DNA of 42,368 bases, from IMG/VR virus record IMGVR_UViG_3300045988_008159, positions 1 through 42,368 of that record; one strand, written 5' to 3'. The DNA comes from a virus. Both the position numbers and the translations under genes were made by a program. Under the pieces are notes generated by a model, which ran no database searches, was not told the DNA's origin, and saw only the letters and a list, made by a program, of their open reading frames with translations. Position 1 is the first letter of the stretch; the number at the start of each line of letters is the position of its first letter. Below are positions 1 through 42,368 of this stretch, piece by piece.

Positions 1-141
1 AGGGCAGCTACGCAAGGCTCGACGCGGCCAAGGCGTTTGACGGGATGGGGATCGAGGAGCGGACGCTGCGGTATGCGGGGGAGGTCTATCATTTCGGAGA
101 CAGCCTCACGCAGCGGATGATCCGCGAGTACAACGCCCAGA
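1..141. repeat. Terminal direct repeat, copy 1 (identical to 42228-42368); overlap of a circular assembly
   Basis: Both window ends read agggcagctacgcaaggctcgacg...gagtacaacgcccaga in the same orientation. The match is 141 nt with no mismatch. Confidence 0.97.
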
Positions 142-3100
142 AGGGGAAAAACAAGGGCGTGAGCGCGGCGGAATACGCGCAGCACGTCCGGGACGTTTTC
201 GACAGAGGCGCGCTGGGTGAAAGCCTTGCAGGCACAAAAGACAGGCTGCTGGGAGACGGCATGACGAGGGCGGCATGGAACGCCGGAAAGGGGTTTATCA
301 ATGGCGAGGAAGCAGGAAGCACGGCTGCTGATGACGGCGGCAAACGGGATGCAGGTATGGATTCCGGAGAACAGGCTGGAGCAGTGGCAGAGGGCACAGG
401 AGGCGCAAAAACGCGATCCGCAAAGGCAAGCGCAGTCGCGGAACGAATTGAGCTCGAAAATCGCGTCCGCGCTGCGGGACAGCCGTACCTGAGCGGAAAG
501 GACATTGGACTGGAAAAGGGGTCGGCGCAGCGGAGCTTCCGCGAGGCCCCGGAGAGCACATGGACGGACAGCATGAAGGCTGCCGCCGCAATGCTCCGGC
601 GCGAGGGCTTCAAGGACGTGCATTTCACGGTCGGCGCGATCAGCATCGAGAATCAAAAAGCGAAGGTCACACGGTACGCGGATGGCGTGGTCATGGGCGA
701 CGCGGTGTGGATCAATGCGACGTCGAAGAAATGGACCGTGGAGCAGCTGGCAAAGCACGAGGCGTTCCACCATCAGATCAAGGACTGGCCGTATGCCATG
801 GACGCGGTGCGGCAGACACTGGCAGACGAGCTGGGCGAGGACGGCATTCAGGAGCTTGCACAGCGGTATGCCGAGGCATACGAGGGCTGCTACGACGGCG
901 CGGAGCTGGATACGTACATCGAAGAGATCTGCGCGGACGCCTACGCGGGCATGGACCGGATGCCGGAAGCAAAGACGCAGATCATACAAAAAGCCGCCCG
1001 GCAGGCGCAGGAGGCCCAGCAGGCGGCAGAAGAAAACGGCGGGACCAGAGGCCCGCCGGAGAAGTATTCAGTCAATGAAGGATTCAGCAAGGATGTCGCG
1101 GAGTGGTATCGAGATGGGATGCCGGAGGGAGAAGCATTCGTGCTTGGCTCTACTGGCGAGACGCTGCAGGGGCTTGGTGCGATTGAAAGCGACGTCTATA
1201 TGAATGGCGATAAGATCAACACCATTCTAAGGGAACATCCAGAAATGACAATCCGGGAGATTCAGAAGATTCCGGAATTGCTGGATGACCCGATTCTGAT
1301 TTTGAAAAGCAAAGGCTCTGGCAAAGGCGGGAACAGCCGTTTGGTGCTGTTCGGCTCGATCAATACGCAGGACGGTCAGCCTGTCCTTGCGGTGCTCGAT
1401 CTGCGTCCAAGGGAGAACGGATTTGTTCTGGACGATATGCAGAAGGTTAACAGCGCATACGCGAAAGCAAACCCCGCATCGTTCATTTCGCAGAGTGACG
1501 TTCTGTTTGCGGACAAAAAAAGAACCGTCCCGCTTCTTCGCCGATTCGGGCTTACAGTAACGTCCCGAGAGCTTCTGCGTGATGGTTCTATAGGTAGTAT
1601 ATCCTACCGTGGGAACAGTGTCAACATCTCGGGAGAGAAATTTTCTTCCATCGTCGAAATGGCAGACCAGCCTATGGATGCGAAATTTTCTGCTGACGAT
1701 ACCACAGCAACGCCGCAGGAAAACGACAAGACCGCACTCGCCTACTTTGGGCGGACATACAAATGGAGCGAGACGGGCTATGTTCTGCTGAACGGTGCGC
1801 GGCTGGACTTCTCCGGACGGCACGAGGGCGGCTCCGGCGGATACCGCAGCGTCGATCACAGGGACATCATTGACGCACTCGGCGAGGACTACGGCGGAGG
1901 AGACTACACGGGCGGCATGGTGCGCTTCATGCAGGAGGGCAACATCCGCATTTCCCCGGAGAGCGGCGGCATCAACCTTGCCGTCATGCCGACGAAGGCA
2001 CAGATGGACTCGCTCAGCGACTTCATCAGCAAGGAGCGCGGCGAGGTCATTCTGGACATTGACGACGCAAGCGGAAACACGATCTCCAGCACGGAGTATC
2101 CGCGCGGCACGCACGCAAACAAGGTTTTGCAGGACATCCGCAATTACTTTAACGACGGCACGCTGCCGGAGGTGAGCAATGCCCCGTCGGTCAGCCAGTT
2201 CCGCTATTCGGTGGCGGAGGATGCGCAGGAGGCGGGTGGGACAACCGCCTTCACGCTGGACAGCATTCCGAAGAAGGCGCAGGACTATCTGCGCAGAGTG
2301 CGCGGGCAGACAGCGGCGGCCATCCAGCAGACGCTTTCGATGCCGTTTGCGGCACGTCAGGAGGTCTTGAAGCCTGCCATTGAGGAAATGATGAACGAAT
2401 ATCTCCAGACCGGCAGGATCTCGCAGGAGACGGTAGACAGGAACTTTGAGGAGTCCTACAGGCGCGGCGTGGAGATGGACACGGAATTTTACGACCAGTA
2501 CAAGGACGTAAAAACGCGGCTGCGCGATCTGAAAGTCACGCTGTCGGAGGCAGACCGGGCGGACATTGCGGACTTTGACGATTTCAGAAGGGCTGCTTCG
2601 GGGCGGCTGCGCATCGCAAACGAGGGCGGATTGCCGGTCGATGTGGCATACAAGGAAATGCAGCAGATGGCGCCGGAGCTGTTCCCGGAGAGCATCACGC
2701 ATCCGGCGGATCAGCTCATGCGGATGTTCGAGGTATCGAAGCGAATCGAGAAGGTGCAGATGTCGCTGGACGAATACCACGGCGAGGACGCGGAGGAATT
2801 CAAGCGCTGGGCAAAGAACGACTACGAGGCCAGCGTGGAGAACATGCTGGGAGCGCTGAATGTGGCAAGGCGGTATGCCGAGGCGCGGATGCGGCAGCAG
2901 CAGGCGCGGGCCGTCCCCACGACGATGGAGGAGGTCAAAAGCCTGTACGCAGACCTCAAGGGCCTGCGGCGGACGTATGAGCGGGCGGCGGCAAAGAACC
3001 TGCTGACGGCGGAGGACAACAGCGTCCTGAATCGCCTCCTGCGCGGCGAGATCACGCCGGAGGACGTGCAGGGCATGGAGAATGCGCAGGGCATCCTTGC

Positions 3101-6100
3101 CATGTACGAGGCAAAGGCAGACTATGACGCGGCGGCGGCGAAGATCGCAGACTGGCGGCGATATCGGAAGGGCAAGCTCCGCGAGCAGGCGGACAACCTT
3201 CTGAAAAACGCGGAGAAGGCCAAGGACAAGACGGCCGGGATCGAGTACAGCCGGGAGACGATGACGCGCAACGTCCGGGATATCTTCCCGGAGGCGGACG
3301 CGGAGGCGATCAACAAGACGTATTTCGAGCCAGTCCGGACGGCCAGCGCGAACGCGAACAAGCTGAAAAACAAGCTGCGCGAGCAGGTCAAGAAGCTGAA
3401 TCTGCGCCGGAAGGCCCGCAAGGGCGACGCCGTGAGCGAGGCGCACGCGGTGCAGCTGCTGGGAGAGGCACAGGACAACATCCGGTATCTGGAGCAGCAC
3501 CCGAGGGCGCAGGACCGGGACGGCAAGACGCTCAATGAATGGCGGCAGATCGTGCTGGATCTGTGGGCGACGAGTCCGGGGCTGGACCGGGCGAAGATCG
3601 AAAACGCCGTGGAGACGTTCCGGAAGATCTATGACGGGCTATTTGAGCAGATGAACGACGTGCGCATCCGAAACGGCTATGAGCCGATCAACTACCGGAA
3701 GGGCTATTTCCCCCACTTCCAGAAGGGGACGACGGACGGCATTCTGGGGCTGATGGGAAAGGCGCTCGGCATCGACGCAGAGGTGACAGCACTGCCGACG
3801 ACCATCAGCGGACTGACGCACACCTTCAAGCCGGGCATCACCTACTTCGGAAATGCGCTGGAGCGCATCGGCTTTGACACGGAGTATGACGCGGTGGCGG
3901 GCTTTGACAAGTACGTGGAGGGCGCGGCCAGCGTGATCTGCTACACGGACGCCATCCAGAAGCTGCGGGCGCTTGCACAGCAAGTGCGATACCGCACATC
4001 GGACGAGGGACTGCGGGAGCGGGTGGACGACGTCCGAGCAAGAGACGATCTGACCGAGCACCAGAAGGAACTGGAGATCGAGGCGATCATGAAGCAGGGG
4101 CGCTTTTCGCTTTCGAACTTCGCGGTGGAGCTGGACGAATACATAAATCTGCTGGCAAACAAGAAGAGCAAGTATGACCGAAGCATGGAGCATCTGGGCG
4201 GGCGCAAGCTCTACAATTTCATGAGGGCATGGCAGAACCGGGTGGCGGCGAACATGGTCGCGGTCAACCCGGCGTCGTGGCTGACGAACTTCGGCGTTAT
4301 CACGCAGGCGGGGGCGCAGCTCAAGACGATCTCCGTGCTCAAGGGAATGTGGCAGACGCTGGCAAACATCAAGACGAGCGACGGACTTGTGGAAGCGAGC
4401 GACTTCCTCACAAACCGCGCCGGAAGCGATCCACTGGTCCGAACCTGGCAGCAGAGCGCAAGCGCGTTTCTGTCCACACCAATGGAGTGGATCGACCAGT
4501 TTTCAGCGGGAACCATTGTCCGGGCACGGTACATGGAGAACATCGAACGCGGCATGAGCGAGGAGACGGCGATGCGCGAGGCGGACGATTTCGCGGCAAA
4601 CGTGATGGCAGACCGCTCGAAGGGCGCGATGCCGACGATCTTTGAGTCGCGAAATCCGCTTATGAAAATGCTCACGCAGTTCCAGCTGGAGGTCAACAAC
4701 ACATATTCGTATCTCTTCAAGGATCTCCCGCGCGAGCAGCGGAAGAAGGGCGTCCGATATCTGGCACTGGCGCTGTTCAAGTTCCTGATCGGCGGATTCC
4801 TTTACAACGAGCTATATGAATATCTCATCGGAAGACGCCCGATGCTCGATCCGCTGGGGATCGTCAACGACACAGTGGGCGATCTGACGGGGTATGAGCT
4901 GAATAATCTGGTGGACGCTGCGACCGGCGGCGGACTTATCAAGGAGTCGGAGCAGGAGAGCGCGATTAGAAGCGCAGGAAACCTTGCAGAAAACGTGCTG
5001 AGTGAGCTCCCGGCAACGGCAGCACTGAACCTTGTCGGGCTCGAAATTGACGGTGGAAAGCTGCCGTTCGGAAGTTCTTTCCCGGACCTCGGGAATATCA
5101 AATCAGCGCTGAACTCGGAGACCGCGACGGACGAGGAAAAGCTGGCGAAGATCGGGAAGGAAATGATCAACCCGGCGGCATACTGGCTGCTGCCGTTCGG
5201 CGGCGGGCAGATCAAGAAAATGTGGCAGGGCATCAGCGCTCTGAAACGGCAGGGCAGCTATACGGCGAACGGGCGGCTCCAGTATCCGATCTACACCGAC
5301 CGGAAGGGAGACAAGGCGAATGCCGTCTGGCGGACGCTGCTGTTCGGCAAGAGCGCGACGCCGGAGGCGCAGGCGTGGGTCGAGGCGGGCTTCGGCGCGC
5401 TGAGCGAGAAGGCGACGCAGACGTATGAGGCGATGCGCGCCGGAGGAGTTGACCAGAGAGACAGCTATGAGCTCATCAAGGCCATGTCCAAGGTCAAAAA
5501 GACCGACACGCAGACCAAGGAGCAGCTGCAAATGCAGCTCCTCAATGCGTTCGACATTGAGGACAGCGGGAAGGTGCTGTACTACTACAACATGATGGCA
5601 AGCGACAAGGAGCGGGCGCAGATCGACAAGCTGCTGGCAGAGGGCGCGGACATGGGAGAATACCTCCGGTATCTGCAAGAAAAGTCCGGCGTGACCGGCG
5701 AGAAGGACGCAGACGGAAAGACGATCTCCGGAAGCGTGAAAGCGGAGACCATCGCGCTGATAGACGGGCTCAATCTGTCGCCGGAACAGAAAACGGAGCT
5801 GGCGAAGGAGGACTACACGCCAACGGGATTTGAGCCTTGGACGGAAAACCACGACAAGCTTTACAAGGCCGTATCGACCGGGAAGGATCTGCGGAGCACG
5901 CTCAAGGGCCTTGAAAAGGACGGATACGAGCCGAAGGAGATCCGCGCGGCCATCACGGACATGTTCCGCGACGAGTATCTGGCGGCGGACAAGGCCGGGA
6001 AAGCAAGGCTCAAGGGATACCTGCGGAACGCATTCATGGTGAGCGGACTTTCGCAGAAGGAAGCGGAAAACAAGATCAAGAAATGGGAGGAGGCGCAGAA

Positions 6101-6104
6101 ATGA
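1..6104 (+). CDS. Giant polyvalent virion protein, C-terminal part (continuation of 39212-42368); zincin HExxH plus a MuF-C/PBECR-like block plus a hydrophobic C-terminal region
   Basis: The frame is open from base 3, so the Met at 45 used by the track is internal. The phase matches 39212 once 42228 is equated with 1. HEAFH lies at 756-770. The block LREHPEMTIREIQKIPELLDDPILILKS lies at about 1230-1310. Hydrophobic stretches lie at about 4230-4330 and 4750-4830. Stop TGA is at 6102-6104. Confidence 0.88.
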   Translation, partial: GSYARLDAAKAFDGMGIEERTLRYAGEVYHFGDSLTQRMIREYNAQKGKNKGVSAAEYAQHVRDVFDRGALGESLAGTKDRLLGDGMTRAAWNAGKGFINGEEAGSTAADDGGKRDAGMDSGEQAGAVAEGTGGAKTRSAKASAVAERIELENRVRAAGQPYLSGKDIGLEKGSAQRSFREAPESTWTDSMKAAAAMLRREGFKDVHFTVGAISIENQKAKVTRYADGVVMGDAVWINATSKKWTVEQLAKHEAFHHQIKDWPYAMDAVRQTLADELGEDGIQELAQRYAEAYEGCYDGAELDTYIEEICADAYAGMDRMPEAKTQIIQKAARQAQEAQQAAEENGGTRGPPEKYSVNEGFSKDVAEWYRDGMPEGEAFVLGSTGETLQGLGAIESDVYMNGDKINTILREHPEMTIREIQKIPELLDDPILILKSKGSGKGGNSRLVLFGSINTQDGQPVLAVLDLRPRENGFVLDDMQKVNSAYAKANPASFISQSDVLFADKKRTVPLLRRFGLTVTSRELLRDGSIGSISYRGNSVNISGEKFSSIVEMADQPMDAKFSADDTTATPQENDKTALAYFGRTYKWSETGYVLLNGARLDFSGRHEGGSGGYRSVDHRDIIDALGEDYGGGDYTGGMVRFMQEGNIRISPESGGINLAVMPTKAQMDSLSDFISKERGEVILDIDDASGNTISSTEYPRGTHANKVLQDIRNYFNDGTLPEVSNAPSVSQFRYSVAEDAQEAGGTTAFTLDSIPKKAQDYLRRVRGQTAAAIQQTLSMPFAARQEVLKPAIEEMMNEYLQTGRISQETVDRNFEESYRRGVEMDTEFYDQYKDVKTRLRDLKVTLSEADRADIADFDDFRRAASGRLRIANEGGLPVDVAYKEMQQMAPELFPESITHPADQLMRMFEVSKRIEKVQMSLDEYHGEDAEEFKRWAKNDYEASVENMLGALNVARRYAEARMRQQQARAVPTTMEEVKSLYADLKGLRRTYERAAAKNLLTAEDNSVLNRLLRGEITPEDVQGMENAQGILAMYEAKADYDAAAAKIADWRRYRKGKLREQADNLLKNAEKAKDKTAGIEYSRETMTRNVRDIFPEADAEAINKTYFEPVRTASANANKLKNKLREQVKKLNLRRKARKGDAVSEAHAVQLLGEAQDNIRYLEQHPRAQDRDGKTLNEWRQIVLDLWATSPGLDRAKIENAVETFRKIYDGLFEQMNDVRIRNGYEPINYRKGYFPHFQKGTTDGILGLMGKALGIDAEVTALPTTISGLTHTFKPGITYFGNALERIGFDTEYDAVAGFDKYVEGAASVICYTDAIQKLRALAQQVRYRTSDEGLRERVDDVRARDDLTEHQKELEIEAIMKQGRFSLSNFAVELDEYINLLANKKSKYDRSMEHLGGRKLYNFMRAWQNRVAANMVAVNPASWLTNFGVITQAGAQLKTISVLKGMWQTLANIKTSDGLVEASDFLTNRAGSDPLVRTWQQSASAFLSTPMEWIDQFSAGTIVRARYMENIERGMSEETAMREADDFAANVMADRSKGAMPTIFESRNPLMKMLTQFQLEVNNTYSYLFKDLPREQRKKGVRYLALALFKFLIGGFLYNELYEYLIGRRPMLDPLGIVNDTVGDLTGYELNNLVDAATGGGLIKESEQESAIRSAGNLAENVLSELPATAALNLVGLEIDGGKLPFGSSFPDLGNIKSALNSETATDEEKLAKIGKEMINPAAYWLLPFGGGQIKKMWQGISALKRQGSYTANGRLQYPIYTDRKGDKANAVWRTLLFGKSATPEAQAWVEAGFGALSEKATQTYEAMRAGGVDQRDSYELIKAMSKVKKTDTQTKEQLQMQLLNAFDIEDSGKVLYYYNMMASDKERAQIDKLLAEGADMGEYLRYLQEKSGVTGEKDADGKTISGSVKAETIALIDGLNLSPEQKTELAKEDYTPTGFEPWTENHDKLYKAVSTGKDLRSTLKGLEKDGYEPKEIRAAITDMFRDEYLAADKAGKARLKGYLRNAFMVSGLSQKEAENKIKKWEEAQK

Positions 6105-6457
6105 GCGCGGCAAACACGATCCCCGGCGCGCGGGTCAGCCCGCGCATTGCGAACGGGTGCATTTGCTGGTATGAGGGAGACACGTTCTCCCTCCGGCTCC
6201 GGCTGGAGCTGGAGGACCAGGACGGCGCGGACGTGGCCATCGGGCAGACGGACACGATCAAGGTCACATTCTACGACTGGACAAAGAAGGCCGTGCAGGA
6301 ATTCTCCTTCACCGGCGCGGACGAGAACACGGTCACGCTGGCGTTCACGGACGAGGTGACGGCCAAGTTCCCGCGCGGCATCTACCGGTACGACATTTTA
6401 TACACGCACGGCAACCGGACCACGCTTGCGAGCGGGAACATTGCGCGTGTGGAATAA
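6101..6457 (+). CDS. Hypothetical virion protein (118 aa)
   Basis: ATGA start/stop overlap with the giant gene. GGGAGGAGG lies upstream. The track start at 6083 is an upstream extension in the same frame. Confidence 0.7.
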   Translation: MSAANTIPGARVSPRIANGCICWYEGDTFSLRLRLELEDQDGADVAIGQTDTIKVTFYDWTKKAVQEFSFTGADENTVTLAFTDEVTAKFPRGIYRYDILYTHGNRTTLASGNIARVE

Positions 6458-6469
6458 GGAGGCGAGGGT

Positions 6470-7084
6470 ATGAAAATCGAAATTCCGGAAAGCGTGATGG
6501 TGACGATCCACGGCCTCATTTCCAGAGGCATCAAGGCTGTGGCGGTATCAGACGAAGGGCATCTGATCTTTACGCTGACGGACGGAAGCACCGTTGACCT
6601 CGGAGACATCCGGGGACCGGCAGGCCCAACGGGCAAGCAGGGGCCGCCAGGCCCCGCAGGCGCAGACGGCAAGGACGGCGCGACCGGCCCGCAGGGCCGT
6701 CCGGGTCCGAAGGGAGACAGCTTCCAGACCGTGGTAGAGGACGACGGAAACGGAAACATCATCATCCGGGCGCTGACGACCGAGGGAACCGGAACGAGCG
6801 GGCAGAACGGATACACGTTCACGCCGTCCGTCAGCGCGGAGGGCGTTATCAGCTGGACGAACGACGGAGGCTTGGAGAATCCGACGCCGGTCAACATCAA
6901 AGGGCCTGCGGGCGCTACGGGCGCGACGGGGGCACCGGGCGCGACGGGGGCACCGGGCGCGAAGGGTGCGGACGGCAAGACGCCCGTCAAGGGGACGGAT
7001 TATTTTACAGAAGCGGACAAAACAGAAATGGTGAATGCCGTTCTGGAAGCGCTTCCGAATGGAGATGTGGCGACATATGGCTGA
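6470..7084 (+). CDS. Collagen-like repeat tail fibre protein
   Basis: There are two Gly-X-Y runs: GPAGPTGKQGPPGPAGADGKDGATGPQGRPGPKGD (6614-6718) and GPAGATGATGAPGATGAPGAKGADGKT. RBS GGAGG precedes ATG 6470. Confidence 0.85.
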   Translation: MKIEIPESVMVTIHGLISRGIKAVAVSDEGHLIFTLTDGSTVDLGDIRGPAGPTGKQGPPGPAGADGKDGATGPQGRPGPKGDSFQTVVEDDGNGNIIIRALTTEGTGTSGQNGYTFTPSVSAEGVISWTNDGGLENPTPVNIKGPAGATGATGAPGATGAPGAKGADGKTPVKGTDYFTEADKTEMVNAVLEALPNGDVATYG

Positions 7085-7856
7085 GAACGATAAGGTAGTA
7101 GTCACAAAGAGCAAGCTCGACGCGCTGGCGTCGGCGCTGCGGACGATCTTCGGGTTTACCGGAAAGAAAACCATCGAGCAGCTGACCGAGGAGGCCGGGC
7201 ATTATGATCCGCGGCCGGACATTTCCGATGCGACGGCGACCGCCGCGCAGATCCTCAAACCGTACACGGCGTATGTCAACGGCGGAAAGGTCACGGGTGA
7301 GATTGAAAGCCTCGCGGCAACGGCCTATGCGCCGTCCACACGGCCGCAGACCATCCCCACCGGGAAGTATCTCGCGGGCGCACAGACCATTCAGGCAATG
7401 AAATTGCAGAACAAGACGGTCACGCCGGGCGCTTCGGATATCTCCGTGACGAAGGATGCAGCATATGACGCGCTGGGGTCGGTGCTTGTGAAGGGCGTCC
7501 AGTACCCAGTGCTCGTCAAAAGGACCATGACGGCGGCAGAGGTATCCAACGACAAGAAAACACTGGTGCTGAGCGAGGCGGAGACGCAGCTGGTCCAAGC
7601 GAGTCCCCCGTCCTTTGCGCTGGTCTACACGAAAAGCACGATCACGGGAAACAATGTCGTGTGTTCATTCTGCAGCGAAGATTTCAGTGCGTATATGTCC
7701 ATGACCGCGACCGGCGCAAAGGCGGAGAAGTACGCATACGGCGGTGTGGCATACAACAGCAGCGGACGCGCAGTGTTTGCGCTGCCCAATACGATCACAG
7801 CAACGTTCGCAAGCGTGCCGTATGAGATTCTGATTTTGGGAGGTGGCAGTTGGTGA
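7077..7856 (+). CDS. Tail fibre-associated protein (259 aa)
   Basis: ATG 7077 overlaps the stop of the preceding gene. The N-terminus (KSKLDALASALRTIFG) resembles the N-terminus of the 8860 fibre protein. It sits between the two collagen-like genes. Confidence 0.6.
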   Translation: MAENDKVVVTKSKLDALASALRTIFGFTGKKTIEQLTEEAGHYDPRPDISDATATAAQILKPYTAYVNGGKVTGEIESLAATAYAPSTRPQTIPTGKYLAGAQTIQAMKLQNKTVTPGASDISVTKDAAYDALGSVLVKGVQYPVLVKRTMTAAEVSNDKKTLVLSEAETQLVQASPPSFALVYTKSTITGNNVVCSFCSEDFSAYMSMTATGAKAEKYAYGGVAYNSSGRAVFALPNTITATFASVPYEILILGGGSW

Positions 7857-8863
7857 AAGAGCTGAAAAGCATCAAATTTCCGGGGCTGGAGGACGTATAC
7901 AAGATTCCGGCGGGCGGGTCGGGCGGTACCGGGCAGGACGGCAAGGACGGCATTACGCCGACGATCGGAGCAAACGGGAACTGGTATCTCGGCGACGAGG
8001 ACACCGGGAAGCCGTCGAGGGGTGCAACCGGCCCGCAGGGTGCGACCGGCCCCGCAGGCCCGGACGGCGCTCCCGGCAAAGACGGAAGCCCCGGCAAGGA
8101 TGGAGCACCCGGTAAGGATGGCGTGACGCCGGATATCAAGATCGGGAAGGTGATGACACTGCCCGCAGGAAGCGAGGCTACGGCCAGCATGGGCGGAACT
8201 GCCGCACAGCCTACGCTTAACCTCGGAATTCCGAAGGGCGCAAACGGGGACAATGCGAATGTCACGAAGGATGCGGTTGTCGGTGCGCTCGGGTTTACGC
8301 CTATCGGGGCTGCTGATGTGCCGGTAAAAAGCGTGAATGGGCAGACGGGCGAGACGAAAACAAACTGGTATTTCGACGTGACTGGCAGCGTGGCGTCCCC
8401 CACGACAACGCAGACGGTCGCGCAGATCGTGGCTGCACAGGAAGCTGGTTTTGCACCAATTTGTTCAGCTACGTTCTCTGATTTTAAGGGACTGCCTGCG
8501 ACACTTCCGGCACTCGTGGTTTCCAGCATGGTATGTGTGTTCGGCGGTATTGGCTCGATGGGCCAGAAGGTCTCTTACTTAACCGTTATGATCGACGGCG
8601 CTGGAAATCTGACGGCGAAAACGGACGATGTTGCAGCCAAGGATGATATCCCCACGCCTCCGACGGAACTTAAAAATCCTTATTCGCTAAACATCAAGAT
8701 TGGGGATGAGACGACGAGCTACGACGGAAGCGCGGAGAAAACCGTGGAAATCCCAAAAGGTGTTCCGGCTGTTACAGCCGCTGATAACGGGAAAATTCTT
8801 CGTGTAATAAATGGGGCATGGGCGGTTGCAGAACTGCTCAGTGCGGGAGGTGCTTCATTTTGA
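7850..8863 (+). CDS. Collagen-like repeat tail fibre protein
   Basis: The Gly-X-Y run GATGPQGATGPAGPDGAPGKDGSPGKDGAPGKDGVT is accompanied by a shorter run, GGSGGTGQDGKDGIT. The start is TTG 7850 or GTG 7853. Confidence 0.85.
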   Translation: MVKELKSIKFPGLEDVYKIPAGGSGGTGQDGKDGITPTIGANGNWYLGDEDTGKPSRGATGPQGATGPAGPDGAPGKDGSPGKDGAPGKDGVTPDIKIGKVMTLPAGSEATASMGGTAAQPTLNLGIPKGANGDNANVTKDAVVGALGFTPIGAADVPVKSVNGQTGETKTNWYFDVTGSVASPTTTQTVAQIVAAQEAGFAPICSATFSDFKGLPATLPALVVSSMVCVFGGIGSMGQKVSYLTVMIDGAGNLTAKTDDVAAKDDIPTPPTELKNPYSLNIKIGDETTSYDGSAEKTVEIPKGVPAVTAADNGKILRVINGAWAVAELLSAGGASF

Positions 8864-10773
8864 GTGAATATTTGGCAAACGGTGCGGCGCTGACCCACAC
8901 GGCAGACCGGATTCGCGCAAAAACGGGAGAGACAGCCCAAATCGTATGGGATGCGGAAAAGGGATTCGGGAACGCGGTGGATGCGATCTCCGGAAGCGAA
9001 AAAATTCAGCACGCAGATATTCCGGATTACGTCAAGGCCGAGGCATTGGCCGTGGCGGAGAAGGTCAAGGCTGTGTTAAAGTCGGATAGCATTGTGTTTA
9101 TTGCGGCATCGGACGCGCACCAGCAGGACAGCAGCACGGATATCGTGGCCGGGAACCTGAACGCGGCGCAGGCGATGAAGGCACTGGCCTATATTCTGCC
9201 AGGAATCGATTTCTGCTGCTATCTCGGCGACTACACTTGGGGAGCCAGCACAACGACGATCACGGAGACAAAGCAACATATTGCGGAGATCAACGCGGAC
9301 ATTGACGAAGCGTTTCAGGGGATACCGCAGTTTCGGACGGTGGGCAATCACGACGCGGGAGCGTATGCCGTCACGCAGAACGGGACGACGATACCGGATT
9401 CGGAGCTTTTCCAGCTTATTGGGAAATATTGCGAGGGAGCCACTTATGGCTCGGCTGTCGCAGGATACTGCTACAGAGACTTTGAGAGCAAAAAGTTGCG
9501 CGTGATCTGCCTGAATACCTCGGAAAGCCTGACAGCGGACAAAGCGTCTACGGGCTATGTATCGAATGCGCAGGCAGCATGGTTCGCGAAAACGCTGAAG
9601 GCGGTCGGAGCAAAATCCGGGTGGCGGGTGCTGACGCTTTCGCACCATCCATTGGATTGGAGCGTCGTAAGCATATGTGCCAACATCATCAAGGCGTATG
9701 TCGAGGGAGGCAGTATCGTAGTTGGTGGAGAGAGTGTTAATTTCGCGAACTCCCACAGTGCGCAGTTTCTTTGTGCATTCCATGGCCATGTGCATTGCTT
9801 TAAGGCCGCGAAGCTGAACAGCATTTCCGGCAACACACCTACAGAATTTAACGCATGGCGCGTGGCGATCCCCAATATGTGTTTCAGCCGGAACAACGAA
9901 TACGGCCAAAACGGCAAGGGAGAGTATTACGGGATCGAATTCGGAGAAGAAACGACGTACAACAAGACGGCGGGAACGGCAGACGATACGGCATTCGTAG
10001 TAAACGTGCTCAATCCAGCCGCGCAGAAAATCTACAGCTACTGTTTCGGCGCGGGGTACGACCGTGAGGTATTCACCGGCGTTGCGTCGGTAGCAGTAAC
10101 GGGTGTGACGCTCAATGCGACCTCCGGAGAGCTGACAAAGGGCGGCACTGTGACGCTCACTGCCACGGTGGCACCGGCCAACGCAAGCAACAAGACGGTC
10201 ACTTGGACAAGTTCTGCACCGAAAGTGGCAAGCGTCGTGAATGGCGTCGTGACAGCGCTCTCCGCAGGAACAGCGGATATTACCGCGACTACAGAGGACG
10301 GTGGGTTCACTGCGACGTACCATTTGACGGTAAAAGCACAGACGGTGGACGTGCTGGCGACCTATGGCTACGCAGATAATACGCGCCTGTCAACCGGCTC
10401 CGGAACGGAGAAATCGGCAGCAGGATATGTGACCATTGGCCACACCAGCAAGATACAGATCAGCAACAAGCTTTATCCAAATGGGCTGACGATCCGGCTG
10501 AGCGGCGCAGATCAGGTAACGGGCGGCCCAACGTCAAACCCTTACAGTGACAGCGCAATGTGCTGGTATACAGCGGCTGGCGTGTTCTCAGCCGGCGTGT
10601 ACATTCACAATGCGGACAATTTCAGCCTCAATTCCAAGATGGCGGTGGATTCCGATGCAAAGGGATTTACGCTTTCGTGGGAGGCCGGGAAAGTGCCGGA
10701 AGTGCAGTATGGTATTGCATTTGCCGTAAAGGGTACAGGCGCGAACCTTACCGTTACACTGACTGCAAATTGA
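8860..10773 (+). CDS. Tail fibre/receptor-binding protein with a calcineurin-like metallophosphoesterase domain and a Big_2 Ig-like domain
   Basis: All five phosphoesterase motifs are present: SDAH, LGDYTW, GNHD, SHHP, GHVH. The Big_2-like segment reads VTGVTLNATSGELTKGGTVTLTATVAPANASNKTVTWTSS. The likely start is TTG 8860 after GGGAGGTG; the track start at 8818 overlaps the upstream gene. Confidence 0.8.
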   Translation: MSEYLANGAALTHTADRIRAKTGETAQIVWDAEKGFGNAVDAISGSEKIQHADIPDYVKAEALAVAEKVKAVLKSDSIVFIAASDAHQQDSSTDIVAGNLNAAQAMKALAYILPGIDFCCYLGDYTWGASTTTITETKQHIAEINADIDEAFQGIPQFRTVGNHDAGAYAVTQNGTTIPDSELFQLIGKYCEGATYGSAVAGYCYRDFESKKLRVICLNTSESLTADKASTGYVSNAQAAWFAKTLKAVGAKSGWRVLTLSHHPLDWSVVSICANIIKAYVEGGSIVVGGESVNFANSHSAQFLCAFHGHVHCFKAAKLNSISGNTPTEFNAWRVAIPNMCFSRNNEYGQNGKGEYYGIEFGEETTYNKTAGTADDTAFVVNVLNPAAQKIYSYCFGAGYDREVFTGVASVAVTGVTLNATSGELTKGGTVTLTATVAPANASNKTVTWTSSAPKVASVVNGVVTALSAGTADITATTEDGGFTATYHLTVKAQTVDVLATYGYADNTRLSTGSGTEKSAAGYVTIGHTSKIQISNKLYPNGLTIRLSGADQVTGGPTSNPYSDSAMCWYTAAGVFSAGVYIHNADNFSLNSKMAVDSDAKGFTLSWEAGKVPEVQYGIAFAVKGTGANLTVTLTAN

Positions 10774-10780
10774 GGGAAAA

Positions 10781-11173
10781 ATGATGGATACATGCGTATG
10801 CTGCGGGCGGGCCGTGCCGGAGGGCAGGATGGTTTGCCCGGAGTGCGAAATAGAAAGCTTTGAAAGGAGTATCAAGATGGATGATGGAATTCAGGCGCAG
10901 ATCGCCTCCGTGGAGGCGCGATGCAAGAGCAACTCGCACAGGATCGACGAGCTGGAGGCAGACAACAGGGCGCTGCATCAGCTGGCGACCTCGGTGGAGG
11001 TGCTGGCGACCAAGCAGGAGGCGATCGAGGAAAACGTGAATGAGATCAAGGCCGATGTGAAAAGCATCAAGGCGCTGCCGGGAAGCCGCTGGGAGGCGGT
11101 CGTGAAGGGAGTTATCACGGCAATTCTTGCAGGCCTGATCGGATTTGCGCTGGCAAAGCTGGGGCTGGGCTGA
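10781..11173 (+). CDS. XhlA-like lysis-associated membrane protein with an N-terminal CxxC..CxxC zinc ribbon
   Basis: A coiled-coil region is followed by a C-terminal TM segment (VITAILAGLIGFALAKLGLG), as in PBSX XhlA. The gene sits directly upstream of the holins. An in-frame ATG at 10877 has a better RBS (AAAGGAG). Confidence 0.6.
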   Translation: MMDTCVCCGRAVPEGRMVCPECEIESFERSIKMDDGIQAQIASVEARCKSNSHRIDELEADNRALHQLATSVEVLATKQEAIEENVNEIKADVKSIKALPGSRWEAVVKGVITAILAGLIGFALAKLGLG

Positions 11174-11433
11174 TGCGCAGGGACAAGAAACGATGGACAA
11201 AGGGCCGTATGGCTCGCGAGCTTGTGTACTACTGCCTGTGGATGCTCACGGCAGTGGCCACATGGGCGATGATCCTGAAAACCGCCGCCGTCCTGCTGGA
11301 CAGGACGTGCGATCTCAGCGACGTGCTGGTGTTCGCGGGCGCGGCCTTCGGCGGGGAGCTGCTTTTGCTCCTGCTCAAGAGAGTATTTGCAAAACCAAAT
11401 GATAAAGACGATGGAGGTACATACGATGGATAA
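11173..11433 (+). CDS. Holin-like small membrane protein (two TM segments)
   Basis: TGATG overlap with the upstream gene. It encodes 86 aa with two hydrophobic helices and a charged C-terminus, and lies in the lysis cassette. Confidence 0.55.
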   Translation: MRRDKKRWTKGRMARELVYYCLWMLTAVATWAMILKTAAVLLDRTCDLSDVLVFAGAAFGGELLLLLLKRVFAKPNDKDDGGTYDG

Positions 11434-11641
11434 GATCATCAAGCGGCTCGGGAATCTCCTGAGCGTGAAGAGCCTTGTGACGCTGACGCTGACGGCGGTA
11501 TTTGCGTACATGGCCGTGGTAGGCAAGATCAGCCAGGACTTTATGACGGTGTATGCCGTCGTGATCGCATTCTACTTCGGCACGCAGAGCCAGAAGGTGC
11601 AGGACGCAGTGGATGGAGGCGCAAACAATGCCGGTAATTAA
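11426..11641 (+). CDS. Holin
   Basis: GGAGG lies 8 nt before ATG 11426. The 71-aa product has TM helices (LVTLTLTAVFAYMAVVG, VYAVVIAFYFG). The gene is immediately upstream of the endolysin and overlaps it. Confidence 0.65.
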   Translation: MDKIIKRLGNLLSVKSLVTLTLTAVFAYMAVVGKISQDFMTVYAVVIAFYFGTQSQKVQDAVDGGANNAGN

Positions 11642-12323
11642 GGATGCGCTCACGCCGATCAACCATCGAGCGGGCGGCTGCACGCCGAAATGGATCGTCG
11701 TCCACTACTTCGGTGCGCTCGGCTCTGCGGCCAGCGTGGCCGAGTGGTTCAAAAATCCGCAGGCCAGAGCCAGCGCGCACTACGCCGTGGACGAGGGCGA
11801 TATCATTTACCGGTGCGTAAAGGATACGGATGTGGCGTGGCACTGCGGAGACGGTACGCTGCATCCGGAGTGCCGGAACTGGAACTCAATCGGCGTGGAG
11901 CTGAGGCCGAAGAAGGTCAACCGGAAGCGCATGGGAGCCTACGACACCGACTGGTTCTTCGAGAAAAAGGTGCTGGACAATGCTGAGTGGCTCATCCGCA
12001 AGCTCATGCAGGAGCACAACATTCCGGCGGATCACATCATCCGGCACTATGATGTGTCCGGGAAGTTCTGCCCGCGCCCGTTCGTCGGCACGGACATGAA
12101 CACCTACTATCACACCACTGGCAACGAGCAGTGGAAAAAATTCTTGGAAAGGTTTGAGGACGAAGTGGTAGAAAAAAGCAAAATGATCGTGGACGGCAAG
12201 GAGGTCGCCGTCGAACGCATCCTGAAAAACGGCACGAACTATGTCAAGGTGCGCGATATCGCCGCCGCGCTGGGTCTGAGGGTATCCAATAAGGGCAATA
12301 TCGCCGTGCTGGATAGCAAGTAA
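11628..12323 (+). CDS. Endolysin: N-acetylmuramoyl-L-alanine amidase (Amidase_2/PGRP type) with a C-terminal Cu-amine-oxidase-N1-like wall-binding domain
   Basis: Sequence blocks: IVVHY...ASAHYAVDEGDIIYRCV...VAWHCG, HIIRHYDVSGKFCP, and the C-terminal VDGKEVAVERILKNGTNYVKVRDIAAALGL. GGAGG precedes ATG 11628. Confidence 0.85.
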   Translation: MPVIKDALTPINHRAGGCTPKWIVVHYFGALGSAASVAEWFKNPQARASAHYAVDEGDIIYRCVKDTDVAWHCGDGTLHPECRNWNSIGVELRPKKVNRKRMGAYDTDWFFEKKVLDNAEWLIRKLMQEHNIPADHIIRHYDVSGKFCPRPFVGTDMNTYYHTTGNEQWKKFLERFEDEVVEKSKMIVDGKEVAVERILKNGTNYVKVRDIAAALGLRVSNKGNIAVLDSK

Positions 12324-12332
12324 GGAGGGCAT

Positions 12333-12557
12333 ATGCTGCGGGGGCTGCCGAGTCTGAGCCGCAGCGATTGGGAGCATTTGATCGACGAATGGATTCTTTC
12401 GGAGCGATACCGGGGAATCCTGAAACGGAAGATTCTTGACGATTGGAGCCATGAGCGCATTGCCGAGCGCGAGGGCCTGAGCGTAAACGGCGTCAAGAAG
12501 ATCATAGCGCGGTGCGTGAATGTACTGCGGGAACATGCAACAGAGCCGCCCGGATAG
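12333..12557 (+). CDS. Small sigma-70 region-4-like HTH protein (possible transcription regulator)
   Basis: AAGGAGG RBS. The segment WSHERIAEREGLSVNGVKKIIARCVNVL resembles a sigma r4/LuxR-type HTH. Confidence 0.5.
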   Translation: MLRGLPSLSRSDWEHLIDEWILSERYRGILKRKILDDWSHERIAEREGLSVNGVKKIIARCVNVLREHATEPPG

Positions 12558-12600
12558 GGCGGCTCTTGTGGCAGAATTGCAAATTTAATATTCTGTTGCA

Positions 12601-12629
12601 TTTACAATGAGCTTAATTTGTTCTATAAT
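12601..12629 (+). promoter_or_regulatory. Sigma-70-type promoter of the three-gene moron
   Basis: TTTACA (12601-12606), 17 nt, TATAAT (12624-12629). It lies in an AT-rich gap after the hairpin at 12542-12566. Confidence 0.55.
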
Positions 12630-12662
12630 GGCATCAAAAACAGAGAAGGAGATTATACTACA

Positions 12663-12881
12663 ATGTGCAAGCCTATTTACGCAAATTCGCTGACTGTTAC
12701 TGCGAACGAGGCGAAGAACGAATTTGTTTTTACCTTTAAGCATAAATATCCGGTAGTTGGAGCGAATGGCGTTGTGGACAGCGACCAGGAAGAAACGGTA
12801 GCTGCGGTGATTGTGAATGAGCAGTTAGCAGAGGCACTCCCTGCAATGATGTCCAAAATCCTGAGTGAGCAGGTGGATTGA
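12663..12881 (+). CDS. DUF3467-like small protein (72 aa), first gene of the moron
   Basis: AAGGAG precedes ATG 12663. The track start at 12618 lies upstream of the predicted promoter -10 element. IYANSLTVTANEAKNEFVFTF resembles the DUF3467 core; this rests on recollection only. Confidence 0.6.
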   Translation: MCKPIYANSLTVTANEAKNEFVFTFKHKYPVVGANGVVDSDQEETVAAVIVNEQLAEALPAMMSKILSEQVD

Positions 12882-13240
12882 TGCCTAATTTTTTCGAAGT
12901 TGTTGACAGAAGCGGGATAAAAGTATTCTGCACAAAAGAGCAGTGGGATTCTCATGTGGCGCTTAACCACAGCATCATGGTTTCAAACGTAGACGCAATC
13001 GTGGAGACGATTCGGGAGCCGGAACTAATTTTGCCAAGTCATGACACGAACCCTCCGCTAGATGAACGTCGGATATATACAAAAGAATCGAAAAGTGCTA
13101 CATACTACCCGAAACTCAAATATACGCACGTTGTTGTGTCTGTCTGCGGCGGATCGGGCGAGGTCGTAACCGCATATCCTAATAACAACAAGAAAAGTGG
13201 CTGTGGAGAAGGTGAGGCGATATATGTTGCAGAAGAATAG
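12881..13240 (+). CDS. Putative BECR/RelE-fold-like toxin candidate (119 aa)
   Basis: TGATG overlap with the upstream gene. The pattern W.SHVALNHSIM....IVETIREPELIL...YTHVVVS...GEVVTAYP resembles small phage/TA nuclease-like families (DUF4258/PBECR type). Confidence 0.55.
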   Translation: MPNFFEVVDRSGIKVFCTKEQWDSHVALNHSIMVSNVDAIVETIREPELILPSHDTNPPLDERRIYTKESKSATYYPKLKYTHVVVSVCGGSGEVVTAYPNNNKKSGCGEGEAIYVAEE

Positions 13241-13481
13241 CATCGTATTTGACTACGACAAGAAATTCGACGTCCTGTACATTGCCCTCGGTGACCGCAG
13301 TAATTCTTATGGTGATGATTCCGACGGGAATGTAATCTATCTGAAAGACATTGACACAGATGAATTGACCGGAATAACGATCATGAATTTCAAGAAAAAG
13401 TATATCGAAAACAGGCTCCCTGTATTCTCAAAGAGCATCCGAAAGGTGCTGAGTGAAGCTGAGAAGGTAGTTATGCAGTAA
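13224..13481 (+). CDS. DUF2283-like protein (85 aa), candidate antitoxin partner
   Basis: 17-nt overlap with the upstream gene. FDYDKKFDVLYIALGD and ELTGITIMNFKK match the DUF2283 pattern (YD.e.D.LYI ... G.lvGIeI). Confidence 0.62.
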   Translation: MLQKNSIVFDYDKKFDVLYIALGDRSNSYGDDSDGNVIYLKDIDTDELTGITIMNFKKKYIENRLPVFSKSIRKVLSEAEKVVMQ

Positions 13482-13510
13482 TTGACAGTTGACCACTGAG
13501 CGTATATAAT
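13482..13510 (+). promoter_or_regulatory. Consensus sigma-70 promoter
   Basis: TTGACA (13482-13487), exactly 17 nt, TATAAT (13505-13510). It begins one base after the DUF2283-like stop codon. Confidence 0.65.
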
Positions 13511-13549
13511 ATGCGTGTAGCACAAAAGGATATTCGGTATTCTTTCCAA

Positions 13550-13578
13550 GGGCTGGTGCCTGCACCGGCCCCGTTTTT
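13550..13578 (+). terminator. Intrinsic terminator T1
   Basis: A 9-bp stem (gggctggtg/caccggccc) with a 4-nt loop, followed by cg and TTTTT. Confidence 0.6.
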
Positions 13579-13590
13579 CTATATACAAGG

Positions 13591-13619
13591 CAGCCACTCC
13601 GTAAGGGGTGGCTGTTTTT
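13591..13619 (+). terminator. Intrinsic terminator T2
   Basis: A 10-bp stem (cagccactcc/ggggtggctg) with a GTAA loop, followed by TTTTT. Confidence 0.7.
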
Positions 13620-13738
13620 ATATCTTTTGTGCCCGAAAAGTGGCCGAAGAGTTGGTTTTTTGTTCTTCGTGGATGCCTCATAATGAGCATAGGAGCTGGC
13701 CAGCTTACTATTTTATCGGAGGTACTACTATGGAATAC

Positions 13739-14311
13739 GCAAGCAATGGCAAGGCCAATGCGGCCCTGACAACTGGTATCATCGGCACGGCGGGCGTCGG
13801 CCTCGGACTGCTCGGCAATCTGCTCGGCGGAGGCTGGTGCGGTATCGGCGCAAATCCGGCTGCTGCGGCTGTAGCGGCGGGCATGTGCAGCGAGAATATG
13901 CCGGTCACGCGCTATGAGCTGGAAAGAGAAAACAAGCTCGCGCAGAAGGACAGCGAGATCGCGATGCTCAAGGCGAACACCTACGGCGATCAGAAGATGC
14001 TGGAGATGTACGCTTACATCGACGGCCAGCTCAAGGACGTGCGGAAGTCCCTGTGCGATCAGGCAGTCCACAACCAGCGCACCGAGGACAGCTTCGTGCT
14101 GGCCCGCCAGGACATCGCGTCCGTCAAGGACGAGCTGCACCGCGAGATCGAGATGGAGGCCGAACGGCGCTGCTGCGGCGACAACAGCATTGTCACCTAC
14201 GCCAACGCGACGTTTTATCCCAAGCAGGTGGCAGACGTCACCACGGGCACCGCAACCACGGCGCAGACGCTCTACAACCCGCTTCCGAAGTGCGGGTGCT
14301 GCAACAGCTAA
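13739..14311 (+). CDS. Membrane-anchored coiled-coil protein with a Cys-rich C-terminus (190 aa), unknown function
   Basis: GGAGG lies 8 nt before ATG 13739. The N-terminus is Gly-rich and hydrophobic (GIIGTAGVGLGLLGNLLGGGW). The C-terminus reads KCGCCNS. The 13511 start in the track would read through the terminators. Confidence 0.65.
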   Translation, partial: ASNGKANAALTTGIIGTAGVGLGLLGNLLGGGWCGIGANPAAAAVAAGMCSENMPVTRYELERENKLAQKDSEIAMLKANTYGDQKMLEMYAYIDGQLKDVRKSLCDQAVHNQRTEDSFVLARQDIASVKDELHREIEMEAERRCCGDNSIVTYANATFYPKQVADVTTGTATTAQTLYNPLPKCGCCNS

Positions 14312-14360
14312 GAAAAAGGGGCGGCAATCGCCGCCCCATCCTTAAAGGAGGAAATCTGCA

Positions 14361-14702
14361 ATGACAGTGACGATAGATCAGGCCATGCGCGGCGCGATGC
14401 GCTACGCAGACAATGAGGTCATCCCGCACCTGCCGGGCGGCAAGGGCATCGGGGCCGGGATCGCGCTTGCGCTTATCATGGATGGCAGCAAGGCGCAGTT
14501 GCTCAAGCTGCGTGAAAATCCGGCGGTGCAGATGATGGGCGTGATGGACGAGGCCGGGAACATCGACCTTGACCGGCTCTATAATGCGGCAAGGCCGCGC
14601 TTTGACGGACAGAAGCTGCCGGTCACGGTGCCGATCATTGGCGAGCTGCGATTCGATGTGAGCGATCTCGACAAGCTTTACAGATACATTCAGGAGGCGT
14701 GA
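14361..14702 (+). CDS. Hypothetical protein (113 aa)
   Basis: AAAGGAGG RBS. The stop overlaps the start region of the next gene. Confidence 0.65.
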   Translation: MTVTIDQAMRGAMRYADNEVIPHLPGGKGIGAGIALALIMDGSKAQLLKLRENPAVQMMGVMDEAGNIDLDRLYNAARPRFDGQKLPVTVPIIGELRFDVSDLDKLYRYIQEA

Positions 14703-14704
14703 GC

Positions 14705-15193
14705 ATGAAAGATTACATCAACGGACTGTACGCGCGGCTGGAGGAGCTTTCCGAAAAGCCGCTGACGCTGGGACACATCGAAGAGGCTGATGCAGTGGCG
14801 GGCCTCCTGTGCCGCCTGCATAAGCTCGACGGAATGGATGGAGACCATTTTCGTGAGTCCACGAAAATGACGGAATTCTCCAGAGAAGATGCCATGCGCT
14901 GGGCGGAGCACATGCAGAACGCCGACGGCACGGTCGGGCCGCACTGGACGATGGATCAGACTTCCGCCGTCGCGGATGCGAGCGGCATCCCGCACGGCAT
15001 CCCCCGCTGGGCGTGGGGTGTGACCATGAACATGATGTACTCGGACTACTACGATGTGGCGCGGAAGTTCGGAGTCAACGTGCCGGAGTTCTACGCGGAA
15101 CTGGCACGGGCGTTCTTGATGGACAAGGACGGCCCCGGCCCGGAGGAAAAGCTTTGTGCGTATTACAGGTGCATTGTGAAGCAAAACCGTTAG
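14705..15193 (+). CDS. Conserved prophage/ICE-associated protein of unknown function (162 aa)
   Basis: GGAGG lies 7 nt before ATG 14705. The motif HMQNADGTVGPHWTMDQT...MNMMYSDYYDVA recurs, by recollection, in Firmicute mobile elements. Confidence 0.7.
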   Translation: MKDYINGLYARLEELSEKPLTLGHIEEADAVAGLLCRLHKLDGMDGDHFRESTKMTEFSREDAMRWAEHMQNADGTVGPHWTMDQTSAVADASGIPHGIPRWAWGVTMNMMYSDYYDVARKFGVNVPEFYAELARAFLMDKDGPGPEEKLCAYYRCIVKQNR

Positions 15194-15212
15194 CATTTTT
15201 CGTTAGCATTTT
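15188..15212 (+). repeat. Tandem CGTTAGCATTTT repeats, candidate integrase arm-type sites (P arm)
   Basis: CGTTAGCATTTT occurs at 15188-15199 and 15201-15212. Related copies lie at 15417-15440, on the other side of the attP core. Confidence 0.45.
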
Positions 15213-15305
15213 GTGTTGAAAATTGCATCCTGAATGCGTCAGACAATGCGAGAATGTGTCAGATATTACAACGCACAAAAACCCGGAAAGCATTGGTATG
15301 TAAAG

Positions 15306-15346
15306 AAAAACCCGCAATCTCAATGGATTGCGGGTTTTCTCTTTTT
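15306..15346. terminator. Bidirectional intrinsic terminator
   Basis: An 11-bp stem (aacccgcaatc/gattgcgggtt) is flanked by an A-run upstream and ttttctcttttt downstream. Confidence 0.7.
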
Positions 15347-15371
15347 GGTGACCCGTACGGGAATCGAACCC
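15346..15371 (-). other. attP core: 3' end of a tRNA (T-loop, acceptor 3' strand, CCA); not a complete tRNA
   Basis: The reverse complement reads gggTTCGATTcccgtacgggtcaCCA. tRNA-like pairing breaks down 5' of the T-stem. The site is next to the integrase 3' end. Confidence 0.6.
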
Positions 15372-15416
15372 AAGAAATGAAGCGAAAAAGCGTTGGGGTA
15401 CAATTACTTTTTGAAA

Positions 15417-15440
15417 ATTAAGCATTTTGGTTAGCATTTT
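15417..15440 (+). repeat. ATTAAGCATTTT / GGTTAGCATTTT repeats, candidate arm-type sites (P' arm)
   Basis: They share the TAGCATTTT core, in the same orientation, with 15188-15212. They overlap the last codons of int. Confidence 0.45.
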
Positions 15441-16458
15441 CTGCGAAAAAGGCGGCGATTTTATTCTGACTCTTGAGTCGGTCGGCCTGCGCGAGGTGCG
15501 TATAAATCTTGAGCATGGTATCGCTGTCGGCCCAGCCGCCAAGCTCCATTGTTTCCTGCGCAGACAAGCCAAGATGATATGCCAGCGACGCGAAGCTGTG
15601 GCGCAGGCCGTGGACGCCGACCGCCGGGAGACCGTTGTTTTTGCAGATGGTATTGATGCGCCAATACAACGTTGTGGGATTGGCGTCGTAGATCAAGCCG
15701 GTGCGCTGTTCAGGAGGCACGGCTTCGATGGCTGCCGCAAGGGCTGGAATCATGATCGGGATAACGCGGCGGGAGCTGGCATTCTTATTTTCGGCCTTTT
15801 GCACCATTGCGCCGTCACGGTCGAGGACTGCGGCACCGTGGACGGTGATGGTGCCGCGTTTAAGGTCGATTTTGTCGTAGGTCATGGCGAGAATCTCGGA
15901 GCGCCGGAGGCCGTGCAGAGCCAAAAGCATAGGAATTTCAAAACGGTCGCCGTGAATGAGTCGGACGAATTCCGGAAGTTGCTCCGGCTCGAGCCAAAGC
16001 TTCTCCGCCTTGTGAGGCTGCGGCAGGCGGATGCGTGGGACGGGGATCTCTGCACTGCGCAGGGCAGACGAAAGCAGGCCCCACGCATTTTTTACGGTTT
16101 TCGGAGAGACAGACTTTGCTTCGGCATCGATCACGGCCTGCCAGTCGCGCACGCTCGACGGGGTCTTATCCATGACCGATGCGAATCGCGTCGAAGCAAC
16201 GCTTAAGTAGCCTCGCACTGTCGATGGAGACGTACCGGCGGGCAGTGCGTCAATATAATCCTGTATAATGTCGCGGACGGTCTTGTCCGTCTTATATTTG
16301 ACTTCGCGGGCGTCGGCGCGGTGCTGGGCCTTGATGAGCTGCGCCTGCTTGATGCAGTCGGAGCGCGTGAGGGCGGAGACGGGGATGCTCTCGCCGCCAA
16401 GGCGGAGCTGGATGAACCATGTGCCGGATTTCAGCTTTCGAGGCTCGGGGACTTTCAT
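15418..16458 (-). CDS. int: Tyrosine recombinase (phage integrase)
   Basis: The 346-aa product contains LALHGLRRSEI, HGLRHSFASLAY and LGGWADSDTMLKIYTHL (R..H.R..Y catalytic pattern). GGAGG RBS. The gene is adjacent to the tRNA-like attP. Confidence 0.92.
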   Translation of the reverse strand: MKVPEPRKLKSGTWFIQLRLGGESIPVSALTRSDCIKQAQLIKAQHRADAREVKYKTDKTVRDIIQDYIDALPAGTSPSTVRGYLSVASTRFASVMDKTPSSVRDWQAVIDAEAKSVSPKTVKNAWGLLSSALRSAEIPVPRIRLPQPHKAEKLWLEPEQLPEFVRLIHGDRFEIPMLLALHGLRRSEILAMTYDKIDLKRGTITVHGAAVLDRDGAMVQKAENKNASSRRVIPIMIPALAAAIEAVPPEQRTGLIYDANPTTLYWRINTICKNNGLPAVGVHGLRHSFASLAYHLGLSAQETMELGGWADSDTMLKIYTHLAQADRLKSQNKIAAFFAENANQNA

Positions 16459-16518
16459 AGGGATACCTCCAAGGGATACAGAATACCGCTCCGGCAGTGC
16501 GCCGGGGCGGCTATTTTT

Positions 16519-16908
16519 TTATGCACGGAACCAACCGAGGGTGGGACTCAGGATATCCACCACCAGAGCAAAAGCGCAAAGCGCGACGATGCCGAGCAGG
16601 ACAAGGGTGGTGATGCGGTGCATTTTCAGGGATTTTCGAAGCTGATCGCGCTGGATGCGGAGGCTTTTGTTTTCCAGCCGAAGCAGCTCGGAGACGGATT
16701 CCGGAGCGGGCGGCGAGATACCGAAGTACGCATTCATGTCGATGCCGAGGGCATAGCAGATCGGGCCGACGGTATAGACAGAGGCGCTTTTTGATTCGCC
16801 GCGCAGGTACTGAGAAACCGTATTCAGGGCGAGACCGGCGCGATCGGCAATGGCCTGGTTTGTGAGATGCGAAGCCTCCTTTGCTTCGCGGCAGAGCTGC
16901 CACAACAT
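16519..16908 (-). CDS. XRE-type HTH protein with a C-terminal transmembrane anchor
   Basis: The HTH reads LTNQAIADRAGLALNTVSQYLRG. The C-terminus reads ITTLVLLGIVALCAFALVVDIL. The start is taken at Met 68 of the track ORF (cat at 16906-16908). Confidence 0.65.
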   Translation of the reverse strand: MLWQLCREAKEASHLTNQAIADRAGLALNTVSQYLRGESKSASVYTVGPICYALGIDMNAYFGISPPAPESVSELLRLENKSLRIQRDQLRKSLKMHRITTLVLLGIVALCAFALVVDILSPTLGWFRA

Positions 16909-17111
16909 TTTTTCCAAGAAAATCACTCCAAAAAACCATGATTGGGGCGGAGAAAACCATGGAAAGGGCTGGACACAACCATTGGTGAAAGCGTATGGTT
17001 GAGCTACAGGCGGCTCCCAATCGCTTGCAAGCCAAAGCCCCGAGGCAGACACGGCACGCTGCCTTGGGGCGGCGGTGATGGGAGATGTCAGGTAAAGGCA
17101 TTTATACAACC

Positions 17112-17537
17112 TTACTTACGGCGCTTCCGCCGGTGTTCACATACACCATAATAAACAAGGAAAGGGATCCACCAAGTAAGAAGCACTATTTCTATGGCGA
17201 CAGAAAGAATGTCGCGAAATGTTGTTGGTTCCGGATCTGACTTGGACTTCTGCTTTTTGATAGCTTCGACAAGCGCGTCCAGGCCAGAGGATGAGCCACT
17301 ATGGCTTGTTTGATCGTCGAATTTATAGGGACAATCCAGCGCTCCGTCTCCGTCAAGGTCTATGTGCTGATGAGCAGGATAACCATGGTGATAATGGTAA
17401 GTACCGGAACTCCTATCGTAATGTCCACCGCTGGAGTCCGTGCGACCTGGATGCGCGAAAACCGGGAAGAAAATGAGCAATAGAAAAACGGAAAGTAACG
17501 CCATTGAACGGAAAAAACGTCTTTGCATTGAGGGCAC
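17112..17537 (-). CDS. Secreted/membrane YHYH-motif protein (lysogenic-conversion candidate)
   Basis: It has a signal-like N-terminus (MALLSVFLLLIFFPVFA), the motif HPGRTDSSGGHYDRSSGTYHYHHGYPAH, and a C-terminal TM segment with an RRKRRK tail. Confidence 0.7.
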   Translation of the reverse strand: MPSMQRRFFRSMALLSVFLLLIFFPVFAHPGRTDSSGGHYDRSSGTYHYHHGYPAHQHIDLDGDGALDCPYKFDDQTSHSGSSSGLDALVEAIKKQKSKSDPEPTTFRDILSVAIEIVLLTWWIPFLVYYGVCEHRRKRRK

Positions 17538-17653
17538 ACTTCTTTGCAGTACAAATTAAAATGTATATTTACAGTATAGGCGTATTTGCGGGACGGTTCA
17601 AGCCGGAAATATGAACGAAAAATGAACGGCGTTTTTGTTGAGAAAGGGAGGAA

Positions 17654-17755
17654 ATGATGGAAAAGGCAAGAGAAAGACTGAAAAACATCCTTGAGCGGGC
17701 GACTGATGAGCAGGTCTGGCTGCTGCTGCGGCTGGCAGAAAAGATCCTTCGATAA
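17654..17755 (+). CDS. Possible 33-aa small protein
   Basis: AGGGAGG RBS, ATG 17654, sequence MMEKARERLKNILERATDEQVWLLLRLAEKILR, followed directly by a strong terminator. It is below the track size cut-off. Confidence 0.35.
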   Translation: MMEKARERLKNILERATDEQVWLLLRLAEKILR

Positions 17756-17758
17756 GAA

Positions 17759-17796
17759 ATCACCGGAAGCGGTCATTCGCTTCCGGTGATTTTTTT
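17759..17796 (+). terminator. Intrinsic terminator overlapping the 3' end of the - strand repressor gene
   Basis: A 13-bp stem (atcaccggaagcg/cgcttccggtgat) with a 6-nt loop and a T7 run. Confidence 0.65.
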
Positions 17797-18159
17797 CGCG
17801 TACTCGTAGATGCTGTCCCAGAACTCAGGGGGCATTTCCATTGCCGCAGCGATGCAGCGCTTGCGGGTGGATTCGTCGGCCTCGGCCAGAACGTCGGCAA
17901 ACATCAGGGCCATGCGCTCGTTCTCACTGCGCTGGACGTACATCTCCCCTTCTCCGGTCTCCAGCCATGCAAGAGATACGTTGAACTCGCGGCAGATGTC
18001 CGAGATTGTGCGGTCTGTAAATGGTTTTCGGCCAGAACATAGGGCAGAAATGTGAGGCTGCGTCAAATGCAGTTTGTCAGCTAACTCGGATTGCGTCAAG
18101 CGTAGATCTTTCATCAAGTAGACGAGTCGTTCACCGATTGTGCTCAATGGGTTCACCAC
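17773..18159 (-). CDS. CI-like repressor (XRE-family HTH)
   Basis: The HTH reads LTQSELADKLHLTQPHISALCSG. The gene is divergent from the early + strand genes. The start is GTG 18159 or an internal TTG after AAAGGTGG. Confidence 0.8.
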   Translation of the reverse strand: MVNPLSTIGERLVYLMKDLRLTQSELADKLHLTQPHISALCSGRKPFTDRTISDICREFNVSLAWLETGEGEMYVQRSENERMALMFADVLAEADESTRKRCIAAAMEMPPEFWDSIYEYAKKITGSE

Positions 18160-18324
18160 CTTTCACTGAGACTGTAACACAACGCAGAATAAAAATCAAG
18201 TAAAAATATATCAAAGAAATAAATTTTGGCTTGACAACATTGATAAGATATGCTACGGTATAGAAAAGAAATAATTCAAGATTTCTTAGATGATGAGAAA
18301 TGCCGATTGGAAGGGGGTGAAGAG

Positions 18325-18471
18325 ATGTCCGAGGAACAGAAGAAGAAGATCGACGGCGTGCTGCACGAGATGAAGCACATGAACCCGCAGCAGATCGAGG
18401 TCATGATCACATATATGCAGGGTATGGCAACGGCGGCAAAGTTGATGCAGGCGGAACGGAAGGAGGCGTGA
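18325..18471 (+). CDS. Small early protein (48 aa)
   Basis: GGAAGGGGGTG RBS precedes ATG 18325. The longer 18250 start is possible. Confidence 0.45.
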   Translation: MSEEQKKKIDGVLHEMKHMNPQQIEVMITYMQGMATAAKLMQAERKEA

Positions 18472-18475
18472 GCAT

Positions 18476-18715
18476 ATGCCGAAGATGCGAGTCGAGCGGA
18501 CGACGGATTACCGCCTGCGGGCGATGATCCGGGGGGAAATGGCCGCGCAGGGCGTCACCATCGAAGTGGCGAGCCGGTACGCAGGATGCAGCGAAAAGAC
18601 GCTCTACCGCGTTTTCGAGCAGCCGACCGCGTACTTTGACAAGGTGCTGCCGCTGATGCGGAAGCTGTCCGTGCCGATCGAAAGGGTGCGGGAGACGATC
18701 TGTTATCCATACTGA
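18476..18715 (+). CDS. Small putative DNA-binding early protein (79 aa)
   Basis: GGAAGGAGG RBS. VASRYAGCSEKTLYRVF looks HTH-like. Confidence 0.5.
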   Translation: MPKMRVERTTDYRLRAMIRGEMAAQGVTIEVASRYAGCSEKTLYRVFEQPTAYFDKVLPLMRKLSVPIERVRETICYPY

Positions 18716-18728
18716 GGGAGGAAAGAGC

Positions 18729-18995
18729 ATGAGCGATGTAGAGTTTATCACGGGAGTCAATCACCAGAGAGCGCGGGAACGCGAATGGAACAAGCGCAGA
18801 GCCGAGAGAGACGGCCTGCGGGAAAAGAGAGAGCGGGTGCGACGGACGGCGCTCTCCGTCTGCTGGCTGGCAGGGGCGTTTTTGTCCGGCATGGCGCTGG
18901 TGCTGCTGGCCTTGGAGCTGGCCGGTGCGGCGCTGGCCTTCGGCGGAGCGGCGGCGATCAGCGCTGTACTGGGGAGTGTGCTGTATGAGCTGTGA
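18729..18995 (+). CDS. Small membrane protein (88 aa)
   Basis: GAGGGAGG RBS. Two hydrophobic segments in the C-terminal half. Confidence 0.55.
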   Translation: MSDVEFITGVNHQRAREREWNKRRAERDGLREKRERVRRTALSVCWLAGAFLSGMALVLLALELAGAALAFGGAAAISAVLGSVLYEL

Positions 18996-19185
18996 GATCG
19001 TGGATGAGATCGTGGAGATGTTGAGGCGCTGCGCGGGAAATGACTGTATCAAGTGCAAGTTTCGGAAAAATTTAGAATGTTTGAAAATGATTACTCTTCT
19101 GGCAGCGCACGAAATCGAGCAGTTGGCGGCAGAAAACAAGGCGCTTCGAGCGATGGTGGCAAAGCAAGATACGGATGATGCGTGA
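18985..19185 (+). CDS. Cys-rich small protein (66 aa)
   Basis: ATG 18985 overlaps the upstream stop. The motif RRCAGNDCIKC...EIEQLAAENKALR also occurs in the DUF551 protein N-terminus. Confidence 0.5.
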   Translation: MSCEIVDEIVEMLRRCAGNDCIKCKFRKNLECLKMITLLAAHEIEQLAAENKALRAMVAKQDTDDA

Positions 19186-19402
19186 AGGAAAAATTCCGGT
19201 GGAGCTGACGCCGGAGCAGATGGAGGACCTGATCGACGCGGCCACGCGGGCCGCTGAGCAAAATCAGGAGGACGCAGAGATACTGAGCAGCCAGCCGCGC
19301 ATAGACCGGGAGACCGTCGGGATGCTGCTGGAGACGCGAAAGCGGCTGCTGACGCTGGCGGCGTGGATGCAGCATTTGTGGGAGGAGGCCGTGGATGAAT
19401 GA
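19175..19402 (+). CDS. Hypothetical protein (75 aa)
   Basis: Codon-position GC pattern and overlapping start/stop with its neighbours. Confidence 0.55.
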   Translation: MMREGKIPVELTPEQMEDLIDAATRAAEQNQEDAEILSSQPRIDRETVGMLLETRKRLLTLAAWMQHLWEEAVDE

Positions 19403-19641
19403 TGCGGTACGCACCGAAAACAAAGCCGGGCCCGCCTCCATGCGGGAGAGACTGCCCGGGACGTGCGCCGGGATGTAGCGCGATGTGCTGCTCATGGATG
19501 CTGTATCAATCCATCCGGGAGCACATCTATCAAAAGCAGCTCGCAGAGAAGCACGCGCAGGAGCTGAATTTTGTGGCGCAGCGGGAGATCGCACACGCCG
19601 GGAGGAAAGTAAGGAAGGGGCATTTGTATGCGGCAAAATAG
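19399..19641 (+). CDS. Cys-rich hypothetical protein (80 aa)
   Basis: ATGA-type overlap. Contains CGRDCPGRAPGCSAMCC. Confidence 0.5.
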   Translation: MMRYAPKTKPGPPPCGRDCPGRAPGCSAMCCSWMLYQSIREHIYQKQLAEKHAQELNFVAQREIAHAGRKVRKGHLYAAK

Positions 19642-19885
19642 CACCGATTACTCGGGAGAGCGGGCACCGCGCAGGCCGCGCGTGATCGCGCAGGCCGGGT
19701 ATACCGGGAAAAATTATTACGCCGTAGCGTACCGCAATCAGAGCATTACAGTACGCGCGGGAGACGAGCTGGCCGCGATCTTTACGGCGGCCAAGCACTG
19801 GGGCTACAAATGGAGCGCACCGGAGTACCACCAGAATGCCAAGGCGATGAAGCTCCACTATAAGCCGGAGTTCCTGATCGGATAA
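19628..19885 (+). CDS. Hypothetical protein (85 aa)
   Basis: An ORF in operon context, followed by a GC hairpin at 19892-19921. Confidence 0.55.
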   Translation: MRQNSTDYSGERAPRRPRVIAQAGYTGKNYYAVAYRNQSITVRAGDELAAIFTAAKHWGYKWSAPEYHQNAKAMKLHYKPEFLIG

Positions 19886-20018
19886 AAAATGCCCTCGACC
19901 GGTTGCAGCCGGACGAGGGCGGAGAAGCCTGCGCTTCTCTGTGAAAATCAAGTACAAGGAGAGTATACCATGAAAAATCCATATTTGCAAGAGGCGACGG
20001 AGATCATTCACGGGCAAC

Positions 20019-20921
20019 TTGTGCCGATTGATGGAAGGGGGTAAAAGCCTTACAGCAATGAATTCGATTGCAAGAGTGTTTCCGCGCAAGACAAAAGCTT
20101 CTCCCATCGATCCACTGGCATTTTTCGGTGCGCCGACCATCGAAAACATCGCAGATTGCATCAAGGCAAATGTGACACAAGTCCACATATCCGTAACATT
20201 CACTTGGGATATAGAGACGGCGGAAGAACTGTATTATGCGTGGCAGGTGTTGGGCGTGCCTGTCGAGGTGGGCGGCCCTGCTTTTGATGATCGCATGGGA
20301 AATTTTACACCGGGTATGTATCTGCGCGACGGATACATATTCACGTCTCGCGGTTGCACGAAAGAATGCTGGTTTTGCTCTGTACCACGCTGCGCGCATG
20401 GGCAAATCAAGGAACTTCCAATCGTGGATGGTTGGAACATCCTCGATGATAACATTTTAGGCACGTCCGAACGGCACTTCCTGGCAGTTTGCGAGATGCT
20501 TAAGCGGCAAGCACATCCGGCGATATTTACGGGAGGTTTGGAGCCAGCACTTTTGCAGCAGTGGCAGGCGGATTTGCTGCGCGAAGTGAAACCGGCCCGC
20601 ATTTACACGGCCTACGATACGAAAGACGATCTGGAACCGCTGATCGAAATGGGACGAAAATTCCGCGCGGCAGGATTCAGGCCGTCGAGCCACACAATGT
20701 GCTGCTATGTGCTGTGCGGCTATGACGGTGACAGTTTTGAGGACGCCGAAAAGCGTCTCGTACAGACTATGCAGGCAGGATTTGTCCCGTATGCAATGCT
20801 GTTTCGCGGAGAAGATGGAAAATATGATCCGGATTGGCGGCGCTTCCAGCGCGAGTGGTGCAGACCGATCATTACGGGGAAAAAGTTCAACGAATATTGG
20901 AGGGAAAAACGTGACGAATAA
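20019..20921 (+). CDS. Radical SAM enzyme
   Basis: CTKECWFC (CxxxCxxC) lies at 20355-20378. YVLCGYDGDSFEDAEKRL resembles the G.PGET.ed motif of radical SAM cores. The start is uncertain (TTG 20019, ATG 20031 or ATG 20058). Confidence 0.7.
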   Translation: MCRLMEGGKSLTAMNSIARVFPRKTKASPIDPLAFFGAPTIENIADCIKANVTQVHISVTFTWDIETAEELYYAWQVLGVPVEVGGPAFDDRMGNFTPGMYLRDGYIFTSRGCTKECWFCSVPRCAHGQIKELPIVDGWNILDDNILGTSERHFLAVCEMLKRQAHPAIFTGGLEPALLQQWQADLLREVKPARIYTAYDTKDDLEPLIEMGRKFRAAGFRPSSHTMCCYVLCGYDGDSFEDAEKRLVQTMQAGFVPYAMLFRGEDGKYDPDWRRFQREWCRPIITGKKFNEYWREKRDE

Positions 20922-21375
20922 AGAAATCGTGAAGGCGCTGCGGTGCTGCGCGAAGAGGATTGGACACGACGACGCGTGCGAAAACTGCAAGGTCGGAGAA
21001 ATCCAAGATCGGCGGGAATACATCGAGTTTGCGGCTGCTAACGTGATCGAGCGCCTGACCGCCGAGAACGCGGCGCTGCGGGAGAAGCAGCGGTGGATTC
21101 CGGTGACAGAGCGGATGCCGGAGGAACGAGTTCTTGTAAACGTTTTGTGGGTGAACAGAGCGCCAGAACCGTATTACGAAAAAATAAAGGACGTTCCGTT
21201 TTCTGGTACTGCGTGTTTTTACAGAGGGAACTGGTATTGGGATTCACCTGTAGTCCTAGACCTGTTGGCGGAATACGGAAACGATAATTTTGATTTGGTA
21301 GACGATGCAGTGGAGATCACCCACTGGATGCCGCTGCCGGGAGCGCCGGAGGAAGGAGGCAAGACAGATGCTTGA
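20911..21375 (+). CDS. DUF551-domain phage protein
   Basis: GTG 20911 follows GGAGGGA. WIPVTERMPEE ... ITHWMPLPGAPEE is the DUF551 signature. Confidence 0.7.
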   Translation: MTNKEIVKALRCCAKRIGHDDACENCKVGEIQDRREYIEFAAANVIERLTAENAALREKQRWIPVTERMPEERVLVNVLWVNRAPEPYYEKIKDVPFSGTACFYRGNWYWDSPVVLDLLAEYGNDNFDLVDDAVEITHWMPLPGAPEEGGKTDA

Positions 21376-21819
21376 TATTTGCCCAGTATCGCTGGCAGAA
21401 GCAAACGCGTTTGTGGCAGAGCATCACCGCCATCATAAGCCGGTCGTTGGACATAAATTTTCCATCGGCTGCACAGACGGAGAGAAAATCGTAGGCGTGG
21501 CGATCGTCGGGAGACCCGTTGCGCGGTATCTGGATGATGGATGGACGCTTGAGGTAAACCGCTGTTGTACAGACGGAACTCGAATGCCTGCTCTATTCTG
21601 TATGCCGCTGCATGGCGCGCCGCCCGGGCGATGGGCTATCACAAACTGATTACTTACATTCTGGATACGGAGCCGGGGACAAGCTTAAAGGCGGCTGGAT
21701 GGAAGTGCGTCGGACAGGCTGGCGGGCTTCGCTGGACAGGCAAGCGCCGCCCAGAGGTCGACCTTTGCCCCGCGCAAATGAAAATCCGCTTTGAGCGGGA
21801 GGAAGGAGACAAGGCATGA
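21368..21819 (+). pseudogene. Conserved phage protein (possible GNAT-fold) interrupted by a 1-nt frameshift
   Basis: ORF 21368-21649 (MLDICPVSLAEANAFVAEHHRHHKPVVGHKFSIG...EVNRCCTDGT) and ORF 21553-21819 (..NACSILYAAAWRAARAMGYHKLITYIL...) read as one protein if one base is added near 21581-21583. Confidence 0.6.
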
Positions 21820-22301
21820 GTAAAGCTGTTTTGATCAGCATTCGCCCGGAGTGGTGTGAGAAGATCATAAACGGGCAGAAGACGATCGAGGTGCGCAAGA
21901 CGCGCCCGAAGATGAACCCACCGTTTAAGTGCTACATTTACCGTTCGGTTCAGGGCGGCGTCGTCGGCGAGTTTGTATGCGACGACATTTTTGAAAGGAT
22001 CGTCAGAGTAGGAGGAAACTGTGAACCGCCGAAATATTGCATCTGCGATTGGAACATGGACTGCACACCACTTGATACGCTTCTTGCGGGTGCCTGCCTG
22101 ACAAAAGACGAGCTGGAGAAATATCTGGACGGCGGCGTCGGCTACGGATGGCACATTTCCGACCTCAGAATTTACGACCACCCGCACGATCTGTGGGAGT
22201 TTACCGGCCTGCGGGAGACAAAATTCGGGGCAGAACCGGTGACAATCACCCGCCCGCCGCAGAGCTGGCGGTATGTGGAGGAAGAGTTATGGAACGACTG
22301 A
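21816..22301 (+). CDS. ASCH-domain (PUA-like) protein
   Basis: The N-terminus AVLISIRPEWCEKIINGQKTIEVRK is typical of ASCH domains. ATGA overlap with the upstream gene. Confidence 0.7.
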   Translation: MSKAVLISIRPEWCEKIINGQKTIEVRKTRPKMNPPFKCYIYRSVQGGVVGEFVCDDIFERIVRVGGNCEPPKYCICDWNMDCTPLDTLLAGACLTKDELEKYLDGGVGYGWHISDLRIYDHPHDLWEFTGLRETKFGAEPVTITRPPQSWRYVEEELWND

Positions 22302-22882
22302 CTGAATGGAATGACGAACAAACCCGTCATGCCTATTACCCGCGCTGCTTTAAAGACCCGTGCTACGGCAGCGGGTGCAAAATCGAAGATTGCCCGTTTG
22401 AAACAGCGGTGTGTGATCGACTTGCAGCTTACGAGGACACGGGGCTTGAACCGGAAGCAGTAGAAACGGTTAAGCTTGCGCTGGCCGCAAGGCACATGGT
22501 TGATCTCGAAACGCTCAACAATACGCCAATCAGCAGGCTTGTAGAGCTTGCCGAGGCCGATAAGGACGGGCGCGTGGTCGTGCTGGCACCTGAGGAAAGA
22601 ACGTTAGATTTTTCAGTAAAATACACTGAAATATGCGCGTTGTACCATTTTTGCGTCGATCTTGGAATCAAATGCACGATAGAGCGCCTGCACGACGGCT
22701 ATGCAGTGCGTTTCCCGGACGGAAGTGACTTCGCACAGCATCATGGCACATATGGCGGGACGGAAGGATGCGTTGAACCGGCTATCGGGGACCATGAATT
22801 TGACTATACTGCAGTCGGCTTGAACTTAGCGAAGGAGCTCGTGAAGAAGCACAAAGGCAAATTGGAGGTGCACGATGCCTGA
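22289..22882 (+). CDS. Hypothetical phage protein (197 aa)
   Basis: ATG 22289 overlaps the ASCH stop. Contains RLAAYEDTGLEPEAV and ELAEADKDGRVVVL blocks. Confidence 0.6.
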   Translation: MERLTEWNDEQTRHAYYPRCFKDPCYGSGCKIEDCPFETAVCDRLAAYEDTGLEPEAVETVKLALAARHMVDLETLNNTPISRLVELAEADKDGRVVVLAPEERTLDFSVKYTEICALYHFCVDLGIKCTIERLHDGYAVRFPDGSDFAQHHGTYGGTEGCVEPAIGDHEFDYTAVGLNLAKELVKKHKGKLEVHDA

Positions 22883-23153
22883 CGAATACATCAGCCGCGA
22901 GGCGGCAGTGAAAATCGCTGAAAAGTACGGGCTTGCGAATGGCTCTGTATTGGGACGGCATACCGGACTGGCAGATTGCATTGCAAGCGAGATTTCAGCT
23001 TTGCCCGCCGCCGACGTTGCGCCTGTGGTGCGGTGCAAGGACTGTAAGTATCTTGTTGACGCGACGATTAACGCTAACGGTTTTCTCATCTGCGACATCA
23101 GCGATATGGAGATTGCACCGGACGATTTTTGCAGCTACGGGGAAGCAGAATGA
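22875..23153 (+). CDS. Cys-rich small protein, paralogue 1
   Basis: It shares PAADV.PVVRCKDC...DFCSYGE with 23185-23460. Confidence 0.6.
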   Translation: MPDEYISREAAVKIAEKYGLANGSVLGRHTGLADCIASEISALPAADVAPVVRCKDCKYLVDATINANGFLICDISDMEIAPDDFCSYGEAE

Positions 23154-23184
23154 GCGGGCTGCGGCGCGATGATGGAGGACACAA

Positions 23185-23460
23185 ATGAGTGATAAATACA
23201 TCCTACGTTCCGGCGCAATCGATGCGATCAAGCGGAACAGTGGGACTTTGTATACGAGAGAAGCGGAGTTCTTGCTTCGAAGAGCCATTCTTCTGCTCAA
23301 AAATGCTCCCGCCGCCGACGTTGTGGAGGTGGTGCGGTGCAAGGACTGCGACGCCTGGAAAAGAAACGTTGGCATTGCCGATAGCCCGAACGGACACTGT
23401 TTCGAGCACGATATTGATACAAACGGGCAGGATTTCTGCAGTTGGGGCGCGACCGAATGA
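23185..23460 (+). CDS. Cys-rich small protein, paralogue 2
   Basis: PAADVVEVVRCKDC...DFCSWGATE. A nucleotide block at 23308-23348 matches 23004-23044. Confidence 0.6.
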   Translation: MSDKYILRSGAIDAIKRNSGTLYTREAEFLLRRAILLLKNAPAADVVEVVRCKDCDAWKRNVGIADSPNGHCFEHDIDTNGQDFCSWGATE

Positions 23461-23915
23461 GCGGGCTGCGGTTTGAGAGCATGGCGGATATGCCGCCGAG
23501 GATGCGGGAGCTTTACGCGAAGCAGGCGCGCGACCTCTCAGGCGCTGCGGCGCCAGCTCCCCTTGCGAAGGGGAGCCAAGGGAAAACGAAATACGGAAGC
23601 CAGAAGGCCGAACGTGGGGCGCTGCGGTTTGACAGCCAGAAGGAGGCGCGGCGGTACGACGAGCTGATGGTGATGCTCCGCGCGGAGATCATTACAGATC
23701 TGCGCTTGCAGCCGCAGTTTACGCTGCAGGAGAGCTACCTAACAGAGAACGGTCAGCGCATCCGCGCGATCCGCTACACGGCGGACTTTTCTTACCGCTT
23801 CGGCGGAAAGCTGGTGGTGGAGGATGTAAAGTCCAAGCCAACGCGCACCAAGGAGTACCTGCGCAACAAAAAAATGATGCGATCCAAATACGGGATCGAC
23901 ATACAGGAGGTGTAG
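23457..23915 (+). CDS. DUF1064-family protein (putative PD-(D/E)xK endonuclease/resolvase-like)
   Basis: KYGSQKAERGALRFDSQKEARRYDEL...IRYTADFSY...LVVEDVKSKPT fits the DUF1064 pattern. Confidence 0.7.
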   Translation: MSGLRFESMADMPPRMRELYAKQARDLSGAAAPAPLAKGSQGKTKYGSQKAERGALRFDSQKEARRYDELMVMLRAEIITDLRLQPQFTLQESYLTENGQRIRAIRYTADFSYRFGGKLVVEDVKSKPTRTKEYLRNKKMMRSKYGIDIQEV

Positions 23916-23917
23916 GG

Positions 23918-24115
23918 ATGACAGAGGATGAAAAGCGCTGCACGCTGCCGAAGTCGGCGCGGTGCTGCATGATGGAGTACGCGGGCGACGAGGCCTGTAC
24001 GCACTGCGGATGGCAGCCGGAGGAGCGGGCACGCAGAAAGGCACTGCCGCTCACGGAGGATGAAAACGGCATACGACGAAAACATGTAGGAATGGAGGGA
24101 ACTACAGATGGCTGA
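23918..24115 (+). CDS. Small Cys-containing protein (65 aa)
   Basis: An ORF directly after the DUF1064 stop. Contains CC...C..C. Confidence 0.45.
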   Translation: MTEDEKRCTLPKSARCCMMEYAGDEACTHCGWQPEERARRKALPLTEDENGIRRKHVGMEGTTDG

Positions 24116-24347
24116 AATCATGCAATATTTTGCCGTAGAGCTGGATTCGTTTGTAAATGAGTACAACGGCAAGCATTGGGATGTGGATTTCGTTGGAACG
24201 GAGTATCCCCCGAGGATCGTGATGGAGCAGGCGACACCGCCGCTCTATAAGATTGAAGAGGACGGAAAACGGACGATCGAGCCGAATCCGACAGTACAGA
24301 TCATCGGCAGGCCGGACTTGCAGGTCGTAACGACCGGCAAACTCTAG
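24108..24347 (+). CDS. Hypothetical protein (79 aa)
   Basis: Overlapping start, coding-like composition. Confidence 0.5.
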   Translation: MAEIMQYFAVELDSFVNEYNGKHWDVDFVGTEYPPRIVMEQATPPLYKIEEDGKRTIEPNPTVQIIGRPDLQVVTTGKL

Positions 24348-24587
24348 ATCAGCAAAAAAGATCTTACCAAGATGGTAAACGGCGCGGCAAATCTATTGGA
24401 GCTGTTTTTGCACGGGTTTATGCAGGAGCGCAAGGAGATCGAGACGGCAAACAGCCGGGAGAACTGATTTTTTGATGGACTTATGCCTGCGCACTGTGCC
24501 ATGAGGTGCGCAGGAGGGAGACCCGGCTTAAGGCTCCGGGCGCGGCAGCTGCAAAGGCCGCGCCCGGGTAAAAATTAGGAGGATAGT

Positions 24588-24935
24588 ATGCCGACGATGA
24601 TAACGATGCAGTGCGCACACTGCGGGAAGGTATTCCAGCGAGAGCTGCACAGGATGAATCATGCAAAAAAGTTTTATTGCAGCCAGGTGTGCGCGGCAAA
24701 ACAGGTGGCGCAGGACCGCGAGGGCGTTCCGTTCGAAAAGAAAAATTTCCCGACGCAGACGCGCATCCGGATCATGACAAGGATACCGGTATTTCAGAAG
24801 CTTCAGCCCAAGGTGGGCGCGGTGTATGATGCGCTGAAATTTGAGGCAAGATACGGCGGACACGGAGGATATGTGATCGAGTCCGGCGGGAAGAAGATCA
24901 ATGTGCGGCTGGACGAGGCAGTGGAGGTGACGTGA
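24588..24935 (+). CDS. Zinc-ribbon protein (115 aa)
   Basis: AGGAGG RBS. CAHCGKVF...KKFYCSQVC has the same pattern as the C-terminus of the HNH endonuclease (CSFCGKTY...NHFCGPNC). Confidence 0.55.
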   Translation: MPTMITMQCAHCGKVFQRELHRMNHAKKFYCSQVCAAKQVAQDREGVPFEKKNFPTQTRIRIMTRIPVFQKLQPKVGAVYDALKFEARYGGHGGYVIESGGKKINVRLDEAVEVT

Positions 24936-25192
24936 TGGTGAGAGAAGAAAAGCAATGGGGAGAACGCGCGCTAGAGCTGCTGCAGGCGGATAGAGAGGGG
25001 CGCGTTCTCGTCCTTCCATGCAAGATAGGCGATACGGTGTACCGCATCCAATATGTACAGAAAGAGAATGGACGGTACAGGATGGGCGTTGCGGAGTTCA
25101 AATTTACTCTGCTGTGCCTGTATGAGATGGGCAAAAGGATATTTCTCACGCGCGAAGAGGCTGAGAAAGCACTCGAAAAAATGAAAGAGTAG
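24935..25192 (+). CDS. Hypothetical protein (85 aa)
   Basis: GGAGGTG RBS. The start is ATG 24935 or GTG 24932. Confidence 0.55.
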   Translation: MVREEKQWGERALELLQADREGRVLVLPCKIGDTVYRIQYVQKENGRYRMGVAEFKFTLLCLYEMGKRIFLTREEAEKALEKMKE

Positions 25193-25268
25193 CGCTGCAC
25201 GCTGAACGCGTGGCCGGAGGCTCCGGCCACGCTTTGAACGGGCAGAAAAAACAAAGGTGGGATACAGC

Positions 25269-26074
25269 ATGCAATTTGAACAGGGAAGCCTATTTGACGA
25301 CAACCCGGAGTACGACGCATTTACAGAGAAATTCAAGCCGAAAAAGACAACGGACGACTGCTATACACCGCCGCTCGTCTATGATGCAATCCGAGATTGG
25401 GCGTGCGGCGAGTACGGGATAGATCCGGCAAGCATCGTGCGGCCATTCTATCCGGGTGGGGACTATGAGCGTTTTGACTATCCGGACGGCTGCGTCGTGC
25501 TGGACAACCCTCCTTTTTCGATTCTTTCAAAAATCTGCGAATTCTACATAGACAGAGGGATTGCGTTCTTTCTTTTTGCGCCGTCGCTCACGGTGTTTTC
25601 CGGGCGTTCGACTGTGCTGCAGACGAATCATATCATTTGCGATGCAGATATCACATACGAGAATGGCGCAGTCGTTCGCACGGCATTTATTACAAGCTAT
25701 GGCGGGAACGTCGCGCAAACTGCACCAGAACTGCGCAAGGCAATCGAGCGGGCGATGCGGCAGATAAAGTCGGAGACGAAACGGGAGTTGCCGAAATATA
25801 CATACCCAGATCATGTGCTTACGGCAGCCATGCTGCAGAAATATGCGCACTACGGTGTAGAGTTTGCGGTTAAGCGCGAGGACTGCACACAGATCGAGAA
25901 GCTGGATAGCCAGCGCCCGATGGGAAAAAAATTTTCGGCGGAGGCCTACTGCTATCCGAGAAAGCCGCAGCAGAGAAAGCCGCAGCAGAGAAAGCCGCAG
26001 CAGAGAAAGCTGCAGCACATATATGGGAATTATCAGAGCGCGAACGGCGAATTGTCGCAAGCCTCGGAAAATAA
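25269..26074 (+). CDS. Putative N6-adenine DNA methyltransferase (DNPPF motif); the C-terminus requires a -1 shift at an A7 run
   Basis: Contains TTDDCYTPP and VLDNPPFS. Frame 0 continues into implausible sequence (KPQQRKPQQR...) and overlaps the next gene. The -1 frame after 25925-25931 reads KKIFGGGLLLSEKAAAEKAAAEKAAAEKAAAHIWELSERERRIVASLGK and stops at 26072-26074, just before the Rep RBS. Confidence 0.55.
25958..26017 (+). repeat. 15-bp tandem repeat x4 (gagaaagccgcagca)
   Basis: Three exact units plus one unit with a single substitution. It encodes (EKAAA)4 in the -1 frame of the methyltransferase. Confidence 0.9.
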
Positions 26075-26092
26075 GACAGGGCGGGAGAAATT

Positions 26093-26839
26093 ATGGCAAA
26101 GAGATGCAAACGCCGGATATTCGCCGGAGCGGTATGCACCCAGATCGTTTACAACGTGAGCGAACAGGCGGACATCAAGAGCAGCAAGCCGCGCAAGCCG
26201 CGCTTCGCCACGCAGGCTGAGCGCGACGAATTCAACTCCAAAATTTCAGCGGGGAAATTCGCGGCGCTCATCAACGCCAACTTCGGCCCGACAAGCCTCT
26301 ACTCCACGCTGACGCTCAGCGCGGAGTTTGAGGCGCATACCGTGGAAGAGATCAAGCGCATCCGCGACAATTACTGGCGCAGGCTTACATACCGATACCC
26401 GGAGGCAAAGATCGTGATGGTATACGGGCGCGGAAAATCTACGAACCGATTCCACATCCACATGATCTCCGACGGAATCCCGGAGGACGCCATTGCGAAG
26501 CTGTGGGGCCTCGGAAGCGTGGTCGAGAGCAAGCACCTTCGCAAGCACAACTATTATGTAAACCAGAACGGTGAAAAGGTAGATCATGGGCAGGACTACA
26601 CGGCGCTGGCGAACTACCTGCACGGTCACTGGCAGAAGGAGTTCGGGGGCCACAGATACAAGGCAAGCCGCACCTGCACCAAGCCGGAGCCGGAGCCTGC
26701 GACCGAGGCCGTGCGGGAGTACAGCCCGGAGCATCCGCCGGTCGCCCCGCGCGGCTATGTGCTCGTCGAGGCCAGAGCCACACAGTATGGATACCAATAC
26801 TATAAATATGTATTCGATCCCAAAAGGATAAAAAATTGA
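26093..26839 (+). CDS. HUH-type rolling-circle replication initiator-like protein
   Basis: The three RCR motifs appear in order: LYSTLTLS (motif 1), RFHIHMI (HUH), ALANYLHGHW (Tyr motif). Confidence 0.6.
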   Translation: MAKRCKRRIFAGAVCTQIVYNVSEQADIKSSKPRKPRFATQAERDEFNSKISAGKFAALINANFGPTSLYSTLTLSAEFEAHTVEEIKRIRDNYWRRLTYRYPEAKIVMVYGRGKSTNRFHIHMISDGIPEDAIAKLWGLGSVVESKHLRKHNYYVNQNGEKVDHGQDYTALANYLHGHWQKEFGGHRYKASRTCTKPEPEPATEAVREYSPEHPPVAPRGYVLVEARATQYGYQYYKYVFDPKRIKN

Positions 26840-26862
26840 AGCGGACGGGGGCCGCTTAAATC

Positions 26863-27114
26863 TTGCCTTGTAAATGTGTAGGGTTTTGCGACGATGCCGA
26901 GGGGAGGCGAAAAAAGTACTTGCAATGCGAGCAAAAGTGTGGTAAGGTGCTAGTGAAGGAAGGAGACCGCGTCGTCTGCCCGATATGCGGCAGACGGACG
27001 TCGGTCCGATTACTGGAGTCCACACGGCTCCGGGACTTCCCGCTGTACTGCAAAAATTGCAGGAACACCACGATCGTGAATACTGAGCCTGAGCCTATGA
27101 GCCTGAGCCGATGA
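26863..27114 (+). CDS. Cysteine-rich KTR-family-like small protein
   Basis: VVCPICGRRTSVRLLESTRLRDFPLYCKNCRNTTIVN fits the Cys_rich_KTR pattern. There is no in-frame ATG, so the true start is TTG or GTG and is uncertain. Confidence 0.6.
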   Translation: MPCKCVGFCDDAEGRRKKYLQCEQKCGKVLVKEGDRVVCPICGRRTSVRLLESTRLRDFPLYCKNCRNTTIVNTEPEPMSLSR

Positions 27115-27177
27115 TCTGTCCGCTGCTGCGGAGGTCGTCGGCTGCTTGTGCATCCGAAGGGTAATATGGACGAGCGA

Positions 27178-27215
27178 AAGCCGGATCTCCGCGAAAGCGG
27201 GGGTCCGGCTTTTTT
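27178..27215 (+). terminator. Strong intrinsic terminator separating the early and late regions
   Basis: A long, nearly continuous stem (aagccggatctccgc gaaa gcgggggtccggctt) followed by TTTTTT. Confidence 0.8.
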
Positions 27216-27346
27216 GCATATTTCGGAGGCTGTGCCGGGCGAAGGCCCGAGACAGTACGAGCCATGTTCTTTCCTTCCTACTGGGCGCGGAGTTGGGGAC
27301 CTCCGCGCCTGGCAGAGCTTCCGAAAAACGAAAGGGGGCGAAGAGC

Positions 27347-27856
27347 CTGAACGAAAAGGTATACAAGAGCGCGCGGGAGCTTCGCTCCGCAATCGACCGG
27401 TATTTCGCATCGATCTGCTACCGGGAGCCGGTGACGAGGACGGAGCCGGTGCTGGAGGATCGGGAATTTATCAGAAACGGAGAACGGATCGTGATGCAAT
27501 GCCCCGCGCTCGACAAATACGGACACACGCAGACGGCGGTCGTGCCGGTGATGCGCGGGAAAAAGCCGCTCATGCGCGAGGTATGGACACGGCCTCCGTG
27601 CATGCCGGAGCTGCTGGGCGCGCTGGGACTGGACGAAAAGCAATGGGATGCGATGCGCACATCGGAGGAGTTCGCAAAGGCCTGCGCGCGCGCAGGGGCG
27701 CGAATCGAGATCTACAACATCCAGCGGCTCGACAGCTCCGCCGCGAACGGCGCAAAGTTCCATCTGGAACGAAAGTTCGGATGGGATGAAAAGACAAGCG
27801 GCACGACGGAGACGGAGATCGAGCTTCCGGAGGAGATCGCACAATGGCGAAGATAA
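27347..27856 (+). CDS. terS: Terminase small subunit
   Basis: PELLGALGLDEKQWDAM...ARIEIYNIQRL...GAKFHLERKFGWDEK fits the TerS pattern, and the gene lies directly upstream of TerL. The track ATG at 27146 lies upstream of the terminator. The best RBS (AAGGGGG plus 8 nt) points to CTG 27347, so the start is uncertain. Confidence 0.65.
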   Translation: MNEKVYKSARELRSAIDRYFASICYREPVTRTEPVLEDREFIRNGERIVMQCPALDKYGHTQTAVVPVMRGKKPLMREVWTRPPCMPELLGALGLDEKQWDAMRTSEEFAKACARAGARIEIYNIQRLDSSAANGAKFHLERKFGWDEKTSGTTETEIELPEEIAQWRR

Positions 27857-29406
27857 CGCTCGACTTTTCGCGCATCTCCGACAAGCAGAAGCGCTTCATG
27901 GAAGCGCTGACGCGCTATGTGGCCTACGGAGGGGCCAGAGGCGGCGGAAAAAGCTGGTCCGTCCGCGCAAAGTCAAAGCTTCTGGCGCTCAGCTGGCCGG
28001 GGATCAAGATCCTCATTGTGCGACGGACGTATCCGGAGCTGCTCAACAACCACATCAACCAGCTCAGGCAGGAGCTGAACGGCGTCGCGCGGTATGCACA
28101 GGACAAAAAGCTGCTGACATTCCGCAACGGCTCCACGATCAAGTTCGGCTACTGCGCGAACGACAGCGACGTTCTGCAATATCAGGGTGCGGAGTACGAC
28201 GTGGTATTCATCGACGAGGCCGCGCAGCTCAAAAAGGAGTGGCTGGACGCCATCGACACAACGGTCCGCGGTACAAACGGATTCCCGAAGCGCACCTACT
28301 ACACGCTCAATCCGGGCGGTCAGAGCCACGGATATTTCAAGCGGCTGTTCATTGATCGCATTTTTGAGGAAGGCGAAAAGCCGGAGAACTACACGTTCAT
28401 CCAGGCGCTTGTGACCGACAATAAAGCGCTTATGGAGACGCAGCCGGAGTACGTCCAGACGCTGCAAAAGCTGCCGGAAAAGCTCCGGCAGGCATGGCTG
28501 GAGGGCCGGTGGGATATTTACGAGGGACAGTTCTTCGAGGACTTTATCAACAACCCGGAAGGCTACCGGACACGGCAGAACACCCATGTGATCGAGCCGT
28601 TCACGCCCGATCCGGGCTGGACGATCTGCCGGAGCTACGACTTCGGATACGGGAAGCCGTTCTCCTGCGCGTGGTGGGCCGTCGATTACGACGGCGTGAT
28701 CTACCGCATTCTGGAGCTTTACGGATGCACGCGCGAGCCGAACACCGGCGTCAAGTGGTCTCCGGACGTGCAGTTTCAAGAGATCGCGAAGATGGAGCGA
28801 GAGCATCCATGGCTGGCCGGAAAGCAGATCACCGGCGTGGCCGACCCTTCGATCTGGGACGCTTCGCGCGGTGAAAGCGTGGCACAGACAGCGGCCAGAT
28901 ACCGCGTATATTTCACGCCCGGCGACAATAAACGCATTCCGGGCTGGATGCAATGCCACTACCGGCTGCAATTCGATGAGAACGGGTACCCGCGCATGTA
29001 CGTTTTCAACACCTGCAAGGCGTTTCTCCGGACGATCCCGCTGCTCATGTACGATGAGCACAAGCCGGAGGACCTCGACACGAGCCTTGAGGATCATTGC
29101 CTCGTTGGGAGCACGTTAGTGCTCACGGAGCATGGATACAAGACGATGGAAAGCCTCGTCGGGACGACGGGGCGGGTGATGTCCTCGGACGGAAGGCTAC
29201 ACAGATACGGAGATGTGCGAAGAACAAGAAAAGACGCGGAAATCTTGGAGATCGAGCTGGAGGACGGAACAAAAATTCAATGCACCGATGACCACAGATT
29301 CATGCTTCCAAACGGCGATTGGATACACGCCGGGGATCTGTCGGCAGGGATGGAGGTAAAAACATATGGAAATTCAGAAGATCAGCGCGACGGCGCAGAA
29401 GTTTGA
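27844..29406 (+). CDS. terL: Terminase large subunit N-extein (418 aa) fused to an N-terminal split-intein half (102 aa)
   Basis: Walker A GARGGGKS, Walker B VVFIDEA, nuclease residues YDFGYG and GVADPS. From Cys at 29098 the sequence is CLVGSTLVLTEHG (intein block A), CTDDHRFML (block B TxxH) and GDWIHAGDLSAGMEV, then a stop at 29404-29406. Confidence 0.9.
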   Translation: MAKITLDFSRISDKQKRFMEALTRYVAYGGARGGGKSWSVRAKSKLLALSWPGIKILIVRRTYPELLNNHINQLRQELNGVARYAQDKKLLTFRNGSTIKFGYCANDSDVLQYQGAEYDVVFIDEAAQLKKEWLDAIDTTVRGTNGFPKRTYYTLNPGGQSHGYFKRLFIDRIFEEGEKPENYTFIQALVTDNKALMETQPEYVQTLQKLPEKLRQAWLEGRWDIYEGQFFEDFINNPEGYRTRQNTHVIEPFTPDPGWTICRSYDFGYGKPFSCAWWAVDYDGVIYRILELYGCTREPNTGVKWSPDVQFQEIAKMEREHPWLAGKQITGVADPSIWDASRGESVAQTAARYRVYFTPGDNKRIPGWMQCHYRLQFDENGYPRMYVFNTCKAFLRTIPLLMYDEHKPEDLDTSLEDHCLVGSTLVLTEHGYKTMESLVGTTGRVMSSDGRLHRYGDVRRTRKDAEILEIELEDGTKIQCTDDHRFMLPNGDWIHAGDLSAGMEVKTYGNSEDQRDGAEV

Positions 29407-29878
29407 CGGAGTGACGTATTACCTGTGCGGCACGTATTTCCAGCGAAAGGGACACCGGCTCCACAGGGCCGTGTGGGAGTATCACAACGGAGAGATACCG
29501 GACGGATACCACGTTCACCACAGGGACGGAGATCGGAGCAACAACGACATTTCGAATCTTGAACTGCTGGAAGGGCACGAGCATTTGAGCGGGCACATGA
29601 GCACGCCGGAAAGGCGCGCAGAAAGCGCGGCCTGCATCGGTGCAGCCAGAGAGGCCGCCCGCGTGTGGCACGGCTCAGATGCAGGAAGGGGCTTCCACTC
29701 AAAGCTGGGGCTTGAAAATTGGGAAAAGCGGAAGGTTCAAACATACGTTTGCAGTTTCTGCGGAAAGACATATCAGACCAAGTTCGTTTACCCGCAAGAC
29801 TCGAATCATTTCTGTGGGCCGAACTGCAAGGCGGCATTTCGGCGGAGGAGGATTCGGGATGAAGGTCAAATCGGTTAG
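29366..29878 (+). CDS. Free-standing HNH homing endonuclease between the intein halves
   Basis: It has its own GGAGG RBS and ATG 29366, in a different frame from both flanks. Contains HRAVWEYHNGEIPDGYHVHHRDGDRSNNDISNLELL and a C-terminal zinc ribbon, CSFCGK...FCGPNC. Confidence 0.85.
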   Translation: MEIQKISATAQKFDGVTYYLCGTYFQRKGHRLHRAVWEYHNGEIPDGYHVHHRDGDRSNNDISNLELLEGHEHLSGHMSTPERRAESAACIGAAREAARVWHGSDAGRGFHSKLGLENWEKRKVQTYVCSFCGKTYQTKFVYPQDSNHFCGPNCKAAFRRRRIRDEGQIG

Positions 29879-30074
29879 ACGCGCGGGACGTGCAGATGTC
29901 TACAACATGGAAGTGGAAGAAACGCACGATTTTGTAATACAAGGCGGCGTGATCTCCCATAATTGCGCGGACGAATGGCGGTATTTCTGCATGAGCCGTC
30001 CGGTGAAGCCGATGCTGGCCGTGCCGGAAAAGCCGCAGTGGATCGACCCGCTGAACATGATGGAGGAAAGATAA
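29859..30074 (+). CDS. terL: C-terminal split-intein half (35 aa) fused to the TerL C-extein (36 aa)
   Basis: GGAGGAGG RBS and ATG 29859. The product is MKVKSVRRAGRADVYNMEVEETHDFVIQGGVISHN|CADEWRYFCMSRP. Intein blocks F and G end in HN, followed by the +1 Cys and the TerL D..RY nuclease motif. Confidence 0.8.
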   Translation: MKVKSVRRAGRADVYNMEVEETHDFVIQGGVISHNCADEWRYFCMSRPVKPMLAVPEKPQWIDPLNMMEER

Positions 30075-31828
30075 TGCGTTACCCCGAACTGAACGCGCCT
30101 GCGCAGGAACAGCTGGTGACGGAGGCCTTCGCGGGCTACAACCACAACCTGCGCATTGCCGATGGCGAATTCTACGAGATGCAGAATCTCACATCGGACT
30201 ACTATCCCCTGCTGTCTCAGCGCGCGGCCCGCGCAACGGTCGGAGATTTCTCCGGCATCCAAGGGCTGCTGGCAAAGGACGCGCTGGCATGGATCGAGGA
30301 CGGCGTGCTGTGGTACAACGCGCTGTCCATGGCTCCGTACATGGGAGGGGTGCTGCTCTCCGAGGGACAAAAACAGATGGTGTCCATGGGCGCGTACATC
30401 TGCGTTTTCCCGGACGGATGGTATTTCAACACCGAGGACTACACGGACAACGGCTACATGGGCCATGAAAACCTCGTGGACTGCACGCAGACGGCGCTTT
30501 CCATCAAGGTCTGCACCGTGGACGGGGCCGTTATCACGATCACATACCGGCAGCAGGCCATGCCGGAGGACGCCGCAAATGACGCCTACTGGCTGGATAC
30601 GGGCAAGCATGAACTCAAGCAGTGGAGTTCCGTGCAGAGCCAGTGGGTGAGCATCCCGACGGTATACGTCAAGCTGGAGGCAAACGGAATCGGAGCGGGC
30701 TTCAAAAAGTACGACGGCGTGCAGATCAGCGGACTCGACGGGACGGATCAGATCGAAAAGCTCAACGGCTCCCACGTTTTGCAGGACGTCGGCGACAACT
30801 ACCTAGTGATCGTCGGGATCGTGGACGCGGACGCGAGCCAGAGCACAGGCGAGGTCAAGGCCGCCCGGCGTGTGCCGAAGATGGACTACATCACCGAGAG
30901 CGGGAACCGGCTCTGGGGCTGCCGGTACGGCGTGTCCGACGGGAAAACCGTCAACGAGCTGTACTGCTGCAAGCTGGGTGATTTCAAGAACTGGGAGTGC
31001 TATCAGGGCATTTCGACGGATTCATGGCGCGCAAGCTGCGGTACGGACGGACGCTTCACAGGAGCCGCGACGCTGGCAGACAGCCCGATTTTCTTCAAGG
31101 AGGACTGCTTTCACCGCATTTATCCGAGCGCGCAGGGCGCGCATCAGGTCAAGGAGATCAAGGCCCGAGGCGTGCAGCGCGGAAGTGAGCAGAGCCTGAC
31201 CGTCATTGCCGATAAGCTCTATTACAAGGCACGGGACGGCGTGTGCGTCTATGACGGCTCCCTCCCCTATCTGATCTCGGACGCCTTCGGGACGGAGCTT
31301 TACCGCAAGGCGGCTGCCGGAGGCGTGCGCGGAAAGTATTTCATATCGATGCAGGACAGCAGCGATGCCTGGCAGCTTTTCGTATATGACACGCTCAAGG
31401 GGCTTTGGCACCGGGAGGACGGCATGCATGCGACGCAGTTCGCCGCGCTCGACGATGAGCTTTATATGCTCAGCGCGGACGGGATGCTCGTCACGGCCTA
31501 CGGCTCCGGCGGCGGAAACGTCGAACCGGAGATCCCATGGTCAGCCACGACCGGGATCATGACATGCGGCCTCGTAGGAAAGAAATACATCTCACGGCTG
31601 AATCTGCGGATGCAGCTGCCCGTCGGAAGCGCGTGCGACTTCTGGATCGAGTACGACTCCTGCGGGGAGTTCCGGCACGCCGGACACATGGACGGACACG
31701 GACTGCGGACGTTCCTGCTGCCGATCCGCCCGCAGCGGTGTGACCATCTGCGGTTCCGGATCACAGGAAAAGGGCCGTTTAAGCTCTACAGCATCGGGCG
31801 CGTACTGGAAGCCGGAAGCGACGCCTGA
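30074..31828 (+). CDS. Large structural-module protein of unknown function (584 aa)
   Basis: TAATG overlap with the TerL C-piece. The track start at 29963 overlaps that gene. It is a beta-rich sequence located between terminase and portal. Confidence 0.7.
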   Translation: MRYPELNAPAQEQLVTEAFAGYNHNLRIADGEFYEMQNLTSDYYPLLSQRAARATVGDFSGIQGLLAKDALAWIEDGVLWYNALSMAPYMGGVLLSEGQKQMVSMGAYICVFPDGWYFNTEDYTDNGYMGHENLVDCTQTALSIKVCTVDGAVITITYRQQAMPEDAANDAYWLDTGKHELKQWSSVQSQWVSIPTVYVKLEANGIGAGFKKYDGVQISGLDGTDQIEKLNGSHVLQDVGDNYLVIVGIVDADASQSTGEVKAARRVPKMDYITESGNRLWGCRYGVSDGKTVNELYCCKLGDFKNWECYQGISTDSWRASCGTDGRFTGAATLADSPIFFKEDCFHRIYPSAQGAHQVKEIKARGVQRGSEQSLTVIADKLYYKARDGVCVYDGSLPYLISDAFGTELYRKAAAGGVRGKYFISMQDSSDAWQLFVYDTLKGLWHREDGMHATQFAALDDELYMLSADGMLVTAYGSGGGNVEPEIPWSATTGIMTCGLVGKKYISRLNLRMQLPVGSACDFWIEYDSCGEFRHAGHMDGHGLRTFLLPIRPQRCDHLRFRITGKGPFKLYSIGRVLEAGSDA

Positions 31829-31845
31829 CGCGAGAAGGAGGAAAC

Positions 31846-33729
31846 ATGGACGGAAACACGAATATGACGACGATACAGGACGTGCTGGGCGACATTGGAG
31901 CGGGTGAGGCGATGCAGCCCATCGGCGTGGCGCAGATCCGGACGGCCATGGACACGCTGAACAAGTACAAGGACGGAAAGTCAGCGCTCGAAAAGAGGCT
32001 CATTGCCTGCGAACAGTGGTGGAAGCTTCAGCACTGGCAGGAAATGAATCCGAGCGGGAATCCATACGATCCACAGTGGCGATCTGCTTGGCTCTTCAAC
32101 GTCATTATGGGCAAGCACGCGGACGCCGTGGCGGCGTTCCCGGAGCCTGCTATCCGGCCGAGAGAGCCGGACGACCGCTCCGAGGCGGCGATGCTGACCA
32201 GCATCGTGCCGGTGATCCTCGAACAGAACGATTTCGAGGAGACCTACTCCGATTCGTGCTGGACGAAGATGAAGCAGGGAACGCTGGCATGGGGCGTGTT
32301 CTGGGACAGCTCCAAGCTCAACGGACTCGGGGATGTATCCATCCGGGAGATCGATCTGCTCAACCTCTTCTGGGAGCCGGGCGTGACCGACATCCAGAAA
32401 AGCAAAAACCTGTTCTACGCGGAGCTGGTGGACAACGACGTGCTCAAGCAGCGGTATCCGCAGGTCGGCGACACGCTTCGAAGCGACAACACATTTGTCA
32501 GAAAGTACAAGACGGACGATCAGGTGGATACGACGAACAAGTCGCTCGTGGTGGACTGGTACTACAAGAAGATTGAAAACGGAAAAAGCGTGCTCCACTT
32601 CTGCAAATTCGTGGGCGAGACGGTCCTTTCCGCGACCGAGAACGATCCCAACATGCAGAGCGGGCTTTACGAGGACGGAGATTATCCGTTCGTGATCGAC
32701 GCGCTGTTCCCGGTGAAGGGATCCATTGCCGGATACGGCTACATCGACATCGGAAAGAGCGCACAGGAGCAGATCGACCTGCTCAATCAGGCGATCCTGA
32801 AAAACTCCGTGATGGCGTCCACGCCGCGCTGGTTCATCCGCAGCGACGGAAGCATCAACGAAAAGGAATATGCCGACTGGCGCAAGCCGTTCGTGCACAC
32901 GGACGGCAATCTGGGGCAGGACTCGGTGATGCCGATCACGGTCAGTCCCCTATCGGCCAACTACATAAACGTCATCCAGAACAAGATCGAGGAGTTGAAG
33001 TGGACGACCGGCAACACGGACGTAAACAACGGTTCGGTGTCCTCCGGCGTGACGGCGGCCAGCGCCATTGCCGCATTGCAGGAGGCGTCCGGGCGAAGCT
33101 CCAAGGACGCGACGCGCTCGGCATACCGGGCATACGCACGGCTCATCCGCATGGTGATCGAGCGCATCCGGCAGTTTTACGATCTGCCGAGAAAGTTCCG
33201 CATCCGGGGCCAGCTCGGGACGGAGGAATACGTCACCTACTCCAACCAGAACCTCAAGCAGCAGGAGCTGCTGGGCCTTGGCGGAGATGTGACATGGCGA
33301 AAGCCGGTATTCGATATCGAGGTATCCGCGCAGAAGTCCTCCGAATATACGAGACTCAGCCAGAACGAGCTGGCGCTGCAATTCTATCAGCTCGGGTTCT
33401 TCGATCCGACAAGGGCAGATCAGGCGCTGGCGACGCTCGACATGATGGATTTCGACGGCAAGGACGAGATCAGCCAGAAGATCGCGCAGAACGGGACGCT
33501 CCAGCAGGAGCTGGCAAGCTGGCAGCAGATGGCGCTGGCACTGGCGGAGCGCTTCGACCCGGCCATGGCGGACGGGCTGGCACAGCAGATCCTTGGCGCA
33601 GACGCACAGGCACAGGCTCCGGCCGCCGGAAGCGCAAAGGCAGAAATGCCCGGCGAAGGAGCGGGCACGGAGGCAAAGACCGTGACGGATGCGCGCGAGC
33701 AGTCGCAGAAGAGCACACAGCCGGACTGA
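31846..33729 (+). CDS. Portal protein
   Basis: A 627-aa protein with an acidic, Ala/Gln-rich C-terminal tail. It lies upstream of the scaffold and capsid genes. GAAGGAGG RBS. Confidence 0.8.
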   Translation: MDGNTNMTTIQDVLGDIGAGEAMQPIGVAQIRTAMDTLNKYKDGKSALEKRLIACEQWWKLQHWQEMNPSGNPYDPQWRSAWLFNVIMGKHADAVAAFPEPAIRPREPDDRSEAAMLTSIVPVILEQNDFEETYSDSCWTKMKQGTLAWGVFWDSSKLNGLGDVSIREIDLLNLFWEPGVTDIQKSKNLFYAELVDNDVLKQRYPQVGDTLRSDNTFVRKYKTDDQVDTTNKSLVVDWYYKKIENGKSVLHFCKFVGETVLSATENDPNMQSGLYEDGDYPFVIDALFPVKGSIAGYGYIDIGKSAQEQIDLLNQAILKNSVMASTPRWFIRSDGSINEKEYADWRKPFVHTDGNLGQDSVMPITVSPLSANYINVIQNKIEELKWTTGNTDVNNGSVSSGVTAASAIAALQEASGRSSKDATRSAYRAYARLIRMVIERIRQFYDLPRKFRIRGQLGTEEYVTYSNQNLKQQELLGLGGDVTWRKPVFDIEVSAQKSSEYTRLSQNELALQFYQLGFFDPTRADQALATLDMMDFDGKDEISQKIAQNGTLQQELASWQQMALALAERFDPAMADGLAQQILGADAQAQAPAAGSAKAEMPGEGAGTEAKTVTDAREQSQKSTQPD

Positions 33730-33810
33730 GCGGCAGGAAACGTATCGACCGCGCACAGCGCGACGAGATAAATTCAAGGGATCGCCCACCAACGGGCAGA
33801 AAGGAGCATT

Positions 33811-34719
33811 ATGCTTCGCAAAATTACATTCCAGTTTTTCGCCGCCGACGCAGGCGGCATGGGCAGCATGACGGCACCCGCCCAGCCGACCACGAGCAGT
33901 CCGGCCACGGCCCTTGTCGGCACGACCGGTTGTCCAAACGGCCCAGAAGGAGCCCCCGGCCCTGCAGCAGCCGCGCAGACAGCACCCGTCGCTCAGGTGC
34001 AGAAGGAAGAAGAAAGCTTTGAGAGTCTTATCAAGGGCAAGTACAAGGCCGACTACGAGCGGAGCGTAAAAGCCGCCGTCTCGGAACGGCTCAAAGGGAC
34101 AAAGCGGACGATCAGCAAGTTCTCCCCCATCCTCGATGTGCTGGGCCAGCAGTACGGCATCGACGTCTCCGATCCGGAAAAGATCGACTACGACGCGCTG
34201 ACCAGAAGGCTGACCGACGACAAGCGGCTTTATGAGGCCGAGGCCATGGAGAAGGGCATCCCGCTGGAAACGCTGATGCACACGAAGCAGCTGGAGCGGC
34301 AGAACGCCGCACTCCAGCGCGAGAATGCAGCGGCACAGGGAGAGATGCAGCGGCGGGCGGAATTTGACCGCATCGTCGGACAGTTTGCGGAGGTGCAGGC
34401 GATGTACCCGCAGGCGGATCTGTCGCAGGAGCTGGCAAACCCGGACTTCGGGCGGCTGGTCTCCAACGGCGTCCCGGCGCTGACGGCCTATGAGGTCGTA
34501 CACAAGGCGGAGCTGGCGGCAGCGCGGACGCGCGCCGTCGCGCAGGCAACACAGCAGCAGATCGTCGCCGGTATCCAGGCAAACGGGATGCGCCCTCCGG
34601 AGGGCGCGGCCAACGCCGGAAGCGGCATGCCCGTACAGTTTGACCCTCGAAAGCTCACGAAACAACAGCGCGACGAAATTCGCGCACGAGTCAATCGGGG
34701 CGAGAAGATCACCTTTTGA
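33811..34719 (+). CDS. Scaffolding protein (GP20-like)
   Basis: The N-terminus is MLRKITFQFFAAD. The body is long, alpha-helical and charged. It lies directly before the capsid gene. Confidence 0.7.
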   Translation: MLRKITFQFFAADAGGMGSMTAPAQPTTSSPATALVGTTGCPNGPEGAPGPAAAAQTAPVAQVQKEEESFESLIKGKYKADYERSVKAAVSERLKGTKRTISKFSPILDVLGQQYGIDVSDPEKIDYDALTRRLTDDKRLYEAEAMEKGIPLETLMHTKQLERQNAALQRENAAAQGEMQRRAEFDRIVGQFAEVQAMYPQADLSQELANPDFGRLVSNGVPALTAYEVVHKAELAAARTRAVAQATQQQIVAGIQANGMRPPEGAANAGSGMPVQFDPRKLTKQQRDEIRARVNRGEKITF

Positions 34720-34747
34720 GTGTCAGCCCCGGGAAGGGAGCTAAATT

Positions 34748-35851
34748 TTGAAGAAACTTTTTGAGATTATGCAGGTCTGCCACGCGCCGGACGCCGGTAC
34801 GCTGGTCAACACCACGCAGAACTATGTAAACGCTTACGACGGCTCGACCACGGCGTTCGCAGCGCCCAACGACCTGTCGTCGCTGATGAAGACATACTAC
34901 GACACGGAGCTGCTGGAAAACGCGCGTCCGAACCTCATTCACGCGCAGTTCGCCAGAAAGCAGCCGCTGCCGAAGGGCCGGGGCAAGAAGGTCGAATGGA
35001 GAAAGTTCAACACCCTCGCGGACGCTTCGGCACTGACCGAGGGCGTCATTCCCACCGGCCAGAAGTTCGGACAGTCGAGCATGACGGCAAGCATCCTCCA
35101 GTACGGCACCTATCTGACGGTATCCGATCAGCTGGAGCTGCACGCCATCGACAACGTGATCCTCAGTGCGACCGAGGAACTGGGCGCTTCGGCAGGCACC
35201 ACGCAGGACAAGCTTGTGCGAGACACCCTCGCGGCTGGCACGACCGTACAGTACTGCGACAAGGTGAGCGCAGCAGGCGCGCACACTGCCGCCGAGACCA
35301 GAGCAGGCATGGACACCACGTCCAAGCTCACCCCGACCGAGGTAAACAAGGCCGTGACCACGCTGAAAAAGCTCAAGGCCCCGACGATCAACGGCAAGTA
35401 CGTCGCGATCATCCACCCGTCGGTCTCCTACGACCTGCGCGAGAACAAGGAGTGGATCGAGGCGCACAAGTATGCGGCGGTCACGCCGCTGTTCACCGGC
35501 GAGATCGGCGAGCTGCACGGCGTTCGCTTCATCGAGACGACTGAGGCGAAGATCTGGAACAACAACACCTGCCCCGTCAAGACGGCAGCAGGTTCTGGCG
35601 GTACGCCTGCGGCGACCTACTACAGCGTGTATTCCACGCTCTTCCTCGGCAAGGACGCCTTCGGTATGATCGATCCGGAGGGCGGCGGTCTGGAAATGAT
35701 CGTAAAGAGCAAGGAGCAGGCGGGCGGCCCGCTGAACCAGTTCAGCACGCTCGGCTATAAGTTCTCCACCGCGACGAAGATCCTCTATCAGGATCGCATG
35801 GTCCGCGTAGAGAGCCTGTCGGAGTATTCCGGCACGGACGAGGCCAACTAA
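34748..35851 (+). CDS. Major capsid protein (HK97 fold, N4-gp56-like family)
   Basis: A 367-aa protein containing KAPTINGKYVAIIHPSVSYDLRE and GELHGVRFIETTEAK. Its position follows portal and scaffold. The start is TTG 34748 or ATG 34769. Confidence 0.85.
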   Translation: MKKLFEIMQVCHAPDAGTLVNTTQNYVNAYDGSTTAFAAPNDLSSLMKTYYDTELLENARPNLIHAQFARKQPLPKGRGKKVEWRKFNTLADASALTEGVIPTGQKFGQSSMTASILQYGTYLTVSDQLELHAIDNVILSATEELGASAGTTQDKLVRDTLAAGTTVQYCDKVSAAGAHTAAETRAGMDTTSKLTPTEVNKAVTTLKKLKAPTINGKYVAIIHPSVSYDLRENKEWIEAHKYAAVTPLFTGEIGELHGVRFIETTEAKIWNNNTCPVKTAAGSGGTPAATYYSVYSTLFLGKDAFGMIDPEGGGLEMIVKSKEQAGGPLNQFSTLGYKFSTATKILYQDRMVRVESLSEYSGTDEAN

Positions 35852-35862
35852 GGAGGGAAACC

Positions 35863-36093
35863 ATGGCAGAGGTAAAGACCAAGGCCGAAGCGCAGGCAAC
35901 GAAGAGCATCTTCCTGCCGCGCGCATCGGAGACAGAACAGCAGTTCGAGTTCGTATGCATCAACGGCAAGGCATATCAGGTGCCGCGCGGGAAACCCGTG
36001 GAGGTGCCGCTGGCGGTGGCCGAGGTGCTGGAGCACGCGCAGATGCAGGAGACGGAGCTTTTTGAGCGCGTCAACGAAATGCAGCAGAAGTGA
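35863..36093 (+). CDS. Small head-associated protein (76 aa)
   Basis: GGAGGGAAACC RBS. It lies between the capsid gene and a terminator. Confidence 0.55.
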   Translation: MAEVKTKAEAQATKSIFLPRASETEQQFEFVCINGKAYQVPRGKPVEVPLAVAEVLEHAQMQETELFERVNEMQQK

Positions 36094-36098
36094 TAAAG

Positions 36099-36123
36099 AG
36101 GGCCGCGCAAGCGGCCCTTTTAT
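36099..36123 (+). terminator. Intrinsic terminator after the head genes
   Basis: An 8-bp stem (agggccgc/gcggccct) with a GCAA loop, followed by TTTT. Confidence 0.75.
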
Positions 36124-36155
36124 CGAATTTGGAATGTGAAAAGGAGGCAGTGAGC

Positions 36156-36611
36156 ATGACCATCCGAGAGGCGATCGAAGCCGTTGACCGGCTCACGCCA
36201 AATCAATATGAGAACATCGATAAGGTGCGCTGGCTCAGTGAGCTGGACGGCGTGGTCTATCTGGAAATAGAAAAAACACACGGGAGCGGGAATCCGGTCT
36301 GCGAGCCGTGGGTGCGGACGCGCGATCCGCTCGACCGCGAATGGTGCGGCTGTGTGCCGCAGGAGAAGCCAAGCGAACAGACGTTCGAAGGGTATCCGGA
36401 AACGGTCGATCTCGACACGAAGCTGCGCATTCCGTGGCCGTATGACGAGATCTACCGCTGGTATCTGGAGATGAAGATCTCCGACGCGAACGGAGAAATG
36501 GTGCGGTACAACAACGCAATGGCCAAGTACAACGCCTACTACACGGCGTATCAGGATTTTTACAACCGGACGAACATGCCGAAAATGACGGCCCCGTTCA
36601 TCCATCTGTGA
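36156..36611 (+). CDS. Structural protein of unknown function (151 aa; possible head-tail adaptor)
   Basis: AAGGAGG lies 8 nt before ATG 36156. The 36090 start in the track would translate the terminator hairpin. Confidence 0.6.
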   Translation: MTIREAIEAVDRLTPNQYENIDKVRWLSELDGVVYLEIEKTHGSGNPVCEPWVRTRDPLDREWCGCVPQEKPSEQTFEGYPETVDLDTKLRIPWPYDEIYRWYLEMKISDANGEMVRYNNAMAKYNAYYTAYQDFYNRTNMPKMTAPFIHL

Positions 36612-36618
36612 GGCGCAT

Positions 36619-37887
36619 ATGGGGAGCCTGACTTTACAGTACCCGCCCATGACCGGCGGGGACGCCGCGCAGCAGCTGGACGGGCTGCGGCGGTATCTGG
36701 TACAACTGACGGATGAGCTGAACGGCGCGGACTGGTCGGCGGGCGCGGTGCTCACGCAGATCTCGCAGGCCATCGATGCAAGCGCACTGTCGAAGGAGGA
36801 GCGGCTGACGGAGCTGAGCGGCTTTGCCGCGCTCAAGACGCTCATCATCAAGACGGCGGATTTTGCGGCGGAGAACTCCGAGGCATTCAAGCTCAAGCTC
36901 AGCGGAAATTATGTGGCCGTGTCGGACTTCGGGAAGTACTGGCAAGAGGCCAGCATGACCATTGACGGAAACGAATTCGGCATCCGGCAGCTGTATGAGT
37001 TCTCGGCGGGCGTCAACAACGCTTTTACCGTGAACTCGAAGCAGTACGTCAAGACGGGGCTGCTGTACTACAACGGCGTGACGCCGGTCTATGGCGTGGG
37101 CGTCGGCAACATCGAGACGACCGTGTCCAACGACAAGGAAGTGATCGACAAGACGCAGAACGAGCTGCTGACCGTCACGTCCGGCAGGGTAAGCTTCTGG
37201 CAGGGCGGCAGTGAGGTCGCCTATCTGGCACAGAAAAAGCTCCACTTCCCTTCCGGAACGCTGGAGGCATTCGACGCGAAGCTGACCGGAACGGTCACAG
37301 CGGCGGCGGGGTCGAGCTTCGGCCCGTGGAGCATCTCCGAGAGCAGCATCTACCGCACCGACAACACATGGGGCGGGGCCGGACTTTACTTCGGAACGGA
37401 CGGGCTTTCCATCGGGAGCGCATTCAAGGTGGACGCAAGCGGCAAGCTGACCGCGACGGGCGCGGATATCACCGGCTCCATCAAGGCAAGCGATCTGCTG
37501 CTCAACCAGAACGGCAGCTACACCAGCATTCAGATGCAGCTTTCGTCGCTGATTGCGGACGTGCAGGAGCTGACGGCGCTGGCCGCAACGGTCAGCACAA
37601 ACACCAACGGCGGGCTGGACTCACTCAACCTCAACATTGGCAACCGGGGATGGCTGAGCATCACGGGCGCCAGCACGGCGTCCTCGGCGGTGGAGCTGTT
37701 TTCCTATGGAGCCGTGCGAATTCTGGCAGACAGCGGCTCGGTGTATCTGGCGCTGAGCGACAACAGCGCGTATATCCACATTACAGAAAACGGAGAAATC
37801 AAAATCAAGGGAACGAGCCTCACCTTTAACGGGGCCAGCATCAACACCTCCGGAAACGTCACGGAGGGTACCGAGGAGGCGACATGA
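36619..37887 (+). CDS. Putative tail/needle structural protein (422 aa)
   Basis: A Ser/Thr/Gly-rich, beta-rich C-terminal half, located in the late operon. Confidence 0.6.
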   Translation: MGSLTLQYPPMTGGDAAQQLDGLRRYLVQLTDELNGADWSAGAVLTQISQAIDASALSKEERLTELSGFAALKTLIIKTADFAAENSEAFKLKLSGNYVAVSDFGKYWQEASMTIDGNEFGIRQLYEFSAGVNNAFTVNSKQYVKTGLLYYNGVTPVYGVGVGNIETTVSNDKEVIDKTQNELLTVTSGRVSFWQGGSEVAYLAQKKLHFPSGTLEAFDAKLTGTVTAAAGSSFGPWSISESSIYRTDNTWGGAGLYFGTDGLSIGSAFKVDASGKLTATGADITGSIKASDLLLNQNGSYTSIQMQLSSLIADVQELTALAATVSTNTNGGLDSLNLNIGNRGWLSITGASTASSAVELFSYGAVRILADSGSVYLALSDNSAYIHITENGEIKIKGTSLTFNGASINTSGNVTEGTEEAT

Positions 37888-38087
37888 TGGTAAAAGAAGT
37901 AAACGAGCTGAGGAAGAAGATCGCAGAGGCGCTGAACGGGTCGAGGCTGCCGCCGGTCGTGGCGGCGCTGGTGCTTGACAGCTACCGAGCAGAGCTGCAA
38001 AGGCTCGTGGAGATGCAGGAGGCGGCAGAGGCAGCAAGGCCGCCGGAGAAGGAGGACGCGGAAGATGGCACTGTACAGAGTAAATGA
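37884..38087 (+). CDS. Small structural-module protein (67 aa)
   Basis: ATGA overlap with the upstream gene. Confidence 0.5.
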   Translation: MMVKEVNELRKKIAEALNGSRLPPVVAALVLDSYRAELQRLVEMQEAAEAARPPEKEDAEDGTVQSK

Positions 38088-39201
38088 TGACGGACGTGCG
38101 CCGTCTGGGCTTGGCGTCGGCGACGAGGTGGTAACTGCGGGCGGTACTTACCGCATCGACAGCGTGGGCGCGGACGGGCAGTACAAGTCCACGCTCGTAA
38201 ACAAGGGCCAGACCACGCAGAACTACAAGGGCAGCTATTCCACGCGGAACACGCTGCCGGGCTATTCCGACTACACGGCGGGCAGACTCGGGAATCTCGA
38301 AAGGGGCTACTCCCCTTCCGGCGCGGTATCGCAGGCAAAGGCATACCTCCAGCAGGTGCAGAGCCGGAGGCCGGGCGCGTATCAGTCGCGGTGGGATGCG
38401 GAGCTGGACAGCCTGTATGACCAGATCACCAACCGCAAGCCGTTCCAATACGACCTCAATCAGGATGCGCTGTATCAGCAGTACAAGGAGCAGTATCAAA
38501 GGCTTGGCAGGACGGCCATGCAGGACACGATGGGCCAGGCAGCCAGCCTCACGGGCGGCTACGGCTCGACCTACGCAGAGCAGGTAGGACAGCAGACCTA
38601 CAACGCATACCTCCAGAGCCTGAACGACATCGTGCCGGAGCTCTACGACCGGGCGTATGGCCGGTATCAGGACGAGGGGCAGGATCTCTACAACAGGTAC
38701 GGCCTCGTGAGCGACCGGGAGAGCATGGACTACAGCAAGTACCGGGACACGGTATCGGACTACTACAACGACCTTGCCGACGCGCGGAGCTCCTACGACT
38801 CCGAGTGGAACAAAGATTACACGCAGTGGTCGGATCAGCTCAGCTACTGGCAGCAGAAGGCTGCGCAGGAGCAGGCCTATTGGCAGTCGCAGCAGAGGGC
38901 CGCAGGTGGAAGCGGCGGCAGCGGAGGCGGAAGAGCGGGCAGCTCCGGAACCGGAAGCGGAAAGGGGTATATCGACAACACCTACAACAGCGGCGGAGCG
39001 GGCGGTGCAATGGCACAGACGTACAACCAGCTCAAGCGCGGTATGACCGAGTGGATCATGGCGGGACAGCCGGAAAAGGCATACGACCTGTTTTTGAGTA
39101 TGGCGGGACAACTCAATCTGAGCAATTCGACCGGAAAGAAGCAGTATAACGAGCTGGTCAGCATCCTGAACAAGGCGGGCTACGGAATCCCGAAGGAATA
39201 A
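38065..39201 (+). CDS. Q/Y-rich structural-module protein with a Gly/Ser linker (378 aa)
   Basis: GGAGAAGGAGG RBS and ATG 38065. Repeated Y..Y/Q-rich helices and the linker GGSGGSGGGRAGSSGTGSGKG. It lies directly upstream of the giant gene. Confidence 0.65.
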   Translation: MALYRVNDDGRAPSGLGVGDEVVTAGGTYRIDSVGADGQYKSTLVNKGQTTQNYKGSYSTRNTLPGYSDYTAGRLGNLERGYSPSGAVSQAKAYLQQVQSRRPGAYQSRWDAELDSLYDQITNRKPFQYDLNQDALYQQYKEQYQRLGRTAMQDTMGQAASLTGGYGSTYAEQVGQQTYNAYLQSLNDIVPELYDRAYGRYQDEGQDLYNRYGLVSDRESMDYSKYRDTVSDYYNDLADARSSYDSEWNKDYTQWSDQLSYWQQKAAQEQAYWQSQQRAAGGSGGSGGGRAGSSGTGSGKGYIDNTYNSGGAGGAMAQTYNQLKRGMTEWIMAGQPEKAYDLFLSMAGQLNLSNSTGKKQYNELVSILNKAGYGIPKE

Positions 39202-39211
39202 GGAGTGCAAT

Positions 39212-42200
39212 ATGGCAAAGAAACGCACAGGGCTTGATGCTCTGCGGGAGTATGAGGCGCGGAGTGGACGGCAGACGCAGAGCGGAAACCAGCAGACAGG
39301 AAACGCAGGCAGCTCCGGCGGAACGTGGCGCAGCGGGCTTGACGCGCTGCGGGAGTATGAGGCAAGCGGCGGCGGGCAGAACGTCACGAACGGCCCATAT
39401 AATCCGGATTACCGGACGAACACCAGGAAAGCGACGCCGCAGAGCTATGAGGCGGCATATCAGCAGTACAAGCAGTATGTCGCAGAGTACCAGAAGCAGA
39501 CGGAATTCCCACGCAGAGTATCCGTCGGAACGGCTGCCCAGCAGGCGGGCGGAAGCCAGAAGCGGGACTACAGCCGCATGCTCGGCCTGAATCAGCTCGA
39601 CGGGGATATGCAGACACGCGTACAGGCGGCACAGGATATTCAGAAGTATCTACAGTTTCAGCGCAAGGTGCAGACCGGAACGGCGGCCCAGCAGGCGGCG
39701 ACGAATGCCGGGCAGGACTATAGCCGCCTGATCGGTCTGAATCAGTTCGACGGGGAGATGGAAAGACGGGCTGAGGAATGGCAGCGAAAGCAGCAGGCAG
39801 CACAGGAGGCCGCAGCGCTGGATCAGGAGCGAGGACGCAGGCGCACTTCGGAAGAATACGGGAAGCGGATCGACGCGCTGGAGGCCGCAAGCGATTATGC
39901 GCGGGCACAGAATGCCGAGGGCGGCGGGCTGCCGGAATTCAAGGATGCCTATGACAAGGTAAACGCCGAACGCGAGACGCCCATGACACTGGACGAGATG
40001 CAGAAGGAGCTTGCCTATACGCGATACAAGAAGGCCGTTCTGGACAAGTCCGTTTCCGGGCGCGTCGGGGAGTATGCGGGCGACCTGGCAACGCAGTTCA
40101 TCTCCGGCGGCGCGGATATGGCACTGGGCGGCTTGTTTATGGTCGACAGTTATCTGGATAAGGGCATGAACGGCGCGGCGGCGTGGGTGCTGCGGGACCT
40201 CGCAAAGGCTGTGCCGGATGGAAGCATCAAGGACAAAATGCTGTCCCTTGCGGACGATTTCAGCAGCTACTACACGGGCGAGAGCATGACCGCCGGAGAA
40301 GAGTCGGCACGGTACTACAAAGACGAGCTGAACAAGCTCGGCGATGAGATCGAGGGGAAATACAAGGGCGTTCCGCTCTGGATTCTGCAGCAGATGCCGT
40401 CGGCAGGAAATATGCTGTTCGGCGCGGGGCTGAGCGGCATTGCGGGCGTCAACAATCTCGTGACGCTCGGACTGACGTCCGGCGGCAACTCGGCACTGGA
40501 GGCGAAGGACAAGGGCGCGAGCGACGCACAGGCGCTGGCCTACGGCGTGGTCGCGGGCGGCTTGGAGGTGTTCTCCGAAAGGCTGTTCGGCGGAAACCCG
40601 ATCTACGACGCGGATGCGGGTCTGGTAAATCAGGCGGTCGGAAAGCTCACAAGCAACAAGACGATCATGAAGATCCTCAACAGCAAGGCATTCGACATTG
40701 CGTCGGAAGGTCTGGAGGAGGTCGTTACCGAAGTTCTCGACCCGGTGGCAGAGTGGGCCATCTACAACGGAGACAACACGGAGTTTGCAGACGCGGCGTC
40801 CATCGGGAACGCATTCCTCGGAGGCGTGTTCCTTTCGGCGGTCGGCAATGTGGCCGACGCGCCGAAGCAGCTACAGCAGGCGCGATATGAGCGCGTCTTG
40901 AGAACGGCAGGCTCGGAGCTGGCAGACATTGCACAGAGCGTGGACAGCGCGGACGTGCAGGAGGCGGCGCAGGTGATCCGGGACAAGATCGCCTACGGCG
41001 TGACGCCGGACGCGGCGGACATCGGCGCGGTGCTCGACGCGATGGATCAGGCCGGAGAGACCGTGGACGTGGAGCAGGTACGCGAAGCGGTGGACGCGGA
41101 GGAAAACGAGGCCAAGGCCGTGCAGGCCGAGGCGGCTTTTCAGACGTACAACCAGTATGCAGATGAGCGGGATGCGAAGGCGCGGGATGCGGAAAAGGCG
41201 TCGTGGGCGCGGTCGCAGGAGAACACAGAGGCCATCAACGACGCGGAGGCGGACAGTGCAGCGGATGCCTTTGAAAAGCTGAACGAGGCGGAGGTAAAGG
41301 GCGCAGCAGACGCGCGGGCACGTCAGCAGACGGAGGAGGCCCGCGCGGAACGGACGTTTACACAGGAGAGCCGGGACGACGCGGACAGGCTGCTGACCGA
41401 CGCGGCCAGACGGTACGGCTTTGACGACCGCATGACCAGCGTGCTTCTATCCGGCTACGACGGAGCGCAGGACGCGCAGCAGTACGCAGAGGACGTGAAT
41501 GCGGCTTACGAGTACGGCAGGAACGGAATGAGCCTTTCGGCGGCACAGAGAGCCGCACAGGGTGTGAACGCGGATGTGGCGCAGGAGGCGTGGAACGCGG
41601 GCCGGGCGTCGATCCAGCGCGCGCCTATGAGTGCCTTTGAGCGGTACAACCAGTATGCAGACGAACGGGATGCGCGGCAGGCGGCAAGAGAAGCTCCGCA
41701 GCAAGCAAGCGTGCAGACCGTACAGGCCGTTCAGGAAGCGGCAAGGCCGCAGCAGGCACAGACGCAGACGGCCGCACAGGAAACGCGGGAGGCCGCGCAG
41801 ACCGCAAAGGAGGCCGCTCCGAAGGCACAGGAGACGGTACGGGAGACCGCGCAGGAGCAGACAAAGCCAGCACAGGAGCGGGCGGAGACGAAGCCTGCAA
41901 AGCAGGAAGCGCAGGAAAGCAAGCCGCAGGCACTTGCTGCAAATCAATACGACGCCCGGAAGCTGGCGGCAGCCGAGATCAAAAAAAGCGATGTGACCGT
42001 GCCGGATGCAGTCAGGGACTACGACAAGAGGCTGGACGAGGCAGTCGCTGAGATCTACCGGCTCAAGGAGGCGGATGGAAAAGGCGAGGGAGCAAAAGTC
42101 CCGGTCTCTTCCATGATTACAAGCTTCCAGTATGGAATCCGGAGCATTGGGTTTGTTTCTCAGGAAACGAACAACGCGGACTTCCTTGCGGACGCGCAGG

Positions 42201-42368
42201 CATGGCTGATCGGTAACGCCGTCGCAAAGGGCAGCTACGCAAGGCTCGACGCGGCCAAGGCGTTTGACGGGATGGGGATCGAGGAGCGGACGCTGCGGTA
42301 TGCGGGGGAGGTCTATCATTTCGGAGACAGCCTCACGCAGCGGATGATCCGCGAGTACAACGCCCAGA
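39212..42368 (+). CDS. Giant polyvalent virion protein, N-terminal part; the frame stays open to the window end and continues at base 1
   Basis: AGGAG at 39201-39205 precedes ATG 39212. I translated this frame by hand to 42368 and found no stop (MAKKRTGLDALREYEARSG...GEVYHFGDSLTQRMIREYNAQ). The ORF track omits it because it has no stop. It contains internal duplications, a Gly-rich hydrophobic region and a Q/A/E/T-rich low-complexity tract. Confidence 0.9.
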   Translation, partial: MAKKRTGLDALREYEARSGRQTQSGNQQTGNAGSSGGTWRSGLDALREYEASGGGQNVTNGPYNPDYRTNTRKATPQSYEAAYQQYKQYVAEYQKQTEFPRRVSVGTAAQQAGGSQKRDYSRMLGLNQLDGDMQTRVQAAQDIQKYLQFQRKVQTGTAAQQAATNAGQDYSRLIGLNQFDGEMERRAEEWQRKQQAAQEAAALDQERGRRRTSEEYGKRIDALEAASDYARAQNAEGGGLPEFKDAYDKVNAERETPMTLDEMQKELAYTRYKKAVLDKSVSGRVGEYAGDLATQFISGGADMALGGLFMVDSYLDKGMNGAAAWVLRDLAKAVPDGSIKDKMLSLADDFSSYYTGESMTAGEESARYYKDELNKLGDEIEGKYKGVPLWILQQMPSAGNMLFGAGLSGIAGVNNLVTLGLTSGGNSALEAKDKGASDAQALAYGVVAGGLEVFSERLFGGNPIYDADAGLVNQAVGKLTSNKTIMKILNSKAFDIASEGLEEVVTEVLDPVAEWAIYNGDNTEFADAASIGNAFLGGVFLSAVGNVADAPKQLQQARYERVLRTAGSELADIAQSVDSADVQEAAQVIRDKIAYGVTPDAADIGAVLDAMDQAGETVDVEQVREAVDAEENEAKAVQAEAAFQTYNQYADERDAKARDAEKASWARSQENTEAINDAEADSAADAFEKLNEAEVKGAADARARQQTEEARAERTFTQESRDDADRLLTDAARRYGFDDRMTSVLLSGYDGAQDAQQYAEDVNAAYEYGRNGMSLSAAQRAAQGVNADVAQEAWNAGRASIQRAPMSAFERYNQYADERDARQAAREAPQQASVQTVQAVQEAARPQQAQTQTAAQETREAAQTAKEAAPKAQETVRETAQEQTKPAQERAETKPAKQEAQESKPQALAANQYDARKLAAAEIKKSDVTVPDAVRDYDKRLDEAVAEIYRLKEADGKGEGAKVPVSSMITSFQYGIRSIGFVSQETNNADFLADAQAWLIGNAVAKGSYARLDAAKAFDGMGIEERTLRYAGEVYHFGDSLTQRMIREYNAQ
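42228..42368. repeat. Terminal direct repeat, copy 2 (identical to 1-141)
   Basis: Same comparison as copy 1. It implies a unique circular length of 42,227 bp. Confidence 0.97.

Follow-up and report, generated by a model that had tools for sequence, protein, structure and literature searches.

A three-gene cassette in a phage accessory region is a candidate tripartite toxin-antitoxin-type module with a BECR-like protein and DUF3467-like and DUF2283-like partners

The temperate gut phage DNA studied here (IMG/VR record IMGVR_UViG_3300045988_008159; the window, that is, the whole stretch analysed, comprises 42,368 nt) carries a compact cassette of three small genes, which we call g1, g2 and g3. 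In our preferred reading, in which we place slightly more confidence than doubt, this cassette is a moron: a tripartite toxin-antitoxin-type module that is self-contained and was acquired horizontally, with g3 as the probable neutraliser of a g2 toxin and g1 as an accessory. We infer toxicity, the identity of the neutraliser, the role of g1 and any defence phenotype from sequence, and the evidence is set out below together with the alternatives.

Results

Layout, expression signals and genomic position

The three small open reading frames described in the initial annotation are all present on the + strand (Table 1), and their description as coupled was borne out, as the ATG of g2 and the stop codon of g1 have one base in common (TGATG) and the reading frames of g2 and g3 overlap by 17 nt. 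A Shine-Dalgarno-like sequence precedes each gene. The promoter and the two intrinsic terminators that had been proposed were also located, and promoters equivalent to that of the cassette occur in related loci (TTGAAA-17-TATAAT in L006, and in L011). Both strands of the window together contain only three sigma-70 sites with at least 11 of 12 consensus positions, and two of these flank the cassette; by chance, 0.028 such sites are expected per region according to Markov simulations that kept the composition of the cassette, and two sites arose in none of 1000 runs. With a promoter and terminators of its own, the cassette is probably expressed without reliance on the late genes, also in the lysogen.

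Table 1. Coordinates of the cassette, its expression signals and neighbouring genes in the window
Feature	Position	Strand	Description
Endolysin gene	11613-12323		Amidase_2
Sigma70_r4-only protein gene	12333-12557		74 aa
Imperfect palindrome	12572-12595	+	24 nt, CAGAATTGCAAATTTAATATTCTG; just 5' of the -35 hexamer; candidate operator
Cassette promoter	12601-12629	+	TTTACA-17-TATAAT; sigma-70-type, 11/12 consensus positions
g1	12663-12881	+	72 aa; DUF3467-like, putative accessory
g2	12881-13240	+	119 aa; stand-alone PBECR2/DUF4258-type BECR-fold protein, predicted RNase toxin
g3	13224-13481	+	85 aa; DUF2283-like, predicted antitoxin/immunity protein
Second promoter	13482-13510	+	perfect TTGACA-17-TATAAT; between g3 stop codon and terminators
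Intrinsic terminator 1	13550-13579	+	9-bp GC-rich stem (hairpin 13550-13571), then T run
Intrinsic terminator 2	13587-13628	+	14-bp stem (hairpin 13587-13618), then T run
DUF7841 protein gene	14699-15193		
Integrase gene	15418-16458		

The palindrome upstream of the promoter, a candidate operator, is also present in L014 and L015. The corresponding position is occupied by other inverted repeats in L018, which has ACATTTGTTGC-N10-GCAACAAATGT, and in L058, where the repeat has perfect 12-nt arms. These repeats should be taken as suggestive only, because AT-rich DNA easily yields them.

The second promoter was absent from the initial annotation. It is conserved in L014 and L009, where the transcribed sequence differs, and it could give rise to a short RNA of ~62 nt, predicted to form a 5' hairpin (13525-13545) followed by the terminator hairpin. 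A search of the window returned no convincing target for this predicted RNA. Pairing with the cassette mRNA was considered and rejected, as only the RNA's own antisense strand stood out; the best pairing sites lie elsewhere and form irregular structures of about -27 kcal/mol. Scans of the whole window against Rfam at gathering thresholds and for tRNAs found nothing.

The cassette differs in composition from its surroundings, as had been reported: its GC content is 44.1%, compared with 58.2% for the remaining window, and of all 1-kb stretches in the window it has the lowest GC content. The six hand counts of G+C given earlier (17, 31, 27, 27, 25 and 38) were all exact on recount. Comparison with homologues indicates purifying selection on all three genes (dN/dS 0.04-0.30), with g1 evolving fastest (0.12-0.30, compared with 0.04-0.15 for g3).

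The initial annotation placed the cassette between the lysis genes and attP. The first part of this placement stands, as the cassette lies directly 3' of the endolysin gene and the 74-aa Sigma70_r4-only gene, but the cassette is not adjacent to attP: three genes (13730-14311, 14361-14702 and the DUF7841 gene) separate it from the AT-rich gap and the integrase. The slot is thus one after the lysis genes, inside the lysis-to-integrase accessory region.

Linkage and distribution of the three genes

Co-occurrence of the three families elsewhere had been proposed as a check on the cassette, and the survey gave a strongly positive answer, with the same gene order recurring in Clostridia, Bacillaceae and Staphylococcus. 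In all 42 loci with a full-length g2 (41 fetched loci and this window), g1 lies directly upstream and g3 overlaps downstream, and the linkage also holds for homologues with 49-51% identity in g2. Among 185,579 species genomes the only match was in a prophage locus of Lawsonibacter hominis NSJ-51, where the trio is again linked. The trio occurs in at least 10 genomic contexts, which include positions after an endolysin gene, beside polyvalent ART-PolyVal proteins, at prophage edges, on a megaplasmid, on a small plasmid and beside a serine recombinase with radical-SAM genes. Linkage in 42 of 42 loci, overlapping frames and this range of contexts together match the compact operon of a type II toxin-antitoxin module. 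The cassette is horizontally mobile as a unit, and in this phage its GC content marks it as foreign.

More distant versions of the trio are found on an Anoxybacillus megaplasmid, in a Staphylococcus phage and on a Staphylococcus plasmid, while the Leptospira trio has a UPF0175 gene in place of g1. The versions from Staphylococcus phiSP119-2 and from S. nepalensis reside in tractable hosts. A pair of a g2-like gene and a DUF2283 gene is retained in Anoxybacillus, Staphylococcus and Leptospira, with either DUF3467 or UPF0175 as the first gene. Judging from these comparisons, g2 and DUF2283 appear to form the constant core, and the first gene appears replaceable. There is no locus in which g2 occurs without g3. 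Natural decay is seen in three loci (L015-L017), where g1 and codons 1-80 of g2 are missing but the promoter and g3 persist, the only indirect hint at neutralisation of the putative toxin; because g1 and g2 were lost together, the deletion in L015 does not distinguish between g1 and g3 as the antitoxin.

DNA and protein searches of the INPHARED phage collection with g1 and g2 returned no match, no PADLOC-DB v2 model matched any of the three proteins at E values up to 1, and NCBIfam gave no match for them. We did not find the trio described in the literature searched.

g2, a candidate BECR-type RNase

PBECR2 and DUF4258/Ntox49 are putative RNase domains with a colicin-like BECR fold that occur in phage MuF and polyvalent proteins and in predicted type II toxins. 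The initial annotation suggested a BECR-like toxin for g2, and a distant relationship to these two families was recovered, but with scores below the Pfam gathering thresholds: the window protein reaches 16.4 bits against DUF4258 (PF14076; cutoff 25) and 13.2 bits against PBECR2 (PF18810; cutoff 27.1). Within the g2 family, DUF4258 is matched by 10 of 11 members (best E 7.8e-4) and PBECR2 by 8 of 11 (best E 1.3e-3). Divergent homologues match PBECR2 nearly end to end (E 1.2e-4 and 6.5e-5), and the top PBECR2 scores among homologues are 23.6 and 22.7 bits (cutoff 27.1). Because the matches recur across members, distant homology to PBECR2/DUF4258 is likely. DUF4258 itself is listed as a family of unknown function (PMC11980606).

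The H..NH...TAY pattern noted previously in g2 is real and includes the invariant residues His25, His30 and Thr97. Across 12 sequences, down to 19% identity, D9, H25, H30, P47 and T97 are invariant; H25 lies in the helix at 19-27 and T97 in the last strand of the predicted structure, a conserved active-site pattern. The core of the BECR fold is an N-terminal helix and, after it, an antiparallel sheet of four strands. The AlphaFold model (pLDDT 82; only one of five models confident) comprises two strands (3-8 and 14-18), then three helices (19-27, 31-35 and 37-45) and then four strands located between 49 and 101. This predicted topology fits colicin-like BECR domains with extra N-terminal strands, and such strands have been described for PBECR domains (bioRxiv 10.64898/2026.08.28.747851). 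In Foldseek searches the model best resembles C-terminal domains of phage MuF and polyvalent proteins, the best BFVD matches being annotated as MuF 'minor capsid', 'Nuclease' and PolyVal (TM 0.5-0.64, probability 0.94-1.0, with marginal E values of 2.5e-3 to 0.1). Matches in the PDB were weak and limited to HigB1, Cami1, ParE2 and RelE2, all with E above 1. Sequence-profile searches of the PDB with g1, g2 and g3 gave nothing meaningful; matches to EcoRII and TcdB were judged to be due to chance.

Both g2 and its homologues repeatedly match the two family models over the alpha-plus-four-strand core. However, g2 is a stand-alone protein of 119 aa rather than the C-terminal domain of a large virion protein, and it is locked to two small partner genes. 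From its sequence, g2 is most likely an RNase toxin of the BECR fold.

g3, a DUF2283-like partner

For g3, the suggested link to DUF2283 (PF10049) stands as a distant relationship, although the window protein falls below the gathering score (20.6 bits, cutoff 23, E 5e-4). DUF2283 matches were obtained for 14 of 18 family members (best E 8.7e-6), the homologues at the same position in Anoxybacillus and Leptospira bear a DUF2283 annotation (the latter scoring 23.7 bits), and close relatives carry that name in some database sources. A C-terminal tail of ~29 aa (residues 57-85) extends beyond the DUF2283 core. A single g3 variant already accounts for 170 contigs from human-gut metagenomes, and in INPHARED g3 weakly matches Lactobacillus phage 3-521, where the neighbouring genes are unrelated to g1 and g2. 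The frequent pairing of DUF2283 with DUF4258-type toxins that had been assumed was not found in the literature searched; the only such pairs were the g2-like/DUF2283 pairs found here. A mention of DUF2283 in connection with FseA (PMC4755241) concerns an unrelated ICE activator and was set aside.

g1, a DUF3467-like protein in two types of operon

The suggested link of g1 to DUF3467 (PF11950) likewise stands as a distant relationship, seen through its relatives; the window protein itself gives no match even at E values up to 10. In the wider g1 family, 12 of 27 members weakly match DUF3467 (best E 0.0019) and no other family recurs, and the Anoxybacillus trio has a bona fide DUF3467 protein at the g1 position (40.7 bits, cutoff 25). 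Conversely, a g1 profile scored 7-13.5 bits against all five DUF3467 or DUF3467-like proteins tested and below 0 against the other proteins tested. By sequence comparison, g1 is a distant relative of DUF3467, formally outside the family. Its invariant residues are Y6, N8 and E20, and it is predicted, from a shallow alignment (pLDDT 70), to fold into three beta-strands followed by a C-terminal helix. Foldseek matches of this model in the PDB were weak and limited to levivirus coat protein and LptE (TM about 0.4).

A second g1 subfamily forms the third gene of operons in which a HigB/Gp49-like gene is followed by an XRE-HTH gene and then by the g1-like gene, an arrangement that is new here. These operons occur in three independent lineages (L049, L051/L052 and L053), and in one case a ToxN/AbiQ toxin gene (E 3.7e-25) lies ~300 nt away. 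In L049, L051 and L053 the XRE antitoxins extend ~50 residues beyond the HTH domain. The first gene of the L049 type (132-145 aa), which was expected to encode Gp49/HigB, matches Gp49 in only one of three members (E 0.039), and a PDB search with it gave no match; we call it HigB/Gp49-like by motif and position only.

Members of the family are also found apart from toxins. Solo DUF3467 genes lie 3' of the endolysin gene in Staphylococcus phages, and P0067 has no toxin-antitoxin neighbours; therefore, the family has or can have a toxin-independent function. A locus search of viral contigs with P0063 alone found nothing. A MazF-like identity was considered for the neighbour of a DUF3467-like gene in Marinitoga virus 2; because its PDB matches reach only E 0.17-0.5, this idea stays a lead and not evidence.

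Discussion

[quoted passage not shown] The g3 protein, translated from the overlapping frame, would be its dedicated neutralising partner. As a third and interchangeable accessory, g1 would most likely act on the antitoxin or on the toxin-antitoxin complex, perhaps stabilising it, serving as an adaptor or sensing a trigger, much as the chaperone of TAC systems does. The biological role of the module may be addiction, abortive infection or exclusion to the benefit of the prophage.

Alternatively, g1 could play a purely regulatory role. Other tripartite toxin-antitoxin modules, such as omega-epsilon-zeta, paaR2-paaA2-parE2 and pasABC, have a third gene that acts as a regulator or enhances neutralisation. 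The present cassette resembles them in having a third operon gene and candidate operator palindromes at its promoter, but the families involved are unrelated and no DNA-binding fold can be recognised in g1. Since a DNA-binding antitoxin is already part of the HigB-like/XRE operons, g1-like proteins are less likely to act purely as regulators.

The best-surviving competitor to our reading, though an unlikely one, is that the roles of the two partners are swapped, g1 being the antitoxin and g3 an accessory (a regulator, an adaptor or a second immunity protein). That g1 rather than g3 could neutralise g2 follows from the usual gene order of DUF4258 systems, in which the antitoxin precedes the toxin, and from the presence of UPF0175, an antitoxin-type family, at the first position in Leptospira; g1 is also the fastest-evolving of the genes. 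A prophage toxin with two immunity proteins has a precedent in the Bacteroides toxin Bxa, which is neutralised by Bsi and BAH (PMC11699363). As in the cassette, a prophage toxin and two separate small protective proteins share one locus, but Bxa is an ADP-ribosyltransferase that carries a trafficking domain and is exported, one of the two immunity proteins works enzymatically by undoing the modification, and the families are unrelated to g1-g3. Against swapped roles, DUF2283 is the invariant partner of g2-like genes whereas the first gene is replaceable, an XRE-HTH protein already serves as antitoxin in the other operon type so that the g1-like gene there is an extra one, and solo DUF3467 genes occur without any toxin.

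Somewhat less probable still is a reading without toxin-antitoxin function, in which g2 would be a phage RNase effector acting, for instance, on host or rival-phage transcripts or on RNA-guided defence of the host, with g1 and g3 tuning its specificity or activity. RegB and injected PBECR domains offer a comparison as RNases that serve the phage. PBECR domains are typically offensive or counter-defence proteins, and solo versions in phages may serve the phage's own RNA metabolism (PMC5512222). The cassette adjoins giant polyvalent proteins in six loci (L001-L005 and L021), and MuF and polyvalent proteins are the best structural matches of g2. However, the module is also found on plasmids and beside host genes with no virion genes nearby, its promoter and terminators set it apart from the late operon, its compact, overlapping and mobile three-gene layout is typical of toxin-antitoxin modules, and relatives of g1 occur in classical toxin-antitoxin-type operons in a defence neighbourhood.

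It seems improbable that the cassette represents what is left of a polymorphic toxin-immunity system, a MuF-type tip that became detached with its immunity genes and would shield lysogens from toxins that related phages or bacteria deliver, instead of serving as an addiction module inside the cell. DUF4258 overlaps Ntox49, a domain carried by MuF and other polymorphic toxins (PMC3482391), toxins of the MuF type occur specifically in temperate phages of Firmicutes (PMC5576092), and MuF C-terminal domains are among the structural matches of g2. Yet g2 is conserved and complete as a stand-alone protein, keeps its active-site pattern intact and is under strong purifying selection, an HMM scan of all ORFs in the window revealed no MuF-fused g2 paralogue, and the trio moves as a fixed unit, unlike swapped toxin tips. 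Finally, the view that these are ordinary phage accessory genes of unrelated functions that merely travel together, their family similarities being due to chance, agrees with the sub-threshold Pfam matches of the window proteins and the empty PADLOC, NCBIfam and PDB sequence searches, but it is already disfavoured, and very improbable, given that all three families recur with unchanged order and overlapping frames in Clostridia, Bacillaceae and Staphylococcus, that the same Pfam families are matched across many independent members, and that residues of catalytic type are invariant.

A precedent for our preferred reading comes from toxin-antitoxin-chaperone (TAC) systems, in which the chaperone serves as a modular third component of toxin-antitoxin pairs for phage defence (bioRxiv 10.1101/2024.02.24.581848; PMC5105189) and senses phage (bioRxiv 10.1101/2024.02.24.581848). 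The present module resembles TAC systems (HigB-HigA-SecB-like and CmdTAC) in having three translationally coupled genes and a toxin that is predicted here to target RNA. In both cases a small third component is attached to different toxin-antitoxin pairs, here g2/DUF2283 and HigB-like/XRE, the putative antitoxins have C-terminal extensions past the core domain, and the systems reside on mobile elements and in defence neighbourhoods. In TAC antitoxins such an extension confers chaperone addiction and is what the chaperone recognises. In contrast to the chaperone of about 150-180 aa that is encoded last in TAC systems, g1 has 72 aa and is encoded first. Homology of g1 to SecB is unsupported: hhalign gave a probability of 0.2% for the g1 superfamily against E. 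coli SecB (sequence verified against PDB entry 5jtl), a test of low power because the template is a single sequence and the g1 model has a pLDDT of 70, and there were no SecB structures among the PDB Foldseek matches of the g1 model. To attribute chaperone activity to g1 is pure inference.

More tentatively, and with considerable doubt, we suggest that DUF3467-type proteins (~70-100 aa) may be unrecognised modular third components of toxin-antitoxin or abortive-infection systems that gate toxin release. They would join at least two unrelated pairs, PBECR-like/DUF2283 and HigB/Gp49-like/XRE, and would be small equivalents, not of the SecB type, of the TAC chaperone and phage sensor. Such gating might run through the sensing of a protein of an infecting phage.

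At 0.9 kb the trio is compact, it is often seen on contigs from human-gut metagenomes, and because it is conserved from Clostridia phages to elements of Bacillaceae and Staphylococcus, one set of experiments would annotate many genes. Should the cassette prove to consist simply of a two-component toxin-antitoxin pair and its regulator, it would be a modest addition to the catalogue of BECR toxins. If the reading that we favour is true, DUF3467, DUF4258/PBECR2-like and DUF2283 proteins would gain a joint, testable role. If, moreover, DUF3467 proteins are swappable chaperones or sensors, the TAC principle, in which a modular third protein couples a toxin-antitoxin 'warhead' to a trigger, would reach beyond SecB and would provide a handle on prophage-encoded defence in the hard-to-culture Firmicutes of the gut.

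Results

A temperate phage of siphovirus type makes up the window. Its plus strand carries a cassette of three overlapping small genes, g1, g2 and g3, at exactly the coordinates proposed in the initial annotation. Both kinds of signal that it had placed around them, a promoter and two terminators, were found, and all six of its hand-counted G+C values proved exact. The three are real genes, since their dN/dS against homologues is 0.04-0.30. The proposed slot between the lysis genes and attP held in part: the cassette follows the endolysin, but three further genes precede the integrase and attP. These three are conserved, recurring in related phages with an intact (L011, L014) or decayed (L015) cassette (L numbers denote fetched loci carrying cassette genes or relatives). 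The Sigma70 region 4-only gene has a terminal hairpin (12542-12566) and is positionally conserved among related phages (L014); L001 has a comparable gene, and in L015 a gene of this type lies downstream of g3.

Features of the window, and of related loci where a locus handle is given
Feature	Position	Remarks
Tape-measure gene	45-6104	
Endolysin, Amidase_2	11613-12323	
74-aa protein, Sigma70 region 4 only	12333-12557	directly 3' of endolysin
Inverted repeat at cassette promoter	12572-12595	
Cassette promoter, TTTACA-17-TATAAT	12601-12629	
g1 (DUF3467-like)	12663-12881	72 aa
g2 (PBECR2/DUF4258-type BECR, predicted RNase toxin)	12881-13240	119 aa; start overlaps g1 stop by one base
g3 (DUF2283-like)	13224-13481	85 aa; 17-nt overlap with g2
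Second promoter, perfect TTGACA-17-TATAAT	13482-13510	between g3 stop codon and terminators
Terminator hairpin 1	13550-13571	
Terminator hairpin 2	13587-13618	
193-aa Gly-rich protein starting MEYASNG; 113-aa protein; 164-aa DUF7841 protein	within 13730-15193	cassette-integrase interval
Tyrosine integrase	15418-16458	minus strand
Decayed cassette copy, closely related phage	L015:2760-3250	also L016, L017
HigB/Gp49-like + XRE-HTH (long C-terminal tail) + g1-like operons	L049:150-1186; L051:1689-2722; L053:155-1273	
Solo DUF3467 genes	L060:1444-1758; L061:1429-1743	phages phiSP44-1 and QT1

At 44.1% GC versus 58.2% elsewhere, the cassette is the lowest-GC kilobase in the window. Across both strands of the 42 kb, just three sites match the promoter consensus at 11 or more of 12 positions. 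Two of these flank the cassette, whereas simulations that preserve cassette composition yield 0.028 such sites. The second promoter, kept in L014 and L009 despite different transcribed sequence and missing in other lineages, would yield an RNA of ~62 nt (or ~110 nt) with a 5' hairpin (13525-13545), for which a search within the window found no target. Other lineages also have inverted repeats at the promoter, but different ones; these repeats could be operators, a role they suggest weakly, the DNA being AT-rich.

Against Pfam, the window proteins gave only sub-threshold matches for g2 (DUF4258, E 0.011; PBECR2, E 0.1) and g3 (DUF2283, E 5e-4) and none for g1; NCBIfam and PADLOC searches returned nothing relevant, and PHROGs places g3 in phrog_36767, function not known. 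The families are small, with 12 (g2), 7 (g1) and 39 (g3) clusters in a 5.8-billion-protein collection. Across the g2 family, DUF4258 was matched by 10 of 11 members and PBECR2 by 8 of 11, and DUF2283 by 14 of 18 members of the g3 family. To widen the g1 family, 1.84 billion representative sequences were first searched with a profile, which added about 19 full-length proteins of 67-79 aa; DUF3467 was then matched by 12 of 27, and other families were non-recurrent. These scans consistently point to DUF4258/PBECR2 for g2, DUF2283 for g3 and DUF3467 for g1, so that the families first guessed do recur among relatives, but not above threshold in the window itself.

One of five AlphaFold models of g2 was confident (pLDDT 82, pTM 0.78). 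It has two strands at the N-terminus, then three helices and a sheet of four strands, the topology of a colicin-like BECR fold with extra strands at its N-terminus; such a fold has been described for phage PBECR domains (bioRxiv 10.64898/2026.08.28.747851). A Foldseek search of the PDB gave no significant match (HigB1, Cami1, ParE2 and RelE2 were weak hits among the top matches). In BFVD, the C-terminal regions that matched best belong to a MuF 'minor capsid protein' (TM 0.64, rmsd 2.5 A), to 'Nuclease' proteins and to PolyVal ADP-ribosyltransferase polyvalent proteins. Residues D9, H25, H30, P47 and T97 are invariant in an alignment reaching down to 19% identity. The g1 model (pLDDT 70) has three long strands and a C-terminal helix, and a structural-neighbour search with it gave none convincing.

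An HMM scan of every fetched locus placed g1 immediately upstream of, and g3 overlapping downstream of, complete g2 in 41 of 41 loci and in the window, including relatives of 49-51% identity; the neighbourhood conservation that the initial annotation had proposed to survey is thus borne out. One of these relatives, that of Lawsonibacter hominis, is the only match among one genome for each of 185,579 species. The flanks differ widely: an endolysin and sigma-like gene followed by an integrase module; tail fibre and holin genes facing a gene for a giant ART-PolyVal protein across the cassette; an antirepressor region with PH_gly_zipper/SHOCT genes; host genes at a prophage edge; or a serine recombinase with radical-SAM genes. 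Giant polyvalent proteins (2600-2900 aa; ART-PolyVal, MuF_C, LPD3), the class whose PBECR domains g2 resembles, adjoin the cassette in L001:4670-8372, L003, L004 and L021:1-2248.

Annotated records also place the trio outside Clostridia. An Anoxybacillus amylolyticus megaplasmid encodes, in order, a 'DUF3467 domain-containing protein' that exceeds the cutoff at 40.7 bits, a hypothetical protein of 128 aa (48 bits against the g2 profile; PBECR2 E 1.2e-4 across 18-119 of 120 positions) and a 'DUF2283 domain-containing protein', and the same trio occurs in Staphylococcus, on phage phiSP119-2 and on a plasmid of S. nepalensis. A Leptospira noguchii plasmid retains the g2-like gene and DUF2283 with UPF0175 as first gene. 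On these records, g2 and DUF2283 form a constant core and the first gene is exchangeable.

Relatives of g1 also occur elsewhere. In three independent lineages (L049, L051/L052, L053), members of a subfamily with the motif 'ML.YANSFS...' are encoded last in another three-gene operon. Ahead of them come a protein of 132-145 aa whose C-terminal motif is HigB/Gp49-like (just one of three members matches Gp49, E 0.039) and an XRE HTH_3 protein (E 9e-16) carrying a ~50-aa tail. In L051, a ToxN/AbiQ toxin gene comes next (3021-3506; E 3.7e-25 to PDB 4ATO). Exceptions to the pattern include a g1-like gene standing by itself next to a housekeeping gene. Bona fide DUF3467 genes of 104 aa stand directly after the endolysin in two temperate Staphylococcus pseudintermedius phages (L060, L061), with no g2 or g3; here the family on its own occupies the same 'after lysis' slot. 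Marinitoga camini virus 2 (L063:560-1569) has a DUF3467-like 87-aa gene followed by 116-aa and 132-aa genes, and may carry a third type of toxin module, as weakly suggested by MazF matches of the 132-aa protein (E 0.17-0.5).

Discussion

In the best-supported model, the cassette is a mobile, tripartite module of toxin-antitoxin type whose own promoter would drive it, probably in the lysogen. In this model g2 would be a BECR endoRNase, g3 its cognate neutraliser and g1 a modular accessory. No locus keeps g2 without g3, the pattern expected of a toxin gene paired with its neutraliser. In L015-L017 (eight contigs), a deletion has removed g1 and g2 codons 1-80, leaving the same promoter intact and g3 kept but frameshifted after about residue 57, in its C-terminus. 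Because g1 was lost together with g2, this decay does not distinguish between g1 and g3 as antitoxin. In rival readings, the roles of g1 and g3 would be swapped, g2 would be an RNase effector that serves the phage instead of a toxin for addiction or abortive infection, or the cassette would be a detached polymorphic-toxin and immunity set. Coincidental linkage of the trio is disfavoured.

Within the toxin-antitoxin-type model, a role common to g1-like proteins is likelier to be directed at proteins, as a stabiliser, an adaptor or a trigger sensor, than to be regulatory, because in the second operon type the XRE antitoxin already supplies DNA binding. The modular third component recalls toxin-antitoxin-chaperone (TAC) systems, whose modular chaperone protects the antitoxin and detects phage proteins (PMC5105189, PMC6377645, bioRxiv 10.1101/2024.02.24.581848). 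An hhalign comparison found no homology of g1 to SecB (probability 0.2%), so that TAC offers an analogy rather than membership.

In the literature searched, we found no description of the trio, DUF3467 only in an unrelated context and no functional work on DUF2283; DUF4258 is listed as function unknown, without reference, and PADLOC has no model for the cassette. The cassette is a predicted tripartite toxin-antitoxin or abortive-infection module, and the candidate role that it suggests for DUF3467 is new.

Follow-up and report, generated by a model that had tools for sequence, protein, structure and literature searches.

Introduction

Genes interrupted by a split intein and a free-standing endonuclease gene have been described as fractured genes at 26 loci, one of which is a phage terminase (Dassa et al. 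2009, NAR 37:2560, PMC2677866). In these loci, which are of phage or metagenomic origin, an endonuclease gene on the same strand, with its own start and stop, lies between an N-terminal intein half (IntN) of 88-105 aa and a C-terminal half (IntC) of 33-54 aa, and its 3' end overlaps the IntC start by 6-69 bp. The endonucleases are GIY-YIG or Vsr-like, with HNH predicted only as a possibility, and the terminase is a gp17-like myovirus large subunit (TerL) with an atypical split point (122-aa IntC). Two further split TerL inteins, GOS-TerL and AceL-TerL, have been characterised experimentally (Thiel 2014; Bachmann and Mootz 2015; PMC11766414). As summarised in PMC11766414, both are naturally split class-1 inteins with a Cys+1 in phage large terminase genes, originate from aquatic metagenomes and are split atypically, into an IntN of 25-37 aa and an IntC of 104-115 aa; they prove that TerL can depend on trans-splicing. 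In the Pseudomonas jumbo phage MIJ3, DNA polymerase B (PolB) is fractured by an HNH gene (orf153/154/155; PMC6892783), and the intein begins with Ser and ends in HN|S. Actinophages carry non-canonical inteins, with TerL among their hosts, in which out-of-frame or antisense endonuclease ORFs (EndoVII-like, Vsr-like or LAGLIDADG) are nested in the endonuclease region, and free-standing homing endonuclease genes (HEGs) have been proposed to invade inteins (bioRxiv 10.1101/2025.01.02.630785).

Cyanobacterial split DnaE inteins (Npu, Ssp) reside in another host protein; the genes for their halves are widely separated in the genome, and no endonuclease gene intervenes. The split fragments of Npu DnaE measure 102 and 36 aa.

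Here we analyzed a stretch of 42,368 nucleotides of viral DNA (the window) in which a sequence-only reading had proposed a TerL gene fractured by a split intein and a free-standing HNH gene. That reading knew of no such case in a terminase. In this it was wrong, as the terminase of Dassa et al. and GOS-TerL and AceL-TerL precede it; together with MIJ3 PolB, these cases mean that the novelty had been overstated. The arrangement itself is of a known kind, and its layout is common in gut phages.

Organization of the TerL locus

Direct reading of the window revealed three overlapping cistrons in three frames of the plus strand (27844-29406, 29366-29878 and 29859-30074). Directly 5' of them on the same strand is a small terminase-like gene (27146..27856; Pfam GP3_package, E=3e-6, slightly under the gathering score), whose 3' end overlaps the TerL start. 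ORF A (27844-29406, frame 1, 520 aa) matches Terminase_6N (E=4.6e-15) and Terminase_3 (E=8e-10) in Pfam. Its first 418 aa (27844..29097) are a TerL N-extein (PHROG phrog_2, terminase large subunit, E=3e-39) comprising the ATPase domain and most of the nuclease domain and ending in ...DLDTSLEDH. At Cys codon 29098-29100, the frame switches to CLVGSTLVLT..., the beginning of a 102-aa IntN (29098..29406) that is closed by a TGA at 29404-29406.

ORF B (29366-29878, frame 2) is a free-standing HNH endonuclease gene of 170 aa, which overlaps ORF A by 41 nt. Its Shine-Dalgarno sequence, GGAGG (29352..29356), lies 9 nt before its ATG and is embedded in the IntN codons Gly-Met-Glu-Val (GGG ATG GAG GTA). 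ORF C (ATG at 29859 to TAA at 30072-30074, frame 3, 71 aa) overlaps ORF B by 20 nt and has its own Shine-Dalgarno sequence, GGAGGAGG (29844..29851), within the RRRR codons at the HNH C-terminus. It reads MKVKSVRRAGRADVYNMEVEETHDFVIQGGVISHN|CADEWRYFCMS..., that is, a 35-aa IntC (29859..29963) with blocks F and G and a terminal His-Asn, followed from Cys+1 by a 36-aa TerL C-extein and its TAA (29964..30074; CADEWRYFCMSRPVKPML...) that aligns with the C-termini of intein-free TerLs. The switch at Cys 29098, the starts of the second and third cistrons, their ribosome-binding sites and both overlaps were thus as the sequence-only reading had described them.

The IntN ORF stands in frame 1 and the IntC ORF in frame 3, and all frames contain stops in the interval. 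With neither a promoter nor a terminator separating them, the three cistrons are apparently co-transcribed. Downstream on the plus strand, the ATG of a 584-aa gene (30074..31828) overlaps the TAA of the C-extein cistron; no function is assigned to this gene, which has no Pfam match and is conserved as a 583-aa ORF in a syntenic relative, L065. It is followed by a portal protein gene (31846..33729, plus strand; Pfam P22_portal, E=1.3e-30).

L065 (80-84% nucleotide identity) carries an empty site, ...GAGGATCAT|TGCGCGGAT..., with nothing between the flanks (codons ...GAT CAT|TGC GCG...), and the BLASTN alignment with the window breaks exactly at 29098 and 29963. Therefore, the inserted element, consisting of IntN, the HNH gene and IntC, is defined as exactly 866 nt (29098..29963, plus strand). 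The N-extein is 89% identical to the intein-free 453-aa TerL P0003, and intein-free homologues read ...EDH|CADEWRY or ...EDHV(A/C)DEWRY, with E416, D417, H418, D421, E422, R424 and Y425 invariant. These homologues confirm the insertion point between EDH and CADEWRY, which had been proposed from the sequence, and the predicted 454-aa spliced product. The insertion is codon-exact and occupies a conserved TerL site of which intein-less alleles are extant.

Features of the intein halves

IntN carries CLVGSTLVLT (block A, with Cys1) and TDDH (block B). The profile search that the sequence-only reading had suggested was carried out: TIGR01445 (intein_Nterm) scored 36.5 bits on residues 419-487 of ORF A (cut-off 24.5), and TIGR01443 (intein_Cterm) scored 20.7 bits on residues 13-36 of ORF C (cut-off 15.6). 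Pfam Intein_splicing (PF14890), scored against each half alone, gave 23.6 and 21.7 bits, both under the gathering cut-off of 35.8, with each half matching the proper end of the model. The IntC end, ...THDFVIQGGVISHN|C, has the His-Asn followed by Cys+1. The best NCBIfam match of ORF C was the IntC start of split DnaE-C (PRK07373, positions 2-38), and the nearest solved structures to IntN plus IntC by sequence were those of naturally split DnaE inteins (7qil, E=1.6e-8; Npu DnaE 4kl5 and 2keq). The window intein shares with these an acidic IntN stretch, a basic IntC N-terminus, Cys1, His-Asn, Cys+1, the split position and the fragment sizes, at a sequence identity of only about 30%. The split falls between blocks B and F, in the endonuclease-insertion loop. 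By these sequence features, the intein is assigned to class 1 as DnaE-like, with a canonical split that leaves 102 aa for IntN and 35 aa for IntC. It does not have the proportions of the atypically split TerL inteins, whose IntN measures just 25-37 aa and whose IntC measures 104-122 aa.

Across 12 IntN homologues, 34 columns are invariant, including C1, T63 and H66, and 12 of the 17 loci checked share an IntN length of exactly 102 aa. For IntC, there are 282 ORF clusters; the 120 of them listed are all standalone, and 109 of these matched a search for the ..N|C+1 motif. Among these 109, IntC is 35 aa long in 99, most starting with M(K/R)(V/I)(K/R), His precedes the terminal Asn in about 107, and Cys+1 is present in all. 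One IntC relative, P0156, has Gly at +1.

These features bear on what happens to the two TerL pieces. Fragmented enzymes that assemble without splicing are known, such as Aeh1 NrdA (PMC2677866, PMC3045599), and the TerL pieces might likewise form a non-covalent complex in which the intein halves act only as association domains. We consider this improbable. Across copies that diverge by 50-90%, Cys1 and the block-B Thr and His never vary, and nearly all retain the His-Asn end and Cys+1; conserved splicing residues count against the non-covalent complex, because mere dimerisation would not need them. Moreover, the nuclease motif into which the intein is inserted is invariant, and some 140 additional residues at this point would probably disrupt it. 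Excision from the transcript, as part of an HNH-bearing group I or II intron, has a precedent in the phage terL introns with neighbouring HEGs of ICP1 (PMC10055350). Here its likelihood is negligible: an Rfam scan of 27000-32000 with E values up to 1 returned no intron family, and on either side of the HNH gene lie intein halves that score above the curated HMM cut-offs and whose protein sequences evolve under purifying selection.

Recurrence and selection

More than 20 independent assemblies with TerLs only 51-91% identical share the three-cistron layout, and its start codons, Shine-Dalgarno motifs and 41-nt overlap are conserved among them. The contigs came from ENA, JGI, Logan, IMG/VR and GTDB (L001-3, L005-11, L014-16, L018-23 and L028), and each has a 102-aa IntN and the 41-nt IntN/HNH overlap. 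The junctions of the window itself are supported by near-identical independent contigs (L007 and L008 for all three pieces) and by cluster P0001 for the N-piece. In all 15 HNH-bearing loci, GGAG(G/T) (GGAGG in 13, GGAGT in 2) lies 8-9 nt before the ATG or TTG of the HNH cistron, and a purine-rich Shine-Dalgarno-like motif precedes the ATG or GTG of the IntC cistron in 17 of 17 loci (GGAGG in most; GGTGG, GAGG or GGAG in others). The HNH 3' end overlaps the IntC start by 4-53 nt in 15 loci, in line with the fractured genes of Dassa et al. The locus differs from those genes in the conserved 41-nt overlap between the IntN stop and the endonuclease start, in its HNH-type endonuclease, and in belonging to a family that is plentiful in gut and rumen data and includes cultured phages.

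For each of the five segments tested, namely the two extein flanks, the two intein halves and the HNH gene, dN/dS indicates purifying selection (0.02-0.35 overall; IntN, 0.13-0.27; HNH gene, 0.07-0.11). Among the best 120 TerL homologue clusters, 29 contain the intein, and all 29 are split, none contiguous. The TerL cluster of the window has 640 member sequences, and about 280 IntC and about 240 HNH standalone ORF clusters are on record.

The same insertion site was found in other states. Split alleles lacking the HNH gene occur in L004, L017 and Brochothrix phage BL3, in which TerL is split into gp02 and gp3 at the homologous D-H|C site. In Lactobacillus phage CL2, TerL is split at that site into CL2_2 and an unannotated IntC ORF, together with the HNH gene CL2_3. 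Sub-families differ in their frame combination, which is 0/1/0 in L012, L013, L024 and L025, with many stops between the pieces. A contiguous mini-intein occupies the TerL site in L029, and its IntN nearly matches that of the HNH-bearing P0004. In a rumen MAG (L030), the copy has decayed, with block G and the DEWRY motif lost. Because P0156 has Gly+1 and L030 is decayed, not every copy need be active.

In-frame HNH inteins are on record in the literature, and both junctions in the window are short overlaps at which single indels would fuse the frames, so that a contiguous HNH-containing intein broken by two sequencing or assembly errors would give the same picture. There is practically no chance that this is the case. 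Frames, stops and starts are identical in more than 20 independent assemblies whose nucleotides are heavily diverged (dS from 0.5 to saturated); sub-families such as the 0/1/0 loci use other frame combinations; HNH-less split alleles exist; the start Met of the HNH ORF coincides with that of its free-standing homologues in phages PAE1 and Shemara; and none of the 120 HNH homologue clusters listed lies inside a longer protein. With the layout in more than 20 divergent contigs, purifying selection and the exact empty site, the assembly-artefact reading is effectively refuted. The claim of a genuine split-intein fractured gene rather than a contiguous intein is supported by the recurrence, the purifying selection, the HNH-less splits and the standalone IntC and HNH clusters.

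The overlaps of 41 and 20 nt could also serve programmed ribosomal frameshifting or read-through, which would fuse the three ORFs into one precursor for cis-splicing and put the HNH domain where the endonuclease of an intein usually sits. We regard this as extremely unlikely: two successive +1 shifts would be required in the window, whereas related loci would need +1 then -1 (the L012 group), a single shift without an HNH domain (L004) or stop read-through (L017). Furthermore, RNA structure at the two junctions is unremarkable (z = -0.08 and +1.32), and both junctions have conserved Shine-Dalgarno motifs and start codons, which speaks for ordinary initiation.

A third possibility is a dead TerL gene, inactivated by selfish insertion, in a contig that is non-viable or a defective prophage. 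The decay in L030 and the prophage-like setting of some loci in MAGs would fit, but the purifying selection on all five segments, the intact catalytic residues, the hundreds of distinct clusters, the viral contigs of roughly 42 kb and the split arrangement in the plaque-forming phages BL3 and CL2 make it very unlikely.

The HNH endonuclease gene

The HNH assignment of the sequence-only reading was upheld by the match of ORF B to Pfam HNH_3 (PF13392, E=5e-17) and phrog_15471 (E=2e-35). The protein has a beta-beta-alpha-metal core and a C-terminal CxxC...C...C zinc ribbon. Of 243 homologue clusters, the best 120, which were listed, are all standalone ORFs of 162-207 aa, none within a longer protein. 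H33, H51, H52, N60, N64, H73, H77, C129, C132 and C150 are invariant, and C154 is nearly so (at least 90%). There was no PDB sequence match; the top Foldseek PDB match of the AF2 model (pLDDT 92, pTM 0.47) was the homing endonuclease I-HmuI (1u3e), a weak one (E=0.085, TM 0.31).

At this conserved essential gene, the HNH family occurs sporadically among close relatives: the window and more than 20 further loci have it; L065, with 89% TerL identity, and the split alleles of L004, L017 and BL3 lack it. In PAE1 and Shemara, a free-standing copy that begins at the homologous Met neighbours an intein-less TerL; the Shemara copy is on the opposite strand. In phages LS06-2018-MD07 and Highwayman, whose TerL inteins are contiguous, the family is overprinted on the intein. 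As in the actinophage inteins, the endonuclease gene of the window is nested in the endonuclease region in another frame; by contrast, the actinophage intein frame stays open, whereas that of the window is closed by stops and is a true split.

Terminase-adjacent HNH proteins can belong to the packaging machine, as discussed in PMC10055350 (Kala 2014), and this family adjoins TerL in PAE1, Shemara and CL2. An accessory packaging nuclease acting with the terminase (HK97 gp74-type) instead of a homing endonuclease nevertheless has a low probability, given the sporadic distribution, the opposite-strand copy in Shemara, the position exactly in the endonuclease-insertion loop, and the HNH_3 family with zinc-ribbon modules and the fold match to I-HmuI, though weak. 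The two roles are compatible and not mutually exclusive.

Proposed mechanism and implications

The locus is very probably a true fractured TerL gene, in which a split intein lies between ...EDH and CADEWRY with a mobile free-standing HNH_3 gene in the gap. Protein trans-splicing most likely rebuilds the TerL nuclease motif, and a homing endonuclease is the most likely product of the HNH gene. Each cistron would be translated from its own Shine-Dalgarno sequence and start codon at the overlapping stop/start regions. The TerL-N-IntN and IntC-TerL-C polypeptides would then associate via the intein halves. In the manner of DnaE inteins, the basic IntC N-terminus MKVKSVRRAGR would pair with EILEIELEDG, an acidic stretch of IntN. 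Trans-splicing through Cys1, TxxH, His-Asn and Cys+1 would yield the 454-aa TerL with the invariant D-H...D-E-x-R-Y motif restored; it is backed indirectly by the conserved catalytic residues, purifying selection and the viable phages BL3 and CL2. As a selfish homing endonuclease, the HNH protein may cut intein-less TerL alleles of co-infecting relatives, and the whole 866-nt element may spread by recombinational repair after the cut.

Judged from sequence, packaging in a large and abundant group of gut and rumen Firmicutes phages, at least two cultured ones among them, probably needs TerL trans-splicing. The locus adds a family of canonical-site DnaE-like split inteins with hundreds of natural variants, which are potential orthogonal protein-ligation tools, and a natural series for the study of homing endonucleases that invade and break inteins. 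The states seen are empty, contiguous mini-intein, HNH-overprinted intein, HNH-fractured split, HNH-less split and decayed. It is a tentative and rather doubtful suggestion that the D-H|C boundary hosts every stage of the intein/homing-endonuclease life cycle and offers the first tractable natural test system for gene breaking; if so, it could be tested whether obligatory TerL trans-splicing gates packaging timing and whether the HNH nuclease is a weapon against co-infecting intein-less phages.

Where annotation pipelines take the 520-aa ORF for a 'complete' TerL, genome completeness and terminase phylogenies will be mis-scored. The TerL C-terminal pieces of at least two cultured phages are now labelled 'hypothetical' or lack annotation. 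The split TerLs of BL3 and CL2 had previously gone unrecognised.

A split intein and an HNH gene in three overlapping cistrons

Re-reading of the window bore out, to the base, the coordinates and three-ORF description of the sequence-only reading. ORF A (27844-29406, 520 aa; all three ORFs lie on the plus strand) encodes the large terminase (TerL) N-extein followed by the N-terminal intein half, IntN, and matched Terminase_6N (E=4.6e-15) and Terminase_3 (E=8e-10) in Pfam and phrog_2 (E=3e-39) in PHROG. Direct reading takes it through ...DLDTSLEDH and then, from the Cys codon at 29098, into CLVGSTLVLT...TDDH... and a stop at 29404-29406. ORF B (29366-29878, 170 aa), in the next frame, encodes an HNH_3 endonuclease (Pfam HNH_3, E=5e-17; phrog_15471, E=2e-35), overlaps ORF A by 41 nt and has GGAGG upstream at 29352-29356. 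ORF C runs in the third frame from ATG 29859 to 30074. With GGAGGAGG upstream at 29844-29851 and a 20-nt overlap with ORF B, it encodes the C-terminal intein half, IntC (MKVKSVRRAGRADVYNMEVEETHDFVIQGGVISHN), and then the C-extein, CADEWRYFCMS....

In addition to the HNH_3 match, the two curated half-specific NCBIfam intein models scored above their cut-offs, TIGR01445 on ORF A 419-487 (36.5 vs 24.5) and TIGR01443 on ORF C 13-36 (20.7 vs 15.6), confirming the proposed identity of the pieces. The Pfam whole-intein model matched both halves at the proper ends with scores below threshold. The top NCBIfam match of ORF C was the very start, that is the IntC, of a cyanobacterial split DnaE-C protein, and the closest solved inteins by sequence were likewise naturally split DnaE inteins (7qil at 1.6e-8; Npu DnaE), which share with the window intein the split position and the pairing of an acidic IntN with a basic IntC.

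The element is a codon-exact insertion in TerL

Intein-free homologues of 450-455 aa, with identity up to 89%, read ...EDH|CADEWRY or ...EDHV(A/C)DEWRY across the predicted insertion point. E416, D417, H418, D421, E422, R424 and Y425 were invariant in a 15-sequence alignment, and the Asp of the D-H motif is presumably a catalytic nuclease residue, judging from family invariance and general knowledge rather than from structural alignment. A syntenic intein-free relative, L065, is 80-84% identical to the window in nucleotide sequence across the terminase and downstream genes. Its empty site reads ...GAGGATCAT|TGCGCGGAT... (in shorter form, ...GAGGATCAT|TGCGCGGATGAGTGG...), and the BLASTN alignment breaks exactly at window 29097/29964, so the element is a codon-exact insertion of 866 nt (29098-29963). 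The homologues and the empty site thus upheld the insertion point between EDH and CADEWRY. Spliced TerL would be 454 aa, with the predicted junction ...DLDTSLEDH-CADEWRYFCMSR. This protein had no match in a sequence search of the PDB, and a search with a TerL profile got no further than the Sf6 gp2 ATPase domain (E=0.003).

In this closest intein-free allele (L065 4240-4270; protein P0003), the first C-extein residue (+1) is already Cys; in most other intein-free homologues it is Val (EDHVADEWRY or EDHVCDEWRY). Either exact loss of the element or pre-adaptation of the homing site could account for this Cys. In another intein-free homologue (P0102, 509 aa), an unrelated Gly/Ala-rich C-terminus begins just ahead of the D-H motif; this copy is probably frameshifted or mis-assembled.

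The three-frame layout is conserved and under selection

The lengths of ORF A homologues were bimodal: about 450 aa without an intein versus 511-552 aa for N-extein plus IntN with the same end as ORF A. An intein was present in 29 of the best 120 ORF A clusters, split in all 29 and contiguous in none, and the 90% cluster containing ORF A itself holds 640 sequences. The ORF B search gave 243 clusters, the best 120 of which were all standalone ORFs of 162-207 aa. ORF C gave 282, and the 120 listed were again all standalone ORFs (55-123 aa). Among these listed relatives, 109 were motif-matched; 99 of them have a 35-aa IntC, most starting with M(K/R)(V/I)(K/R), and all 109 have Asn|Cys+1.

Comparison contigs were collected by exact protein look-up and pattern scans of IMG/VR and GTDB genomes, and the layout of each was determined by tblastn with each of the three pieces and by all-frame reading. 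The three-cistron, three-frame layout was common to L001-3, L005-11, L014-16, L018-23, L028 and L066, with TerL identity of only 51-91%. Of 17 loci checked, 12 have an IntN of exactly 102 aa; IntN and HNH overlap by 41 nt in 13 of 15 loci, and HNH and IntC by 4-53 nt. GGAG(G/T) lies 8-9 nt upstream of the HNH start (ATG or TTG) in 15/15 loci, and a purine-rich Shine-Dalgarno (SD)-like motif, mostly GGAGG, precedes the IntC start (ATG or GTG) in 17/17. The HNH SD sits inside conserved Gly-Met-Glu-Val codons of IntN (GGG ATG GAG GTA) in the window (29347-29358) and 14 related loci. The overlap at the HNH start codes for a 12-residue IntN tail (...xEV), and HNH-less alleles end otherwise (SSCR, GDYKA or SSSDK); the presence or absence of an HNH gene downstream can thus be predicted from the tail.

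We calculated dN/dS by the Nei-Gojobori method, restricted to comparisons with unsaturated dS. Values were 0.08-0.21 for the N-extein, 0.13-0.27 for IntN, 0.07-0.11 for HNH, 0.02-0.15 for IntC and 0.06-0.35 for the C-extein, indicating that selection maintains all three frames as proteins. An assembly error as the source of the three frames was ruled out by the comparison of independent loci, the conserved layout and these ratios. Since the layout recurs in divergent loci with all frames under selection, the intein is genuinely split rather than contiguous, as had been proposed.

Other states of the site

In four loci (L012, L013, L024 and L025), the HNH protein is longer, at about 200 aa, and has a second zinc ribbon; IntC in these loci is back in the IntN frame, yet many stops separate the halves. 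L004 is without HNH, and its IntN stop overlaps the IntC ATG (ATGA). In L017, an in-frame TAA is followed by a 33-nt spacer ahead of the IntC ATG. The mini-intein of a Firmicutes MAG (CALACZ010000212; L029 3001-3498) is contiguous, spans about 131 aa and retains the Met of IntC (...GDCAMKIRSIR...). Recent interconversion is suggested by its IntN, which is almost the same as the IntN of P0004, a split allele with an HNH gene. In the rumen MAG RUG498 (L030 3001-3495), an in-frame deletion has removed block G and the DEWRY extein motif, and this TerL is probably dead.

The HNH gene and its relatives

H33, H51, H52, N60, N64, H73, H77, C129, C132 and C150 are invariant among HNH relatives, and C154 nearly so; by sequence pattern, these residues constitute the HNH core and a CxxC...C...C zinc ribbon. 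A sequence search of the PDB returned noise only. The AF2 model (pLDDT 92) gave the HNH homing endonuclease I-HmuI as its top, weak PDB fold match (E=0.085, TM 0.31), and its zinc-ribbon part resembles YacG.

A family member stands free in Pseudomonas phage PAE1, with an intein-less TerL (...AEDH|IADCIRY) on one side and the portal gene on the other; in Salmonella phage Shemara, one lies on the opposite strand. Both N-termini are homologous to the window's MEIQKISATAQKFDG..., indicating that ATG 29366 is the native start of the family. Contiguous TerL inteins are present in Rhodobacteraceae phage LS06-2018-MD07 (L061, OP947163, 1125-3173), at the D-H|C site, and Acinetobacter phage Highwayman (L062, OZ038341, 888-3170), at a nearby C-terminal site (...NHYIDA|C). 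In both, an HNH homologue is overprinted in a different frame, and across it the intein frame remains free of stops for about 200 codons, resembling the 'out-of-frame HEN' inteins reported for actinophages. A packaging role has been raised for HK97-type HNH proteins (PMC10055350), and the gene might accordingly be read as a dedicated packaging factor; however, its sporadic presence among close relatives and variable orientation fit better with a selfish homing endonuclease.

Split TerL inteins in cultured phages

BLASTN of the N-extein against annotated phages returned unannotated faecal contigs only. By tblastn against annotated phages, we found the homologous D-H|C site occupied in quite different TerLs of cultured phages. 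In Brochothrix phage BL3 (L060, NC_015254, 727-2607), which is without HNH, gp02 ends in IntN, and the next piece, annotated just 'gp3', is IntC plus C-extein (...VYNMEVRDHHNYAVAGGFIIHN|CIDATRY) with a 35-aa N-terminal extension; the predicted junction peptide, if spliced, is ...EDKDNH-CIDATRYAFENDMTK. In Lactobacillus phage CL2 (L059, NC_028835, 506-2730), CL2_2 ends in IntN, CL2_3 is an HNH protein of the window's family, and an unannotated ORF (about 2580-2730) ahead of the portal gene encodes ...VYNMEVESHHNFAVDGGFIVHN|CMDATRYF, with no obvious ATG, GTG or TTG start adjoining IntC. Neither split intein is annotated as such, and the literature searched contained no intein description of BL3 or CL2. 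That phages with a split TerL are viable is the strongest indirect argument that the pieces rejoin or at least function together.

Expression, proposed trans-splicing and precedents

The simplest reading is that one late transcript spans the three cistrons, which would be initiated independently and probably be translationally coupled. TerL-N-IntN would then associate with IntC-TerL-C, and class-1 trans-splicing would join the exteins; we infer this splicing, as well as HNH cleavage and homing. A promoter and terminator scan of 26800-32000 placed none within the element, and counts were not above those of shuffles. A frameshift-stimulating RNA structure was rejected because neither junction folds better than shuffled sequence (z = -0.08 and +1.32), as was a group I or II intron, with no Rfam match at E up to 1.

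The class of 'fractured genes' was defined by Dassa et al. 2009 (PMC2677866) on 26 loci from ocean metagenomes, including a phage terminase. In those loci the endonuclease and IntC overlap by 6-69 bp and the endonucleases are of GIY-YIG or Vsr-like type; the authors predicted that HNH, too, could fracture genes. A fractured terminase had thus already been described, contrary to what had been supposed. Trans-splicing was later shown for this terminase intein (IntN 37 aa) and for AceL-TerL (IntN 25 aa) (PMC11766414). A 2025 preprint (bioRxiv 10.1101/2025.01.02.630785) reports inteins of actinophages, TerL inteins among them, whose endonuclease ORF is antisense or out of frame. Each ingredient thus has precedent. 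The Dassa terminase intein is atypically split, whereas that of the window is split at the canonical site (102/35); in the literature searched, we found no TerL intein that an HNH_3 gene fractures at the canonical site, and no account of the abundance of such inteins, of cultured phages that carry them or of one site at which all evolutionary states co-occur. A literature search combining naturally split inteins with HNH endonucleases gave no match. The fractured TerL is real and was correctly read from the sequence; it is widespread and not a new kind of arrangement.

Other genes in the window

A 584-aa gene (30074-31828), whose ATG overlaps the C-extein stop (TAATG), lies between the terminase and a P22-like portal gene. 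It has no Pfam match, and a 583-aa ORF in L065 is its conserved counterpart. In L001, L004, L005 and L066, the portal gene directly follows the terminase. Elsewhere in the window, a 2019-aa ORF (45-6104) has a MuF_C domain (residues 392-493) as its sole Pfam match and looks like a giant MuF-like virion or ejected protein, possibly polyvalent.

Follow-up and report, generated by a model that had tools for sequence, protein, structure and literature searches.

A giant polyvalent protein encoded across the circular junction of a temperate, probably short-tailed phage of Oscillospiraceae

In the window, by which we mean the whole 42,368-nt stretch of viral DNA analysed here (IMGVR_UViG_3300045988_008159:1-42368), a reading frame that starts at ATG 39212 runs to the last base, and a long ORF is found at the opposite end. 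The question raised by this locus is whether the two are parts of one gene and, if so, what a phage would use so large a product for. An earlier note on this DNA had joined them into a gene of 3,039 codons and compared the product in role to the internal virion proteins of podoviruses. We report here that the gene is continuous and that its product is of an already known kind, the polyvalent protein class having been defined in 2017. With a probability of roughly 0.7, we consider it to be a phage-type polyvalent protein that would be packed in the capsid of a temperate, probably short-tailed phage of gut Oscillospiraceae and ejected with the DNA.

A single gene of 9,120 nt crosses the circular junction

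The terminal overlap (positions 1–141, unstranded; all other features given here with coordinates lie on the + strand) is an exact copy of positions 42228–42368, and no longer stretch is shared exactly by the two ends. One unit of the genome thus measures 42,227 bp. The overlap has the length of the largest default k of MEGAHIT; it is an assembler's mark of a circular path and need not be a true terminal repeat of the genome. Starting at ATG 39212, the frame is free of stops for 1,052 codons up to the window end, the preceding in-frame stop being at 39167. A ribosome binding site, AAGGAG (39200–39205), stands 6 nt before the ATG and overlaps the TAA of an upstream gene of 378 aa. The 5' part of the gene (39212–42368, codons 1–1052, of which 42228–42368 repeats the first 141 nt) continues in the phase of the 45–6104 ORF into the 3' part (1–6104), which ends with TGA at 6102–6104. 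When the contig was circularised and ORFs were called again, as the earlier note had suggested, one continuous ORF of 9,120 nt (3,039 aa; 21.6% of 42,227 bp) was recovered. The open frame with its binding site, the identical ends, the shared phase and all the numbers given in that note were thus correct. The ORF tool lists only 45–6104 because it requires a start codon.

Stops make up about 3.5% of random codons at 58% GC, as estimated from base composition, and at that rate a run of 3,039 codons without a stop would arise by chance with a probability of about e^-108. The GC3 value, 0.77, resembles that of the other genes, and the codon-usage score of the frame far exceeds every other in the window. 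A potential concern is that the long ORF is an assembly artefact in which two unrelated ORFs were fused by a chimeric 141-nt overlap, a reading to which the coincidence of the overlap length with the assembler k-mer size would lend itself. This possibility is already refuted and we assign it a negligible probability. An ENA scaffold (scaffold_452, 42,282 bp, sample ERZ28595483), from an assembly that is rotated differently, carries the gene internally with 100% identity across all 9,120 nt and also across a 3-kb segment spanning the junction. More than 100 full-length homologues are found on other contigs, some of them within contigs of 60–113 kb, and a lineage at 38.6% identity shares the same architecture. 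The claim of continuity across the junction thus held, but the gene is not unreported: it was absent only from the ORF track on which the earlier note drew, and nr contains an identical protein (DAT33794.1, 'MAG TPA: hypothetical protein [Caudoviricetes sp.]').

The gene lies among virion genes of a temperate phage

The order of genes is TerS, TerL, a 584-aa gene (p584), portal, a scaffold-like gene, capsid, four small or uncharacterised genes, the giant gene, fibres and lysis, which confirms the placement between head/neck and fibre genes proposed earlier. The fibre genes 3' of the giant gene are collagen-like, and the portal belongs to the P22/SU10 type of Pfam. The phage is temperate and encodes an integrase. 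The giant gene is translationally coupled to its structural-gene neighbours, by overlap of its ribosome binding site with the upstream stop codon and, at its end, by an ATGA in which its TGA overlaps the ATG of a 118-aa gene (6101–6457) matching phrog_1084. This downstream gene remains unchanged whatever the cassette carried by the giant gene, being identical at 116 of 118 residues in a variant with an ART cassette.

Two of the upstream genes are conserved partners of the giant gene. In about 35 related loci, a homologue of the 378-aa gene (38065–39201) immediately precedes the giant gene; searches that included PHROGs, Pfam and NCBIfam gave no family match for it. The second partner, p584 (30074–31828), matches phrog_511, 'internal virion protein', at E 8.7e-59; it precedes the portal here and adjoins the homologue of the 378-aa gene in distant prophages, based on positions in 28 loci. 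In a second lineage, three genes separate the capsid from the giant gene and three separate the giant gene from lysis. Consistent with the earlier note, families of tail tube, sheath and tape-measure proteins were not detected in PHROGs, Pfam or NCBIfam, and no adaptor or nozzle family was recognised for the neighbouring 151-, 412- and 378-aa proteins. The portal type and the lack of detectable long-tail genes suggest that the phage is probably short-tailed.

Constant domains of the giant protein

The homologues, found on contigs of about 42–43 kb, range from 2,725 to 3,422 aa. They belong to prophages in metagenome-assembled genomes (MAGs) of gut Oscillospiraceae. A comparison of 120 relatives showed the constant parts of the protein (aa 100–1350 and 1750–3039) to be 85–93% identical; the length varies because cassettes are swapped. 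The order of modules is a Gly-rich hydrophobic N domain, a low-complexity spacer, an HExxH domain, the cassette and a helical C module of about 1,100 aa.

The first 230 residues (39212–39901) form a lineage-specific N region, present in 3 of 150 family representatives, in which repeat cross-matches revealed internal duplications (GLDALREYEA twice and a unit of about 30 aa twice). The conserved N domain that follows, N2 (aa 231–620; 39902–41071), is found in 114 of the 150 representatives. It is Gly-rich, with moderately hydrophobic segments at aa 401–419 and 526–548, and contains an invariant SEGxEE motif, the G and E residues of which do not vary. N2 has no Pfam or PDB sequence match, and its profile misses the tape-measure families; we regard it as a candidate membrane or channel element.

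Residues 1150–1352 (432–1040) form a zincin-like metallopeptidase domain, as judged from its motif and predicted topology. The HEAFH sequence is at aa 1258–1262 (756–770), and a helix containing the downstream Glu, EEICADAYAG, is at aa 1313–1322 (921–950); both the HExxH and the Glu-containing helix are conserved in the alignment. The AF2 model of the domain has a pLDDT above 90 and gives the order helix, beta-sheet, HExxH helix, Glu helix. At least one HExxH is found upstream of the C module in 109 of 120 representatives. No metallopeptidase family in Pfam matched the domain, the MPTase-PolyVal model included, and a Foldseek search of the PDB gave no significant result, the best zincin match being PprI (8sln, E 0.31).

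The C module (aa 1757–2860; 2253–5564) is the defining core of the superfamily, with 2,993 cluster representatives matching it at E<1e-3. It is conserved (93% identical in close relatives) and predicted to be all-alpha-helical (AF2 pLDDT 76.8, pTM 0.60), with one strongly hydrophobic helix at aa 2588–2611 (4746–4817). No fold match was found in the PDB; its matches in BFVD are C-terminal chunks of other giant polyvalent phage proteins. A C-terminal tail (aa 2861–3039; 5565–6101), helical in the AF2 model, is found in 119 of 150 representatives. Neither of the two scaffolds, N2 and the C module, matches a sequence in Pfam, PHROGs, NCBIfam or the PDB.

An internal cassette bounded by short linkers

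Only about half of the 120 relatives align over aa 1350–1750, the region between the zincin-like domain and the C module. On the left this cassette is bounded by linker 1, GTRGPPEKYSV (aa 1353–1363; 1041–1073). Effector module 1 (aa 1364–1566; 1074–1682) is a MuF_C/PBECR module, RNase-like and of the BECR fold, which matches PF18819 over aa 1412–1513 (E 2.5e-13 with the whole protein and 9.9e-15 with the tile; 50.5 bits compared to the Pfam cut-off of 27.6) and has an AF2 pLDDT above 90. Linker 2, KFSA (aa 1567–1570; 1683–1694), separates it from effector module 2 (aa 1571–1739; 1695–2201), which carries the motif DFSGRHEGGSGGYRSVDHRD, is found in 3 of 150 representatives and is independently present or absent among relatives. 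Model confidence for this second module is 50–85, and no match to it was found in Pfam, NCBIfam or the PDB. Linker 3, RYSVAEDAQEA... (aa 1740–1756; 2202–2252), forms the right boundary. The GC content of the MuF_C module is 51%, compared to 61–63% in its flanks, and its identity to the second lineage is 64%, compared to 28–39% in the flanks; this suggests that the cassette was horizontally acquired.

The linkers share a [K/R/Q]-[Y/F]-S motif, which occurs exactly three times in the 3,039 aa, each time at a module border, and all three lie in segments predicted to be disordered (pLDDT <50 in 3 of 3). Across the representatives, 149 such motifs were counted in the cassette zones compared to 17.1±3.9 in shuffles, with a frequency of 0.26 per kb elsewhere. 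When compared to the ART variant, the gene is 94% identical over nt 1–4082 and 93% identical over nt 5269–9120, with the middle replaced. The left breakpoint falls at codon 1361, the KYS codon of linker 1, and linker 3 contains a 34-nt island that matches an internal linker of the variant with 100% identity. At least 26 types of cassette are present among the close relatives, including ART-PolyVal (1.3e-24), LPD3 (1.3e-8) and LPD23 (1.2e-24) together with a DUF6782 metallopeptidase. Among 14 distant members, LPD23 was found in 8, ART in 6, MuF_C in 5, PBECR5 in 4 and PBECR3 in 2; families carried by the relatives include PF18760, PF18798, PF18838, PF18814 and PF18812. These sequence comparisons indicate that the [K/R/Q]-[Y/F]-S linkers are the sites of the recombination by which cassettes are exchanged.

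Proposed role and alternative explanations

A polyvalent protein combines at least two domains that differ in biochemical activity, and here the zincin-like HExxH domain is joined with MuF_C/PBECR and a further globular module. Hallmark domains of the class are present in this protein (PF18819) and in its relatives (ART-PolyVal, LPD3, LPD23), and the gene has a phage context, with TerS, TerL, portal and capsid upstream and fibre and lysis genes downstream. The suggestion that the product is a polyvalent protein is supported by the MuF_C match, by the swapping of effector domains and by the location of the HExxH domain upstream of the cassette. We propose, by analogy with known systems, that the protein is packaged, ejected and self-cleaved. 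It would be expressed late as a single polypeptide, with N2 and the C module anchoring it in the virion; these scaffolds, with their hydrophobic helices, could also help to build or extend a conduit through the Gram-positive envelope. The zincin may cut the disordered linkers, perhaps before the aromatic residue, so that the effectors would not be freed until assembly or entry had taken place; the cell producing the virions would thereby also be spared any harm from toxic modules. Once free, the effectors might target host RNA, host proteins or defences during the first minutes of infection.

An alternative is that the protein serves mainly as a structural ejection or conduit protein, its peptidase digesting the cell wall, its effectors being passengers and its linkers uncleaved recombination joints. 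The two scaffolds account for about 50% of the protein and are its conserved parts, hydrophobic helices are present, and none of the structural genes was recognised as coding for a dedicated virion peptidoglycan hydrolase; the authors of the study on phage phi24B interpret its giant protein, gp47, in this way. The linkers could be mere recombination joints, given that their conservation in close relatives extends to the nucleotide sequence. Across lineages, however, the linker motif is conserved as protein, in disordered segments, where the flanking domains are 20–50% identical, and the zincin does not resemble any known muralytic peptidase. The enzymatic cassettes also turn over rapidly among close relatives, which argues for selection on the effectors. 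We consider this alternative unlikely. It appears highly improbable that the protein is a MuF-type polymorphic toxin, serving the lysogen in competition with other bacteria and not the phage in its own infection. The MuF toxins of Jamet et al. 2017 reportedly consist of an N-terminal Phage_Mu_F domain and a variable C-terminal toxin, followed by an immunity gene. The giant protein has a variable toxin-like cassette (RNase-like or ART) bounded by a conserved junction motif, and the phage is temperate, but no N-terminal Phage_Mu_F domain was detected in the protein, and the variable part is internal. There is no immunity gene linked to the cassette, the neighbourhood and its constant 118-aa gene being the same with the ART cassette, and the giant gene is embedded in, and coupled to, the late structural operon. 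MuF toxins do have precedent in temperate phages of Firmicutes (PMC5576092).

The giant protein might also be the tape-measure protein of a long-tailed phage, setting a tail length of about 450 nm and carrying accessory enzyme domains. It is very long and largely helical, with hydrophobic Gly-rich segments, and its gene is upstream of fibre-like genes. Some tape measures have peptidase or lysozyme domains and so offer a precedent for the accessory domains; in addition, a 23-nt overlap of the two preceding genes faintly recalls the chaperone pair found ahead of tape-measure genes. From the coordinates, however, the downstream gene of this overlap is a 378-aa gene in the +1 frame, unlike a G/GT pair. 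For the neighbours, searches of PHROGs, Pfam and NCBIfam revealed no family of major tail, sheath, Dit/Tal or tape-measure proteins, and companion tail or chaperone families were found in neither the window nor the related loci. Virion genes are too few for a long tail, the second lineage having three on each side of the giant gene, and the portal is of the P22/SU10 type. The N2 profile, as noted above, does not match tape-measure families. Length is not conserved, spanning 2,725–3,422 aa among relatives that are 85–97% identical in their constant parts, and because it varies with the swapping of cassettes it is incompatible with a ruler function. We therefore judge a tape measure to be extremely improbable, and continue with the polyvalent protein as our preferred reading.

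Comparison with known systems

Polyvalent proteins were described by Iyer, Burroughs, Anand, de Souza and Aravind in 2017 (J Bacteriol; PMC5512222), who predicted that members of the class are delivered along with the DNA and are processed by their zincin MPTase. Like that class, the giant protein has many unrelated domains in one polypeptide, including, in the protein or its relatives, MuF_C/PBECR, ART-PolyVal, LPD3, LPD23 and a putative zincin MPTase; it is encoded beside the virion genes of a portal-terminase phage and exhibits extensive mosaicism. Unlike that class, it has two large constant scaffolds outside all Pfam models, its variable modules occur only in a single internal slot between [K/R/Q]-[Y/F]-S linkers, and its zincin does not match the Pfam MPTase-PolyVal model. 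The polymorphic toxins (CdiA with VENN, Rhs with DPxGL) and the MuF toxins likewise combine a constant delivery part with a variable toxic part, for whose exchange a short conserved motif serves as the recombination site. The giant protein differs from these in the internal position of its variable part and in having no immunity gene, MuF N-domain or secretion-system context.

The ejection proteins of P22 (gp7, gp16, gp20) and T7 (gp14, gp15, gp16) are encoded in the same slot, which follows the neck or tail-hub genes and precedes those for fibres or spikes. Here the portal is of the P22 type, the role proposed in extending a DNA conduit is that of the P22 and T7 proteins, and p584, the 378-aa gene and the giant gene form a conserved trio reminiscent of the sets of three genes in P22 and T7. 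The P22 and T7 proteins are, however, separate and much smaller, without swappable effector cassettes, and neither a PDB sequence hit nor, for the C module or the central region, a fold hit to ejection proteins was found. The virion RNA polymerase of the podovirus coliphage N4 (gp50, about 3,500 aa) is also a giant protein that is encapsidated and injected. Its N-terminal part is helical and serves injection, the effector occupies the centre, and the C-terminal part, which contains a zincin MPTase, serves encapsidation. The effector of gp50 is an RNA polymerase, whereas none was found in the giant protein, and gp50 is packaged unprocessed despite its MPTase; no sequence or fold similarity was detected between the two.

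Two further parallels come from temperate phages. Prophages phi1 and phi4 of the gut Clostridia strain C. clostridioforme LM41 (CP125626.1) are about 41 kb in size and contain an 8-kb ORF, about 20% of the genome, with resemblance to proteins labelled LPD3; a podovirus morphology was predicted for the phages, and TEM showed podovirus-like particles (PMC11318856). These ORFs resemble the giant gene by description, and their host is of the Lachnospiraceae rather than the Oscillospiraceae. The Escherichia Stx phage phi24B encodes gp47 (vb_24B_48), a protein of 2,811 aa whose authors propose it to be an ejection protein with a peptidase that degrades peptidoglycan (bioRxiv 10.64898/2026.04.10.717836). 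This is likewise a giant polyvalent protein of a temperate phage, one whose short tail has been shown. In phi24B the gene is found at the far end of the late region instead of between neck and fibre genes, the host is Gram-negative, and the set of LPD domains in gp47 differs (LPD5/1/38). The two proteins share the central order of zincin-like domain, QYS-type motif and MuF_C, with HEIIHH and QYS in gp47 and with a BLASTP match over the MuF_C region at E 1e-4; the remainder of gp47 is not detectably homologous (hhalign with the C-module profile, probability 0.5). Proteomics found gp47 to be abundant in virions, where it is invisible in the cryo-EM map (10.64898/2026.04.10.717836), which provides an experimental parallel for the comparison, first drawn in the earlier note, of the giant protein with podovirus internal virion proteins.

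Results

A single giant gene spans the circular junction

The first 141 nt of the window are identical to the last 141 nt (42228–42368), this being the longest exact terminal repeat; removing one copy gives a unit genome of 42,227 bp. From the ATG at 39212, with the preceding in-frame stop at 39167, the reading frame continues for 1,052 codons without a stop up to the window end, and its ribosome-binding site (AAGGAG, 39200–39205) shares bases with the TAA that ends the upstream gene. When the sequence is circularized, the frame is in phase with the listed ORF at 45–6104 and ends at the TGA at 6102–6104, giving a gene of 9,120 nt and 3,039 aa that makes up 21.6% of the genome. This result confirms the single junction-spanning ORF described in an earlier note. 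Its stop codon and the start codon of the following gene overlap as ATGA. No other ORF in the window has a higher codon-usage score, and the GC3 of 0.77 is like that of the other genes.

An ENA scaffold of 42,282 bp in a different rotation carries the gene internally, identical (100%) at each of its 9,120 nt, which establishes continuity across the junction and excludes an assembly chimera or an artefactual 141-nt overlap. More than 100 homologues of 2,725–3,422 aa were found on other contigs. The gene had been described as unreported, and this part of the description does not hold: an identical protein (DAT33794.1, annotated as 'hypothetical protein' in a Caudoviricetes MAG) is already in nr, so the gene was absent only from the ORF track from which the earlier note was made. 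As this case shows, an ORF track can miss even the largest gene if a circular contig was cut inside it. The overlap has the length of MEGAHIT's largest default k-mer (141 nt), and the repeat therefore signals a circular path rather than physical genome ends or a packaging mode. Related ENA contigs carry names of the form k141_*.

Genome organization of the phage

A genome map was built from PHROG and Pfam searches. A rolling-circle-type initiator (26093–26839, + strand; phrog_3584, E 2.5e-35) is followed by the small and large terminase genes (27293–29406; PHROG/Pfam), a 584-aa 'internal virion protein' (p584; 30074–31828; phrog_511), a portal of the P22/SU10 Pfam type (31846–33729), a gene in the scaffold position, and the major capsid protein gene (34748–35851). 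Genes for proteins of 76, 151, 412, 67 and 378 aa, without an assigned family, lie between the capsid gene and the giant gene; the 67-aa gene (37884–38087) and the 378-aa gene (38065–39201) overlap by 23 nt, the second being in the +1 frame. A 118-aa gene directly follows the giant gene, and beyond it are three consecutive collagen-like/fibre-like genes and a 637-aa Big_2 Ig-domain protein (6470–10773), a holin and an amidase (10877–12323), and a tyrosine integrase (15418–16458, − strand; phrog_1, E 1e-43). In close relatives the fibre slot holds other receptor-binding genes, such as a 981-aa GDSL-lipase-like protein (locus L084) or a Y_phosphatase3-like protein (locus L001).

The map bears out the placement of the giant gene between the head/neck and fibre genes, and tail tube, sheath and tape-measure families, which the earlier note had also missed, as well as baseplate families, were detected neither in the window nor in a more distant sister lineage of the same architecture. 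Searches of the window for tRNAs and Rfam families were negative. The phage is temperate, its integrase coexisting with the rolling-circle-type initiator, and the replication module resembles those of plasmids or RCR elements.

Two conserved scaffolds define a large prophage family

Alignment of 120 close relatives revealed two constant blocks (aa ~100–1350 and 1750–3039; mean identity 85–93%). These blocks contain a Gly-rich N-terminal domain, N2 (aa 231–620), and a helical C module of about 1,100 aa (aa 1757–2860), which we refer to as scaffolds. An exhaustive HMMER search with aa 1790–2989 at E<1e-3 recovered 2,993 cluster representatives (50% identity), 1,673 of them below 1e-30. They are 970–3,900 aa long and in every case match close to the C-terminal end; contigs of ~42 kb carry thousands of near-full-length copies. 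Stand-alone C modules were set aside as a category, since most of the short representatives seem to stem from gene calls that were cut short. The C module was present in 150 of 150 representatives and N2 in 114, the lineage-specific parts being the N-terminal 230 aa, a low-complexity spacer and the second module of the variable region. In the giant protein the lineage-specific N terminus holds internal duplications (window 39230–39364 and 39524–39760; aa 7–51 and ~105–183), with GLDALREYEA occurring twice and a ~30-aa unit, 'GTAAQQA..DYSR..GLNQ.DG.M', also twice.

Neither scaffold has a match in Pfam, PHROGs, NCBIfam or PDB sequences. The whole giant protein gave zero matches in PHROGs; ten tiles searched against Pfam at E≤1 gave MuF_C as the sole match; and NCBIfam gave zero matches for the tiles and the two partner proteins (p584 and the 378-aa p378). 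PDB sequence searches found nothing meaningful with the single sequence or with central-region and N2 profiles, and low-complexity matches only with the C-module profile. An AlphaFold model of the C module from a 38-sequence alignment is almost all helical (pLDDT 76.8, pTM 0.60). Foldseek against the PDB gave no match at E<0.2 for the C module (best E 0.74) or the central region. The C-module model does match 69 BFVD models at E<1e-3, which are chunks of giant phage proteins, mostly second or later segments; the named ones mostly carry ART-PolyVal, LPD3, LPD38, MuF_C, nuclease or methylase labels, and Cellulophaga phage phi19:3 is the source of one model.

In species-representative genomes we identified 109 relatives. 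Oscillospiraceae and allied Clostridia MAGs account for nearly all of these, and Bacilli/'Tenericutes' MAGs for more distant members. Several relatives lie inside bacterial contigs of 200–575 kb and are therefore prophages. When the giant protein, the portal, p584, p378 and the 412-aa protein (p412) were used as tblastn queries against 50,697 phage genomes, the matches were unannotated human-faecal scaffolds with three exceptions: the poorly annotated Bacillus phage PK1 (portal, 25% identity), a Rhodobacteraceae phage methyltransferase that covers 7% of the giant protein, and, for part of p412, faecal phage NatCom_17901. No cultured relative informative on morphology was found among these genomes with the five queries. 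Oscillospiraceae are dominant in the gut and their phages are almost unstudied, yet the giant-gene family is very large, and a fifth of each phage's genome goes to this gene.

An exchangeable cassette between conserved linkers

Only about half of the 120 close relatives align at aa ~1350–1750, and this single slot holds at least 26 cassette types. Cassettes of relatives carry the Pfam labels MuF_C, ART-PolyVal, LPD3, and LPD23 with a DUF6782 metallopeptidase, several modules being unlabelled; 14 distant members add PBECR5 and PBECR3. In the giant protein, module 1 (aa 1364–1566, window 1074–1682, + strand) is MuF_C (Pfam E 2.5e-13), and module 2 (aa 1571–1739, + strand) has no family match. 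The hallmark domains of polyvalent proteins include all of the labelled cassette modules, MuF_C being a PBECR domain with a BECR-fold, RNase-like structure (Iyer et al. 2017, PMC5512222). The MuF_C cassette has a GC content of 51% and a GC3 of 57%, compared to 61–63% and 79–81% in neighbouring parts of the same gene, and is 64% identical to that of the sister lineage (MT835607), whose flanks are 28–39% identical. The low GC and the high identity across lineages indicate that cassettes move horizontally, and the MuF_C cassette looks like a recent exchange of foreign origin.

The giant protein has exactly three copies of the motif [KR][FY]S[VAI] among its 3,039 residues. Their positions, aa 1360, 1567 and 1740, are the three module borders, and each copy lies in a segment with pLDDT <50. 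In the 900 aa that precede the C module, the superfamily as a whole has 149 copies of [RKQ][YF]S[IVAL], compared to 17.1±3.9 in shuffles (1.56 per kb compared to 0.26 per kb elsewhere), and the motif is seen in the alignment of lineages with only 20–50% identity. Such conserved linkers offer a simple rule for locating module boundaries and for probing self-processing. At the nucleotide level, the giant gene and a close relative with an ART-PolyVal cassette are 94% and 93% identical on the two sides of the cassette; divergence begins exactly at the KYS codon, and a 34-nt identical island lies at linker 3. The linkers are thus recombination joints.

Upstream of the slot, an alignment of 32 diverse sequences shows conservation of HEAFH (aa 1258–1262) and of a Glu-bearing helix, EEICADAYAG (aa 1313–1322). 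The model of aa 1150–1352 (pLDDT >90) has the order helix, beta-sheet, HExxH helix, insert and Glu helix, the topology given for MPTases by Iyer et al. (PMC5512222). Among the 120 representatives whose N-terminal part is long, 109 have one or more HExxH motifs upstream of the C module, and there are at least two motif types. No Pfam metallopeptidase matched this putative zincin, for which the best Foldseek zincin match was PprI (E 0.31). Because the linkers are conserved at the protein level, disordered, and contain an aromatic residue, they are plausibly also zincin cleavage sites.

Partner genes

Homologues of p378 lie directly upstream of the giant gene in ~35 related prophage loci, and homologues of p584 in ~28. 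This conserved adjacency suggests that p378, p584 and the giant gene form a functional trio. Here p584 precedes the portal; in the ~28 distant prophages (L005, L013, L055 and others) its homologue adjoins a p378 homologue and the giant gene, an arrangement that suggests a mobile three-gene module.

Discussion

The reading we favour is that the giant protein is a phage polyvalent protein, probably packaged in the virion and ejected into the cell along with the DNA. A bolder reading, at a probability of roughly one in four, is that it is a self-processing injector of an effector polyprotein, combining a trans-envelope conduit, zincin cleavage after ejection and a deliverable internal slot. N2, the C module and the co-conserved p584 and p378 would form the trans-envelope conduit of a podovirus of Gram-positive hosts; the built-in zincin would cut the [K/R/Q]|[Y/F]-S linkers after ejection only; and any module placed in the single slot would reach the new host and become active there. 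For this phage and its protein we infer podovirus morphology, packaging, ejection and self-cleavage. If the protein is injected, the slot would be a catalogue of early-infection weapons, comprising RNases, ADP-ribosyltransferases, peptidases and several unlabelled modules, and under the injector reading thousands of gut Firmicutes prophages would share a natural plug-and-play platform for protein delivery, whose code for cleavage and recombination is defined.

The size of the protein might suggest a tape measure, and we reject this because no tail genes were detected, the virion gene set is too small, and length differs by hundreds of residues among near-identical relatives; nor did Pfam searches of 16 N2 domains return anything, leaving no tape-measure signal. 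A MuF-type polymorphic toxin fails as an explanation: no MuF N-domain was detected, the variable part is internal, and there is no immunity gene. In the relative with the ART-PolyVal cassette the neighbourhood is unchanged, the downstream 118-aa gene being identical at 116 of 118 positions, which argues against a polymorphic toxin with cognate immunity. A virion RNA polymerase like those of N4-like or crAss-like phages was also rejected, since none of the searches matched a polymerase, whether by family, by PDB sequence or by fold. The protein may instead serve solely as a structural part of the conduit, with a peptidase that is muralytic, a reading that overlaps with the one we favour.

Polyvalent proteins were described as a class in 2017, when their packaging, injection and zincin-mediated processing were predicted (Iyer et al., PMC5512222). 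A 2026 preprint describes gp47 of phage phi24B, a protein of 2,811 aa with LPD5/1/38 and MuF-C/metallopeptidase domains that proteomics found to be abundant in podovirus virions, yet that is missing from the cryo-EM map; its authors propose that it is an ejection protein (bioRxiv 10.64898/2026.04.10.717836). This protein (HM208303.1, 49148–57571) and the giant protein have in common the order putative zincin, QYS, MuF_C, and they match by BLASTP over MuF_C (E 1e-4). Homology beyond MuF_C was rejected, the C module of the giant protein having no detectable counterpart in gp47 (hhalign probability 0.5). The QYS of gp47 lies between HEIIHH (aa ~1564) and MuF_C (aa ~1697–1884), so the linker motif may reach beyond the Firmicutes family. 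Two prophages of ~41 kb in C. clostridioforme LM41 (phi1 and phi4; CP125626.1), predicted to be podoviruses and associated with podovirus-like particles by TEM, have 8-kb ORFs that take up ~20% of the genome and were tied to polyvalent proteins (2024; PMC11318856). Among possible relatives of the phage, these two are the sole cultured candidates. With MuF_C in the protein and other hallmark domains in its relatives, the giant gene is a new member of this known class, as the earlier note had suggested from its size, its position and the lack of recognisable tail genes. New here are the two unannotated scaffolds, which define a very large family of gut Firmicutes prophages, and the single internal cassette slot with its linker code and co-conserved partner genes.
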